This document shows positions 1-64,000 of a stretch of 64,000 nt of DNA, piece after piece. The stretch spans positions 118,138-182,137 of the forward strand of contig CBDDIJ010000004.1 in assembly GCA_965228855.1 (NCBI GenBank), read 5' to 3'. Source of the DNA: Candidatus Obscuribacterales bacterium (GTDB lineage Bacteria > Cyanobacteriota > Vampirovibrionia > Obscuribacterales > Obscuribacteraceae). Made by a program: the position numbers and the translations under genes. The first letter of the stretch is position 1; every line of letters starts with the position of its first letter. Below the pieces are notes generated by a model. The model saw only the letters and a list, made by a program, of their open reading frames with translations, made no database searches and had not been told where the DNA came from.

Positions 1-29
1 GCCGTCTTGGTCAGCTTGAGTTTGGTCAT
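1..29 (-). CDS. 5' end of a tyrosine integrase of an upstream sister element (runs off the window)
   Basis: Minus strand reads MTKLKLTKTA, matching the integrase N-terminus MARLKLTKTA at 19919; the upstream leader is also homologous. Confidence 0.85.
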
Positions 30-214
30 TGTTCGTCTCCGAATTCAAAAAACTAGGAGCCGAATAGGGGCACTCAGGCTCCTAGCTCCCGGCTACAACC
101 GCGTGCTAGGGAGAACCTCGAGTGGTTGACGACGCAAGCTAAGTCTTTGTATCGTCGTACTGTTTCGGGGTATTACCTACAATCGGCGGGGACCAGCATA
201 GACGCAAAGGCCCC

Positions 215-229
215 GCTCAAAATCCGGTT
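215..229 (+). repeat. att core direct repeat (left), GCTCAAAATCCGGTT
   Basis: Identical 15-mer at 20106-20120; corresponds to the tRNA-Leu(CAA) anticodon loop and 3' stem. Confidence 0.85.
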
Positions 230-364
230 GCCTCTACCCTCCACACGCAGCGCAATATCGATGTGGGTCAAGTAGTTAGGAGAGTTGCGCTTCTCAATTT
301 GTGATCGTTCGGATTTTGCCTAGGTGCAAAATGAGAGCGCTCAGAGACAGTGAGTTAGCACTGT

Positions 365-449
365 GCGGGTGTGGTGAAACTGGTAGACGCGCTGGATTCA
401 AAATCCAGTTCCGAAAGGAGTGTCGGTTCGAGCCCGACCACCCGCACCA
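365..449 (+). tRNA. tRNA-Leu(CAA), 85 nt, CCA encoded
   Basis: Acceptor GCGGGTG/CACCCGC, anticodon arm CTGGA-TTCAAAA-TCCAG, long variable arm, T arm GTCGG-TTCGAGC-CCGAC. Confidence 0.97.
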
Positions 450-499
450 TCTCATCAAACTACCAATCGGGTAGGAGCTCGGACTCTCACCGGTGCCGT

Positions 500-792
500 C
501 ATTTCCACGGCGCGGCGTTGGACGATGCTGTCGCGTTTGGACAGTGGCAGGGCGCGCGCCTGCTGGTTGAACGCGGAGTGCTGACTGCGCCGTGGCATTC
601 GGCAGCTCTCGGTCTGCTGGGGCGGTTGGAGGCATATTTCGCCGACGCCAATCCGTTGCCCGCCTGGCATCCGAGGGGAGCGCCAATACGAGGCCCGTGA
701 GTAAGGTCACGATTGCTTTCTGGTGTGTGTGTCATGGCGGATAGCGCGCGGCGGCCGAGTATCTCCTTGGACGCGGCGCTGACTTGGATGTC
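500..792 (+). pseudogene. Ankyrin-repeat protein remnant
   Basis: LDDAVAFGQWQGARLLVERG, then in another frame AFWCVCHGG*RAAAEYLLGRGADLD with an internal TAG at 742-744. Confidence 0.65.
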
Positions 793-920
793 ACCTTGAA
801 ATGGTCTGTCCCCACCGGATGCAGCCGCCCGTAGCGGCGCGGATGACATTGTGGCAAGTCTCAAATGACTTGGGGCAGGGTCGGCGCGAGAATGATGCCC
901 GACTTCCTTCACCGAAGCCG

Positions 921-1337
921 CTAGGACGCGAGCGCTTCGAGCACCGGGCAATCGGGAACCGCCTCGCCCGAGCATTGTGCGGCAGTCTCGGCGAGCACGC
1001 GCTCGATGCGCCTGAGGTCGGCGATCTTGCCGCGCACGTCCTTGAGGTGCAGTTCCGTCCGCTGCTTCACCTCTGCGCAAGTCTGCCGCTCGGTATCGAC
1101 CAAAGCCAGCAATCCCCTGATCTCCGCGATATCGAAACCGAGCTCCCGTGCTCTCAGGATGAAGCGAAGCCGCTGGACATGAGTGTCGTCGTAGGCGCGG
1201 TAGCCATTGGCGCGGCGCGGGGGCTCAGGCAACAGATCGATCTTCTCGTAATACCTGACGGTCTCGAGGTTGCAGCCCGTTCGGGCCGCGAGTTCGCCGC
1301 GCCTGAGGTTTGTCGCAAAATCGTGATCGGCGCGCAT
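921..1337 (-). CDS. merR: Hg(II)-responsive MerR-family regulator
   Basis: MerR HTH (ETVRYYEKIDLL), three Cys in MerR positions (TCAE, QCSG, DCPV), divergent from merTPAB. Confidence 0.9.
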   Translation of the reverse strand: MRADHDFATNLRRGELAARTGCNLETVRYYEKIDLLPEPPRRANGYRAYDDTHVQRLRFILRARELGFDIAEIRGLLALVDTERQTCAEVKQRTELHLKDVRGKIADLRRIERVLAETAAQCSGEAVPDCPVLEALAS

Positions 1338-1348
1338 TCAGACACCCC

Positions 1349-1379
1349 TTGAGCCTGTAGTTGCTACAGAGACTATCGT
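1349..1379 (+). promoter_or_regulatory. MerR-type promoter/operator of the mer operon
   Basis: TTGAGC-19 bp-TATCGT with dyad CTGTAG-TTG-CTACAG in the spacer. Confidence 0.85.
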
Positions 1380-1408
1380 GTGCCTCATCGGAAATCGATG
1401 GGCACCAT

Positions 1409-1813
1409 ATGCAGACCGCATCAAATGACCTTGAAGGCGCCGCCGCCGAGCATGCGACGCCACGCGCGAGACGGACTCTTCTGGCTGCGGGCGGCATCGT
1501 CGGCGCCATCCTGGCGTCGGCCTGCTGCATCCTGCCACTAGTGCTCGTCACTCTCGGAGTCTCGGGCGCGTGGATCGGCAGCCTGACGATGCTCGAGCCC
1601 TTCAAACCCTATATCGCGGTCGTGACCCTCGGGTTGATCGGCGGCGGCTTTTGGCACGTGTACGTCAGAAAGCCCGCTGCCGTCGTCTGCGGGCCCGACG
1701 GCTATTGCGCTCGTCCCGAGTCCACGGTCATCACTCAGGTGGTGCTCTGGATTGCGACAGCACTCGTGCTTCTCGCGCTCACCATCGGCTGGTGGGCTCC
1801 GTTCCTCTACTGA
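1409..1813 (+). CDS. merT: Mercuric transport protein MerT
   Basis: ASACCILPL in TM1, GAWIGSL, C-x5-C loop, three TM segments. Confidence 0.9.
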
Positions 1814-1825
1814 AAGTCGGAAGAT

Positions 1826-2146
1826 ATGAAACGCGCAACCCTCGTCCTCGCCGCCATGATTGCCATGGGAGGATCGTTCACAGCACTTACGACTGTCCCC
1901 GCCGCGCTCGCACAGTCGGAAGCAGCGACACAGACGACTGTGTTCGCCGTCGAGAACATGTACTGCGAGTTGTGTCCGCTCGCCGTGAAGACCGCGATGG
2001 AACGTGTACCCGGCGTCACGCTTGTTGTTGTCGACTTCGACGACAAGACCGCGACCGTAACCTTCGACCCTGCGATTGCGACCATGGAGGCAATCGCCGC
2101 CGCATCGACGAACCTCGGCTATCCTGCTCACGTCTCGGGTGCTTGA
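1826..2146 (+). CDS. merP: Periplasmic mercury-binding protein MerP
   Basis: Signal peptide, HMA motif MYCELCP, C-terminal GYP. Confidence 0.88.
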
Positions 2147-2199
2147 CCCTTCACCCGGTCGCCACCTCTTCGATAGCGCCGACAACATTAGGGGCTGCA

Positions 2200-3642
2200 A
2201 TGAACGAACACGACCACTTCGACCTCGTCATCCTGGGGTCAGGATCGACGGCTTTCGCGGCCGCATTGCGCGCCCAGGAGATGGGCAAGACGTCGGTGAT
2301 GATTGAGCACCGGGCCATTGGAGGCACGTGTGTCAACCGGGGCTGCCTGCCGTCCAAGAACCTCATCGATGCGGCACTGCTCGTTCATGAGTCCCGCAAC
2401 CCGCGCTACTCCGGTCTCACGACGGACGGCCAGGGGCTGCGCGTCGACTTCCGGGAGCTGATTTCGCAGAAGGACGAAGTCATCCTCGACTACCGCAAGA
2501 AGAAGTACGACGGCCTGCTGGGCGGTCGGTTCAGCGTTGTGGAGGGCACCGCTCGGCTTGTCGACGCTCAGACGGTCGAAGTTGATGGCCGGCGTCTCAG
2601 CGGCGAGCGTATCCTGATCGCCACCGGCTCGCGTCCATCCATCCCTGACATTGAAGGACTCGACGCCGTCCCCTATCTCACCAGCGACCTGCTGACCCAT
2701 GGCGAGGGCCAGGAGTTGGCTGACCTGCCTCCGTCACTGCTGATCGTCGGCGGCGGCTACATCGCGCTCGAACTGGGCCAGATGTTTGCGCGCTTCGGCA
2801 CCAGGGTGACGATTGTCAGCCGCAACAGCCAGCTTCTCGCCCATGGCTACGAGCCGGAGGTGGGCCGTGAGATCGGCAAGGCCTTCGCCGACGAAGGCAT
2901 CGCCGTTCTCAATGAGGCCACCGTTCAAAGGGTGCGCGCGGTCGAGGTGGGCATCTCCGCTGAGGTTCGGATCGGCGGCGGCATCCAAGTGTTAGAGGCA
3001 AGCCACTTGCTGATCGCGACCGGGCGACGGCCCAACAGCGATGACATCGGGCTTGAGGCCGCCGGTGTCAGGGTCAACAAGCGCGGCGAAGTCGAAGTCG
3101 ACGCGGAGCTCCGCACGCCGGTGGCTCATATCTTCGCGGCGGGCGATGTGATCGGTGCCCAGCACGGAAGCCAGATGGCGACGCCGGTCGGCGCTCGCCA
3201 GGGGATCATCGCAGCCCACAACGCGTTGTCGGTGGAACCGCCGCGGCGGTTCGATGATCGCGTCATCCCGCGCGCCATCTTCACCGATCCGCCGGTCGGG
3301 ACCGTCGGCATGACGGAAGCCGAAGCGGTAGCAGCTGGACATCGCTGCTGGTGTCGGCCGCTGCCGATGAGCCTCGTTCCGCGCGCCGGCGCCACCCGCG
3401 ACACGCGTGGCGTCATCAGGATGGTCGCCGATGCCGACACCAACGAGGTGCTCGGTGTCTCGATGGTGGGTGCGGCGGCCCATGAGGTGATTCATGAGGC
3501 TGCGATGGCAATGCGCTTCCGTGCCAAACTAACCGATTTCGTCGACCTCTTGCACGTCTATCCAACGATGGCCGAGGCACTCAAGATCGCCGCGATCGCC
3601 CGGACCAAGAACCCGGCCAAACTTTCATGCTGTGCGGAGTGA
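2200..3642 (+). CDS. merA: Mercuric reductase MerA (no NmerA domain)
   Basis: [13 protein letters not shown] redox disulfide, YPTMAE, C-terminal LSCCAE; start at ATG 2200 rather than 1570. Confidence 0.93.
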
Positions 3643-3647
3643 GGACG

Positions 3648-4397
3648 ATGACTGATGCAGGCGGTAGCCCGGTGGAACTTCGGCCGGGGGTGTTTCGCCC
3701 AGATTGGTCAGCCGCCAAAAGTGCGGCAGCAAGGCGCGCACTCGAGGAACGCGCCGACGCTCGCGAGGGGCTATTGGACAAGTGGGCGCATGCTCTCGAC
3801 CCCGAGACAGACCGAGTGTGGCGCTTGACGCTCCAACTGTACGGGAGTGCAGGGCTGCCGCCCTCGCCGGGCGAGATCGCCGCTCAAGCTGAAGTTCCAG
3901 AGCGGGTGGTCAAGGACGCGCTACTCGTTCTGCAGAGTCACGACCTCCTGAAGCTGCGGAACGATGGGAGCATCCTCTATGCCTACCCATTCACGCAGGA
4001 ATATTCGGGCCACACGATCGTCCTGGGCAACCACGAGCTAGAGTCCCTGTGCGCGATCGACGCGCTCGGGACGGGCGCGATGTTCGGTGCTGACGTCAAG
4101 GTGGGTTCTTCGTGCCCGGTGTGCGACGGACCGGTCAATGTCTCCACCAGTGACCGCGGCACATCGATCGGCGAGGTCAGTCCTACCGACGCAGTCGTCT
4201 GGTATGAGTGCTCCTATGGCGAAAGCGCGGCCTCGTCATGCTGTCCCTCGATTGCCTTCTTCTGCTCGCGTGACCACCTCCAGGTTTGGCTGGCGCAGAA
4301 CCCGGATGCGAACGGAATGCAACTCGCAGTCGATGAAGCCCTGGAGGTTGGCAGGGCGATCTTTGGCCCAGTGCTACAGACGAGCAACAGCATCTAA
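3648..4397 (+). CDS. merB: Organomercurial lyase MerB
   Basis: N-terminal HTH, AYPF, LCAIDALG, SCCPSIAFF motifs; directly follows merA. Confidence 0.85.
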   Translation: MTDAGGSPVELRPGVFRPDWSAAKSAAARRALEERADAREGLLDKWAHALDPETDRVWRLTLQLYGSAGLPPSPGEIAAQAEVPERVVKDALLVLQSHDLLKLRNDGSILYAYPFTQEYSGHTIVLGNHELESLCAIDALGTGAMFGADVKVGSSCPVCDGPVNVSTSDRGTSIGEVSPTDAVVWYECSYGESAASSCCPSIAFFCSRDHLQVWLAQNPDANGMQLAVDEALEVGRAIFGPVLQTSNSI

Positions 4398-4519
4398 CGG
4401 CAGCGAGGGCGAGCCGTACGGAGCCGCGCAACTGGGATCTGGACCAGCCACGGCGGACCTCCCCAGGTTAGTTGCCCTGATATGCCAGTGATGACGCGGG
4501 AAACACTCGGGAATTCGGA

Positions 4520-4942
4520 ATGCCGCAGCCGCCAAAGTCCGACATCCTCATGCGACTGGTGATCAGGGACCCTGTGCCGGGTGTCGTGCATAGCTTGCAG
4601 GACAGGGACGGCACGCCGGTCGACGCGAAGTGCTCGGCGTCAGGTGAGCCGATTTTGTTCGAGTTCCCGGTCCGTGTTTCGCCCGGCCCGAAATTCTATG
4701 GCGAACAGGTCCGCAACGGCGGCGCAGAACGTCGCTTCGTCTACATCGCGGTGGGCAGACAGGCTGGCGATCCAGCGTCATGTTGGGATCGACGCATGAA
4801 GATCGATATTCACACCATCCCGCAAGGCCTGGTTGAGGATGCGACCGATCGGAAGTTGCTTGAAGGCGTCGTTGGCGGAACTGGTGCGGACGGTAGCCCG
4901 GCCTGCGCCACAGTCCCGGTCCGGTCGTGGCGCACCGTTTAG
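4520..4942 (+). CDS. Conserved hypothetical protein (DUF5990-like)
   Basis: RRFVYIAVG...WDRRMKI...GSPACATV resembles DUF5990 family as recalled. Confidence 0.6.
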   Translation: MPQPPKSDILMRLVIRDPVPGVVHSLQDRDGTPVDAKCSASGEPILFEFPVRVSPGPKFYGEQVRNGGAERRFVYIAVGRQAGDPASCWDRRMKIDIHTIPQGLVEDATDRKLLEGVVGGTGADGSPACATVPVRSWRTV

Positions 4943-5075
4943 TGGGGCTGAACGTGTCTGGATACGCGGGAAGGGAGCCACGCGGAACGCGCCAACGGCA
5001 ATCGGTTTTCCCCACCTCGGCAGCCGACCAATTGGGATGCCGTTGACCGTTCGCGCTCAGGCTCGGAACGGCCGA

Positions 5076-5471
5076 CTAATCGGGGGCATCGTGGCAATTC
5101 GGGTCCCATTGGCATTTGCCCGACTGACAGTCGGCAATGACCTTCCGAATGCTGCTGCGGACTCGTTTGAGATCATCGATGCGACGTTCGACACGTTCGA
5201 GGACAGCGGTGAGCTTTGCCTGACCGTGGCGTTTGCTCATCATCCCAGCGTCGATCTGGCCCAGGGTCAGGGCAATCTCATCAAGACTGAATCCAAGTGT
5301 CTGCAGGAATTTTGCCATGCGGATCCGCTCCGCGGCGGCCGCCGAGTAAACGCGGTAGCCGGAGGGCCTGCGGTCGGGCGGCGGCAAAAGCCCCCGCCGC
5401 TCGTAAAAGCGGATGGTGTCGACGCTTACCCCGGCTTCGCGGGCCAATTCACCAATCTTTAGCGCCTGCAC
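5076..5471 (-). CDS. MerR-family regulator
   Basis: LKIGELAREAGVSVDTIRFYERRGLL; C-terminal C-x4-C-x5-C. Confidence 0.9.
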   Translation of the reverse strand: MQALKIGELAREAGVSVDTIRFYERRGLLPPPDRRPSGYRVYSAAAAERIRMAKFLQTLGFSLDEIALTLGQIDAGMMSKRHGQAKLTAVLERVERRIDDLKRVRSSIRKVIADCQSGKCQWDPNCHDAPD

Positions 5472-5480
5472 ATCACACCC

Positions 5481-5512
5481 TTGACTCTAGACCACGGTCC
5501 AGAGTCTAGAAA
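5481..5512 (+). promoter_or_regulatory. MerR-type promoter/operator
   Basis: TTGACT followed by dyad ACTCTAGACC-AC-GGTCCAGAGT and a weak -10 about 20 bp downstream. Confidence 0.7.
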
Positions 5513-5577
5513 GTCTCCCGTCAGGCCACAAGCCCGCATGGGAAAGTGGTCCCAGGCCATTTGGAAGGGATCAGGAA

Positions 5578-5985
5578 ATGAACGAACTAGCACCGGCAGC
5601 CGTGCCACAAATTGCGTGTGATATGACCGCTCTCGACAAGGACCAGCTTGCAAAGCTGGCCGCCGAAGTGGAGGCGGTCTATCGCAGCACAACCGATCTC
5701 CGCGTGCTCAAGGACGGCTTCGCGCTCGGTGTGGCGGATGCCGATTTTGAAACCTTCCGCCGCATGGCAGAAGTCGTTGCCTATGACCGGCTGTGCTGCC
5801 ACTTCATCCACCACGCCATCGTGGCCGAGCCAGAGTCGAAGACGGCGTGGCTCTACTTGAGCGGCGGCACTGGCGTGAAGGAGTACATCGCCGGGGATTT
5901 GCGTAGGGGCTTCCCACCCGAAAGCAGGCTGGGCGGACTCGTCCGCGCTGCCTACGGCGAAGGACCAGTCGAGGCGATCGCTTAG
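5578..5985 (+). CDS. Uncharacterised Cys-motif protein (IACD...CCHF)
   Basis: Good RBS and ATG; divergent from MerR; shares motifs with 7803-8192. Confidence 0.75.
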
Positions 5986-6320
5986 CTAGAGCGTGGGGCA
6001 AACAGGATGATGGCGGCGGCTGCGAGCGCGAGCAGTCCGCCGCCCATATCCCACAGGTCCGGACGGCGCCCTTCCGCCATCCACAGCCATAGCAGCGACG
6101 CCACGATGTATACCCCGCCGTAGGCGGCATAAGCGCGGCCGGCGTAGTCGCTTGGTGCCAGAGTGAGGAGCCAGGCGAAGGCGATGAGCGAGGCCACGCC
6201 GGGAACAAGCCACCATATCGAGTGTCCCTGCCGCACCCACATCCAGAATGCGAAGCAACCGGCGATTTCGGCGACGGCCGCACCGGCGAAGGTCAGGAGA
6301 GTGGTCAGGGCTATGGGCAT
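5982..6320 (-). CDS. YnfA (UPF0060) family small multidrug-type membrane protein
   Basis: [24 protein letters not shown] motifs. Confidence 0.9.
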
Positions 6321-6358
6321 GGCGACGCTTCCATCAGGGATCGATCCATCAAGGTGGA

Positions 6359-7066
6359 TCATATTCGCGTCGTCAGCGTAACCAGCCACTCCGGCATGAC
6401 TCGCTCGAGCGCAATTTGAACTGGACGGTCGAGACCGCTCAAGATCAAGGCGCCAGCGACAATCAGCAGAGCTCCCAAGGCCATTTTGAAACCCGAAGCG
6501 GCGCGGCTAAGCCGTCCACGCCACCGGAGCAGCAACTCCCGCGAAAGCACCCCGAGCAGCAACAGCGGCAAGCCTGTGCCCAGGCCGAACGCGAGCATGG
6601 TCAGCGCGACGAGACCGAGATTCTCGCCACGCGCCGCCATGAGCGAGGCAGCGCCCAGGGTCGGGCCAACGCAGGGCGTCCACACCGCGCCCATGAGCAG
6701 GCCCACCCCGAATTGGCCACCCACGCCGGTTGGGGAAAACCGCCCAAAACGGCTTTGCGTCCAATCACCGACCGGACCGGCTGCGACGGCTAGTTGCATC
6801 TGGAGGCGGGGCACCAGGAGCACAGTGCCAACAGCGATCAGCAGGATCGCCGCGATCATCCGAAACACACCGGTATCGAGCCCGACCGAAAAGCCGATCG
6901 TGGCCACGAACAGACCAATCGCTGTGAAGGAGATGGCGACACCGGCCGCCAGGGCCACGGGGCCCAGGCGGTGCTCCGCTACGGCTGCCCCCAGGACCAC
7001 GGGAATCAGGGGCAGTACACAGGGCGACAAGGTGGAGAGGATGCCGGCGATAAAGGCGAACAGCAT
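6359..7066 (-). CDS. ccdA: CcdA/DsbD-type thiol-disulfide transporter
   Basis: LSPCVLPL and WTPCVGPTL motifs, six TM segments. Confidence 0.88.
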
Positions 7067-7072
7067 GATCGT

Positions 7073-7465
7073 CTAGCACACCTGCCGCAGCAGCATCTCA
7101 ATCTCGCCGGGATCGGTGATGCCGACCGCGCGATCGACTTCCCGGCCGGCCCGAAACACGATCATGCTGCCCTGGAACTGCACCTTGAAAGCGTTCGCCA
7201 CATCCTTCTGCGTGTCGAAATCCACGTTGAAGATGACGATCTGCGCAAGATCGGGCCTCGCCGTGAGCTCAGCTACGATCGGGATCTGCACATGGCAGGT
7301 TTCGCACCATTCGGCCGTCACGTGAACAAGGATCGGCACGCCGGCAGCCATGGCTTCGTCGAACGCCTGCTGGGTAAACGGCACCCGCTCGGATGCCGCC
7401 GCAGGGCCGATCAGCAGGAGTGCGAGAATGGCGCCAAGAATCGTGCGGCGAAGGATCTGCATCAT
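7073..7465 (-). CDS. Exported thioredoxin-family protein
   Basis: Signal peptide, WCETC active site. Confidence 0.88.
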   Translation of the reverse strand: MMQILRRTILGAILALLLIGPAAASERVPFTQQAFDEAMAAGVPILVHVTAEWCETCHVQIPIVAELTARPDLAQIVIFNVDFDTQKDVANAFKVQFQGSMIVFRAGREVDRAVGITDPGEIEMLLRQVC

Positions 7466-7806
7466 GCGTCCCCCTGCTCGAGAAGCTTCCGCTGGCCGGT
7501 GGGCAACTCAACCGTGGCTTCTGATCCGCAGCCGCACCCGCTGTCCTTGACGGTAATCTCTGCCGGCGCGGCCGGAGCCTGTCTACGACGCGAGAACCAG
7601 ATGTACCCGCCTGCCGCTGCGACGATTGCGAGAGCAACAGCCACCTGCCCGAGGAACGCCAGGCTGGCGCCACTCAGAGCGAGCACGCCCACCACCCAAG
7701 GCGCGATCAGGGGCGCCACCAGCGGCGCGCAACATGCCGCGCACGCGGCGATAAACAGGCCGCCGGTTGCGGCCGCGCCCTTCCCCATTTTTCCCGCGTT
7801 CTTCAT
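7462..7806 (-). CDS. Small Cys-rich membrane protein (MerT/MerF-like topology)
   Basis: ACAACCAP in TM1, C-terminal CGCG; overlapping start/stop with both neighbours. Confidence 0.7.
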   Translation of the reverse strand: MKNAGKMGKGAAATGGLFIAACAACCAPLVAPLIAPWVVGVLALSGASLAFLGQVAVALAIVAAAGGYIWFSRRRQAPAAPAEITVKDSGCGCGSEATVELPTGQRKLLEQGDA

Positions 7807-8192
7807 GCGACCTCGCGGGCGAGGTGAGGCGCGAAATGCGCGAACAGTTCGTCGGCAGCAGTGGCTGCGGCCGCCGGCGCCGTGATCGTCAGTTCTACGG
7901 CCGTCTCGTCATAACGTAGGTCGAAATCCATGAAGGCACAGCAATCGGATTCCTTGGCGACCAGGTCCTGCATTTCGGCGAGGGCCTCCGGCCCGTAGGT
8001 CAAGTGCAGCCTCAAAGGTTCGCGCCGGCTCGCCTTGAGCGACCGGCGGGCGAGGTCCTCGATGCCCGCGACGCGGGCCTTGAAGTCGCCGGCGCCCAGT
8101 GTGCAGGAGATCGCGAGGGTCGTCTGATCAACGGCCGGGCTGCAGGTGTCGCAGTAGGCGTCAGCCCGTAGCGCGGTTGTAATGGCATTCAT
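7803..8192 (-). CDS. Uncharacterised Cys-motif protein (CDTC, ISCTL...CCAF)
   Basis: RBS AAGGAG and ATG at 8192; motifs shared with 5578-5985. Confidence 0.75.
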   Translation of the reverse strand: MNAITTALRADAYCDTCSPAVDQTTLAISCTLGAGDFKARVAGIEDLARRSLKASRREPLRLHLTYGPEALAEMQDLVAKESDCCAFMDFDLRYDETAVELTITAPAAAATAADELFAHFAPHLAREVA

Positions 8193-8225
8193 GCGAAATG
8201 CTCCTTTTCGTAAGCCTATGGCCAA

Positions 8226-8256
8226 GTCCTACTCCTTCAAGTAACTTGAAGGGCAA
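8226..8256 (-). promoter_or_regulatory. MerR-type promoter/operator (leftward operon)
   Basis: TTGCCC-19 bp-TAGGAC with perfect dyad CCTTCAAGT-A-ACTTGAAGG at 8234-8252. Confidence 0.85.
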
Positions 8257-8271
8257 CAGGAGCTTGTTCCG

Positions 8272-8715
8272 ATGAATGTTCACGTTCGCGTGTTGACGAT
8301 TGGAGCGTTGGCCAAGGCCGCCGGCGTGACAACCCCCACGATCCGCTACTACGAGGAAATCGGTCTTCTGCCGGCAGCTGGTCGCACGGCGGCCGGGCAG
8401 CGCGTCTATGATGGCAGCGATGTAGAGCGGCTGACATTCATTCGCCGCTGCCGTGACTTTGGGTTTTCGATCGAGCAGGTGCGCGCTCTTGTCGGCCTCT
8501 CGATCAGCACAGACAGGGACTGCGCTCCGGTGCGCGATATCGCCAAAGGGCACCTTGAGGAGGTCCGCACCAAGCTCGATGAACTGAAAGCTCTTGAGCG
8601 CAGCCTCGAGACCTTCGTGGTCCAGTGCGACACGGTATGCGCAGGAGGGGCCGGGCGCGACTGCGTGATTTTCAAGGATCTCGCTAAGCCGGCAGCCGTC
8701 GCAGGATGTTGCTAA
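8272..8715 (+). CDS. MerR-family metal-responsive regulator
   Basis: LTIGALAKAAGVTTPTIRYYEEIGLL; Cys at DCAP, QCDTVC, DCVI and terminal CC. Confidence 0.92.
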   Translation: MNVHVRVLTIGALAKAAGVTTPTIRYYEEIGLLPAAGRTAAGQRVYDGSDVERLTFIRRCRDFGFSIEQVRALVGLSISTDRDCAPVRDIAKGHLEEVRTKLDELKALERSLETFVVQCDTVCAGGAGRDCVIFKDLAKPAAVAGCC

Positions 8716-8739
8716 GGGTCGCGCCGAGCGTGTTGAGGC

Positions 8740-8770
8740 GTGAACCTCAAGTTGCTTGAAGTCCTATCTT
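8740..8770 (+). promoter_or_regulatory. Second MerR-type promoter/operator (arginase-MFS)
   Basis: GTGAAC-19 bp-TATCTT containing CTCAAGTTGCTTGAAG, near-identical to the 8234-8252 dyad. Confidence 0.7.
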
Positions 8771-8800
8771 CCGAGCTCCCACGATCCAAGGAGCTCTTCA

Positions 8801-9736
8801 ATGGACACTCTCTCAAAGCGATTGGCGGTTGTTGGCGTCCCCTCCGGGGCCGGCGCGTGTGGTGTGGGCCAGGAGGAAACGCCGGCCGCGATGCGTGCTG
8901 CGGGGCTCATTGAGCATCTCGGCCGGGTAGGCTTCGACGTCGCCGACCTCGGCGACTCCGAAGTCATCCCATGGCGCCCGGATCGCGCTAGTCCCCGCGC
9001 GCAGAATGTTGGAGCGATCGCCGGCATGCTCCGATCAACCGTCAGTCGAGTGGCAAGCGCGCTGTCGGAGGAGCGCAAGCGGATGGTGCTCGTGCTCGGC
9101 GGCGATTGCACGGTAGGCATCGGGACCATGGCCGGCGTTCGACAGGCGCTTGGCCCCGTCGCGTTGGCCTATTTCGACCTGCACTCCGATCTCAACACCC
9201 CCGAGAGCATGTCCGACGGCGCGATCGACTGGATGGCGCTCGGGCACATGCTGGCGATCGAAGGCAGCGATCCCGACTTACTCAGCGCGGCCGGCCAACA
9301 GCCGGTCATCACACCTGACCACATCGTGATGATTGGCCAGGACCGTTCTCGCGCGACCAGGTTCGAACGACGCCAACTCGATGAGTTCGGCATCCCAATC
9401 GTGCCTGTCGATGAAGTCCGGGCCGATCCACGAGCTGCCGCCCGCCGCGCGCGCAATTTGCTCGCCGAGCGTAGCGATCGCTATGCGATCCATCTCGATG
9501 TCGACGTCGTCGACTTCACCGATGCCCCACTGTCCGAACACCCGTCGCGCAATGTCGGCCTCAGGCTCGAGGAGATGCTGAGCGCCTTGAGGGTGCTCGC
9601 ATCGGGGCCGGGCCTGATTGCAATCACGCTCACCGAACTCAATCCTCACAACGCTGCTTACGACCCAGGATTGCTTGATCGGTTCGTCGCAAGATTGTCC
9701 GAGGCCATTTCGCGTGCCGGCACCGATCTACGCTGA
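8801..9736 (+). CDS. Arginase/ureohydrolase-family protein
   Basis: GGDCT, FDLHSDLNTP, HLDVDVVD, TELNP motifs. Confidence 0.88.
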   Translation: MDTLSKRLAVVGVPSGAGACGVGQEETPAAMRAAGLIEHLGRVGFDVADLGDSEVIPWRPDRASPRAQNVGAIAGMLRSTVSRVASALSEERKRMVLVLGGDCTVGIGTMAGVRQALGPVALAYFDLHSDLNTPESMSDGAIDWMALGHMLAIEGSDPDLLSAAGQQPVITPDHIVMIGQDRSRATRFERRQLDEFGIPIVPVDEVRADPRAAARRARNLLAERSDRYAIHLDVDVVDFTDAPLSEHPSRNVGLRLEEMLSALRVLASGPGLIAITLTELNPHNAAYDPGLLDRFVARLSEAISRAGTDLR

Positions 9737-9811
9737 CACGGGCAATCCATCGACGCCGTCGAAGCCAATATCCTTTGGATGTTTTGACGACTGGAATGCT
9801 AGCATCGTCAC

Positions 9812-11059
9812 ATGAAACTGGAGCGAATTTCCAACGGGATGCTTCCGGCCGGACTGCACCCCGGATGGCCAGTTCTGTTTGCGGCCATGGTCGGTACTTT
9901 CATGACCATACCCGGCCAGACCGTGGGCGTCGCGCCTTTCGTCGACCATATTGGCTCAGACCTCCAGCTCCAGCGCGACCACGTCCTGTTGCTCTATAGC
10001 CTGGGCACCTTGCTTGGCATTCTGCCGGCACCCCTCATTGGCCGTCTCATCGACAGATACGGTCCCAGGCGCGCTATTGCGGTCATTGTTCCGGCGGTCA
10101 GCGCGGCGTGCGTTGGACTCTCGCTGGTGACCGGCCCGCTGGGTTTGGCAATCGCCTTCACTATGCTGCGGGGCTGCGCTATTGGAGGCTTGAACCTCGT
10201 CAGTGGGCATATGATCAACCTGTGGTTCGACCGGTATCGCGGTCGCGCCAACGCAGTGTCCATGATGGGCCTGGCCTTCGGCGGATTCGTCGTTCCGGGA
10301 CTGGCTGAGCAGATCACGGGGGTGTTCGGTTGGCGGAACTCCTATCTCGCCCTGGCCGCAGGCGTCCTTGTGATTATGCTTCCGGTGGGACTGCTGTTCT
10401 TTCGCAACCGACCGCAAAGTTACGGCGAGGTGCCGGATTTTGGGCGGGCATCGGCAACGAGGGTCGCCGAGCTTGCAGGTGGGCTGAGCGTCAGGGAAGC
10501 GCTGCGTACACCGATGCTGTGGTATCTGCTGGCAGTTGCAGTGATCGTCAACGCGGTGGGGACGGCGCTGCTGCTGGATCAGTTGCGCGTGCTCACCTCC
10601 GCCGGGCTGGAGCGTGCGACGGCAGTTGGCCTGCTGGGTGTTGTTACTTTTGCGCAGGCCATCTCCGTTCTCGGTGGCGGTGTGCTGATCGACCGCGCCG
10701 GCACGAGGCCCCTCAGTGTACTGGGTCTCCTGGTAGGAGCATTGTCCATCACCTGCGTGATGCTGGCTCCCGGTTTGGTCGCGGGTTGGGCATACGCGGC
10801 CTCGCTCGGGGCCTTCCTTGGCCTTCTCCAGGTTTCTCAGGGGGCGGCCGTCGCCGAGCAGTTCGGCACGCGTGCGCTGGGGACACTGAGAGGACTGGTC
10901 TTCGCCGTCGGCGTCTTGGGGGCGGCGGCCGGTCCCCTGCCGATGGTCTTATGGTCTGAAGAAGCGGGCTACACGATCTTCCTGGCGCTGATCGCCGGCG
11001 CCGTGCTGCTGGGAACACTGGCATCGGCGCCAAAATGGCAGGTCGCACCGGGACAGTGA
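9812..11059 (+). CDS. MFS transporter
   Basis: 12-TM pattern, GRLIDRYGPR motif A. Confidence 0.9.
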   Translation: MKLERISNGMLPAGLHPGWPVLFAAMVGTFMTIPGQTVGVAPFVDHIGSDLQLQRDHVLLLYSLGTLLGILPAPLIGRLIDRYGPRRAIAVIVPAVSAACVGLSLVTGPLGLAIAFTMLRGCAIGGLNLVSGHMINLWFDRYRGRANAVSMMGLAFGGFVVPGLAEQITGVFGWRNSYLALAAGVLVIMLPVGLLFFRNRPQSYGEVPDFGRASATRVAELAGGLSVREALRTPMLWYLLAVAVIVNAVGTALLLDQLRVLTSAGLERATAVGLLGVVTFAQAISVLGGGVLIDRAGTRPLSVLGLLVGALSITCVMLAPGLVAGWAYAASLGAFLGLLQVSQGAAVAEQFGTRALGTLRGLVFAVGVLGAAAGPLPMVLWSEEAGYTIFLALIAGAVLLGTLASAPKWQVAPGQ

Positions 11060-11063
11060 CACA

Positions 11064-12638
11064 TTAATGGGCGTGCCCCTCGGGCACGTCGGCTGGCGAG
11101 TGCTCAATTCCAACGGGCTGACTTAGATCATCGACCACCACAAACTGTCCCATCATACCCATGTCCTCGTGCTCGAGGATGTGACAGTGGAACATGTAGG
11201 GCATGTTCGGATCGGCATAGTCCGCAAATCGCATGATGATGCGCACTGTCTCTGCCGGTAGCACTACCACGGTGTCCTTCCATCCCTGCTCGTAGAGGGG
11301 CGGCGGTCGGCCATCGCGGTCGAGCACCTGGAACTGAACGCCGTGCACGTGGAAAGGGTGATAGGACACGGAGAGATTCTGCACGCTCCAGATCTCGAGG
11401 TCGCCGCGGCGCACGATCTGGTCGATGCGCATATGATCCATGGCCAGGTTGTTGATGGTGCGTGCCTCCGGGTCGAGTGTGAATTTGCGAGTACGCACGG
11501 CATCACCTTCCGCATAGCGCTCGATGGCGCTCAGCGTCGGTGGAATCGACTCCGCTGGAAAACTGCCAGCGCGCGTCCGCAGTTCGAGGATCTGGAACTG
11601 CTGCTTCTCGTCGTTATCCGGAAGGAAGATGCCCTGCGCGAGATTGATGATCGGGTTCACCGGATCGATGATCGGGTAACTCACCAGGGTGATCGCTGCG
11701 GGTGCGTCGCTTAGATTGACGAGAATTTCGGCTCGCTCGGCGACAGCGAGGATCATGCGTGTGCGCTCCACCGGCGCAGCGAGCAGTCCGCCATCGCTTG
11801 CGATTTGCCAGAATGGCCGTCCATCCGACAAGCCGAAGTTGTAACGCCGTGCATTGGAGCCGTTGATCAGACGTAGGCGAACGAGCTTCGCTGGCACGTC
11901 CAGGTATGGTGCATAGGTGCCGTTAACGAGAATGGTATCGCCCAGCATTCCCGGTGTGATGAGCGCGTCATCATCGTGTCGATAGACCAGTTCCCCCGCA
12001 TCGTCGAACAGCCGGTCCTGCACCACGAGGGGTATATCGTCGATGCCGTAGTCCGCAGGCAGGTCGAGCGCATCTGAATTCGCATCGTCGATCAGGAACA
12101 CCCCGGCAAGGCCGCGATAGACCTGCTCGCCGGTCTTGCCCATGAGATGAGGGTGGTACCACAGCGTTGCCGCTTGGTTCTTGATCGTCCAGTTCGGCGA
12201 CCAGGAACCCCCGGCCTCAATCACCTGATGCGGCCCGCCGTCCATGGCCGCAGGCAGCTCCATGCCGTGCCAGTGCACCGTCGCGGTCTCGTCCAAGGCG
12301 TTAGTGATCTCGAAGCGTACAGCGTCACCCTTGCTCGCCCGGAGCGTTGGCCCAAGGTAGCTACCATTGAAGCCCAGCGTTGCCGTCTGCTTGCCGGGCA
12401 ACAGTTCGGCAGTTCCGCTTTGCACGGCCAAGGTGAACACCTTGACGCCATCCACTACTCGAGGTTCGAGGAGCGGCGGGATGTGCAGCCTCTGCGTCAG
12501 CGCGATCTGCGAATTCGGATAGGTCGTGGTCTCGAAGCTCGGGTAGATCAGTGCCGCCGACAGCACCACGATGATCACGATGCCGAGGACGGCAACGAAA
12601 CCGAGGATGACCTTGGGCAAGAGGCGCAGCCGGCGCAT
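11064..12638 (-). CDS. Multicopper oxidase (CueO/SufI-like)
   Basis: HWHG, WYHPH, HPFHVH, HCHILEHEDMGM copper sites; start after GGAGAGG RBS. Confidence 0.92.
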   Translation of the reverse strand: MRRLRLLPKVILGFVAVLGIVIIVVLSAALIYPSFETTTYPNSQIALTQRLHIPPLLEPRVVDGVKVFTLAVQSGTAELLPGKQTATLGFNGSYLGPTLRASKGDAVRFEITNALDETATVHWHGMELPAAMDGGPHQVIEAGGSWSPNWTIKNQAATLWYHPHLMGKTGEQVYRGLAGVFLIDDANSDALDLPADYGIDDIPLVVQDRLFDDAGELVYRHDDDALITPGMLGDTILVNGTYAPYLDVPAKLVRLRLINGSNARRYNFGLSDGRPFWQIASDGGLLAAPVERTRMILAVAERAEILVNLSDAPAAITLVSYPIIDPVNPIINLAQGIFLPDNDEKQQFQILELRTRAGSFPAESIPPTLSAIERYAEGDAVRTRKFTLDPEARTINNLAMDHMRIDQIVRRGDLEIWSVQNLSVSYHPFHVHGVQFQVLDRDGRPPPLYEQGWKDTVVVLPAETVRIIMRFADYADPNMPYMFHCHILEHEDMGMMGQFVVVDDLSQPVGIEHSPADVPEGHAH

Positions 12639-12660
12639 TCTTCCTCTCCGAGTGCCAAGA

Positions 12661-12690
12661 TATAAGCATATGGGCACGCAAATGCATATA
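12661..12690. promoter_or_regulatory. ArsR/SmtB-type operator
   Basis: Imperfect dyad TATAAGCATATG-N6-CAAATGCATATA between the divergent oxidase and ArsR genes. Confidence 0.6.
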
Positions 12691-12753
12691 TCTGAAGCTT
12701 GCGCCCAAACGGTCTTGAGTCGGATAGTCAGATTGCGAGGATGGAGCGAGACC

Positions 12754-13080
12754 ATGAGTATGTCGCGCCGGCAAATGGCCGATAAGTGTGTGGCGGCCTT
12801 CGATATCGAATTCTTCCGCGCCATGTGCGAACCGGCACGATTGGCGGTTGTGCGCGAGCTGATGGTCCTGGGGCGTGCCGATATCGCTGCCGTCGCAAAG
12901 AACCTACCTCAGGACAGGTCGGTCGTCGCACGCCACTTAAGGCAGTTGGCCGCCGTCCAGGTCGTCACGGCCACCAAAGAGGGGCGGCATGTCTACTATC
13001 AGATTGACGCAGCTGGCGTCAGATCGCGCATGGAGGGCCTGCGGGAACTCGTGGACCTCGTTCAGTCAGTGGTAGACTAG
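12754..13080 (+). CDS. ArsR/SmtB-family regulator
   Basis: FFRAMCEPARL, SVVARHL, KEGRHVYY. Confidence 0.85.
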   Translation: MSMSRRQMADKCVAAFDIEFFRAMCEPARLAVVRELMVLGRADIAAVAKNLPQDRSVVARHLRQLAAVQVVTATKEGRHVYYQIDAAGVRSRMEGLRELVDLVQSVVD

Positions 13081-13122
13081 ACGGCCCCAACAGACCTGCC
13101 TCGGCCATTGCGGCCAGCGTGT

Positions 13123-14367
13123 CTACGAGACCGGCCTCGAACGGCCGAAGCCGCCGCTGGATCTCCACGCGGCGGCCCAGAACGCCAGAGCCATGATCAC
13201 TGACGTGGCGACGATAGCCGCCAGCACGACGGCATAGCTGCCGGTGGCGGCCCAGATCCAGGCCGCTGCAAGAGGTGCAACTGCTTTGGCCAACACCATT
13301 GGGACAGCCAACGCACCATTGATAGCGCCGTAGGATTCCCGGGAGACCATCTCGGGGATAGCAATCCCGCGAACAATGGTCATGACGCCGTTTGCGCCGC
13401 CGTAGAGAACGGCGACCAGAGCTATGATCCAGAACTGCTGTGGTGCGAGGTAGAGGATGGTCATCGCCACAGGGAATATCGCCACCACAAGGAAACCGAT
13501 CCGCCGACCCGACACCTCGCCAGCGAACACCTTGACCACCACCCTGCCCACTACTTGCGCTGGTCCGATAATCGCCATTGCGAGAACCACCGTGCCGGCA
13601 TCGAAGCCGCGCTCCAGCATCATCGGGTAGAAGTGGAAAATGAACGCCGAGAAGGTCGCGGTATAGGCGCCGAATGCGACCGCCAACCCCCAGAACACGG
13701 GGTTGCGCAGTGCCAAGACGAGAGGCGGATGTGCCGCCTCGCCTCTCACAATTGGGCGGGCCGGTTGGTCTCGTCGAGGATCGATGACCAAGAAGTAGAG
13801 GGCGGCGCAGAGCACGATGTTGACCGCACCTAGCACCTCGAGTGTCCCGCGCCAGCCGAAGGCATCCAGCAGAATTTGGATGAGGGGTACAAAGACCGTC
13901 GAAGCGAAGCCGCCCCAGAGCGTCAAAGCAGTGATGCCGTTGCGCGAATGCTCTGGACCAGCCCTGCGAGCGATCACGGCGAAGGCCGGCTCGTACAAGG
14001 TCGCCGCCTGCAGTGCCCCAACCGCGGCGGCCGTCAGGTAGAAGAGCGGAAGGGAATCGACCTGTGACCACAGGAGCAGCATGAGGCCGGCTAGCACCGA
14101 TGCGGCGGCCATCACATATCGACCGTGCCCGCGATCGATGGCAGCGCCAACGGGCACCGCCACCAGCGCTGACAGGAGCAGCCCGATCGTGGCGCCGAGA
14201 TAGAGGTCCGTCTTCGACCACCCGAGGTCAGCCTCCATCGCGGACGCGATCAACGGGAAGCTGTAGTAGAGCGAACCCCATGAACATATTTGCGCGACGC
14301 CGAGGCCGGTGATGAAGGTGCTCGCCCCCCGCACCGGCTGGCCAACACCAGCCGCGGAGTCCGTCAT
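13123..14367 (-). CDS. arsK: MFS arsenical efflux permease (ArsK-like)
   Basis: QICSWGSLYYSF, ATLYEPAF, TLWGGFASTVF; ATGA-coupled to the flavoprotein gene. Confidence 0.7.
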   Translation of the reverse strand: MTDSAAGVGQPVRGASTFITGLGVAQICSWGSLYYSFPLIASAMEADLGWSKTDLYLGATIGLLLSALVAVPVGAAIDRGHGRYVMAAASVLAGLMLLLWSQVDSLPLFYLTAAAVGALQAATLYEPAFAVIARRAGPEHSRNGITALTLWGGFASTVFVPLIQILLDAFGWRGTLEVLGAVNIVLCAALYFLVIDPRRDQPARPIVRGEAAHPPLVLALRNPVFWGLAVAFGAYTATFSAFIFHFYPMMLERGFDAGTVVLAMAIIGPAQVVGRVVVKVFAGEVSGRRIGFLVVAIFPVAMTILYLAPQQFWIIALVAVLYGGANGVMTIVRGIAIPEMVSRESYGAINGALAVPMVLAKAVAPLAAAWIWAATGSYAVVLAAIVATSVIMALAFWAAAWRSSGGFGRSRPVS

Positions 14368-15761
14368 GCGGGTTCGGACACTTTCACCGGTTGAGTAGCC
14401 GATGTGCCGCAGCCGCACCCAGCTTCGCCCTCCGATTTGGCAACCTCATCGGCCACACAGCAGGAGCTCTCGGATGCCGCCGGACCGCCACAACAGCTCG
14501 ACGCACCTAGGGACGCTGGGGCCACGCTGCAAACGCCGGTTTCCGGCAGAACCAGATGTACTTGGCGAGCAGCCACGTGATCACCCGCAAGCTCTGCGAC
14601 GACGGAGCGAACCTGCTCGTATCCGGTCGCCATCAGGAACGTTGGCGCCCGTCCATAGGACTTTGACCCAACGATGTAGAAGCCGGCTTCGGGCTGCGTC
14701 AGCTCGTCGACACCATGCGGCGGTACCGTACCGCAGGAATGAAAGTTCGGATCGATCAGTGGCGACAGAGCCGGCGGGGCTTCTGTGGCCGGATCCGTGG
14801 CGATACGCAACTCGGACAGCATGCCGAGGTCGGGGCGGAAGCCTGTAGCGACGACGACGCGGTCAACCAGCAGCGTCCTAGAAGTGTCGCCGAGCATGCC
14901 CATCACCGCCACGCCGGTGTCCGATCGCGCCAGCCGCGTTGCCGCAAAGGGGGCCAGGATTTGTAGTCGTCCTGCATCTATCGCTCGCTTGGCCGCCAGC
15001 CCCAAGGCGCCTCGTTCAGGCAACTGGTCGTTGAGACCGCCGCCGAGAAGTTTCTCGATCCGATTGCGACGCAGTGCCCAAAGCACCTTGGTGTTCGGGT
15101 CTTGGTCCTGAAGCGAGAGCAGCGCGAGCGCCGCATTGATCGCGGAGTGCCCGCTGCCGACGACCAGCACGGTCTTGCCGGCGTAGGTTCCGCGCTCAGT
15201 GCCGAGGACGTCCGGAATTCCATAGGAAATCGTGTCGCTCACGGTGCGCTCGCCGAGAACCGGCAGACCGTCGACCCCAATTGGGTTGGGTTGGGTCCAT
15301 GTACCCGAGGCGTCGATCACCGCACGTGCCAAGGTCGCCTGCTCGTTGCCATTCACATCGGTCCAGCGAATCTCGAATGGGGCCTTCTCGCGACCGGAGT
15401 TCGAGACCTTGTCGAGGCCCTGCCGGGTGATCGATGTCACGGTGGCGCCGAGGTGCAGATGCGGAGCGATCTGCGGCAGCTCGGCCAGCGGCTGCAGGTA
15501 GCGATCGACGATCTCGCCGCCGGTCGGCAGGTCGGTGTCCTCGGGCGCATCCCAGCCGGACGCCTCAAGGAGCGAACGGGCAGTAGCGTCGATGTTGTAC
15601 TGCCAGGGCGAGAACACCCGGACGTGGGACCATTCGCGCAGCGACGCGCCCACACCTGCCCCGCGCTCGAAAATCACCGGCGTGAGGCCGCGGGAGACGA
15701 TCTGCGCGGCAGCGGCGAGGCCCACGGGGCCGGCGCCGATCACGGCGATTGGGAGGGTCAT
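14364..15761 (-). CDS. FAD-dependent monooxygenase (ArsV/ArsO-like)
   Basis: GAGPVG and GSGHSA motifs, HSCGTV, SYGRAPTFL, Cys-rich tail. Confidence 0.82.
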   Translation of the reverse strand: MTLPIAVIGAGPVGLAAAAQIVSRGLTPVIFERGAGVGASLREWSHVRVFSPWQYNIDATARSLLEASGWDAPEDTDLPTGGEIVDRYLQPLAELPQIAPHLHLGATVTSITRQGLDKVSNSGREKAPFEIRWTDVNGNEQATLARAVIDASGTWTQPNPIGVDGLPVLGERTVSDTISYGIPDVLGTERGTYAGKTVLVVGSGHSAINAALALLSLQDQDPNTKVLWALRRNRIEKLLGGGLNDQLPERGALGLAAKRAIDAGRLQILAPFAATRLARSDTGVAVMGMLGDTSRTLLVDRVVVATGFRPDLGMLSELRIATDPATEAPPALSPLIDPNFHSCGTVPPHGVDELTQPEAGFYIVGSKSYGRAPTFLMATGYEQVRSVVAELAGDHVAARQVHLVLPETGVCSVAPASLGASSCCGGPAASESSCCVADEVAKSEGEAGCGCGTSATQPVKVSEPA

Positions 15762-15811
15762 CGTTTCTATCCTTCTAGAAGGTTCGAATATCGGGTCAAA
15801 ACAAAAGCGGC

Positions 15812-16132
15812 TCAGGCGGCGGCTTCCTGGGTTTCGGTGGCGCAGCCGCTGTCCGCGCAGCACTCGTCGGCGAGGTATCCGATGAGGGAGTTCATGCTGG
15901 AGTAGTTGGCGCGGCAGATTAAGGTCGTCGCCTGACGCTCCTGGCTGACGAGGTTCACCTCGACGAGCTTTTTGATGTGGTGCGACAAGGTCGAGCCGGC
16001 GATGTCCAGTTTGAGCTGGAGCTTGCCGACCGGAAGGCCGTTGTCACCCGCGCGAACGAGCGTCCGGTAGATTGTGAGCCTGGTCGTGTTGCCAAGCGCT
16101 TCGAGCTGCGATGCGACTGTTTCGAGTTTCAT
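15812..16132 (-). CDS. arsR: ArsR-family regulator
   Basis: ALGNTTRL, STLSHH, C-terminal ECC. Confidence 0.85.
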   Translation of the reverse strand: MKLETVASQLEALGNTTRLTIYRTLVRAGDNGLPVGKLQLKLDIAGSTLSHHIKKLVEVNLVSQERQATTLICRANYSSMNSLIGYLADECCADSGCATETQEAAA

Positions 16133-16247
16133 GGAAATAGCGTAGCGGCGCCGGATCGGCTCGTCAAGCATATTTCCACAATGATCGAAATTTCTGTCAT
16201 CAAACCTTCACTGGACACTCGCTTGTTGTATCCATAATCCTCGATAT

Positions 16248-16607
16248 ATGGAATCACCACTTGCCGTCGATGCCTTCGCCGCATTGTCCCAGTCGACCCG
16301 TCTTGACGCCTTCCGGCTGATCATGAAGCACGAACCCGACGGCTTGCCGGCCGGCGAGGTCGCTCGGCTGCTCGACGTGCCCCAGAATACGATGTCGAGC
16401 CATTTGGCCGTCTTGGCCCGCGCCGGGCTCATCAGCTCGGAACGGCAAAGCCGGTCGATCATCTACCGGGCCGAGATCGACAAGGTTCGCGAGCTCGCGA
16501 GTTTCCTGGTGACCGATTGCTGCGGCGGCCGGCCCGAACTGTGCGAGCCGCTCGTCGCCGAGTTCACACCATGCTGCCTTCCCGGGGAGGGAAAGAATGC
16601 CTGCTGA
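16248..16607 (+). CDS. arsR: ArsR-family regulator
   Basis: ALSQSTRL, NTMSSHL, DCCGGRPELC. Confidence 0.9.
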   Translation: MESPLAVDAFAALSQSTRLDAFRLIMKHEPDGLPAGEVARLLDVPQNTMSSHLAVLARAGLISSERQSRSIIYRAEIDKVRELASFLVTDCCGGRPELCEPLVAEFTPCCLPGEGKNAC

Positions 16608-17127
16608 TCGCGTCTACAATGTCCTGTTTCTCTGCACCGGCAACTCTGCCCGTTCCATCCTTGCTGAGGCCCTATTGAACCACGTGGCAGGTGGACGCTT
16701 CCACGCCTACTCGGCGGGCAGTACTCCCAGGGGTCAGGTCCACTCGATGTCGCTTGAGGTACTCAAGAGCGCGGGGATTTCCACTGAGGGACTCCGGTCA
16801 AAACCCTGGGACGAGTTCGCTGTTCCCGGCGCGCCGAAAATGGATTTCGTCTTCACCGTCTGCGACAACGCCGCTGGAGAGACGTGCCCAGTATGGCCGG
16901 GTCAACCGATGACCGCGCACTGGGGCATCGAGGACCCTGCCACCGTTGACGGACCGGAGTTCAAGCAGAGGGCAGCATTCGAGGATGCCCTGCGGTTCAT
17001 GCGCAATCGCATCGCCGCATTCATCAGTCTCCCGCTGGACAGCATCGACAGGATGGTCCTGGGATCGAAGTTGGGGGGCATCGGCGCCATGGACGGCTCG
17101 ACGTCGAAGTCGTCCGGCGCCGCATGA
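16597..17127 (+). CDS. arsC: Arsenate reductase, LMW-PTP type
   Basis: FLCTGNSARS, VCDNAAGETCP, HWGIEDP. Confidence 0.92.
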   Translation: MPADRVYNVLFLCTGNSARSILAEALLNHVAGGRFHAYSAGSTPRGQVHSMSLEVLKSAGISTEGLRSKPWDEFAVPGAPKMDFVFTVCDNAAGETCPVWPGQPMTAHWGIEDPATVDGPEFKQRAAFEDALRFMRNRIAAFISLPLDSIDRMVLGSKLGGIGAMDGSTSKSSGAA

Positions 17128-17789
17128 GCCTTACTCGACGTACCGTTGCTGAGGGCCTCGGGACCGCGCTGCTGGTCGCGACGGTAGTTGGTTCGGGCAT
17201 CATGGCCGACCGCCTGACAGAAGACACCGCGCTGGCGCTGCTTGGAAATACCCTCCCGACGGGCGCCATCCTGTTCGTGCTGATTACGGTGCTCGGACCT
17301 GTGTCCGGAGCTCATCTCAACCCGGCCATTTCGATGATCTTCGCTCTGAGGCGGGACTTGTCATGGTTGGTCGCCGGGATCTACGTGCTGGCCCAACTGA
17401 TCGGCGGCATGTTGGGCAGTGTCGTTGCACATATGATGTTCGATCTGCCGATTGTGCAGGTCGCTACGCATGTCCGAGCAGGCGGCTCGCAGTGGCTCTC
17501 CGAAGCCATCGCCACGTTCGGGCTGGTTGCTGTTATCCTGGGCGGTCTCAGGTCGCGGCCGCAGGCCATCCCGGCACTGGTCGGTCTCTACATAACCGCG
17601 GCGTACTGGTTTACGGCGTCGACATCGTTCGCCAACCCCGCTGTCACCGTTGCTCGGGCCCTGACTGATACTTTCTCTGGCATCAGGCCCACGGATGCGC
17701 CGGCCTTCATAGCCGCGCAGCTCGTTGGCGCGCTCATCGCCTTGGTGGTTGCGGGTTGGCTCTTCAAACCGGCGGAGGCCGCGCAATGA
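17124..17789 (+). CDS. aqpS: Aquaglyceroporin arsenite channel (AqpS-like)
   Basis: Two NPA motifs (HLNPA, FANPA) within the ars operon. Confidence 0.85.
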   Translation: MSLTRRTVAEGLGTALLVATVVGSGIMADRLTEDTALALLGNTLPTGAILFVLITVLGPVSGAHLNPAISMIFALRRDLSWLVAGIYVLAQLIGGMLGSVVAHMMFDLPIVQVATHVRAGGSQWLSEAIATFGLVAVILGGLRSRPQAIPALVGLYITAAYWFTASTSFANPAVTVARALTDTFSGIRPTDAPAFIAAQLVGALIALVVAGWLFKPAEAAQ

Positions 17790-18208
17790 CCATCACGATC
17801 TATCACAACCCCGATTGCGGGACCTCGCGCAACACGCTGGCAATGATCCGTCAATCCGGCGAGGAACCTATCGTCATCGAATACCTCAAAACACCGCCCG
17901 ATCGAGCGACGATCGTTCGTCTGATCCACGACGCCGGATTGACTGTCGGGCAAGCACTTCGCCAGAAAGATACGCCTTTTGATGCACTGGGACTCGGGGA
18001 TCCGAAGAAGACCGACGACGAACTGCTGGACGCCATCGAGGAGCATCCAATCCTGCTTAACCGCCCTTTCGTCACCACCCTACTGGGCACCAAGCTCTGC
18101 CGCCCATCGGAAGCCGTGCTCGATATCCTGCCGAATCCGGACATCGGCCCTTACACCAAAGAGGACGGCGAGGTGGTAATCGACGCTTCTGGAAAGCGCG
18201 TGCGCTGA
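17786..18208 (+). CDS. arsC: Arsenate reductase, glutaredoxin type
   Basis: YHNPDCGTSRN, HPILLNRP, LCRPSE. Confidence 0.93.
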   Translation: MTITIYHNPDCGTSRNTLAMIRQSGEEPIVIEYLKTPPDRATIVRLIHDAGLTVGQALRQKDTPFDALGLGDPKKTDDELLDAIEEHPILLNRPFVTTLLGTKLCRPSEAVLDILPNPDIGPYTKEDGEVVIDASGKRVR

Positions 18209-18441
18209 CCAACCGCCAACTAGGGGCCGGTCCCCGCACCTGCGAACTAGAATAGCAGCAATTCTGCCTGCCTGCCGGGCGCAGCGAGCCCGTTTCGTTA
18301 GTTCGCGCCCGAACAGCTTGGAACCGCTAGTTTGAGCGCTGCTTTTTGTGGGTGGCGGTCCAGGACACGCCATCTCTTTGATCTTAGTTTCTCAAGAATG
18401 AGCGGTTGTACCAGTCTCCCCGGAAGGACAGCATAGATGAA

Positions 18442-18492
18442 GGCCCGCCCCGGCGAGATTCGAACTCACGACCTTTGCCTTCGAAGGGGCAA
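18442..18492 (-). pseudogene. tRNA-Arg-like 3' remnant (no D arm)
   Basis: TTGCC-CCTTCGAA-GGCAA arm, AGGTC, GTGAG-TTCGAAT-CTCGC T arm, CGGGGCG. Confidence 0.6.
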
Positions 18493-18502
18493 CCGACCAG
18501 CC

Positions 18503-19919
18503 TCACGGGGCGCTGGGCTTGTCGTTGTCTAGGTACCGCTTGCTGCCGGGTGGCCGTGCTCGGTTGTCACCCTTGCGGTGTCGGTAGGGCCGATAGTTTC
18601 CGACTTTTGTTCGAGACGCGTATTTCCCGTCCGCAAAACCCGCCGGAGGTGAAGCTGCTTCCGGTGTGGAGGCCAAAGACTCAGGCTCCGCGTCGTCTTC
18701 AGTCTCGCGCTCAACGCACGGCACATCCCCGCCGTCGACTCTCTCTTGGCCAACGACGTTCCGCCGACGTGCGGCAACTAGGTCTGCAGCCACCCGGACG
18801 GGATCATCCTCGTTGTGGATGTAGCGCATGAACATCGCGACGGTCTTGTGTGCGGTCAATGTCATACCGACCTTCAGCGGAATACCGGAATTTGCAATAT
18901 CGGTCGCGGCGCGATGTCTAATGCCATGCGTGCCTACGTGCGGTACTCCAGCCCGTTCCAGGATACGCCGCCATCCGTGATGATAGGTATTGTCCGTCAT
19001 CCGCTTTAAGGGATCGAAGATTGAAGGACAGACAAATGGTGAGTCCTCCAAGCGTGGCGCCATCTTCAACAGTCGATGCGCCTCGTCGCTGAGCGGCTTG
19101 GTCATACCGCCCGTCTTGCTGTCCGGCCACGTCACGCGCCGCTGCTCGAGATCAATCCATTTCCACTCAAGCGTGAGCACCTCGGACATGCGAGCTGCGA
19201 GCTCGAACTGGAGTCGGATCGCCAAGGTGATGAAGGGGTGCTCCAGGCCATCTCGGTCCGCTTCATCGAGGTACGCGTAAAGCTTGCGCATCTCATCGTC
19301 GGTGATGAAACGGGTCGATCCCTTCTCTGGGATACTTTTGAACATGCCGGCAGGGGTTGGAGGCGTCCGGGCGATGCCCCCAGACCTCCGCGAGGTTGAA
19401 CATCTTGCGAAGGCAGGCTAGCGTCCTATTCGCGATGATTGGGCGATCGGCCATGGCGGTCATCAGGGCCGATATGTCCGCGCGTGTGACATCGGGTACC
19501 TTCATGCGGCCGAGCCGTGGCAGGACGTGGTTCTTTATGTTGTTCTCATTTGACTCGACGGTGCTCGGTTTGTTGTGAAGCTTCGAATAGTCGCTGATGA
19601 AGCGCTCGCAGAGCTGCTTCACCGTTGGGGCGGCGCGTGCAGCCGATTTCTCCCCACCCGGGTCTCTTCCTTGGCGGACTTCCGCAAGCCAATCCTGTGC
19701 GATCTTGCGAGCGATCTCGACGGTAAGCTCACCGAAGCGACCGATCGCGGGTTTGCGACGGACACCCGCGTTGGTTTGGTACTGAAGCATGAAGATCTTG
19801 CGACCGGCGGGTGTGACCTTGAGGAGGAAGCCCGGTACGGTGGTGTCACGGAGTTCGTACTCCCGCGCTTTCGGGGTCGCGGCGTCAACCGCGGTCTTTG
19901 TCAGTTTGAGTCTGGCCAT
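18503..19919 (-). pseudogene. int: Tyrosine integrase with arm-binding N-domain, split by a 1-nt insertion near 19330
   Basis: ARMSEV, DSKT, HGIRH, AHKT, RY catalytic residues; removing one base joins KYP/EKGSTRF; may be a sequencing error. Confidence 0.85.
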
Positions 19920-20120
19920 CTTTCGTCTCCGGGCGCCAAAAGGCTAGGAGCCGAATAGGGGCATCGAGGCTCCCGGCTCCCGGTTACTGCCGCGTGCCAG
20001 GGAGAACCTCGAATGGCCGATGACACAAGCTAAGTGTTTGCATCATCGTACTGTTTCGGGGTATTACCTACAAACGGCGGAAACGAGCATAGCCGCAATG
20101 GCGCGGCTCAAAATCCGGTT
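19891..20120. repeat. Integrase 5' end plus att arm, copy 2
   Basis: Homologous to 1-229. Confidence 0.9.
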
Positions 20121-20159
20121 CCGAAAGGAGTGTCGGTTCGACCCCGACCACCCGCACCA
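20108..20159 (+). repeat. attR: 3' half of tRNA-Leu(CAA)
   Basis: 50/52 identical to 398-449 (differences at 20117 and 20142); ends in CCA; 5' half absent. Confidence 0.92.
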
Positions 20160-20243
20160 CTCATTCCATTTCCATGCGTGTCGTCAGTTCGAGGCAGGCC
20201 CGGTTCTGTTTTTTGCGGACAGTTCACCGGACCGATATGTCCG

Positions 20244-22274
20244 CTATGCGCCTGGCTGCGTGCCTGGCCCGTTCCCCGGCAGGCCGATGCGGATGGTCGC
20301 GCCTGTTCGACGGCCTGCGCAGGACGTAAGCCGCCAGTCATTGGCCTCGGCGATTTCCTTGACGACCGAAAGGCCGAGCCCGGTTCCATCCGCCGCGTCG
20401 CGGTCGCGCTCCAGCCGCTGGTTGCGTGGCAGCGCCTCCTCGAAAGCCGCACCGCTCAGGCCCGGTCCGGTGTCGTGGACCTCGATGCGTCGTCCGGCGC
20501 CGTGACGGCGCAACCCGATGACGATCCGCCCTTGCCGGGTGTATTTTATCGCATTGGAGACGAGATTGGCGACGACGCGCATCAGCGGATAGGCGGCCAC
20601 CTCGCTATCCGGTGCGGCAAGCACCAGGCGCAGCGAGAGGCCCTTGGCGGCAGCCTCGGCGGCGAACATGTCGGTGATGCCCCGCAGCACGTCGTGGATT
20701 CCGGGCTCGGCCTTGCGTTCGCTCATGGCCGGATCGACGTCGGTATCGACGTTCTGGCCACTGGAAGCGGGGGCATCCGGCTTGTCCGTCGCGGGATCGT
20801 CCGCCAGCCGCTCTGCGACAAGTCTTTCCATGTAGGCCAGCGCCGCTTCGACCTGTCCCACATCCGCCGACCTGTCGGCCTGCGGATCGAGCATCTGGCG
20901 CAGCGACAGCCGCAGCGCATGCATCGGCTGGCGCAGGTCATGGACGGTGTCCTTGACGCTTTCCTCGCGCTGGCGCGCGCTCATGTTCGCCTGCTCATAA
21001 CGCTCTTCCAGCAGCCCCAGCCTCTGGCTGAGGGTCAGGTTCCGCTGGGCTTGAGCCAGGGTCTCTTCCATCGCCGACTGGCGCAAATGGTTGTAACGAT
21101 CGAAAATCGCCAGGCCCATCATCAGAGCGTCGACGACAAGCGCCAGCCGGGTCGCGTCATACGTCGTGATGAATGTCGGCTCGATGCCGAAAGCGTACCG
21201 CGCCGTGAACAGGCAGGCCGGAATGAGGCTCGCAACCCAGGCGAAGACGTAGAAGCGGACCTCGCGGAAACGCGTGCGCGCGGCGATGAGCGCCGCGGTC
21301 AGGAAGGTCAGCACGCTGACCGAGATCATCAGCACGAGCAGCCGCTTGAGAAGCTGCGGATCGGTGGCCCACAGGACGGCGTCGATCGCCAGCACGCAGC
21401 CGATGACTGCCAGCAGCACGCGATGCATGACCGGATGAAAGCGCGCAGTCTGCAGGAAGGTGATGGCGAACAGTCCGCCGAACACCATCACGCCGGACCC
21501 TGCCACGACCGAAGCCATGGAGTTGAAGCGCGGGAAATCGGGCCAGATGTACTGGAACGCCGTCCCGTCGGCATGCGCGACGTAGATGAATACCGAAGAG
21601 AGATAGGCGGCGTAGGCGGCGAAGACAGGCTGGCGGAGAACCGCCAGGGCCACGAGCGCAAGCGCGATCATGACCAGCATCATTCCGTAGAAGGCGTAAT
21701 TCTTCGCCTCGTTTATCCGGGCCTTCCCGGCGAAACTGTCGGGTGTCTCGATCGACATCGAGAGCCGCGACGAGCCCTGCGAATAATATGCGACGACGAG
21801 CGTCGCCGCCTCGCCAGGCTTCAGTTCGAAGGGCGCGACCATTTGCGGGTTGTTGACCGGCCGGGCTTCGAAGGGGGTGTCTTCGGTGAGGTCGAGGAGC
21901 GTCGCGACGGATCCATCGGAGCCTATCTTGTAGATCGCGATCTGCTGGGTGAAGTTGGCGTGAACGAAGAAACGCCACGACCCGACGTCGGCGGTTCCGT
22001 TCACGACAGGCAGGCGCAGCCAGATCCGCGCCGAAGTGTATCCGAAGTCGGGCATCGGTCCCGGCAGGGGCCGGGTCTCGATTTCGGAAGGACCGGCGAA
22101 GTCGGTCACCTCCAATTGCCAATCCGGGTCAGTCGTGTAATCAAAGTGCCGGCTTAGAGCCTCGATATCCGCGGGACCAGTCAGGACCAGCGGCTCTTGC
22201 TCGGCAGCCCAAACTGGCGCGGTGGGGAGCGTCATGAGCAGGACCAAGGTCAGCCGGGCAAAGCTGAGCAGCAC
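20244..22274 (-). CDS. Sensor histidine kinase with 7TMR-DISM sensor
   Basis: Signal peptide, DFGYTSARIWLRL, 7 TM, VHDLRQP H-box, NLVSNAIKY, DTGPG, GTGLGL; start approximate. Confidence 0.88.
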   Translation of the reverse strand: MLLSFARLTLVLLMTLPTAPVWAAEQEPLVLTGPADIEALSRHFDYTTDPDWQLEVTDFAGPSEIETRPLPGPMPDFGYTSARIWLRLPVVNGTADVGSWRFFVHANFTQQIAIYKIGSDGSVATLLDLTEDTPFEARPVNNPQMVAPFELKPGEAATLVVAYYSQGSSRLSMSIETPDSFAGKARINEAKNYAFYGMMLVMIALALVALAVLRQPVFAAYAAYLSSVFIYVAHADGTAFQYIWPDFPRFNSMASVVAGSGVMVFGGLFAITFLQTARFHPVMHRVLLAVIGCVLAIDAVLWATDPQLLKRLLVLMISVSVLTFLTAALIAARTRFREVRFYVFAWVASLIPACLFTARYAFGIEPTFITTYDATRLALVVDALMMGLAIFDRYNHLRQSAMEETLAQAQRNLTLSQRLGLLEERYEQANMSARQREESVKDTVHDLRQPMHALRLSLRQMLDPQADRSADVGQVEAALAYMERLVAERLADDPATDKPDAPASSGQNVDTDVDPAMSERKAEPGIHDVLRGITDMFAAEAAAKGLSLRLVLAAPDSEVAAYPLMRVVANLVSNAIKYTRQGRIVIGLRRHGAGRRIEVHDTGPGLSGAAFEEALPRNQRLERDRDAADGTGLGLSVVKEIAEANDWRLTSCAGRRTGATIRIGLPGNGPGTQPGA

Positions 22275-22304
22275 TTCGTGCGCCCGCCAGCAGGGTGTCC
22301 TCCG

Positions 22305-22934
22305 TTGAGAAAGAGGGTTCTGATCGCCGACGATCATGCCTTCGTCTCCTGGGGGCTCGCCAGGGCACTCTCGGTTTTGGAAGACGTCGACATAATCGGT
22401 TCCGTCGCGAACGGCATCGAAGCGATTGTTGAAATCCGAAAAGCAAGGCCTGACTGCGCAATCCTCGATTACAATATGCCGGGCGCAAACGGACTGGAAG
22501 TCTTCCTGGAATCGAAACGCTGGTCGCCCGGCACACGTTTCGTCGTTGTCACCGGCACGGCGCTGCCCGAGACGCTCCACACGCTCGTCGAGGCAGGAAT
22601 CCACGGCCTGTGCCTGAAAGACGGAACCGAAACGGAGATCGTCGACCTCGTCCGCCAGGTCTGCGCCGGGAAGACGGTGATCAGCGCCGGCGCTCGGCTG
22701 CTGATGAAGATGCCTGCGGAAAGCGTCGCCATCACCGACCGGGAACTGGCCGTCCTCCAGGCGATCGCGCGTGGCCATACCAACGCGAGTGCGGCGGACA
22801 GCCTCGGCATCAGCCCGAAGACCGTCGACACCCACCGCACCAGCCTGATGCGGAAGTTCGCCGTGAACTCGACCGCAAGCCTTCTGCTGGCCGCCGTCCG
22901 GGCCGGGCTTCTGGATCCGGCCAGTATCCGCTGA
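22305..22934 (+). CDS. NarL/LuxR-family response regulator
   Basis: VLIADDH, ILDYNMP, ITDRE...ISPKTVDTHR; TTG start inferred. Confidence 0.9.
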   Translation: MRKRVLIADDHAFVSWGLARALSVLEDVDIIGSVANGIEAIVEIRKARPDCAILDYNMPGANGLEVFLESKRWSPGTRFVVVTGTALPETLHTLVEAGIHGLCLKDGTETEIVDLVRQVCAGKTVISAGARLLMKMPAESVAITDRELAVLQAIARGHTNASAADSLGISPKTVDTHRTSLMRKFAVNSTASLLLAAVRAGLLDPASIR

Positions 22935-23078
22935 GAACCGGCCCATTCTTCTGCAACGCGTAACGCTGCGTCAATTCAGGTGATCGCCTGATGGTTCGCT
23001 CCGCCTCTTTTCGGTGAACTGCCAACGTCGAAAGCACCCCGCAGGGGGTCCGGCAAGGCACAGACCGAGGGGGGCGAC

Positions 23079-23687
23079 ATGGAATACCTGGCTTATGGTC
23101 CTTATTTCGTGGCTTTGGTGGCATATGCTGCGTCACCCGGCCCCCTCATGGCCGTCCTTGTGGCGCGGTCGCTGGGCAACGATGGGAAAGGCGCCACCGC
23201 CTTCGCTGCCGGCCTTTGCCTCGGCGAAGTGATCGCCGTCATCTGCGTCATGCTGGGGATCGGCATCTGGGCCCAGACGAGGCCCGAGTTGCTGGCTCTC
23301 GCCAAATATGCCGGTGTCGCCTACCTCCTGTGGCTGGCGATCAAGATGTGGACCGCCAGTCACGGCGTTGCTTCCACGCAGCTGCGCAAGTCAGGCTTGC
23401 TGACCTCCGCCTGTGCCGGCGTGGCGCTCTGCCTCGGCAATCCGGCAACCTTGCTCATGCAGATGCTCTTGCTGCCGATCGCCGCCCCGAATGGCATCGT
23501 CAGCCTTGAACAGATGGGTCTGGTGGTCCTTGTGACGTTCGTTGCGTTCGGCATCGTATTCTTCGGCACGATCCCGCTTGCCCGGCAGTTCAACCGCATC
23601 ATCACGTCGCCGCGCGCTTCCGGCAAGATGAACCGAATGACCGCCGCGGTGGTGGCGGGAACCTCGGTCTGGATATTGGCGTCCTGA
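23079..23687 (+). CDS. LysE-family exporter
   Basis: SPGP, GVAYLLWLA, LGNP motifs. Confidence 0.9.
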   Translation: MEYLAYGPYFVALVAYAASPGPLMAVLVARSLGNDGKGATAFAAGLCLGEVIAVICVMLGIGIWAQTRPELLALAKYAGVAYLLWLAIKMWTASHGVASTQLRKSGLLTSACAGVALCLGNPATLLMQMLLLPIAAPNGIVSLEQMGLVVLVTFVAFGIVFFGTIPLARQFNRIITSPRASGKMNRMTAAVVAGTSVWILAS

Positions 23688-23769
23688 GCACGGCAACGAC
23701 TCCGCCAGACGTTGACTCGCTTGTGCGAGATTGTTAAATAGCCATTCAGCAATATAGCTGGATGGAAAT

Positions 23770-24138
23770 ATGAATACGCTAGCAGGGACACAACTGGATC
23801 TCGTGTTCTCGGCGCTCGCCGACCCGACCCGGCGCGCCATACTCGCCCGGCTGGCCAGGGGCGCGGCAACGGTCAACGAGCTGGTGGCGCCGTTCGGGCT
23901 CAGCCAGCCGACCATCTCGAAACACCTCAAAGTGCTGGAACGCGCCAGCCTGGTGTCGCGCGGCAAGGAAGCGCAGTTCCGGCCGGTGCGGCTCAATGCG
24001 GCGCCGCTCGCCGGCGCGGCGCGATGGCTTGGCGACTACGACAAGTTCTGGAACGACAATCTCGATCAGCTGGGCGCCTACGCCCGCGAACTTCAGCAGA
24101 AGGAACTGGACGGTGGCAGCAGCACAGAAGATCAATGA
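23770..24138 (+). CDS. ArsR-family regulator
   Basis: FSALADPTRRAIL, ISKHLKVLE. Confidence 0.92.
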   Translation: MNTLAGTQLDLVFSALADPTRRAILARLARGAATVNELVAPFGLSQPTISKHLKVLERASLVSRGKEAQFRPVRLNAAPLAGAARWLGDYDKFWNDNLDQLGAYARELQQKELDGGSSTEDQ

Positions 24139-24643
24139 GCCGGTGGCCGAACGCGAGCATACGATCAGCCGGGTGTTCGACGTGCCGGCCCGGTATCTCT
24201 TCGAGGCATACAGCAAACCCGAACATGTCCGGCGCTGGTTGGGCCCCAAGGGCTGGCCGCTCACCGGCTGCGAGATCGATTTCCGCGTCGGCGGACGGTT
24301 CCGCTTCACCATGACCGGACCGGACGGCACCCGGAACCCGCCATTCGGCGGAACCTACCTGGAGATCGTGCCTAATCGCAAGATCGTCTACTCCGTGGCT
24401 TTCGACGATTCCGACGCGTCGGATTTCGTCGCCACCGTCAGTTTCGATGAACAGGCAGGCAAGACCACGCTCACCATCCATGCGCTGTTCTCGTCGGCGG
24501 CGCTGATGAAGGAGGCCATGGGCACAGGCGCTCCCTACCGACCGGGGGACTTCCATCACGGCGAGGAAGGCTATCAGCATGGCACCGAGTCCGCGCTGCA
24601 CCATCTTGCCGAACTGGTCGCGGAGTTGCAGGCGAGAGCCTAA
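24113..24643 (+). CDS. SRPBCC (AHSA1-like) domain protein
   Basis: ISRVFDVP, DFRVGGRFRF, YLEIVPNRKIVY. Confidence 0.88.
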   Translation: MAAAQKINEPVAEREHTISRVFDVPARYLFEAYSKPEHVRRWLGPKGWPLTGCEIDFRVGGRFRFTMTGPDGTRNPPFGGTYLEIVPNRKIVYSVAFDDSDASDFVATVSFDEQAGKTTLTIHALFSSAALMKEAMGTGAPYRPGDFHHGEEGYQHGTESALHHLAELVAELQARA

Positions 24644-24668
24644 CGCCTGTCGTCACCCGCACGGATCG

Positions 24669-24700
24669 AAAGCGGAGCGCGTCGCGCTCCGCTTTTTCTT
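24669..24700 (+). terminator. Intrinsic terminator
   Basis: AAAGCGGAGCGC-GTC-GCGCTCCGCTTT followed by a T-tract. Confidence 0.85.
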
Positions 24701-24744
24701 TTGCCGGTGGGCAACGGTCGGAGATGCTTCACGTGTGAATTAAC

Positions 24745-24809
24745 TTGACAGACAGCCGAGACGATTCCAGTCTGTCTATAGACAAAACAACGGTTCAAAT
24801 AATGAACCG
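24745..24809 (+). promoter_or_regulatory. Promoter with two operator dyads
   Basis: TTGACA-17 bp-CAGTCT; TGTCTATAGACA (24773-24784); CGGTTCA-N5-TGAACCG (24791-24809). Confidence 0.7.
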
Positions 24810-24902
24810 AATAACAAACGAGTTGTCCTGACGTTCCGGTCAGGCAGGGGCCCGGGAACTGGAAGTTTCGGCGACATGCCGGGGCTTCACGGAGGAACTG
24901 AA

Positions 24903-26561
24903 ATGCCGCAAGCCGAACTCGTGGTGCGGAACGCGCGCGTCTATACGATGGACCGGGCCAGGCCGTGGGCCTCGGCATTCGCGATCACCGGCGGGCGCGT
25001 CGTGGCGATCGGCGCGGAAGATGCCGTTGCGTCCCTGGTCGGAGACACGACCCGAACCATCGACGCTGGCGGCCGCATGGTGATGCCGGGCATCGTCGAC
25101 GTCCACACCCACATGATGATCGGCGGCATGGCCGAGCTTTTCGAATTGCGCTTCGCTTCGACCTCCAGCTTCGAAGCGCTGCTCCAGCGCGTCGGCGAGG
25201 CGGCGGCGAAGGCAAAGGAAGGCGAGTGGATCATCGGCGGGCAGTGGGGCAGCGACCTGCTGCCGAAGCTCAACACGCTGGAAGCGCTGGCGGCGCTGGA
25301 CAAGGTAAGCCTCGGCCGGCCGGTCATGCTGCGCGACGACACCTATCACAACCGCTGGGTCAATTCGGCGGCGATGAAGATCGCCGGCATCGATAAAAGG
25401 AACGGCGATCCCGACAAGGGCAGCTTCGGCCGCGACCAGCAGACCGGCGCTCTCACCGGAATGATGATCGAGTCGGCGGCCGGCGTCATCGAACGCGCCA
25501 TCGTCCAGTCCGGATATTACGACGACGAGATGGGCCGCGCCGCCATGGCGCGTTCGATCGCGACGTTGAACTCGTTCGGCGTGACCGCGACGCTCGACGC
25601 GGCGGCGATGGAGCCGGTCATCGCCGCGCTGAAGGGGCTCGACGATCGCGGCGAGCTGACCGCCTGGGCAGTCTCGGCGATGCCGGCGGTGGAACCGTCG
25701 TTCCTGTTCGGCATCGCCGGTGACGAACTCATCGCCCTGCGCGGCAAATATCGCAGCGCCCACGCCAGGCCGGATTTCGTCAAGGTGTTCCTCGACGGCG
25801 TGCCCGGCGCGCGCACGGCGGCTTTCCACGAACCCTACACGCCGGACCCGGTGCTCGGCTGCTGCTTCCGCGGCTCGACCATCGTCACCGTGCCGGACCT
25901 CATCCGCTGGCTCGGCAAATGCGAGAAGCTCGGCATCGCGGTGAAGATCCACTGCGCCGGCGACGCCGCGGTCACCCAGGCGCTCGACGCCATCGACGTG
26001 GTGCGCTCGTTCAACGGGCCGACCAACCTCATCCACCACATCGCCCACGCCAGCTACATCGCGCCGGACGACATCAGGCGTTTCGCCGAGCTCGGCGTCG
26101 CTGCCGACCTGTCGCCGTTCCTGTGGTATCCGACGAGCTTCCTCGAAGGCCACAAGCAGACGATGGGCGAGGAAAGGGCGCAGCGTTTCTGGCCGAACAG
26201 GGACCTGCTCGAATCCGGCGCGCTGCTGGCCGGCGGATCGGACTGGCCGGTCATGCCCAATCCCGATCCCTGGAACGGCATGGAAGGCCTGGTGACCCGC
26301 CGCAACCCGGGCGGCGAGTTCCCCGGCGCCGCGCTGTGGCCGGAGCAGGCGCTGTCGATCGAGACAGCGCTGGAGATATTCACCATCAACTCGGCCCGCG
26401 CCATCGGCCTCGGCGACACGGTCGGCTCGCTGGAGCCGGGCAAATCCGCCGATTTCATCGTGCTCGACCGCAACGTGCTGGAAATCCCGTCCGACGAGAT
26501 CGCCGACGTGAAGGTGTTGCAGACCTTCTTCGAAGGCCGCCTGGTCTACGAGCGGACCTGA
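24903..26561 (+). CDS. Amidohydrolase (Amidohydro_3/YtcJ-like)
   Basis: PGIVDVHTH, KVFLDG, IHCAGD, AHAS, GSDWP, GKSADF. Confidence 0.92.
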   Translation: MPQAELVVRNARVYTMDRARPWASAFAITGGRVVAIGAEDAVASLVGDTTRTIDAGGRMVMPGIVDVHTHMMIGGMAELFELRFASTSSFEALLQRVGEAAAKAKEGEWIIGGQWGSDLLPKLNTLEALAALDKVSLGRPVMLRDDTYHNRWVNSAAMKIAGIDKRNGDPDKGSFGRDQQTGALTGMMIESAAGVIERAIVQSGYYDDEMGRAAMARSIATLNSFGVTATLDAAAMEPVIAALKGLDDRGELTAWAVSAMPAVEPSFLFGIAGDELIALRGKYRSAHARPDFVKVFLDGVPGARTAAFHEPYTPDPVLGCCFRGSTIVTVPDLIRWLGKCEKLGIAVKIHCAGDAAVTQALDAIDVVRSFNGPTNLIHHIAHASYIAPDDIRRFAELGVAADLSPFLWYPTSFLEGHKQTMGEERAQRFWPNRDLLESGALLAGGSDWPVMPNPDPWNGMEGLVTRRNPGGEFPGAALWPEQALSIETALEIFTINSARAIGLGDTVGSLEPGKSADFIVLDRNVLEIPSDEIADVKVLQTFFEGRLVYERT

Positions 26562-26566
26562 CCCGC

Positions 26567-27673
<1,107 letters not shown>

Positions 27674-27710
27674 ACCCGAGACGAACGTCTCGCCCAAGGG
27701 AGGTAGAGAA

Positions 27711-28898
27711 ATGCAGTTGAAATCCAGCCTGATACTGGCTTCGGCGCTGGCCGGGCTTGGCATGGCGGCGGCCACCGGTACGGCTTCGGCCGCCGGTCCG
27801 ACCTGTGCCGACGGCACCATCAAGATCGGCGCGGTGTCCACCATCACCGGACCGGCGGACTTCTCCGAAGTGCCCAAGGCGACGCAGGCCGCCTTCGACG
27901 CGCTGAACGCGGCCGGCGGCATCAACGGCTGCAAGATCGAATACACCATCGCTGACGACAAGGCCGATCCGGCCGTCGCCGCCCAGGCGGCGCGCGACCT
28001 GATCGACAACAAGGAAGTGGTGGCGCTGGTCGGCTCGGCGTCGCTGCTCGACTGCGCCGTCAACGCCGCGACCTACGACCGCAAGGGCGTGCTATCGGTG
28101 CAGGGTCTCGGCGTCGACGCCGCCTGCTTCGCGTCGCCGAGCGTCGCGCCGGTCAATGTCGGCCCCTACACGCTGTCGACCGCCGTCGCCTACTACGCCA
28201 CCAACACGCTGAAGACGCAGAAGCTCTGCGCATTCTTCATCATCATCGGTGGAACCCAGGAGGCCTACAAGGCCGGCATCGAGAACTGGGAGAAGCTGAC
28301 CGGCCAGAAGGTCCATCTGCTCGATCTCACCCTGCCGTTCCAGGGCGACCTCACGCCTTACGTCATCAAGGCGCGCGATGCCGGCTGCGATGCCGTGCTG
28401 ACCAACCAGGTCGAGCCGCAGGTGGTGCAGCTCATCAACACCGTCGACGCACAGAAGATCACCGGCATCAACTGGCTCTTCCTTGCCCCGGGCTACACCG
28501 AGCAGGTGGCCAAGGCCCTGGCCGCCAGCGAGCAGCCGATCTACGTCGGCACCGAATGGGAGCCCTACACCGAGCAGGGGTCCGAGGCGAACAAGCAGTG
28601 GATCGCCGACATGACCGCCGCAGGCCGCCCGCTGACCGCCTTCTCGCAGGGCGGTTATCTCGCCGCGCAGGTGTTCATCGACGTGCTCAAAGGCATCGAG
28701 GGCGAGGTGACGCGCGAAAGCGTGACCGCCGCGCTGCACGCGATGAAGCCGATCAGCAATCCGCTTGCCGGTTCACCCTATGTGTTCGGCGAAGGTGCCA
28801 GCCACTCGCCGATGCAGGCCACCAAGATGATGAAGCTGGAAAAAGGCGCCTGGGCGGTCCAGACGCCCGAGTGGCTGGTTCTTCCGGCTGCGCAGTGA
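27711..28898 (+). CDS. ABC substrate-binding protein (LIV/Peripla_BP_6 type)
   Basis: Signal peptide, TIKIG, NAAGGING. Confidence 0.9.
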   Translation: MQLKSSLILASALAGLGMAAATGTASAAGPTCADGTIKIGAVSTITGPADFSEVPKATQAAFDALNAAGGINGCKIEYTIADDKADPAVAAQAARDLIDNKEVVALVGSASLLDCAVNAATYDRKGVLSVQGLGVDAACFASPSVAPVNVGPYTLSTAVAYYATNTLKTQKLCAFFIIIGGTQEAYKAGIENWEKLTGQKVHLLDLTLPFQGDLTPYVIKARDAGCDAVLTNQVEPQVVQLINTVDAQKITGINWLFLAPGYTEQVAKALAASEQPIYVGTEWEPYTEQGSEANKQWIADMTAAGRPLTAFSQGGYLAAQVFIDVLKGIEGEVTRESVTAALHAMKPISNPLAGSPYVFGEGASHSPMQATKMMKLEKGAWAVQTPEWLVLPAAQ

Positions 28899-28906
28899 TG
28901 TAAATC

Positions 28907-28932
28907 TGGCGGCGGGAGCGATCCCGCCGCCA
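28907..28932 (+). other. Intercistronic stem-loop after the binding-protein gene
   Basis: TGGCGGCGGGA-GCGA-TCCCGCCGCCA. Confidence 0.65.
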
Positions 28933-28946
28933 TTTCCGGAGCGTCC

Positions 28947-29816
28947 ATGAACTCACTTCTGTCATCCGCGGTGGCCGGGCTGACCGCCGGCGGCGCCTAC
29001 GCGCTGCTCGGCGTCTGCGCCATCTTCACCTACCGCCTCGTCGCGGTGGTCAACTTCACCGGCGCTGCGATCGGCACCAGCGGCACCTTCGCGCTGATCG
29101 CGCTTTACGAAGCGGGTTTCGCGCTCTGGCCGGCGGTGGCGATCGGCATCGCCGTCGGCACGCTGGTCGGCATAGCGGTGGGTTTCATCATGACCACCTG
29201 GTTCGCCGATTCCAGCGCGTCGACGAAAGCCGCGGTCACCGTCGCGATGCTGGTCGGCATGATCGCCATCGGGCTGCGGCTCACCGGCGGCCAGCACCCG
29301 CATGTCATGCCGGAGCTGTTTCCGGGCTCGGCGTTCAGGCTCGCCGGCGTCGAAGTGACGATCGCCGCGGTGCTGACGATCGGGCTGGCGGTCGGGTTCA
29401 CCGTGCTCGCCGACTGGTTCCTCAACCGCACCCGCACCGGGCTGCACCTGCGCGCGCTGTCGGAACGACCGATGGCCGCCGAATTGCTGGGCGTCCGGGT
29501 GAAGCTCCTGTCGATCCTGGTCTGGGCGGTCACCGGCACCTTCACCACCTTCGCGCTGATGATCATCGCGCCGCAGCGCTCGCCCAACTTTATGACGCTG
29601 AGCCTGCTGGTCGTGCCGGCGCTCGCCGCGGCGCTGATCGGCCTGTTCCGCTCGTTCCGCGTGGCGCTGGCCGGCGGCATCCTGCTCGGCGTGATCGAAG
29701 GCATGGCGAGCGCCATCGACGGCTTCAGCCAATATCGCAGCGCGATCCCGTTCCTGGTCATCCTCGCTGTCCTGCTGTGGTCGCAACGGGAGGCCCGCTG
29801 GGATGAAGCACGCTAG
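28947..29816 (+). CDS. Branched-chain-type ABC permease
   Basis: VVNF, TRTGLHLRALSE...AELLGV. Confidence 0.9.
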   Translation: MNSLLSSAVAGLTAGGAYALLGVCAIFTYRLVAVVNFTGAAIGTSGTFALIALYEAGFALWPAVAIGIAVGTLVGIAVGFIMTTWFADSSASTKAAVTVAMLVGMIAIGLRLTGGQHPHVMPELFPGSAFRLAGVEVTIAAVLTIGLAVGFTVLADWFLNRTRTGLHLRALSERPMAAELLGVRVKLLSILVWAVTGTFTTFALMIIAPQRSPNFMTLSLLVVPALAAALIGLFRSFRVALAGGILLGVIEGMASAIDGFSQYRSAIPFLVILAVLLWSQREARWDEAR

Positions 29817-31518
29817 CGTCCGCGCCTCGATCACCATCGTCGTGGCGGCGGTCGCCGCCGCGCTGGCGATCATCGGCCTGCTGTCTTCCTACTGGGTGTT
29901 CCTGTTCACTTCGGTGCTGATCACCGGCGTGGCGCTGCAGAGCCTCGGCCTCGTGGCCGGCCGCACCGGCATGATCGCGCTCTGCCAGATGTCGTTCGCC
30001 GGCGTCGGGGCATGGACGGTCGGTTACCTCAACGTCGCCGGCGCGCCGGGCGGATTGCCGGTCTGGATCATCCTCGGCGGTCTCGCGGCGGTACCGTTCG
30101 GCGTCGCCATCGGCCTGCCGGCGCTGAGGCTGCGCGGCATCAACCTGGCGATCGTCACGCTGTCCTTCGCCACCGCCTTCGACGGCATACTGGCGACGAT
30201 GACGTTCCCTGGCCAGACCGCATTCCTGCAGGTGCCGCGTCCGGAGATGTTCAACAGCGACGAGGGCTACTTCGTCTTCGCGCTGATCTTCTACGTGGTG
30301 ATCGCGGTGGCGCTGGAGTTCATCTCCCGCTCGCGGCTCGGCGCCTCCTGGCTGGCGGTTCGCCACTCCGAACGCGCCGCCGCGGCGCATGGCGTCAGCA
30401 TCGCCAAGGCCAAGCTCTCGGCCTTCGCCATCAGCGCCTTCATCGCCGGCCTCTCGGGCGGCCTGCTTGCCGGCTATCTCGGCACGCTGGTCTCCGAGAA
30501 CTTCTCGATGATGCAGTCGCTGGCGCTGTTCGCGGTCGCCATCATGGCCGGGGCGCACTACGCCCAGGGCGCCATCATCGGCGGCCTGCTGATCACCATG
30601 TTCCCGGAGATATTGCGCCGGCTCGACCTCGCGCAGGACATCGGCAACGTGCTGTTCGCCATCGGCGCCACCCAGGCGCTGTCGACCGGCGAGACGATGA
30701 GCGAGACCTTCCGCAGGCTGTTTCGCAAGCTGACGCCGGCGCGCAAGGTGCAGGCCGTCGACGCACCGAAGGACGGCCTGCCGGCGGCAGTGATACGGGC
30801 CAAGGGTGCGGCGCTGTCGATCGACAACCTCACCGTCCGGTACGGCAGCGTCGTGGCGCTCGACACTGTCAGCCTGACCATCCCGACCGGCACCGTTGCC
30901 GGGTTGATCGGCCCGAACGGCGCCGGCAAGTCGACCTTCATCGACGCGGTCACCGGCTTCCTCGCCAGCTACGAGGGCAGCGTGAAGCTGTACGGCCAGC
31001 CGCTGGAAGGCCGCGCGGCGCACCGCCGCGCCCGCGACGGCGTACGCCGCTCCTGGCAGACCAACCGCATCGCGCCGGAGCTCACCGTCGGCGAATATCT
31101 CAACCTCGCCGCCAGCGGCCTCTCGGAGGCGGAAGTCAAGGCGATGCTTTCCTGGCTCGACTGCCCCCATCCCGACACCCCGGTGGCGTCCGTGGATGCG
31201 GGCACGCGGCGCCTGCTCGACGTGGCGGGCGTCGTGGCCGCGCGGCCGGCCGTCGTCCTCCTCGACGAGCCGGCCGCCGGTCAGTCCTTCGAGGAGACGT
31301 TGCGCCTTGGTCGGCGCATTGCGGAAATCCCCGCCCTGTTCGGCTCGGCGGTGCTGCTGGTCGAGCACGACATGGACCTGGTCCGCGCCGCCTGCTCGGA
31401 GGTGACGGTTCTGGATTTCGGCCGCGTCATCGCGTCGGGTCCTCCGGCGAAGGTGCTCGAGCAGAAGGCGGTGAAGAAGGCCTATCTCGGCATCGAGGAA
31501 GAGAGCGTGGCGGCATGA
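29803..31518 (+). CDS. Fused ABC permease-ATPase
   Basis: LivM-like TM domain plus GPNGAGKST, LLDEP, VEHD. Confidence 0.9.
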   Translation: MKHASVRASITIVVAAVAAALAIIGLLSSYWVFLFTSVLITGVALQSLGLVAGRTGMIALCQMSFAGVGAWTVGYLNVAGAPGGLPVWIILGGLAAVPFGVAIGLPALRLRGINLAIVTLSFATAFDGILATMTFPGQTAFLQVPRPEMFNSDEGYFVFALIFYVVIAVALEFISRSRLGASWLAVRHSERAAAAHGVSIAKAKLSAFAISAFIAGLSGGLLAGYLGTLVSENFSMMQSLALFAVAIMAGAHYAQGAIIGGLLITMFPEILRRLDLAQDIGNVLFAIGATQALSTGETMSETFRRLFRKLTPARKVQAVDAPKDGLPAAVIRAKGAALSIDNLTVRYGSVVALDTVSLTIPTGTVAGLIGPNGAGKSTFIDAVTGFLASYEGSVKLYGQPLEGRAAHRRARDGVRRSWQTNRIAPELTVGEYLNLAASGLSEAEVKAMLSWLDCPHPDTPVASVDAGTRRLLDVAGVVAARPAVVLLDEPAAGQSFEETLRLGRRIAEIPALFGSAVLLVEHDMDLVRAACSEVTVLDFGRVIASGPPAKVLEQKAVKKAYLGIEEESVAA

Positions 31519-32213
31519 GCAGGCTTCTCGTCTCCGACCTCGCGGTGAACCGCGCCGAACTGCCGGTCATCACCAAAGCCGGCCTCGTCGTGGAAAGCGG
31601 ACAGGTGAGCGTGGTGCTCGGCTCCAACGGCGCCGGAAAGACCACCCTTCTCGAAGGGCTCTCCGGCGTGATCCCCGTCGCGGCGGGCAGGATCGCCATC
31701 GACGGCGCCGAGATCCAGAAGGCGCGCCCCGGGATACGCGCGCGCGCCGGGCTCGCGCATGTCGAGCAGGGGCGCACCGTGTTCCGCCAGCTGTCGACGG
31801 AGGAGAACCTGCGGGTCGGCCTGCATCCGGAGGCGACGCTCGCCGAGGCCTACGATCTTTTCCCCGAGCTGGTGCAGCGCAAGGATGTCCGCGCCGGTCT
31901 TCTCTCTGGTGGCGAGCAGCAGATGCTGGTCATTGCCCGGGCGCTGCTCGGCCGGCCCAAGGTGCTGCTGATCGACGAGATGTCTGCGGGCCTGGCGCCC
32001 GTCATCGTCACCCGCCTGATGAACGCCGTGCGGCGGCTGGCCGATGCCGGGCTCGCCGTGCTGCTGGTCGAGCAGTTCGCCGCGCTCGCCCTGTCGATCG
32101 GCGACCGCGCCTACGTCATGCGCCGCGGCCGCATGGTCTATGACGGCGACTGCGCGACGCTGCGCAACGCGCCCGACGAGCTGCACGGGCTCTATCTCGG
32201 CGGTTCGGCTTAG
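31515..32213 (+). CDS. ABC ATPase (LivF-like)
   Basis: GSNGAGKTT, LSGGEQQML, LIDE. Confidence 0.9.
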   Translation: MSRLLVSDLAVNRAELPVITKAGLVVESGQVSVVLGSNGAGKTTLLEGLSGVIPVAAGRIAIDGAEIQKARPGIRARAGLAHVEQGRTVFRQLSTEENLRVGLHPEATLAEAYDLFPELVQRKDVRAGLLSGGEQQMLVIARALLGRPKVLLIDEMSAGLAPVIVTRLMNAVRRLADAGLAVLLVEQFAALALSIGDRAYVMRRGRMVYDGDCATLRNAPDELHGLYLGGSA

Positions 32214-32298
32214 GTATTTCTCCGGTCTTGCCCTGGCGGCGGCAACGGGGCTAACCATACGCGCCCTCGTGGTGCGAATTCATGGAGCACAGCCGCCC

Positions 32299-33939
32299 TT
32301 GCTCGAACGGCGCGACACCTACACCGCCCTTTACCGCGATTTCCGCTGGCGCATACCGGAACGGTTCAACATCGGCACCGCCGTCAGCGATGTCTGGGCC
32401 GCGCGCGAACCCGAGCGCATTGCGCTGCTGGAGTACCGCGTTGATTCGGCCGCGCACCGGCTCAGCTTCGGTGAACTTTCGGCGCGGTCCAACTCCTTCG
32501 CCAATGCGCTGCGCAAGCTCGGCGTCCGGCGCGGCGACCGCGTCGCGCTGCTGCTGCCGCAATGTTTCGAGACGGCCGTCGCCCATGTCGCCATCTACAA
32601 GCTCGGCGCGATCGCCGTGCCGCTGGCGCTGCTGTTCGGCATCGAGGCGATCGAATACCGCCTGCACACGGCCGGCGCGAAGGCGATCGTCACCAACGCG
32701 GCGGGCAGCGCCAAGCTGGCTAAAGTGAGCGGCCGGCTGCCCGAACTGGAGGTGGTCGTCTCCATAGACGGCGCAGCTGGTGACGGCCACGACTTCCATA
32801 AGCTGGTGGCCGACCAAGCTGGTGGTTTCACTGCCGAGGATACGCTGGCCGACGATCCGGCGATGATGATCTTCACGTCGGGCACGACAGGCCCGCCGAA
32901 AGGCGCCTTGCACGGGCATCGTGTGCTGCTCGGCCATCTGCCCGGCGTGCAGATGCATCATGAATTCCTGCCGCAGCCGGACGACCTGTTGTGGACGCCG
33001 GCCGACTGGGCATGGGCCGGCGGCCTGCTCAACGTGCTCCTCCCCGGCCTTTATCTCGGCGTGCCGGTCGTTGCCGGCCGGTTCGAGAAGTTCGACCCCG
33101 AAGCGGCGCTGGGGCTGGCCGAGAAGATGAAGGTGCGTAACGCGTTCATTCCGCCGACGGCGTTGCGCATGCTGAAAAGCGTGCCGGACATCAGCAAACG
33201 TTTCGCGCTATCCCTTCGCACCATAGGCTCGGGCGGCGAGTCGCTCGGGCGCGAGACGTTCGAGTGGGCCGAGGCGGAGCTCGGTCTCACCATCAACGAG
33301 TTCTACGGCCAGACCGAGTGCAACCTCGTGCTGTCGTCCTGCGCCGCGATCGGGGTCAGCCGCGCCGGCGCGATCGGCCTGCCGGTGCCAGGTCATACGG
33401 TCGGGGTCATCGACGAGGCCGGCCGCGTCGTGCCCGCCGGGGGAACCGGACAGATCGCCATCGCCCGGCCGGATCCGGTGATGTTCCTCGAATACTGGAA
33501 GAACCCGGAAGCCACGGCGAAGAAGTTCATCGGCGACTGGATGACCACCGGCGACCAGGGCACCACCGACGCCGACGGCTACGTGCATTTCTTCGGGCGC
33601 GACGACGATGTGATCACCTCGGCGGGTTTCCGCATCGGCCCGACCGAGATCGAGGATTGCCTGACCGGCCATCCGTCGATCGCGCTCGCCGCCGCCGTCG
33701 GCAAACCCGATCCGCTGCGCACCGAAATCGTCAAGGCCTATGTTGTGCTGAAGGATGGCGTCGAGGGCACGGCCGATCTCGCCGAGGAGATCAGGCTGTT
33801 CGTGCGCGAGCGGCTGTCGGCGCACGAATATCCGCGCGAGGTCGAGTTCGTCGATTCCATGCCGCTGACGACCACCGGCAAGGTCATCCGCCGCATTTTT
33901 CGCGACCGCGCGAAACGCGAGGTCGAAGGCGCGGCCTGA
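32299..33939 (+). CDS. Acyl-CoA synthetase (AMP-binding)
   Basis: FTSGTTGPPKG, YGQTE, TGD, TGKVIR; TTG start after GGAG. Confidence 0.9.
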   Translation: MLERRDTYTALYRDFRWRIPERFNIGTAVSDVWAAREPERIALLEYRVDSAAHRLSFGELSARSNSFANALRKLGVRRGDRVALLLPQCFETAVAHVAIYKLGAIAVPLALLFGIEAIEYRLHTAGAKAIVTNAAGSAKLAKVSGRLPELEVVVSIDGAAGDGHDFHKLVADQAGGFTAEDTLADDPAMMIFTSGTTGPPKGALHGHRVLLGHLPGVQMHHEFLPQPDDLLWTPADWAWAGGLLNVLLPGLYLGVPVVAGRFEKFDPEAALGLAEKMKVRNAFIPPTALRMLKSVPDISKRFALSLRTIGSGGESLGRETFEWAEAELGLTINEFYGQTECNLVLSSCAAIGVSRAGAIGLPVPGHTVGVIDEAGRVVPAGGTGQIAIARPDPVMFLEYWKNPEATAKKFIGDWMTTGDQGTTDADGYVHFFGRDDDVITSAGFRIGPTEIEDCLTGHPSIALAAAVGKPDPLRTEIVKAYVVLKDGVEGTADLAEEIRLFVRERLSAHEYPREVEFVDSMPLTTTGKVIRRIFRDRAKREVEGAA

Positions 33940-33960
33940 GCCTTCGCCAGTGCGGCTGTG

Positions 33961-35247
33961 TCAACGCCGCCGCAGCAGGTCGCGCACGCGATTGCGCAGG
34001 ATACGTGCCATGTTGCGCGTCTCGCGATAGAGATGCAGTTGCGATGCGGCCTGCCGGGTAGCGCGGTCGGCGTCCGGCGTCAGTCCGATAACCAGCGTCC
34101 CGATCGGCCGCCGCTCCGTCCAAAGACGGCTCATCACCGGGTGGTCGGGAACCGCGCAGCTGTCGGTGATCTCGATGTTGGGATCGTCGAGATGCTGTCT
34201 GGTGACTTCCAGCATCAGCAGTGTGCCCGGCGAGTACGCGGCCCAGGCTTCGTTATACGCGGTCTTCCAGGTATAGGCGACGCCGGCTTCGACGAACACG
34301 ATCAGGCAGGCGATCACCTTGCCGTCGAGGGTCAGCGTGTGAACCCGGCAGAGGTCCTGTTCGGCGAGGCGGTGCACCGCCTCCCGCGCGAACGCCGCGC
34401 GGAAGCGGTCGACCGCCATGGCGGTGCGCTCCCGGCCCTTCCAGCCGGCCGCTTCGAGCGTCAGGAAGGCCTCGACGCCGAGCCGGATCTCGTCGGGAGC
34501 CCGCGCGACCTTGTGCTCGACCGCGCCGTGGTCGGCGAGGCGGCGCGCGAGGCGCCGGTATTCGCGCAGATGGTGCGAGCGCAACGAGGCCTTGAGGTAT
34601 TCCTCGCCGTCGAGATCGCTCTGCAGGAACGGTCGTTCGGTTTCGCCGGTCGATACCAGTGGCAGGCCGCGCGTCTCGGCGACGCGGCGCAGCAGGCTGG
34701 CGACCGCGCCGTCGAGCCGCATGTCGGGCAGCACCAGCACCTTCGGCAGCTTGAGATGCGGCCGCGACAGCATGGCGAAGAAATCCTCGAGAACGCTTTC
34801 CGGGTTGTCGCGGTCGAGCAGCGGCGTACCCAGCGGTCCGAACGGGCTCGACCAGGTGCGCATGATCGAGACCCCGAGCGGCACGGCTGGCCTCTCGATC
34901 GAGAACGGCACCAGCAGGCGCAGCCGGTTCTTGTACTCGTCGCCGTCGCGGATAACCGCGAGGCGCACCTCACGATCCTCCAGCCGGGGCATGGCCGGCG
35001 CCAGGAAACGCGGATTGAAGAACACGTTGGGCTCGATCGTGCGGGCGCACAGATGGTCGAGCTCCTCGACCAGGTCGAAACCTGCCGACGCCGGATAGAT
35101 CGCCAGCCGCCGCGGTGGCCGGTTGGTTTCGAGGATCTCGACATGCGCGAGATTGGCCGGTTCGCCCGAAACGCCGGCAAGGCCCGCGATCATCGCGCCG
35201 GCCGGGCTGCTCGAGGTTTCCTCAAGGATTGGAATAGCGACCATCAC
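33961..35247 (-). CDS. GNAT (CelD/BcsL-like) acyltransferase
   Basis: LEAAGWKG, KTAYNE...SPGTLL. Confidence 0.8.
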   Translation of the reverse strand: MMVAIPILEETSSSPAGAMIAGLAGVSGEPANLAHVEILETNRPPRRLAIYPASAGFDLVEELDHLCARTIEPNVFFNPRFLAPAMPRLEDREVRLAVIRDGDEYKNRLRLLVPFSIERPAVPLGVSIMRTWSSPFGPLGTPLLDRDNPESVLEDFFAMLSRPHLKLPKVLVLPDMRLDGAVASLLRRVAETRGLPLVSTGETERPFLQSDLDGEEYLKASLRSHHLREYRRLARRLADHGAVEHKVARAPDEIRLGVEAFLTLEAAGWKGRERTAMAVDRFRAAFAREAVHRLAEQDLCRVHTLTLDGKVIACLIVFVEAGVAYTWKTAYNEAWAAYSPGTLLMLEVTRQHLDDPNIEITDSCAVPDHPVMSRLWTERRPIGTLVIGLTPDADRATRQAASQLHLYRETRNMARILRNRVRDLLRRR

Positions 35248-36653
35248 GCAGCCTCATGCTTTGAACTGGCGGGAAGGAAAATCACCATCACGATGCCGAG
35301 CTTGCGCCAGACGGTGAAGGAGAGGGCAGCCGCCTCGAAGATCATCGCGGTCGCCGTGGCGATCGCAGCGCCCCACAGGCCGAATTGCGGGATCAGCACG
35401 ACGCTCAGCCCGATGTTGAGCGCCAGCGTCAGTGCGTAGACTGCGGCGCAGACGTTCTGGTGCCCGCTCATCGTCAGCAGGCTTTCGGCCGGGCCCACCG
35501 CGGCGCGCGCGACGACGCCGCCGACGAGTACGAACAACAGCGGGTAACCAGCATCGAAACCCGGGCCGAACAGCATCAGCATCGGCTTGCCGAGAGCGAG
35601 CACGACCATCGCCATGAGAAGCGACGGCCAGAAGGTCCACGAGACGGTGTCGCGTGCAAAAGCAGCCAGCCTGCCGCGATCGCTGTGGGTGAACTGGGCA
35701 TAACGCTGCGCCACGCCGGTCTTCACCGCGAAATAGACAAAATGCACCAGCGCCAGCGTCTTCACCGTGGCGAAGTAGACGGCGACGTCGTCGGGCCGCA
35801 TGAAATAGCCGACCATCAGCACGTCGGCATTGGTCAACAGGAAGAAGAAGCTTTCGACCAGGAAGATCGGCAGCGACACGGCGAACCACTGACGGAACAG
35901 CACCGTCCTGGGGCCGGCCGGCAGCTTCATGTCGACCTTGGCCGTGACGGTGACGAGCTGGGCGATTGTCGTGAGGTAGGTCGCGGCAATCGCTGCAATG
36001 ATCGCCGTCTGCGCGCAGGCATCGTAGCCGGCGAGCAACGCGCCTCCCATGAAGGCCAGGATCAGTAGCGGACGGGTGATGTAGACCGGCGCCAGCGCGG
36101 ATATCGCCCAGGAATTGGCCCGCGAGATGCCCTGCAGCATGTCGGACAGCGCGATCATCGGCAGGCAGATCATGCCGAGGATGAACGGCACGACGTAGTA
36201 GCTTTCGAGGCTGGGCGCGAACAGCCATACCCCGGCGATGCCAAGTGCAGCGACGGTCGTCGACGCGAACAGCACGAACAGGCGGCCGGTGATCAGGATG
36301 CCGCGCAGCTCGGACAACATCTGCTTTTCCCGGTATTCGGGGATGAAACGGATGACCGACGTATGGAAGCCGAGGCAGGACAGGTTCCCGATGATGATCA
36401 TCGTCGTCCACACCAGCACGAAGATGCCGTATTCGAAGCTGCCCATCCAGCGGGCGAGCAGCACCTGGCTGACGAAGGCGATGACGGCGTTGACGATGCG
36501 GATCGAGAAGGCGATCAGCGACATGCGGCCGGCCTGGCCGCGTTCGTCCGAGGTAAAAAGCAGGGCGTCGACACGATCGAGCAGCGGCCGTGCGCTGCGC
36601 GCCAGGCCTTGCGGCAGAAGCCGTTCCGCCGTTGTCGCTGCGGAAAAGCGCAC
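35244..36653 (-). CDS. Polysaccharide flippase (Wzx/MOP family)
   Basis: LARWMGSFEYG, 12-14 TM, LIPQFGLWGAAIA. Confidence 0.85.
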   Translation of the reverse strand: MRFSAATTAERLLPQGLARSARPLLDRVDALLFTSDERGQAGRMSLIAFSIRIVNAVIAFVSQVLLARWMGSFEYGIFVLVWTTMIIIGNLSCLGFHTSVIRFIPEYREKQMLSELRGILITGRLFVLFASTTVAALGIAGVWLFAPSLESYYVVPFILGMICLPMIALSDMLQGISRANSWAISALAPVYITRPLLILAFMGGALLAGYDACAQTAIIAAIAATYLTTIAQLVTVTAKVDMKLPAGPRTVLFRQWFAVSLPIFLVESFFFLLTNADVLMVGYFMRPDDVAVYFATVKTLALVHFVYFAVKTGVAQRYAQFTHSDRGRLAAFARDTVSWTFWPSLLMAMVVLALGKPMLMLFGPGFDAGYPLLFVLVGGVVARAAVGPAESLLTMSGHQNVCAAVYALTLALNIGLSVVLIPQFGLWGAAIATATAMIFEAAALSFTVWRKLGIVMVIFLPASSKHEAA

Positions 36654-36803
36654 GCTCTACTCTCCGGTTTCGATCGCAGTGGCCCCATCCTTAGCGGGAG
36701 AGTCTTTAAAAACGGTTGGGTAAGCGGATTCGGGCGTGGAACGGCGGAATGGCGAGCGGCGTGCCGGCAGGCACGATGACGTGGCGTCGAAGAAGTCCGG
36801 TAG

Positions 36804-37715
36804 CTAGAGCGGCAGCGTCGCACTGAAGAGGCCGGCTGGTTTTGCCGGATCGTCGGCATCGGTGACCAGCGTCAAGCGCAGGACATCGCGGTCACGCATG
36901 GCGGCGATGCCTTCCACTTTCACCATCGGGTGGAGCGTTTCGACGCGACGCACCGTGACCGCCGCGTCGATGATGCCGACGACGGCGCCGGCCAGCGGAC
37001 CGTCATCATAGGCGTTGCCGGTGTTCTCGGCGACGGCCGAAAACACCATCATGCCGTCGACGACGGTCGCGTCGGTGAAAGCCAGCGGCACGCCGGCGAC
37101 GGTTCCGAGGTCGACGATCCGGATGGTCGCCGGAGGCGCCGGTTTGGCCGGACCAGCGTGCAGCGTTGCGAGGGCGTCTTCGAGCGGGAATGAAATGACG
37201 GCGTTGACCGGATTGCCGGCATTGCCCCGCTGGAACAGCAGCAGCCTGCCATCCAGCACTACAGCGCCCTCAATGTTGAGTTCGGCGAAATCGTTCGCGA
37301 AAGGCTGGTAGAGTGCGGAAATATCAACGGGCCTCGCCAACTGGGCCGCACCGTCGCGGCTGAGCTCGATCAGAGCGCCGCGCAGGCGATTGGGACGCGA
37401 GCCGGAGCCGAGGGCGAGCAGCGCCCCATGGACGCGCCCTTCCGCCGGCGGCAGAGCGACCAGTGTCTCGAAATCCGGTTTTGCCTTCTTGCGGTCGGCT
37501 GCCTTGCGCGGCAGCGTGCCGGGAACCAGGCGAAACAGCCGGCCGGGCGACGCGTCGCCGATGCGAAACGTCGCGAGCGACAGGTCATCGTCGGCGATCA
37601 CGTGCAGGAAATCGCCGATGCGCACCAGCCCGCTCGCGGCGCTGACATATCCCGCCGCGTTCGCGCCTTCGCCGGCCGCGACATCCAGGTCGCGGATGTG
37701 TTCGAGCTTGATCAT
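36804..37715 (-). CDS. Conserved hypothetical protein (DUF6929-like, probable beta-propeller)
   Basis: SAASGL, IADD, KPDFE, NIEGA, KVEGI, VTDAD repeats. Confidence 0.7.
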   Translation of the reverse strand: MIKLEHIRDLDVAAGEGANAAGYVSAASGLVRIGDFLHVIADDDLSLATFRIGDASPGRLFRLVPGTLPRKAADRKKAKPDFETLVALPPAEGRVHGALLALGSGSRPNRLRGALIELSRDGAAQLARPVDISALYQPFANDFAELNIEGAVVLDGRLLLFQRGNAGNPVNAVISFPLEDALATLHAGPAKPAPPATIRIVDLGTVAGVPLAFTDATVVDGMMVFSAVAENTGNAYDDGPLAGAVVGIIDAAVTVRRVETLHPMVKVEGIAAMRDRDVLRLTLVTDADDPAKPAGLFSATLPL

Positions 37716-37766
37716 CCCCAGCCTGTCTATCAGATGCCGGAGCCGTGCGCTCGTGGCGTCGTTCCG

Positions 37767-37991
37767 CTACCTGCCGGCCGTCAGCTTTTCCAGGTCGGCG
37801 ATGGTATCCAGCCGGGAGATGTCGAAATCGGCGTCCGCGAGATCGATGGCGAATTCCTTCTCGAGGATCACCATGATCTCGACGGCCGCCAGGGAATCGA
37901 GGCGGCCGCTGGTGAACAGCGGATCGTGGTCGCCCGCCATCGGCTGGCCCCGGTCGCGCAGGAGGTTCGAGATGATGTCGCGTAGGGTCAT
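37767..37991 (-). CDS. Acyl/aminoacyl carrier protein (DltC-like)
   Basis: 74 aa acidic protein, LFTSGRLDSL phosphopantetheine site; ATGA-coupled to the MBOAT gene. Confidence 0.9.
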   Translation of the reverse strand: MTLRDIISNLLRDRGQPMAGDHDPLFTSGRLDSLAAVEIMVILEKEFAIDLADADFDISRLDTIADLEKLTAGR

Positions 37992-39475
37992 ATGGGTATC
38001 CCAACCAGGCTGAGCGCGAAGGAGAACCGCTCGGCGAGCGAACCCTCGCCGCTGAGGTCGTCGAAAATCTTGAGCAGGCAGAAGAAGCCGATCACGCCTA
38101 GCCGCGGCCGCACCTGATAGGCGAAAAACCCGTGTTCCGGCAAAGGCTTGCGGCCGCGCCGCTGGGAAATGATCAGGCCGGCAGCGAGCAGCATCGAGTA
38201 GACCGCCGCGGACTGGAACACCGCCAGCGCTTCGAGCCAGGGCTTGGTGGCGAAGACGTGGGTCTCGCGCATGAAATGGAACAGGAAGTTGCCCAGTCCT
38301 GCCGCGCACAAGGTAGCGAAGGCGATGCGCAGCTTGATGTTGGTGCGGAAGAAACGGACGAACGCCGGATAGAAGAAAAAGTCGACCAGCATCTCCTTGA
38401 AATAGAAGAAATACCGGTTCCAGAATTCCGCGATCGAGCGCGACGCGAGCGGGTTGAAGGTGTTGCGCGGAATGCGGTAGCCCAGCATGCGCACCGCGGC
38501 GACGATCAGGTGGCCCCAGACCGAAATCGCCAGCAGGTCGACGACGAAGTTGGCGACCAGGCTTGCCCAGCCGTGCAGGCTGCCACGACCATAGCCTGCC
38601 GCATGGGCGATTACCGCGTCGGTGATCGGGAGCAGCCCAATATCGGTGTAGAACACCCGGTCGGCAGCCGCCCACACGATCGCCAGGATGAGTCCCCAGA
38701 CGGCGAGCTTCACCGCTTTCAGGCGCGTCGCCGCCAGTTCCTCGGGGGTCCGGGCGTCGAACTTGGAGAGATAGCCCCAGCTCTTGCCGATCCCTTCCGC
38801 CCCGCCGCCCCAGAACGGCCGGATCATGGCAGCGCGGGCATTGTCGGGTATGCGGACACCTGCCTTCTGGTCGTTTGCGACATAGGCGAGCATCCACATC
38901 GAGGATACGCCAACGCCAGCCATCGTCCACAGCAGCAGGCCACCCAGCGACGCCGCCGGAACGGCGAGGGCCGACGCGAACAGGGCAAACCACAGAAGAA
39001 TGAGGGCGAGCAGCGGCCGTCTGGAAAAGAAGGCGGCCGGCACCGTGCGCTGGAGTGCGAGGAAAGCCATCGCGAACAGCAGGAAGGCAGCCGCAGCGGC
39101 AGACTGCACCATATCGCCGTGCAGGGCGTTCGCAGCGGCGAAATCGCCGGTCAGCGTGGCCCATTCGGCGGTCCGGTAGGGCCTGGCGATGAAGAACAGC
39201 GCGGAGGCAGCCGAAACGATGGCCATCCGGCGTTGTGGCCAGAGCACGACGCCAAGCAGCGCCGCGCCGATCAGCGCCAGATGCGGCGCCGAGACCTGCA
39301 GGCTCGCCGCGCAGGCCAGCATGAAGGCGCCCCACGCGCACAGCGCGCCGGTCCGCGTCGCGACGAACGCCACCGCCGCCGGGTTGCGGTCGATCGCCAG
39401 CCAGGCTTCGCGCAGGTGGAGCGCGCGCCGCAGCAGTCCCGGTGGGCGCAAGGTGTATGGCGCTGTGATGCTCAT
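37988..39475 (-). CDS. MBOAT-family membrane acyltransferase (DltB-like)
   Basis: GYRIPRNTFNPLASRSIAEFWNRY...DFFFYP and catalytic His in FLFHF. Confidence 0.8.
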   Translation of the reverse strand: MSITAPYTLRPPGLLRRALHLREAWLAIDRNPAAVAFVATRTGALCAWGAFMLACAASLQVSAPHLALIGAALLGVVLWPQRRMAIVSAASALFFIARPYRTAEWATLTGDFAAANALHGDMVQSAAAAAFLLFAMAFLALQRTVPAAFFSRRPLLALILLWFALFASALAVPAASLGGLLLWTMAGVGVSSMWMLAYVANDQKAGVRIPDNARAAMIRPFWGGGAEGIGKSWGYLSKFDARTPEELAATRLKAVKLAVWGLILAIVWAAADRVFYTDIGLLPITDAVIAHAAGYGRGSLHGWASLVANFVVDLLAISVWGHLIVAAVRMLGYRIPRNTFNPLASRSIAEFWNRYFFYFKEMLVDFFFYPAFVRFFRTNIKLRIAFATLCAAGLGNFLFHFMRETHVFATKPWLEALAVFQSAAVYSMLLAAGLIISQRRGRKPLPEHGFFAYQVRPRLGVIGFFCLLKIFDDLSGEGSLAERFSFALSLVGIPI

Positions 39476-41043
39476 GCGCGCTTGCGATCCGGCATCGCGT
39501 TGCTGGCGTCGAGCATCACCGTCAGTGCGCGGCGGTCGATCTTGCCGTTGGCGTTCCTCGGCAGGTCTGGAACGAATTCGATTCTGCCGGGGACCATGTA
39601 GCGCGGCAGCGTGCGCGCCATCTCGGCCTGGACGGTTTCGGCCGAACCGGCATCGCTCGTGCAGAAGCCGACGAGGCCCTGCGCGCTGCCGTCGACCGTC
39701 GGCCAAGCAACGACGCAGGCGAGGTCCGTTCCGACCGCGCGCCGCAGATGCGCTTCCACCTCTTCCAGTTCGATGCGGTTGCCCTTGACCTTCACCTGGT
39801 TGTCGATGCGTCCCATGTGATGGTAGGCGCCGGCGGCGTCCCGCATGCCGAGATCGCCGGTCAGGTACCAGCGTTCTCCGTCGAGGGTGCGAAACCGCCG
39901 CGCCGTTTCCTCGGGCGCGTCCAGGTAACCGTCCGACAGCTGTTCGCTGCGCAAGGCGATCTCGCCGATCTGGCCGGTTTGCACCGGCTGCAGCGTGCTG
40001 TCGAGCAGCGCCACGGCGAAGTTCGCGAAAGGCTCGCCGATGGCCAGGATTTTGCTTCGCGGCGTGACGACAGGAGGTTGCGTGAGGCGCTGGCGCATGC
40101 ACACCACGGTGCATTCGGTCGGTCCGTAGATGTTCTCGACCACCGAGCCCGGTGCGGCCTCGGCCCAGGCTTGCGCGAGCGGCAGCGGCAACGGCTCGCC
40201 GCAGAAGATCGACAGCCGCAGGCTGGGGAACACGCCGGGCCTGAGCGCGCCGGACGTGCGCATCATCGCTGCGACCGTCGGCACCGACATCCAGCAGGTG
40301 ATGTCACGGGACCGGATGAAGCGCTGCGGCGCCATCAGGTCGAGGGGCGTCATGACGTGCAGGCTGCTCCCCGCCGCCCAGGCAAGGAACATGTTGTGCA
40401 CCGACAGGTCGAAGGTGATGTCATGCGCTTCCGCCACCCGGTCTTCCGCCGTCAGGTCCGCCCAGCCGGCCGTCTGGGCGAGATAGCGGCGCAGCGAACC
40501 GCTGGAGACCATGACACCTTTCGGCACTCCGGTGGTCCCGGATGTGAACAGCACATAGGCTGTATCTTCGGCTGCGACGACGGCGGGTTCAGGCATTCCG
40601 GCTTCCGGCAGTCGCGAAAGCGTCGTCGATGCGACGGGAACTTCGGCGTCGTCGTCGCGTACGATCAGCGGTGGCGCCGCAGCCAGGACCGCGCCCGTCA
40701 GGACCGCGGCGCCGTTGCGGTCGACGACGAGCGCGTCGAGGTTCATGCTGCCGAGCAGCGCAACCAGGCGCTCAGCCGGCCATTTCACGTTGACGGGGAC
40801 GTAGGTTGCACCCGCCCACGCTGCTCCGGCGAGGCCGACATAGGCTGCGAGCGAGCGGCTCGCGAGAATACCGACGCGTCGTGAGCGCAGATGCGGCGCC
40901 AGATGCGCCGCCAGCCGCGACGCCATGCCAGCGAAGGTCTCGTAGCTGGTGGTTTCGCCACCGCAGTCGAGCGCCGTGCGGGTGGGGAAACGCGTTGCAG
41001 TGCGACGCAGCGGTTCCACGATGTTGAAATTCGGGGAGGCCAT
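39472..41043 (-). CDS. Stand-alone amino-acid adenylation enzyme (DltA-like)
   Basis: FTSGTTGVPKG, FDLSV, FCGEPL, YGPTE, GRIDNQVK, NGKIDR. Confidence 0.88.
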   Translation of the reverse strand: MASPNFNIVEPLRRTATRFPTRTALDCGGETTSYETFAGMASRLAAHLAPHLRSRRVGILASRSLAAYVGLAGAAWAGATYVPVNVKWPAERLVALLGSMNLDALVVDRNGAAVLTGAVLAAAPPLIVRDDDAEVPVASTTLSRLPEAGMPEPAVVAAEDTAYVLFTSGTTGVPKGVMVSSGSLRRYLAQTAGWADLTAEDRVAEAHDITFDLSVHNMFLAWAAGSSLHVMTPLDLMAPQRFIRSRDITCWMSVPTVAAMMRTSGALRPGVFPSLRLSIFCGEPLPLPLAQAWAEAAPGSVVENIYGPTECTVVCMRQRLTQPPVVTPRSKILAIGEPFANFAVALLDSTLQPVQTGQIGEIALRSEQLSDGYLDAPEETARRFRTLDGERWYLTGDLGMRDAAGAYHHMGRIDNQVKVKGNRIELEEVEAHLRRAVGTDLACVVAWPTVDGSAQGLVGFCTSDAGSAETVQAEMARTLPRYMVPGRIEFVPDLPRNANGKIDRRALTVMLDASNAMPDRKRA

Positions 41044-41127
41044 GGGCCGTTGCTCCTCATGATGTCCAGACGAACGCTTCTCATGCCGATGGCATGGAAG
41101 CGCGGTGTAGCCGGGTTGGCGTCGGGA

Positions 41128-41487
41128 CTAGAGAAGTCTGGGAGGTCGGTCGAACCGGCAGGAGCTTCCGGAAAGGTGGTCTGTCTCGGCGATCAGGCCG
41201 AGGCACTCGGAAGGCGATGGCAGGGTGGCGGCGAACGAGGCGATGCCGTCGGACCCGTCGGGAGCTTTTTCGCAGGTCTCGGGCGCGGCTTCCTGCTCGT
41301 CGCCGTCGGTGAGCCAGTCGCCGGCGCGTTCGGCGCATGCGACCGAGACCAATTCGGCCTGCGTCTCGGCCAGGACGGCGTCACCGGCCTCCAGCCCGAA
41401 TTCGGCGATGGGAAGCAGAAGCAAGGCTAGCGCCACCGCCGAAGCGACGACGTACTTCCACAGCCTGTCTGTTCTTTTGCCCTTCAT
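41128..41487 (-). CDS. Small membrane/secreted leader ORF ending FDRPPRLL
   Basis: 119 aa; basic N-terminus, hydrophobic segment, acidic linker, four Cys, terminal RPPR. Confidence 0.6.
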   Translation of the reverse strand: MKGKRTDRLWKYVVASAVALALLLLPIAEFGLEAGDAVLAETQAELVSVACAERAGDWLTDGDEQEAAPETCEKAPDGSDGIASFAATLPSPSECLGLIAETDHLSGSSCRFDRPPRLL

Positions 41488-41563
41488 GCCAAGGTTTTCT
41501 TGCCAGACAGGGCTTTTGATTGCGTTAACGCAGGGCGGTGGCGTGGCGGAGACAGAAATGACA

Positions 41564-41587
41564 ATGCGCCCCGGTGAGGAGGCGCAT
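41564..41587 (-). terminator. Probable secA terminator hairpin
   Basis: ATGCGCC...GGCGCAT stem followed by a T-rich tract on the minus strand. Confidence 0.55.
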
Positions 41588-41611
41588 CGATCTTTCATCG
41601 GCTGATGCCTG

Positions 41612-44350
<2,739 letters not shown>

Positions 44351-44482
44351 CAAATGGTCCTTTCATCCGAAAAACCCGCCCTGGCGGACCGGGGAACCGG
44401 CGCCGCGCCCGGGGAGGGCGATTTCATACCGATTCATACAGAAAAGCGTCCAGAAAACGGTTCTGGACGCAAAGTCGAAGGA

Positions 44483-44511
44483 CAGATAAGAGGGGCCACC
44501 ACCGATGTCAA
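44483..44511 (-). promoter_or_regulatory. sigma70-type secA promoter
   Basis: TTGACA-17 bp-TATCTG on the minus strand. Confidence 0.7.
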
Positions 44512-44598
44512 CGCCGCCGCAAGGCTGCGCACGGCCCTGATTTTCGCCCCAAAAGCCGGCTTTCTGGCCGTTCCTCATCCCGACCGGAGTCTCTCCTT

Positions 44599-45462
44599 AT
44601 GTCCGTACCGTTCCGCTTTTCATTGTTCGCATGGCTGGTCGCAGCCATCGGGCTTGCCACGTTTGCCGGTCTCCCCGCTTCGGCGCAGGAGGACAAGGTC
44701 GTCGCCACCGTCAACGGCGTGCCGATCACCGAAGCCGAAATGAAGCTGGTCGAGGAAGATCTGGCCCAGCAGTTCGCCCGTCTTCCGGAAGATCAGCGCC
44801 GCGCCGCGGTGCTTTCGGCGATCATGGAGTTCCGGCTGCTCGCCGGCGAGGCGGCCGCCAAGGGCGTCGACAAGGACCCTGCCTTCATGCAGCGCATGGA
44901 GTTGCTGCGGCAGCGCGCGCTGCATGCAGCCGTGGTCGAGAGCGAAGTCGCCCAGAAGATCACCGACGAGGAAATCCGCGCCCGCTACGACGCCCAGATC
45001 GCGGCAACACCGCCGGTCAACGAGGTCAAGGCGCGTCATATCCTCGTGAAGACGCAGGAAGAAGCACTGGCGATCGTCAAGCGGCTCGAAGCCGGCGAGA
45101 AGTTCGAGGACATCGCCAAGGCGGTGTCGACCGATCCCGGCTCCGGCGCCAATGGCGGCGATCTCGGCTGGTTCGGACCGGGCCAGATGGTGCCGGAGTT
45201 CGAGAAGGCAGCGTTCGGGCTCGAAGTCGGGGCTTACACGAAAGAGCCGGTGCAGAGCCAGTTCGGCTTCCACATCATCCTGGTCGAGGACAAGCGGACG
45301 CAGCAGCCGCCGGCCTTCGAAGAGGTCAAGGACCAGTTCCGCTCGATGGTCCTGCGCGAGAAATATTTCGCGCTGGTCAAGACGCTGCGCGGCGCCGCCA
45401 CGATCGACATTCCCGATGCGGCGCTCAAAAAGGCCGTCGAGGACATCGAGAAGGTCCAGTAA
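44599..45462 (+). CDS. Parvulin (PpiC-type) peptidyl-prolyl isomerase
   Basis: Signal peptide, ARHILV, GGDLGW, FGFHII. Confidence 0.95.
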   Translation: MSVPFRFSLFAWLVAAIGLATFAGLPASAQEDKVVATVNGVPITEAEMKLVEEDLAQQFARLPEDQRRAAVLSAIMEFRLLAGEAAAKGVDKDPAFMQRMELLRQRALHAAVVESEVAQKITDEEIRARYDAQIAATPPVNEVKARHILVKTQEEALAIVKRLEAGEKFEDIAKAVSTDPGSGANGGDLGWFGPGQMVPEFEKAAFGLEVGAYTKEPVQSQFGFHIILVEDKRTQQPPAFEEVKDQFRSMVLREKYFALVKTLRGAATIDIPDAALKKAVEDIEKVQ

Positions 45463-45485
45463 CCTAACGTTGCTTGCGAGACATC

Positions 45486-45512
45486 AACGGGCGGCTTCGG
45501 CTGCCCGTTTTG
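45486..45512 (+). terminator. Intrinsic terminator
   Basis: AACGGGCGGC-TTCG-GCTGCCCGTT followed by T residues. Confidence 0.85.
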
Positions 45513-45626
45513 TGTCCGCAAGGACGGTGATCCCGCCATCGATGGCGGGATCGTGATCCGGCGACTGATGCCCGGCGCGCGGAACTCATTGCGCGGCTTC
45601 CCAACCGCCGTGGGAACCGGCTCGGA

Positions 45627-45995
45627 TTACGCCAGCATGGCGCGGACGGCGTCGACGACGCCTGTCGGCATGTACGGCTTGGACATGAACCGGCCGCCCG
45701 AAGGCAGGTCGTCGTCGCTCGGCTTCTGCTTGCCGGAGGTCACGATGATCTTGATCGGTGGCCAGCGGTCGCGCGTCACTGCCGAGAGCCGCAGGCCGTC
45801 CATCGAGCCGGGCATGTCGATGTCGGTGAACATCAAGGCGATGTCGCTGTGTCGCTGGAGGAGCTTGATCGCCTCGTCGGCATTCTGTGCCTCAAGCACC
45901 TCGAAACCGGCGTCGCGCAGATCATCGGCGATCGTGAACAGAAGCAGGGCTTCGTCTTCGACAACCAGCACTTTTCCATGGACGGGATGGGTCAA
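45627..45995 (-). CDS. Single-domain response regulator
   Basis: VLVVEDE, FTDIDMPG, VTSG, SKP. Confidence 0.92.
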   Translation of the reverse strand: MTHPVHGKVLVVEDEALLLFTIADDLRDAGFEVLEAQNADEAIKLLQRHSDIALMFTDIDMPGSMDGLRLSAVTRDRWPPIKIIVTSGKQKPSDDDLPSGGRFMSKPYMPTGVVDAVRAMLA

Positions 45996-46004
45996 CGATC
46001 TTCC

Positions 46005-48245
46005 TCAGTCTGGTCTTTTGGCAGTCGGCCACGGCGCCGTCAGCACACACTCAACGCCTTCCGGCCTGTATTCGATCGTCACGGTGCCGCCGAAATCGGC
46101 GGCCAGCACCCGTTCGATCAGGAATCGTCCGAAACCGCGGCGTTGCGGCTGCTCGACCGGCGGGCCGCCCGACTCCCGCCAGGTCCACACCAGCGATGAC
46201 ATGCCGTCGTCCCCGGGAGCCCGGCTCCAGGCGATCTCCACCTTGCCCTCGGGTACCGACAATGCACCATATTTGATCGAGTTGGTGCTCAATTCGTTAA
46301 CCGCGAGCGCCAGCGACAGGGCCCGCTTCGGGCCGAGCTGCACCGGAGGCCCGTCGGCGGCGATGCGATCGCCCGGGAACGGTGCGATCGCGGAGGCGAG
46401 CACCGACGACAAGGATGCCGAAGTCCATTGCGTCTTCGTCAGAATGTCGTGGGCGTCGGCGAGCGCACGCAGCCGCTCCGTCAGGGCGGTTCGGGCGCTC
46501 TCCATGTCGCCGCCACGCAAGGTCTGGGATGCAATGGCCGAAACCGTCGCCAGGATGTTCTTGATCCGGTGCTCCAATTCGTGGGTCAGCAGGATCTGGC
46601 GCGCCTGGGCTTCCTTCTGTTCGGTGATGTCGCGGATCGCGCCGAACATTTTCACCGGCTTGCCCGCGTCGTACTGGAATTCCATGTTTCGCGACAACCA
46701 GCGGATTTCGCCATTGTCAGGCCGGCGGATGCGGTATTCGACATTCGAGAGGGCGGTTCCGGCCTGCCGTGTCGCCGGCGATGAACGGATTTCGGCATCT
46801 TCGTTCAGCACGATCGCCTCGAGCAGGCTGGTGGGCGCGCTTTCGCGCTGCTCCAGGCCGAAAAGATCCCAGAATTTTGACGTGCCGACGACTTGTCCGG
46901 AAGCGATGTCGACTTCCATAGATGCGATGCCGGCGGCCTCCTGCGACAGCCGCAGCCTTCGTTCGCTGTCGAGAAACTGCTGCTGGATGTTCTTCTGGTC
47001 GTCGATGTCGGTGTTGGTGCCGATCCAGCGGAAAGGATTTCCGTCCTCGTCGCGGATGAGAATCGCCCGTGCGACATGCCACCGGTAAACACCGTCGGTC
47101 CGACGCAGCCGGAAATCCATCTCGTAGGGTTCGCCGCTGGCAACCGATTTCGCCCACTTTTCGGCGGCGTCGGGCAGATCTTCGGGGTGAACGATCGTCG
47201 CCCAGTCGATCCCGTCGAGTTCGCCCGTGGATGCTCCGCTATACTCGTAGACGCGCGTGTTGAACCAGTCGAGCATGCCGCTTGGCGGTGCCGTCCAGAC
47301 ATGGTTGGCCATCGCTTCGGCAAAGGTGCGGAATTGCGCCTCGCTCTCGCGCAGCGCGCTTTCGATGCGTTTATGTTCGGTGACGTCGTGGCCCTGGACG
47401 AAGATGCCGGTGGTCACTCCCTTGTCATCGGCGATCGGCTGATAGATGAAATCCAGGTAGCGCTCCTCGCCCCCGGCCTCGGGGCCGCGAATGAGCTCGA
47501 CCTTGGAGCCGAGGCCGATGAACGGCTTGCCGCTCTCGAAGACCTCGTCCAGCAAGGTGGTGAAACCCTGGTCGACGACTTCCGGCAGCGCCTCGCGGAC
47601 GGGTTTGCCGAGCACGTCGCGGTGTCCGACCAGCGTCCGGTAGGCCTCGTTGACCATGGTGAAGATGTGCTGTCGTCCGCTCATCATCGCCATGAAGCCA
47701 GGCGCCTGCTCGAACATGCGCCGCATCGCCTCGCGCTCGGCGTCGCGTTCCCGCTCTGCCCGTACCTTGGCCGTGGTTTCGATGACGATCGCCATCACGG
47801 CGGCGGGCTTGCCGTCCTCGTCGAGCAGCGGCGAATAGTCGAGGTCCAGCCAGACCTCCTCCGGCACGCCGTTTCGAGACAGCGTCAGCATCTGCTCGCG
47901 ATAGGCGATCGTGCCGCCGGCGCCGTGGACGACCTTCATGATGTTGTCGTTGAAGTCGGCGACTTCGGGCCAGCCTTCACGCACCTTCGAGCCGAACAGG
48001 GCAGGGTGGCGCCCGCCGGCGAACTCGGCGTAACCGTCATTGTAGATCATGATCCCGTCGTCGCCCCACAGGGTGACGATCGGAACGGTTGAGCGCAGGA
48101 TAAAGGAAATCGCGCTTTTACGACTGCCCGGCCAGCCGGAAATCGGACCGAGCGACGTCGCCGCCCAGTCGAAACCGGCGATGATCTTCGCTGCTTCACC
48201 GCCTCCCGTGAGAAACGGATGAAGATGGTCTGATTTCCTACGCAA
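46005..48245 (-). CDS. Multi-PAS HWE-family histidine kinase
   Basis: Several PAS/PAC repeats, HELEHRIKN, NELSTNSIKYGAL, WRESGGP; start approximate. Confidence 0.9.
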   Translation of the reverse strand: MRRKSDHLHPFLTGGGEAAKIIAGFDWAATSLGPISGWPGSRKSAISFILRSTVPIVTLWGDDGIMIYNDGYAEFAGGRHPALFGSKVREGWPEVADFNDNIMKVVHGAGGTIAYREQMLTLSRNGVPEEVWLDLDYSPLLDEDGKPAAVMAIVIETTAKVRAERERDAEREAMRRMFEQAPGFMAMMSGRQHIFTMVNEAYRTLVGHRDVLGKPVREALPEVVDQGFTTLLDEVFESGKPFIGLGSKVELIRGPEAGGEERYLDFIYQPIADDKGVTTGIFVQGHDVTEHKRIESALRESEAQFRTFAEAMANHVWTAPPSGMLDWFNTRVYEYSGASTGELDGIDWATIVHPEDLPDAAEKWAKSVASGEPYEMDFRLRRTDGVYRWHVARAILIRDEDGNPFRWIGTNTDIDDQKNIQQQFLDSERRLRLSQEAAGIASMEVDIASGQVVGTSKFWDLFGLEQRESAPTSLLEAIVLNEDAEIRSSPATRQAGTALSNVEYRIRRPDNGEIRWLSRNMEFQYDAGKPVKMFGAIRDITEQKEAQARQILLTHELEHRIKNILATVSAIASQTLRGGDMESARTALTERLRALADAHDILTKTQWTSASLSSVLASAIAPFPGDRIAADGPPVQLGPKRALSLALAVNELSTNSIKYGALSVPEGKVEIAWSRAPGDDGMSSLVWTWRESGGPPVEQPQRRGFGRFLIERVLAADFGGTVTIEYRPEGVECVLTAPWPTAKRPD

Positions 48246-48458
48246 ACGACAACCCCCGCAAGCCTTTCGGTTTGCCCCTAGGATGCCAGAACTTCTTGGA
48301 GGCGATTGGGTTCCATCGCGTTCCGGTTTATTTTTCGACCTGGTCGTCGCCGGGGCAACTGCCCGCCCCACTCATGCGCACCCAGTCTTGCGCACCTGAT
48401 CTCTTGCGAACCCGTCGCCGATCGGGCAAACGAAATCGATCGTTACGCAGAGGTTCGG

Positions 48459-49700
48459 ATGTCTTCGACCGTTTCCCCGCTTGCCCCGAAAAAGCAGCCG
48501 AAGATGCCGCCGATCGACGGCGTGCGCATCGCCACGGCCGAAGCCGGCATCAAGTACAAGAACCGTACCGACCTCGTGATGATGCTTTTCGACAAGGGAA
48601 CCCAGGTCGCCGGGGTGTTCACCCGGTCGAAATGCCCGTCGGCGCCGGTCGATTTCTGCCGCGAGAACCTCGCTGGCGGCGCGGCCCGGGCGCTGGTGGT
48701 CAATTCAGGCAACGCCAACGCCTTCACGGGCAAACGCGGGCGCGAATCCACGCGGTTGACGGCCGAGGCGGCCGCGAAAGCCGCCGGCTGCGCGCCCGGC
48801 GAAGTCTTCCTCGCTTCGACCGGCGTGATCGGCGAGCCGCTCGACACCGGCAAGTTCGCACATCTGCTTGCTGGTCTGGCGCGTGACGGAGAGGCTGGCC
48901 GCTGGGCGGACGCCGGCAAGGCGATCATGACCACCGACACCTTCCCGAAATACGCCACCGCGACGGTGAAGCTCGGCGACACCGACGTCGCCATCAACGG
49001 CATCGCCAAGGGCGCCGGCATGATCGCGCCCGACATGGCGACGATGCTGTCCTTCGTTGCGACCGACGCGCCGATCGCCGCGCCAGTGCTGCAGGACCTG
49101 CTGTCCAAGGGCGTCGGCAAGACCTTCAACGCGGTGACGGTCGACAGCGACACCTCGACCAGCGACACGCTGCTGTTGTTCGCCACCGGAGCCGCGGCAA
49201 AGCGCGGCGCCCCCCAGATCACCGATGCCCGGGACCCGCTGCTGATGCCGTTCCGCCGGGCGGTGAACAAGATCCTGAAGAACCTGGCGCTGCAGGTCGT
49301 CCGCGACGGCGAGGGCGCGCGCAAGCAGGTCGAGGTGACCGTGACCGGCGCGAAGTCGGCGCGCTCGGCCAAACGCATCGCGCTGTCGATCGCGAACTCA
49401 CCGCTGGTGAAGACCGCCGTCGCCGGCGAGGACGCCAACTGGGGCCGGGTGGTCATGGCGGTTGGAAAGTCGGGCGAGCCTGCCGACCGCGACCGGCTGG
49501 CGATCTGGTTCGGCGACAACCGCGTCGCCTTCGAGGGCGAGCGCGATCCCGGCTATTCGGAAACGGCGACCTCCGACTACATGAAGCGCGACGAGATCGT
49601 CATCCGCGCCGACATCGGCATCGGCCGGGGCAAGGCCACGGTCTGGACCTGCGACCTGACCAAGGCCTATGTCGAGATCAACGGCGATTACCGGAGCTGA
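48459..49700 (+). CDS. argJ: Bifunctional ornithine acetyltransferase ArgJ
   Basis: [33 protein letters not shown]. Confidence 0.97.
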
Positions 49701-49704
49701 GGCG

Positions 49705-50487
49705 ATGCCGCAGGGCATCGGAGCGCGGCCCGATCTGGCCGACGTGCGCCGTTTCGAAGCGGCCGGCTTTCGCGCCTGGCCGGCAAGCGAAACGCGCTAT
49801 GACGGGACCTGGGCGATACGGCTGACCCCGGGACACAAGGCCAAGCGGCTGAACTCGGTCAATCCGCTCGATCCTGGCGACCTCGGCGATCTGGACGGGC
49901 GGGTGGCACGCGCTGCCGGTTTGTTCGCGGAACACGGGCGCGTCCTGACCTTTCGCATGTCGCCGCTTTCTGGCGCAAAGCTGTCGTCATATCTGGACGG
50001 GAAGCGCTGGACCTCGTTCGACCCGTCCGTGGTGATGGGAGTCGATCTCGCAGGAGTGGCGCTCGACGACGCCGTCGACCAGATTCCACTGAAGGACGTG
50101 CGCCGTTTCGTCGACATCGCCGGCAGCACTCACGGCGGCGATGACGTTGGCGGTCTGGCGGAGATCATCGCCGCGATCGTGCCGAAGGCCGGACTGTTCG
50201 TGCGCGAGCGGCAGGGCACCGTCCTGTCCACCCTGATCTGCGTCCACGATGGCCCGCTCGCCGGCCTGTTCGAAGTGGCGACCGCGGCGCGGGAGCGTGG
50301 ATCTGGCCATGCCCGCCAGGCGATCCTGTCTGCGCTCAAATGGGCACGCCTGCGCGGCGCGCGCACGGCCTGGCTGCAGGTCGGAGCCGACAATGCGCCG
50401 GCGCTGCATCTCTATCGCTCGCTGGGTTTTTCAGAGCTCTACAGCTACCACTACCGCCGGCCGCCGGAAGAGCAAGTTCCCCGATGA
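49705..50487 (+). CDS. GNAT-family N-acetyltransferase
   Basis: KRLNSVNP, RGSGHA, NAPALHLYRSLGF. Confidence 0.88.
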   Translation: MPQGIGARPDLADVRRFEAAGFRAWPASETRYDGTWAIRLTPGHKAKRLNSVNPLDPGDLGDLDGRVARAAGLFAEHGRVLTFRMSPLSGAKLSSYLDGKRWTSFDPSVVMGVDLAGVALDDAVDQIPLKDVRRFVDIAGSTHGGDDVGGLAEIIAAIVPKAGLFVRERQGTVLSTLICVHDGPLAGLFEVATAARERGSGHARQAILSALKWARLRGARTAWLQVGADNAPALHLYRSLGFSELYSYHYRRPPEEQVPR

Positions 50488-50900
50488 ACGAGATCGTCGC
50501 AAAACCCATTCTGCTGGTCGTGGCCTGCGCGCTGGTCGATGCCGACGGTCGGGTGCTGCTGGCCCAGCGCCCGCAGGGCAAGACCTTCGCCGGGCTGTGG
50601 GAATTTCCCGGCGGAAAGGTCGAGCCCGGCGAGACGCCGGAGACCACGCTGGTGCGCGAACTGCACGAAGAAATCGGCATCGAGACCAAGGTCGCCTGCC
50701 TCGCGCCGCTCACCTTCGCCAGCCATGAATACGAGACCTTCCATCTGCTGATGCCGCTTTTCGTCTGCCGCCGCTTCTGGGGCACGCCGACGCCGAAGGA
50801 GGGGCAGACTTTGAAATGGGTGAGGCCGCGGCAGATGCGCGACTATCCGATGCCGCCCGCCGACGCGCCGCTGATCCCGTTCCTCATCGACCTGCTCTGA
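50484..50900 (+). CDS. mutT: 8-oxo-dGTP diphosphatase
   Basis: Nudix box GGKVEPGETPETTLVRELHEEIG; conserved argJ-GNAT-mutT synteny. Confidence 0.92.
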   Translation: MNEIVAKPILLVVACALVDADGRVLLAQRPQGKTFAGLWEFPGGKVEPGETPETTLVRELHEEIGIETKVACLAPLTFASHEYETFHLLMPLFVCRRFWGTPTPKEGQTLKWVRPRQMRDYPMPPADAPLIPFLIDLL

Positions 50901-51015
50901 TCCGGCGGCGGCCGCCGCCATCAGCGTTAATCGATCCTTTATCCGGTCATGAAAGATTGAACGAAATCGCGGGCCCGCTTCCCGCGACAGTCGTACACGC
51001 CCGGAGACCTGCCAC

Positions 51016-51342
51016 ATGCACCCTGAAAGCGAATGGAACCGCATCCAGGACGACCGCAATTCGTGGCTGGGCGTCGCCGGCATGGGCGCGGTCCGCGTGG
51101 CGCTGCTGTTCGGTTCGGCCGCGGTGGCGCTGGCGCTGATCATCGCTCCGTTCGCCGAAAGCCAGACGCGCTCCTACACAGCCCAGTTCGACAGCTATCC
51201 CGAAGGCCTGGACACGATGAGCACCGGGTCGGTCGCCTCGGGTCAGAGCGGACGTTACGTCGTGCGCAGGAGCGTGCTGCAGCCCTCGCCGGACTCGATC
51301 TGTGTCATCCGCTCCAACGGAGCCCGCAGCGGCGATTGCTGA
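51016..51342 (+). CDS. Conserved hypothetical membrane protein
   Basis: One TM, D-x-M-S-T-G-S motif, YVVRRSVLQ...C...C. Confidence 0.7.
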   Translation: MHPESEWNRIQDDRNSWLGVAGMGAVRVALLFGSAAVALALIIAPFAESQTRSYTAQFDSYPEGLDTMSTGSVASGQSGRYVVRRSVLQPSPDSICVIRSNGARSGDC

Positions 51343-51407
51343 GGCTCGCGCGCATTAACCTTTCTTAACCGGATCGGCGGTAGAAGAGAGTTCGGAGGGA
51401 ACATCGC

Positions 51408-51587
51408 ATGCGGTCTCTGCTCAGGCGCTTTGCAAGAAACAGGTCCGGCGCGACGGCCGTCGAATACGCTCTGATCGTCGGATTCCTGTCGCTTGCCATT
51501 GTCGGTGGCCTGAGGCCCGTCGCCGACCAGCTTGAGTACCTCTGGGGCAACAGCGCCAGCAAGCTCAACTCGGCGTGGAAGGACTGA
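51408..51587 (+). CDS. Flp-family type IVb pilin (59 aa, absent from the ORF track)
   Basis: MRSLLRRFARNRSG/ATAVEYALI..., with GGAGG RBS. Confidence 0.9.
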   Translation: MRSLLRRFARNRSGATAVEYALIVGFLSLAIVGGLRPVADQLEYLWGNSASKLNSAWKD

Positions 51588-51591
51588 CCGG

Positions 51592-52464
51592 TCAGCTGTT
51601 TCCGTCAGGATCGAGAATCTTCGCCAGCGAAACCTTTGCCGAGCCCGGCTTGAGCGGCTTCTGCTGGCTTTCATGGGGCACCCAGCCCGACATCCAGATG
51701 AACGTGAAAGTCGCACGCACCTTGCCGTCGGGGTCGGAAAAGCGCTCGGCGTAGATTTCCGCCGCACGAGCGAAAAACTGACGGCTTGCCGGCCGTCGCG
51801 TCCTGTCCAGCAGCGCATTGGTCGAACCCATCGCCCGCAAATCGCGCAGCAGCCCGAACATCGAGCCGTACCGCACCGTCACCGTCTCGATGTCGGCGAC
51901 CGGCAGGCTGTAGCCGGCGCGCTGCAGCAGGGCGCCGGCGTCGCGCACGTCGGCGAAGGGCATCACCCTTGGGCTCGCTCCGCCGCTGATCTCGGTCTCC
52001 GCCGCCAGCAGGCTGTCGCGCAACTCGCCGAGCGTGCCGGCGCCGGCCATCGCCGCGAGCAGCAGGCCGTCGGGCCGCAGCGCGCGGCGGATCTGCGCCA
52101 GCATGCCGGGAACGTCGTTTGTCTCGTGCAGCGACAGCAGCGAGACTGCGAGGTCTAGGCTGGCGGGCTGAAGGGGCACCGTCTCGGGCGGTGCGACGAT
52201 CCCGTTGCGGCCGGCGAGGAAGGCGGCGTCGGCTTCGACGGCGATCACCTCGTCCACCTTGCCGCTGCGTCGCAGCAGTTCGGCGACCTGCGGGCCCTGG
52301 CAGAACAGGGCGGCGGCGGCGCCGAACCGCCGGCTGAGCGTCGCCAGCCGCTCGTCGAGGTCCTCGTGGACGCGGCGGACGAGGAAATCCGAACCGGGCG
52401 CCGCATTCGCCAGTGCGCGTCGCTTGCGCCTGAGAAGGAGTGCGGTGTCGAAGATCGGCTGCAA
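51592..52464 (-). CDS. SAM-dependent methyltransferase (BioC/NDUFAF5-like)
   Basis: SLDLAVSLLSLH, LRPDGLL, SGWVPHESQQKPLKPGSA. Confidence 0.9.
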   Translation of the reverse strand: MQPIFDTALLLRRKRRALANAAPGSDFLVRRVHEDLDERLATLSRRFGAAAALFCQGPQVAELLRRSGKVDEVIAVEADAAFLAGRNGIVAPPETVPLQPASLDLAVSLLSLHETNDVPGMLAQIRRALRPDGLLLAAMAGAGTLGELRDSLLAAETEISGGASPRVMPFADVRDAGALLQRAGYSLPVADIETVTVRYGSMFGLLRDLRAMGSTNALLDRTRRPASRQFFARAAEIYAERFSDPDGKVRATFTFIWMSGWVPHESQQKPLKPGSAKVSLAKILDPDGNS

Positions 52465-52538
52465 CGCTGGTTTCCTGCCGCGCAAGGACGCTGGTCCGGC
52501 CCGAGGCTTGTGCTATCGTGCGCGTCCCGTCCGACGTC

Positions 52539-53336
52539 GTGGCCGATCCGATGCCCGAGTTGATGCCCGAGATCAAGTTGTTTGCCAGGGCCGCGGCAAC
52601 TTTGCCGATGCGGGTGCTGTTCCCGCCCGTCTGCCTGGGGTGCCGCTGCCGGGTTGCCGCGCCGGGCACGCTTTGCGGCGGGTGCTGGCCGAAGCTGCGT
52701 TTCCTCGAACGCCCCTGGTGCGCCGTCATGGGGACGCCGTTCGCCCATGAGATGGGCGAGGGATTTCTGTCCGCCGAGGCGATCGCCACGCCGCCGCCGT
52801 TCGAGCGGGCGCGGGCTGCCGTCGCCTATTCCGGCATCGCCCGGCAGATGGTGCAAGGGCTGAAATACAACGACCGCACCGATCTCGCGCCGTGGATGGC
52901 CGGCTGGATGCTGCGGGCCGGCGCCGAACTGGTGGACGCCGCCGATGTCGTGGTGCCCGTGCCGTTGCATTGGCGGCGCTTCCTGTGGCGGCGGTTCAAC
53001 CAGTCGGCGGAGCTGGCGCGCGCCGTCGCGAAACGCTCGGCGCTGCGGTTCGAGCCGCTGGCGCTGGAGCGCCGCAAGGCGACGCGCCAGCAGGTCGGGC
53101 TCGGTGGGCGCGAGCGGGAGGACAATGTGCGCGGCGCCTTCAAGGTGCCGCCGCAGGCCGAGATCGCGGTGCGCGGACGGCGCGTGCTGCTGGTCGACGA
53201 CGTCTACACCACCGGGGCGACCGTCGCGGCGGCGACGCGGGCATTGAAGCGCGGCGGCGCCAGCGCCGTCGACGTGCTCACCTTCGCCCGTGTCCTGCCG
53301 GGGGACTTCCAGCCGGACGAGCCAGACACTATATAG
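52539..53336 (+). CDS. comF: ComF-family phosphoribosyltransferase
   Basis: Zn-finger Cys residues, VPVPLH, RRFNQS, LVDDVYTTGAT. Confidence 0.9.
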   Translation: MADPMPELMPEIKLFARAAATLPMRVLFPPVCLGCRCRVAAPGTLCGGCWPKLRFLERPWCAVMGTPFAHEMGEGFLSAEAIATPPPFERARAAVAYSGIARQMVQGLKYNDRTDLAPWMAGWMLRAGAELVDAADVVVPVPLHWRRFLWRRFNQSAELARAVAKRSALRFEPLALERRKATRQQVGLGGREREDNVRGAFKVPPQAEIAVRGRRVLLVDDVYTTGATVAAATRALKRGGASAVDVLTFARVLPGDFQPDEPDTI

Positions 53337-53379
53337 TCGGCCAAGGTATTCCGGCTGAAAGGCATTTCGGGTTCACGGC

Positions 53380-53649
53380 ATGGTCGACGTAACGATCTAC
53401 ACACGCATCATGTGCGGCTACTGTGCGGCGGCGAAGAGCCTGCTCGAACGCAAGGGCGTGATCTATACGGAACACGACGCCAGCTTTTCTCCCGAATTGC
53501 GGCAAGAGATGCTGGCGAAATCCAACGGCCGGTACACCTTCCCGCAGATATTCATCGGCGATGTCCATGTCGGCGGCTCCGACGACCTGCACGCGCTGGA
53601 GGCGCAGGGCAGGCTCGACGCGCTGCTGGCGTCCGGCAGGCTGGGCTAG
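53380..53649 (+). CDS. grxC: Glutaredoxin 3
   Basis: CGYC, TFPQIFI, GGSDDL. Confidence 0.93.
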   Translation: MVDVTIYTRIMCGYCAAAKSLLERKGVIYTEHDASFSPELRQEMLAKSNGRYTFPQIFIGDVHVGGSDDLHALEAQGRLDALLASGRLG

Positions 53650-53661
53650 AGGGAACTGACG

Positions 53662-54527
53662 ATGGCGATCTTCAAGGGCGGCTGCGATCCAGATGCGTTC
53701 GGGCGAAAGCGTTGCGCGCAACGTGGAAACCTTCGAGACCATGGTCCGTGCCGCGGCAAAGGCTGGCGCCTCCTACGTCCAGTCGCCCCGAGATGACCGG
53801 CGCGCTGGTGCGCGACGAGGCCGCCCGCAAGGTCGCCTTCAAGCCGGAAGACCAGGATACTCTGGCCGCGGCGGCCAGCGGGCTTGCGAAACAACTGGGC
53901 ATTGTCGTCCACGTCGGCTCGACGGCGATCGCCCGCGACGACGGCAAGTTGGCCAACCGGGCGCTGGTCTACGGACCCGACGGCAGCCGCATCGCCGCCT
54001 ACGACAAGATCCACATGTTCGACGTCGACCTCGACAATGGCGAAAGCTGGCGTGAATCCTCGGCCTACGAGCCTGGCACCGCGACCTCCGTCGTCGACAC
54101 CGGCGATGCCCGCATCGGCCTCGCCATCTGCTACGATCTCCGGTTCCCGCAACTGTTCCGCGCTCAGGCGCTGGCGGGCGCCAACATGCTCACCGTGCCG
54201 GCGGCGTTCACGCGCCAGACCGGCGAGGCGCACTGGCACATCCTGTTGCGCGCCCGCGCCATCGAGAACGGCGCCTGGGTCGTCGCGGCGGCGCAGGGCG
54301 GCAGGCATGAGGACGGCCGCGAGACCTACGGTCATTCGCTGATCGTCGATCCCTGGGGGCGCATAGTCGCCGAGGTGGCCGGCGACGAGCCGGGAATGGC
54401 GATTGCCGAGATCGACGTCGAGGCCTCGGCGGCGGCGCGCCGCAAGGTGCCCAATCTCAAGAACGCGCGGGAATTCAAGGTGGCTCCCGCCGGCGGCAAC
54501 GTTGCCTTGCGGGGCGCCGCATCGTGA
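53662..54527 (+). CDS. Carbon-nitrogen hydrolase (Nit1-like) with two apparent +1 indels
   Basis: QMRSG...PE, YDKIHMFDV, ICYDLRFP; extra G at 53676-78 and extra C at 53786-89. Confidence 0.85.
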
Positions 54528-54949
54528 TCCGCTTCGCCCTCCGCTGCGAGCAGGACCACGAGTTCGAAGCCTGGTTCGGCAGCAGCGCCGACTACGACAA
54601 GCAGAAGAAACGCGGTTTGGTCGAATGCCCGCATTGCGGCTCGAAGAAGGTCGACAAGGCGCTGATGGCGCCGTCCGTCTCGACGAGCCGCAGGCAGGAG
54701 AAGATGGCGCTCGCCATGGGCGCGCAGCAGCGCGAGGCGATGGCGCAGCTGAAGGCGCTGTCGGAGAAGATGCGCGAGAACGCCGACTATGTCGGCGGCA
54801 AGTTTGCCGAGGAAGCGCGCAAGATCCATTTCGGCGAGACGGAAGCACGCGGCATCTACGGTGAAGCCACACCCGACGAGGCCCGCAGCCTGGTCGAGGA
54901 CGGCGTCGAGTTCATGCCGATCCCGGTGTTCCCGGACGACAGGAACTGA
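54524..54949 (+). CDS. DUF1178-family protein
   Basis: LRCEQDHEFEAWF, CPHCGS, FAEEARKIH. Confidence 0.9.
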   Translation: MIRFALRCEQDHEFEAWFGSSADYDKQKKRGLVECPHCGSKKVDKALMAPSVSTSRRQEKMALAMGAQQREAMAQLKALSEKMRENADYVGGKFAEEARKIHFGETEARGIYGEATPDEARSLVEDGVEFMPIPVFPDDRN

Positions 54950-54965
54950 CCGTCTGGGCGCAGCA

Positions 54966-55451
54966 TCAGCTCGCCGAAACGATCACCTTTTCCAGCAGTT
55001 CGATCAGTTTTTCCTGCTCCTCGACGGTCACGCCCGCGAGGATGCGGTGCTCGTTGGCGACATGGGCAGCGACGGCCTCGTCGATCAGCTCCTTGCCCTT
55101 GCCGGTGAGCTGCACCATCACGCCGCGGCGGTCGTCGGGATGCGGCTGGCGGGCGATCAGGCCGGCCTTTTCCAGCCGGTCCAGCCGGTTGGTCATCGCG
55201 CCCGAGGTCACCATCGTCGCCTCGTAGAGCGCCGTCGGCGTCAGTGCGTGGGGTGCGCCCGAGCGGCGCAAGGTTGCCAGCACATCGAACTCGCCCTGCT
55301 GCAGGCCGAACTGCGCGAATACCGGAGCAAGGCGCTCTCGCGAAATCAGGCTGGACGCCTCGCTGATCCTGCCGATGACGGCCATCGGCCGGACGTCGAG
55401 ATCCGGCCTTTCTCGTCGCCACTGCTCGATCGCCCGCGCCGCACGTCCCAT
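54966..55451 (-). CDS. pecS: MarR-family regulator (PecS-like)
   Basis: QWRRERPD, FDVLATLRRSG, SGAMTNRLDRLE; divergent from a DMT gene. Confidence 0.7.
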   Translation of the reverse strand: MGRAARAIEQWRRERPDLDVRPMAVIGRISEASSLISRERLAPVFAQFGLQQGEFDVLATLRRSGAPHALTPTALYEATMVTSGAMTNRLDRLEKAGLIARQPHPDDRRGVMVQLTGKGKELIDEAVAAHVANEHRILAGVTVEEQEKLIELLEKVIVSAS

Positions 55452-55467
55452 TCTTTGCCACCAAGTG

Positions 55468-55496
55468 TCTTGATGTTAAGATTCTTTACGCTATGA
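55468..55496. promoter_or_regulatory. MarR/PecS-type operator dyads
   Basis: TCTTGATGTTAAGA plus a weaker copy TCTTTACGCTATGA between the divergent genes. Confidence 0.55.
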
Positions 55497-55539
55497 TAAC
55501 TCAAACGGACACGCCGTCCAAGCTTGTCGGACAAGAATC

Positions 55540-56450
55540 ATGGCTAACCTCTGGAATTCCGCAATTGCCCTGCTGCTGATCACCGGCGGCTTTCTCGGGC
55601 TGACGCTGCCGTTCGGCAAGCTGGCCACCACCGCGGGTTTCGCCGCGCCTGCCTGGGCGTTCGTGATTTCCGCCGGCGGCGGGCTGGTCCTGCTGACCGC
55701 GCTGCTGGCCTCGGGCCGTGGCGTCGGCCTGGCGCCGCGCAAGCTGCGTTATTACGCCATCACCGCCGCGATCTCCTACGCCATCCCCAACATACTGATC
55801 TTCATGGTCATCCCGCATCTCGGGGCGGGATACACCGGCATCCTGTTCACCTTGTCGCCGGTCATCACGCTGATGCTGTCGCTGGTTCTGGGCATCCGCC
55901 GCCCAGCGCGCTCGGCATCGCCGGCATCGCGGTCGGGTTCGCGGGCGCACTGCTGGTGGCGCTGACACGCGGCGAGGCGGGCCGGCCGGCGGACTTCCTG
56001 TGGGTCGGGCTCGGTCTGCTGATCCCGCTCAGCCTCGCCGCCGGCAACATCTACCGCACCGCGGACTGGCCGAAGGATGCCGGGCCGATCGAGCTTGCCG
56101 CCGGCAGCAACCTCGTCTCCGCGCTTATTCTGCTTGGCCTTATGGTGGCGATGTTCGGCGCGCGCCGCTCGCTCCGGTCGCCGACAAACATCGGCCTCAC
56201 TGTGGCGCAGGTGGCGGCCTCGGCCGGCATGTTCGTGTTCTTCTTCCGGCTGCAGTCGGTCGGAGGGCCGGTCTATCTCAGCCAGATCGGTTACGTCGCC
56301 GCGGCGATCGGGCTGGCGTCCGGCACGATCTTCCTCGGCGAGCGCTACCAGCTGCTCACCTGGCTCGGCGCGCTGGTCGTCGGGGCGGGTGTTGCGCTGA
56401 CGACGAAGGCGCAGTCGGCTCCGTCATCCCTATCCACCGCGAAAACCTGA
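55540..56450 (+). CDS. EamA/DMT transporter with an apparent frameshift near 55902
   Basis: Two EamA halves in different frames; adding one C restores RRPSALGIAGI. Confidence 0.8.
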
Positions 56451-56777
56451 CCCGGCCTGTTTCACCAGCTTCGCCGGCGCGACGTTGCGCCAGGCCGTCG
56501 TCAGCGCGCTGCGCAAGGTCATTTCATCGGCATGCGGCAGCGTGATCGCGGTCCAGCCCAGCCGGCCCCAGCCGCCCGGGACGGCCGAAAAGATCGCCGG
56601 CTCGGCGCCGGCCATCATCTCCTGCTGCTCGCGCGACAGCTTGATGACTGCCCGGTCGTCGTCGGGCAGCGACATGAAGATCTTGTTGCGGACCCGGAAG
56701 TCGGCCTTGCCGAAATGCGATTTTTCCTCGGCCTCCGGCAGGGCGAGCGCGATCCTTCGGGCGTCGGCGGCGTTCAT
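56430..56777 (-). CDS. MmcQ/YjbR-family protein
   Basis: ALALPEA, HFGKADFRVRNKIF, WGRLGW. Confidence 0.88.
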   Translation of the reverse strand: MNAADARRIALALPEAEEKSHFGKADFRVRNKIFMSLPDDDRAVIKLSREQQEMMAGAEPAIFSAVPGGWGRLGWTAITLPHADEMTLRSALTTAWRNVAPAKLVKQAGSGFRGG

Positions 56778-56878
56778 GGCGGCTCCGTGAGCGATGTTCC
56801 GCCAAAGCTACGGCGCGCCGGGGCGGCCGTCTTGAAGGAATGTTACCGCCGGATTTTGGGGCCGGGCCGCCTTCGCCC

Positions 56879-57631
56879 TCAGGCGGCCGACAGCTTTTCG
56901 GCCAGCACCATGTAGTTGACGTCCATGTCGCGGGAGCGCTGCCAGCGGTCGGCGAGCAGGTTGTAGACGACGCCTGTGCGGTCGGCGATCGCCATGCCGG
57001 AGGCCGACAGCGCCTTCTCGAGCTCATCCGGTCGGACCAGCTTGCCGAACTGGTGGGTGCCGCGCGGCAGCCAGCGCAGCACGTATTCGGCGCCGATGAT
57101 GGCGAGGCCGAGCGCCTTGACGGTGCGGTTGATGGTGGCGACGAACATCACGCCGCCCGGCTTCACCATCGCCGCGCATTTGGCGATGTAGAGGTCGACG
57201 TCGGCAACGTGCTCGACCACTTCCATGTTGAGGATGACGTCGAATTTCTCTCCGGCGTCGGCCAGCGCCTCGGCCGTGGTGGCGCGATAGTCGATCGACA
57301 GGCCGCCTCCGGCTGCATGCAGCTTCGCCACCTCGATGTTGGTCTCCGAGGCATCGGCGCCGACGACGGTGGCGCCGAGCCGCGCCATCGGCTCGCACAG
57401 CAGCCCGCCGCCGCAGCCGATGTCGAGGATACGCAGGCCCTCGAACGGCCGCGCCGCATGCGGATCGCGACCGAAGCGGGTCGCCACCTGGTCGCGGATG
57501 TAACCCAGCCGGACCGGGTTGAACTTGTGCAGCGGCTTGAACTTGCCCGACGGGTTCCACCATTCGGCGGCCATCGCGGAGAAGCGCTCGACTTCGGCGA
57601 CGTCGATCGTCGTTCGGGCGGTTTCTGGCAT
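56879..57631 (-). CDS. ubiG: Ubiquinone biosynthesis O-methyltransferase
   Basis: [31 protein letters not shown]. Confidence 0.96.
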
Positions 57632-57735
57632 GGGCGGGGTCTCCTTCGCGGAGACAAGGAAGTCGGGCGCGAGCGGAAGAATGTCAAGGCGCGATGAGGT
57701 CGCTGCCTGAACGGCCACGCCGCCACCCGTCCGCC

Positions 57736-58461
57736 TCACCGGTCTGGGCCGGGCATTCCGTGCGCGGTTTCGATGCGTTCGGCCACCAGTTCCTGCATGC
57801 GCCACAAATGATGGTCGCGGATGCCGATCTCCTCCAGTTGCACCACCGTGGAATGCAGGTATTCGGCCATCGAGCCCCAGTGCCCGCAGGCAGCGGCCAG
57901 CACGTCGGCCACGGCCTCGTCGCCCAGCCCGCTGACGTAGCGACCGCTGTTGCGGTCGATGGCGAAGGTCAATGCACGGATACGGCCTGCGTCGGTCGCC
58001 ACCCAGATCCAGCGTGGCGGAAACGCCGTCGGCACCATGCTCATCTCGCGGCGGATCAGCCTGCCGAGATTTGCCGCTATCGCTGCGTCGGGCAGGCGGA
58101 ACATGACGCCGCCGCACTGGCCGCCGCGATCCAGCGCCAGCATCAGGCCGGGCGTCTCGATGCTGCCGCGGAAGCGGTAGTCCCAGCCGAGGCAGAAGGT
58201 GCGGCGCCAGCCGCGCGCCAGAGCGGCGCGGCGGTCGACGAATTCGAACGCCGGGTTCCAGATCAGCGAGCCATAGGCGAACAGCCAGAACGCACCGGCG
58301 GGCGCGCCCGCCATGATGCCGGAGACCATGGCGTCGTAGTCTTCGTCCGTCGCCGGCCTGCGGTTGGGGAAGACCTGCGGGCCGGGATCGGCGATCTCGC
58401 GCGCCACCCTGGCGACGTGATCGCGTGTCAGTCGCATCTGGCGTGGCGGTCTGGCGTCCAT
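57736..58461 (-). CDS. ChaC-family gamma-glutamylcyclotransferase
   Basis: [30 protein letters not shown]. Confidence 0.9.
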
Positions 58462-58645
58462 CGTCTGTCCCGGATCGGTCCGCCGGATATTCCAGCAGGG
58501 GCAGCGGCCTGGCAAGCAGCTGCGCCTTGCTTGCACACCCCGGCCGTTTTGGTTATGGAGGCCGCGCATCCCGCGCCTCGGATTTCCGGGGCGCTTTCAT
58601 TTGGTCGTCCACGCCGTTCCGGCACTCCGAGGGCATACCGCTTCC

Positions 58646-59899
58646 ATGGCGCGCATCGTGATGAAATTCGGCGGGACGTCCGTCGCCGACATCAGCCGCA
58701 TCCGCAATGTGGCGCGTCACGTCAAACGTGAGGTCGATGCCGGCCACGAGGTCGCGGTCGTGGTGTCGGCGATGGCCGGCAAGACCAACGAACTGGTGGC
58801 GTGGACGCGCGAAGCCTCGCCGATGCACGACGCACGCGAATACGACGCCGTCGTCGCTTCGGGCGAGCAGGTCACCGCAGGGCTGCTGGCCATCGCGCTG
58901 CAGCACATGGGCGTCAACGCCCGCTCCTGGCAGGGCTGGCAGATCCCGATCCGCACCGACAACGCCCATGGCGCTGCCCGCATCCAGGAGATCGACGGGT
59001 CGTTCCTGGTCAAGCGTTTCGGCGAGGGCCAGGTGGCGGTCATTGCCGGCTTCCAGGGCCTGGCGCCGGACAACCGGATCGCGACGCTCGGCCGTGGCGG
59101 TTCCGACACCAGCGCGGTCGCCATCGCAGCGGCGGTCAAGGCCGATCGCTGCGACATCTACACCGATGTCGACGGGGTCTACACCACCGATCCGCGCATC
59201 GAGCCAAAGGCGCGGCGGCTTTCCAAGATCTCGTTCGAGGAGATGCTGGAAATGGCGTCGCTCGGCGCCAAGGTGCTGCAGGTGCGCTCGGTCGAGCTCG
59301 CCATGGTCCACCGGGTGCGGACCTTCGTGCGCTCCTCGTTCGAGGATCCCGACGCGCCCGGCATGGGCGAGCTTCTCAATCCGCCCGGAACGCTCATTTG
59401 CGACGAGGAAGAAATCGTGGAACAGCAGGTCGTCACCGGAATCGCCTACGCCAAGGACGAAGCCCAGATTTCGCTGCGCCGCGTGGCCGACAGGCCGGGC
59501 GTTGCCGGCGGCATCTTCGGCCCGCTCGCCGAGGCCAACATCAATGTCGACATGATCGTCCAGAACATCTCCGAGGACGGCAAGTTCACCGACATGACCT
59601 TCACGGTGCCGTCGGGCGATGTCGACAAGGCGCTGGCGGTGCTGGCCAAGGTCAAGGAGACCATCGGTTTCGACCTCGTCCAGTCGGAGCCCGGCATGTC
59701 GAAGGTCTCGGTCATCGGCATCGGCATGCGCAGCCATGCCGGTGTCGCCGCCACCGCCTTCAAGGCGCTGGCTGACAGGTCGATCAATATCCGCGCGATC
59801 ACCACCTCGGAGATCAAGATCTCGATCCTGATCGACGGTCCCTATACCGAACTCGCAGTTCGGACTTTGCATTCCGTCTACGGTCTGGATAAGCAGTAG
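58646..59899 (+). CDS. lysC: Aspartate kinase
   Basis: MKFGGTS, LGRGGSDTSA, two ACT domains. Confidence 0.97.
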   Translation: MARIVMKFGGTSVADISRIRNVARHVKREVDAGHEVAVVVSAMAGKTNELVAWTREASPMHDAREYDAVVASGEQVTAGLLAIALQHMGVNARSWQGWQIPIRTDNAHGAARIQEIDGSFLVKRFGEGQVAVIAGFQGLAPDNRIATLGRGGSDTSAVAIAAAVKADRCDIYTDVDGVYTTDPRIEPKARRLSKISFEEMLEMASLGAKVLQVRSVELAMVHRVRTFVRSSFEDPDAPGMGELLNPPGTLICDEEEIVEQQVVTGIAYAKDEAQISLRRVADRPGVAGGIFGPLAEANINVDMIVQNISEDGKFTDMTFTVPSGDVDKALAVLAKVKETIGFDLVQSEPGMSKVSVIGIGMRSHAGVAATAFKALADRSINIRAITTSEIKISILIDGPYTELAVRTLHSVYGLDKQ

Positions 59900-59978
59900 T
59901 TTGACATTTTCGCTCCCGGCACGACCGGCCGCGTCGCACCGACGCCGGCCGGAAAAGCCGTTGGAAAGGCCTTAACCG

Positions 59979-62249
59979 ATGCGTGATCCCGCCGCCGGTC
60001 CGCGCGTTCTCCTGAGACGGCTCCGCGAGCTCATGGCCGAGCCGCTGGAGCCGCAGGAGCGGCTCGACCGCATCGTCCGCGAGATCGCCGCCAACATGGT
60101 GGCCGAGGTCTGCTCGCTCTACGTGCTGCGCGCCGATTCGGTGCTCGAACTCTACGCCACCGAGGGCCTGAACCCGAGCGCCGTGCACCTGGCGCAGTTG
60201 CGGCTCGGGCAAGGTCTGGTAGGCACCATCGCCGCCAGCGCCCGTCCGCTCAACCTTTCCGACGCCCAGCGCCATCCGGCCTTCGCCTACCTGCCGGAGA
60301 CGGGTGAAGAAATCTACCACTCGTTCCTCGGCGTCCCGGTGCTGCGCGCCGGCCGCACGCTCGGCGTGCTCGTCGTGCAGAACCGCACGATGCGGCACTA
60401 TCGCGAGGACGAGATCGAGGCGCTGGAGACGACGGCGATGGTGATTGCCGAGATGATCGCCACCGGCGATCTGGCGCGGCTCACCCGTCCCGGGCTCGAA
60501 CTCGACCTGCGCCGGCCGGTCAGCTTCACCGGCCTGTCCTTCAACGACGGCGTCGGCCTCGGTTATGTGGTGCTGCACGAGCCGCGCATCGTCGTCACCA
60601 ACCTGTTCAACGAGGACAGCGAGCAGGAACTGCGCCGGCTCGAGCAGGCGCTGGGATCGCTGCGCCTGTCGATCGACGACATGCTGTCGCGCCGCGACGT
60701 GGCCTTCGAGGGCGAACACCGCGAGGTGCTCGAGGCCTACCGCATGTTCGCCAACGACCGGGGCTGGGTGCGCCGCCTCGAGGAGGCGGTGAAGAACGGT
60801 CTCACCGCCGAGGCGGCGGTCGAGAAGGTGCAGAGCGACATGCGCGCCCGCATGATGCACATGACCGATCCGTTCATGCGCGAGCGGATGAGCGATTTCG
60901 ACGATCTCGCCAACCGCCTGCTGCGCCAGCTGATGGGCCACGGTCCGGAGGTCCTCGCTGCGACGTTGCCGAAGGACGCCATCATCGTCGCGCGCTCGAT
61001 GGGCGCCGCCGAGCTGCTGGACTATCCGCGCGAGAAGCTGCGCGGGCTGGTGCTGGAGGACGGTGCGGTGACCAGCCACGTGGTCATCGTCGCACGCGCC
61101 ATGGGCATTCCCGTCGCCGGCCAGATGAAGGGCGCCGTGTCGATGGCCGAGAACGGCGATGCCATCATCGTCGACGGCGAGGAAGGCCGGATATTCCTTC
61201 GCCCGCAGCCGGACGTCGAGACGTCCTATGCGGAAAAGGTCCGTTTCCGGGCGCGCCGGCAGGAACTCTACCGCGAACTCCGCAACCAGCCGTCGCAGAC
61301 CAGGGATGGCGTCCATGTCGACCTGCTGATGAATGCCGGCCTCGCGGTCGACCTGCCGCAACTCGCCGAATCGGGCGCCGCCGGCATCGGGCTGTTCCGC
61401 ACCGAACTGCAATTCATGGTCGCCGCGACCTTCCCGCGCGCGGAGGCGCAGGAGCGGCTCTACCGCGACGTTCTCGATGCCGCTGGCAAACGGCCGGTGA
61501 CCTTCCGCACCATCGACATCGGCGGTGACAAGGTGCTGCCCTATTTCAAGAATGTCGTGCATGAGGAAAACCCGGCGCTCGGCTGGCGGGCGATCCGGCT
61601 GACGCTCGACCGTCCGGCGCTGCTGCGCACGCAGGTTAGGGCGCTGCTCAAGGCGGCCGGCGGACGCGAACTGCGGCTGATGCTGCCGATGGTCACCGAA
61701 CTCGGCGAGATATTCCAGGCGCGCGAGATCATCGACCGCGAAGTGCGTCATCTGTCGCGCTTCGCCCACGACCTGCCGACGGTGCTGCGCATCGGCGCCA
61801 TGCTGGAGGTGCCGTCGCTGCTGTGGCAGCTCGACGAACTGATGCGCACGGTGGACTTCGTTTCCGTCGGCTCCAACGATTTGTTCCAGTTCGTCATGGC
61901 GACCGACCGCGGCAACACTCAATTGTCCGACCGCTTCGATCCGCTGTCGGTGCCGTTCCTGCGGGTGCTGAAACAGATCGCCGACGCCGGCAAGACGTCC
62001 GGCACGCCGGTGACGCTTTGCGGCGAACTGGCCGGCAGACCGGTTTCGGCCATGACTTTGATCGGCCTCGGCTACCGGTCGATCTCGATGTCGCCGGCGG
62101 CGATCGGTCCGGTCAAGGCGATGCTGACCGAACTGCCGCTCGAAACGCTGGAGGCGTTCCTCGCCGATGCGCTGGCCAGGCCGGGCGCCGGGCGCGACAT
62201 GCGCAAGGACCTCATCGCCTTCGCAACGGAAAACGGCATCCCGCTCTGA
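59979..62249 (+). CDS. ptsP: Enzyme I(Ntr), GAF-containing PEP-protein phosphotransferase
   Basis: GAF domain, TSHVVI, GLFRTE, GSNDL, CGE. Confidence 0.97.
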
Positions 62250-62251
62250 CC

Positions 62252-63328
62252 ATGCTCAATCTGCCGCGCGATCGCATGGACCAGGTGGTGAAGCGTTTCG
62301 AGCTGATCGAGGCGCAGATGGCGGCCGGGCCGTCGGCCGAGGAATATGTCCGCCTGGCCTCGGAGTACTCCGAACTCAAGGACATGGCGGAGAAGGTCCG
62401 CGAGTTGCGAGCCGCCGAGCGCGAGCATGCCGACCTTGAAGCCATGCTGGCCGACAGCGCCACCGACGCCGAGATGCGGGCACTGGCCGAAGCCGACTTG
62501 CCGGCGGTCGATGCCCGCATGGAGGCCTTGCAGCATGAGATGCAGATACTGCTTCTGCCGCGCGATGCCGCCGACGAGCGCAACGCGATCCTCGAGATCC
62601 GCGCCGGCACCGGCGGCGACGAGGCGGCGCTGTTCGCCGGCGACCTCTACCGCATGTACGAACGCTACGCTTCGACGCGCGGCTGGCGGTTCGAGATCAT
62701 GTCGGCGAGCGACGGCGATGTCGGCGGCTACAAGGAAATCATCGCGACCGTGTCGGGCCGGGGAGTGTTTGCCCACATGAAGTTCGAATCGGGCGTGCAC
62801 CGCGTCCAGCGGGTGCCCGAGACCGAGGCCGGCGGACGCATCCACACCTCGGCGGCGACGGTCGCTGTCCTCCCCGAGGCCCAGGAAGTCGACATCGAGA
62901 TCAAGGCCGACGACATCCGCGTCGACACCACGCGCGCGTCGAGTTCCGGCGGCCAGCATGCCAACACCACCGAAACCGCGGTGCGCATCCTGCACATTCC
63001 GACCGGCATCATCGTCGTGCAGGCGGAAAAGTCGCAGCACCAGAACCGGGCGCGGGCCATGCAGATCCTGCGCGCCAGGCTCTACGATCTCGAGCGCTCG
63101 CGGGCGGCGCAGGAACGCTCCGAGTCGCGCAAGCTGCAGGTGGGTTCGGGCGACCGTTCGGAGCGCATCCGCACCTACAATTTCCCGCAAGGCCGGGTGA
63201 CCGACCATCGCATCAACCTGACGCTCTACAAGCTCGACCGGGTGATGGAGGGCGAACTCGACGAGATCATCGACGCGCTGATCGCCGACCATCAGTCGAA
63301 ACTGCTGGCGGACGTCGGAGCGGGGTGA
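62252..63328 (+). CDS. prfA: Peptide chain release factor 1
   Basis: GTGGDEA, PET specificity motif, [17 protein letters not shown]; lysC-ptsP-prfA-prmC synteny. Confidence 0.96.
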
Positions 63329-63332
63329 ATAC

Positions 63333-64000
63333 GTGGCTCGTGAGGGGGCAAGCGCCCTGGCCGACGTCCTGCGGAACGCACGCAAAAAACTGAGCGGACC
63401 CGACATCGATGATCCCGGCCTCGAAGCCAGGATCATCGTCGAGCATTTCACCGGTACGTCGCGCGCCGACGCTGTCGGTCGCCCCGACACGGCGGTCGCG
63501 CCAGAGGCAGTCGCCGCCATCGCCGCCGCTCTCCGGCGCCGCCGTGCCGGTGAGCCTGTCTACCGCATCCTCGGGTTCCGCGAATTCCACGGGCTGCGGC
63601 TCACGCTGTCGCCGGAGACGCTGGAGCCACGTCCCGACACCGAGACGCTCGTCGACCTGGTGCTGCCCCATGTCCGCGAGACCGTTGGCAGGCACGGCGC
63701 CTGCACGATCCTCGACCTGGGCACCGGCACCGGGGCTATCGCGCTGGCCATCCTCGCGCAGGTGCCCGAAGCCACCGCCGTCGGCGTCGACATCTCGGCC
63801 GGTGCGCTGGCGACGGCCTTGGAAAACGCCCGGCAAACCGGCCTGTCCGGCCGTTTTTCGGCGGTGGAATCGGATTGGCTCGGAAAAATTGATGGCCGCT
63901 TTCATTTAATTGTCTCGAATCCACCCTATATCAGGCATGAAGACATCGACGGCCTGGATATCGCCGTCCGCGATTTCGACCCTTTGAAAGCACTGGATGG
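63333..64000 (+). CDS. prmC: Release factor glutamine methyltransferase (runs off the window)
   Basis: [27 protein letters not shown] in one frame. Confidence 0.95.

Follow-up and report, generated by a model that had tools for sequence, protein, structure and literature searches.

In the 64,000-nucleotide stretch of DNA analyzed here (the window), and in the integrase family to which its mobile elements belong, integration breaks a tRNA-Leu gene of the host without repairing it, and the element brings a complete replacement tRNA-Leu. We regard this break-and-replace behavior as practically certain. The best combined explanation, namely break-and-replace with a spare tRNA altered in its anticodon loop, is in our opinion likely to be correct.

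Contig C4 of the 8.2-Mb assembly G000 ends with the window. The GC content of C4 is about 29% up to base ~55,000 and 60-69% thereafter, and the switch (29% to 65%, the latter alphaproteobacterial) is abrupt and lies inside a trb region, upstream of the window. The other contigs of G000 have a GC content of 50-55% and their own tRNA-Leu(CAA), and the difference in GC indicates that the window is foreign to the main organism of the bin. Hence, contig C4 is chimeric and the window is Mesorhizobium-like DNA inside another organism's bin. The DNA itself is genuine: run X1 yielded a contig identical to 382-15119 at depth 3, and run X2 yielded many pieces matching the window at 99%. From 20160 to 64000, Pfam and comparison identified a Mesorhizobium-like host chromosome with a sensor kinase, secA, and prfA. 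The secA gene (41612-44350) was 84-85% identical to those of the Mesorhizobium genomes G002 and G019, and secA faces the tRNA-Leu 3′ end, ~9-11 kb apart, in G002 and in four Rhizobiaceae genomes. As to the main organism of the bin, we noticed a dense array of ~21 tRNA genes at G000:C3:724,500-728,000.

The original prediction was that a 15-bp core, GCTCAAAATCCGGTT, bounds an island, and both copies were found as claimed, at 215-229 and 20106-20120. A 13-nt part of it has just these two occurrences in the 8.2-Mb assembly. After the left copy there is indeed non-tRNA sequence; the right copy leads into a tRNA-Leu 3′ half, with its CCA end at 20159. The length of the core had to be revised: what the junctions share is actually the 7-nt anticodon loop CTCAAAA (216-222 and 20107-20113), and the match extends to 15 bp at this locus because the inner arm of this subfamily happens to start like the 3′ half of the host. 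In relatives, exactly 7 nt were common to both junctions in 54 of 63 cases, and at most 14 nt in the rest. We considered the left core as attL and rejected it, as positions 1-215 are the start of an integrase gene and the outer arm of a second element, an integrative and conjugative element (ICE). Because 1-215 belongs to this element A, the overlap at 216-222 (forward strand, first loop base C32) is the tandem junction between A and a downstream element B. At the right junction (20107-20159, forward strand), the loop is followed by the orphan 3′ half, which in relatives varies with the host while the outer (P) arm stays constant. The stretch 216-20113 is an island of mercury and arsenic resistance that follows a larger ICE in tandem.

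Element A enters the window with the 5′ end of its integrase gene (1-29, reverse strand), which encodes an intact protein of 482 aa with Arm-DNA-bind_3, Phage_int_SAM_3, and Phage_integrase domains and continues upstream. Its P arm (30-215, forward strand) aligns with 19920-20113, the P arm side of B, at 160 of 194 identical positions, and contains a putative arm-type direct repeat at 54-71. A similar repeat was present in the P arms of 70 of 79 relatives, and the integrase presumably binds there. These features mark the right end of A, which upstream of the window is an ICE with a T4CP, a DUF3363 relaxase, TrbB/TrbE-like proteins, RepA, ParB, ArdC, and restriction-modification cargo. It thus holds integrase, relaxase, coupling protein, and type IV secretion genes, and the contig join cuts its left end. 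Its cargo (L001:1-17214) includes an N6 methyltransferase (1047 aa), a C5 methyltransferase, and a large ORF assigned by motif as DEAD-box-like helicase; near G000:C4:108,860-109,030 there is also a degenerate piece of an integrase gene. In relatives, trbE lies between attL and attR in G003 and G004, and with the query used it was not found inside the elements of G001 or G002.

Element B begins, after the overlap, with its non-tRNA inner (P′) arm (223-364, forward strand), recognized by homology to the arms of relatives and bearing a putative arm-type repeat at 321-338. The spare tRNA gene comes next, and then, according to Pfam, a mer cluster (921-4397; merR, merT, a merP-like HMA protein, a merA-type reductase, and merB), further cargo (4520-15863; MerR regulators, YnfA, DsbD-TM/thioredoxin, an arginase-family protein, two MFS transporters, a multicopper oxidase, and a flavin oxidoreductase), and an ars cluster (15812-18208; two ArsR-like regulators, an LMWP-type ArsC, a MIP channel, and ArsC). 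Integrase B (18503-19919, reverse strand, Pfam) is in two frames owing to a frameshift near 19330, either real or an assembly error; the site lies outside the coverage of both source-study runs. The two integrase genes are 81% identical at the nucleotide level over 1.37 kb, and the intact integrase A might act on the ends of B. The P arm of B (19920-20106, forward strand) was placed by alignment, with an arm-type repeat at 19945-19962. The ORF and Pfam scan of B did not reveal a conjugation gene set. With metal-resistance cargo in B and conjugation genes in A, the two elements do not have the identity of temperate phages.

As predicted, a complete tRNA-Leu(CAA) lies inside the left end of B (365-449, forward strand, 181 bp from the junction loop) and is the sole tRNA found by ARAGORN in the window. 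When folded for minimum free energy, this sequence did not give a complete cloverleaf (z -2.5), and the tRNA call rests on ARAGORN. A possibility was that this is an ordinary restoring island, in which 365-449 would be attL, made of a host 5′ half and an island 3′ half, and 230-364 chromosomal flank. Indeed, the tRNA matches the right-hand 3′ half except at 3 of 53 positions (397, 407, and 432), and a gene with a downstream fragment is the classic Islander signature (PMC4383910). However, 230-364 is not chromosomal: it is 79% identical to an element arm located behind an orphan host 5′ half in Mesorhizobium G002 (shuffled control, mean 47%, maximum 52%). Over 216-364, identity to arms following orphan host 5′ halves was 79% in G002, 76% in G032, 65% in G001 and in G054, and 56% in G006. 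G002 and G032 also have replacement tRNAs identical to the spare, although the host tRNA of G002 is quite different, and what lies upstream of 216 is an integrase, not chromosome. Moreover, in contig X4, obtained independently by another freshwater study, a segment matching 19966-20105 at 98% runs directly into one matching 215-449 at 93%, with 15 letters shared at the joint, and the contig reads on through the tRNA. This is the attP form, which may come from a circle or a tandem junction, the two being indistinguishable there, and it joins 20105 to 215 and not to 398. Arm homology and the X4 joint together exclude the ordinary attL reading, to which we give next to no credence.

We could not follow the broken gene to its left side at this locus. 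The original prediction suggested looking upstream of the window for an orphan tRNA 5′ half, and none was found in the whole assembly at ≤8 mismatches, because the chimeric join in C4 removes the left end of the array. Nor was an island-free empty site of the same species found among 201 genomes of the family; the kinase region of the right flank matched in 6 of the 201, at 66-76%, with no tRNA beside any. Mesorhizobium G444 compared with G001/G002 served as the empty-site control instead.

Relatives provided the evidence for break without repair. A search with the integrase gave 80 loci in other genomes, and 79 with an upstream region were kept after L020 (partial integrase) was dropped. The P arm was followed by CTCAAAA or CTTAAAA and then by a tRNA-Leu 3′ half in 75 of the 79, as expected for a tyrosine integrase with these Pfam domains acting at a tRNA gene; three of the other four were cut by contig ends and one was at a non-tRNA site. 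Sixteen loci with one identical arm stretch had at least 9 different 3′ halves, showing that the arm is element-specific and the 3′ half host-derived. Orphan 5′ halves were sought by pattern searches of the genomes of relatives and in the retrieved regions (a T-loop match of G020 was not among these regions). Setting aside 4 genomes with no or a cut 3′ half and 12 without a matching orphan in the retrieved regions left 63. In all 63, the orphan 5′ half paired 7/7 in the acceptor stem with its own attR half. Rejoining the halves gave 61 pairs, all called tRNA-Leu, from 51 distinct sequences. A classical restoring attP fragment was not seen: the attL loop was followed by a non-tRNA arm in 63 of 63. 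In relatives, then, a short attP/attB core is used without tRNA reconstruction; the attL of the window locus is missing. The predicted disruption with replacement was borne out, as 61 of these 63 relatives with both host halves had a complete tRNA-Leu within 330 bp. The loop-to-loop distance was 180-197 bp for the 46 intronless spares and 192-292 bp for the intron-bearing ones, and replacement and host tRNA-Leu differed at 1 to 29 positions. The two exceptions, G042 and G055, had an attL without adjacent spare, and each had a U32 copy elsewhere. A strict search for the arm repeat upstream of orphan halves gave 0 of 68 in genomes and none among the 50 metagenome orphans listed, and therefore most broken genes are native. 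A looser alignment found shared-leader cases that this strict search had missed.

The altered core of the spare was confirmed as well: its anticodon loop (397-403) reads TTCAAAA, that is, U32, and the stem CTGGA/TCCAG pairs as described. This alteration is a property of the family. The crossover loop was altered in 60 of 61 spares, by C32U in 45 and by what appears to be a group I intron in 15. Among the 46 intronless spares, 44 had TTCAAAA, 1 had an 8-nt loop starting with T, and 1, in G015, had plain C32. The one extra T of the 8-nt loop (L176, G062:C7) could reflect faulty sequencing or belong to a tRNA resembling frameshift suppressors. Position 32 is the only difference between replacement and host tRNA in G017 and G024, and the sole TTTAAAA among 64 UAA matches was a replacement copy. 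In contrast, all broken tRNAs had C32, namely 79 attR loops, 63 orphans, and the 44 metagenome tRNA junctions listed. As a native control, we counted U32 by hand across the order in genomes with a single hit, and 43 of 130 had it, among the matches listed and with 9 multi-hit genomes dropped; in Mesorhizobium, 106 of 107 single hits had C32 (hand count). Naive Fisher tests gave P values of 1e-8 to 1e-15, the significance of which is inflated by related elements and by clustering of U32 hosts by taxon.

An independent metagenome scan returned at least 120 loci; those listed comprised 102 distinct ones, of which 41 had no arm repeat. These 41 included, among the matches listed, 27 tRNA-Leu(TAG), mostly native chance matches, and 7 TTCAAAA. 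The 61 distinct element-borne copies among the matches listed comprised 40 with U32, 12 with an intron, 7 with C32, and 2 UAG. Metagenome contigs L241 and L186 had a tRNA-Leu(UAG) in the slot of the spare, the broken gene in L241 being CAA.

The other way of altering the loop was an insert of ~210-240 nt, each ending in G, which split 15 of the 61 spares. Rfam model RF00028 matched 11 of 12 loci tested at E≤1.4e-4, below the gathering score, and L156 scored above it. The inserts lay after U34 in 10 UAA copies, after C34 in 4 betaproteobacterial CAA copies, and after U33 in 1, always within the overlap. All 15 copies keep C32, and the predicted spliced anticodon was that of the broken gene in 15 of 15 (10 UAA and 5 CAA). 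The inserts are thus probably group I tRNA introns, and splicing would restore the C32 loop of the host. In a FastTree phylogeny of 79 integrases (L069, a short ORF, was omitted), the intron/plain state changed 4 times and the target isoacceptor changed 4 times. We lean slightly toward the view that DNA-level target immunity of the spare evolved more than once, either through a change at position 32 or through recruitment of self-splicing introns at three positions of the overlap, the intron being kept since it hides the att site and leaves the RNA unchanged. The family would then carry tRNA-Leu introns over a broad range of hosts and give rise to replaced host tRNA-Leu genes in Proteobacteria.

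Protection from the element's own integrase is, judging from these patterns, the probable reason for the altered loop, and it would be leaky. C32 was kept in 7 of the 47 intronless CAA metagenome copies listed and in the copy of G015, and none of these was interrupted. TTCAAAA itself was used at two non-tRNA secondary sites (L188 and L203), and so a T at the first overlap base is no absolute block. A competing account accepts break-and-replace and dispenses with selection against self-targeting: U32 would be inherited from the donor or chosen at the RNA level, for decoding or for evasion of nucleases, and the introns would be selfish passengers. The native U32 of 43 of the 130 genomes of the order (matches listed) and the persistence of some intact C32 replacements fit this account, and nuclease evasion has reportedly been linked to anticodon-loop changes in phage tRNAs. 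In addition, although an intron removes the need for C32U, it could simply have arisen in a C32 lineage. Inheritance, however, has to accommodate that U32 persists across 23 distinct sequences among the 46 replacements, two of which are one base away from the C32 gene of their host. Likewise, selection for U32 in RNA would not lead one to expect that the mature RNA of the intron-bearing copies is predicted to regain C32 in 15 of 15 cases, and the intron state changed 4 times on the tree. The shared-leader tRNAs were also informative: those with C32 were interrupted in L108, L175, L244, and L254, and those with U32 were intact in L174 and L145, with the exception of L139 and L335, intact with C32 too. 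Taken together, we consider this account without protection unlikely and retain protection of the spare as the preferred reading.

How strongly the host depends on the spare is a separate matter. Complementation by the spare in vivo is very probable. A sigma-70-like promoter was not found between 223 and 364, the single site of the scan being 9/12 at 126-155. UUG can be read by tRNA-Leu(UAA) through wobble, and for this reason the host may depend only in part on the CAA copy. The spare tRNA-Leu(CAA) could thus be a fitness aid and not a requirement, with only UAA-targeting members dependent on their copy. This alternative has, in our estimation, somewhat less than an even chance; it is compatible with break-and-replace with a loop-altered spare and alters only the strength of dependence. 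The slot of L241, where a CAA gene is broken, is filled by a UAG tRNA, G042 and G055 do without an adjacent copy, and UUG makes up 17 of 312 Leu codons in seven host genes, all of which agree with a mere aid. Yet 61 of 63 genomes retain a cognate copy, most genomes have a single CAA gene, and a UAA copy is present in 10 of 10 UAA-targeting elements.

Several loci show variations of this arrangement. In L123 (G062:C6), the broken gene is tRNA-Leu(UAA), and the spare behind it has U32 and combines a body of CAA type with a UAA anticodon, a switch to the anticodon of the target. In L094 (G002:C1:3,426,927), a second identical spare lies behind a truncated integrase in a 68-kb element with a partly deleted tandem junction. 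In the Mesorhizobium-group loci L317 (G455), L319, L320-L323, L333, and L335, the only tRNA-Leu(CAA) among the matches listed has an element-type body with C32, in one of them still behind an arm repeat; such copies may be domesticated spares. L143 (G044:C54) has a different integrase family in tandem copies, where an orphan U32 tRNA-Leu 5′ half stands before the integrase and a tRNA-Leu(CAA), complete and with C32, comes 1.4 kb after it; this may be the reciprocal design. L141 (G046:C20), L142 (G060:C77), and L334 (G189:C32) are further break-and-replace cases with unrelated arms, in which spare and broken gene have the same loop, of UAA type in two of the cases and of CAA type in the third.

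We propose the following mechanism. As comparison shows, insertion leaves the host tRNA-Leu unrepaired, with its 5′ half at attL behind the host promoter and its 3′ half at attR. A complete tRNA-Leu with the same anticodon, found in the inner arm 180-292 bp from attL, would be expressed and take over decoding. If identity over 7 nt is all that is required, this could account for the observed range of hosts with very different tRNA bodies. An unaltered spare would be a perfect target, and making its loop unlike the overlap, by C32U or by a group I intron, would shield it, the intron breaking the loop in DNA and restoring it in RNA. In the window, the tandem of A and B (216-20113) would have arisen when the later arrival used the C32 junction and not the U32 spare. 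Identity over 7 nt would thus explain how one integrase uses very different tRNA-Leu genes across many genera, with metal-resistance and defense cargo. The proposal also suggests why selection might favor group I introns, which are patchily distributed among bacterial tRNA genes. Should the host need the spare, it would be tied to the element against imprecise loss of the latter. In practice, and judging from the published algorithm, island finders based on a gene plus a fragment would take the spare for attL and for the host tRNA, and set the left end off by ~180-200 bp.

In the open-access literature, we found no paper on this integrase family or on the alternation between point change and intron, and a plasmid search gave matches of tRNA length only. 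Classical islands at the anticodon-loop (A) site share with the present family a 7-bp overlap equal to the loop, tandem arrays, and a displaced attR 3′ fragment, but restore the gene from an attP fragment, which the present family does not (PMC4383910, PMC8371274). Element A resembles trb-type ICEs related to ICEMlSymR7A and Tn4371 in its T4CP, DUF3363 relaxase, TrbB/TrbE-like proteins, RepA, ParB, and ArdC; the main text of that survey of 41 Mesorhizobium genomes has no tRNA-Leu site (PMC8627217). Also set apart are ICEHpa1, with a 56-bp attP (PMC7438473), the phiLM21-like prophages, which reconstruct (PMC12429752), and an ICE of Sphingopyxis described in a preprint (10.64898/2025.12.11.693706).

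Pasteurellaceae ICEs (ICEPmu1 and ICEMh1 group) likewise disrupt tRNA-Leu, with an intact copy at one end and a 10-13 nt remnant of the anticodon loop at both ends. They differ in their hosts and in their XerD-like integrases of 30-36 kDa, as against the 482-aa Arm-DNA-bind_3 type of the window, and the passages devoted to them describe no protection mechanism (PMC6028734). In Sinorhizobium meliloti, Lo5R7ANS-like prophages similarly inactivate an alphaproteobacterial tRNA-Leu, here UAG, and replace it by a gene of the element; these are prophages in two strains and concern another isoacceptor (PMC11476347). tRNA-dependent lysogeny is described for actinobacteriophages such as Fionnbharth/K4, cluster L, and Gaia, the latter at tRNA-Leu-CAA (PMC10865867). 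As in our family, a tyrosine integrase with an arm domain uses a short tRNA core without reconstruction, and the cognate tRNA is carried. Those elements are phages, whereas ours are ICEs and islands of Proteobacteria with the spare inside the att arm. The requirement for the carried tRNA was tested in the phages and is a conjecture in our case. The sections on actinobacteriophages do not discuss an altered core in the spare, a feature present in our family (PMC10865867).

The closest precedent for protection comes from vTRX32-1-like prophages of Rhizobium, for which a spare without the att motif was proposed to prevent "super-integration" (PMC8631192); in the open-access literature, we found this term used with tRNA and prophage in that paper only. 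The idea is the same as ours, and a proposal in both cases. There, the element is a T7-like phage with a different core, CAGATTTAGGTT (TAG-type loop), and the parts of the article on these prophages give neither a single-base or intron mechanism nor counts across genomes (PMC8631192). With our family, the "super-integration" idea becomes testable by a one-base contrast. The break-and-replace principle and the protection idea are therefore already published, and the new part is the evidence, across a whole family, for two interchangeable ways in which the spare may be hidden from its own integrase.
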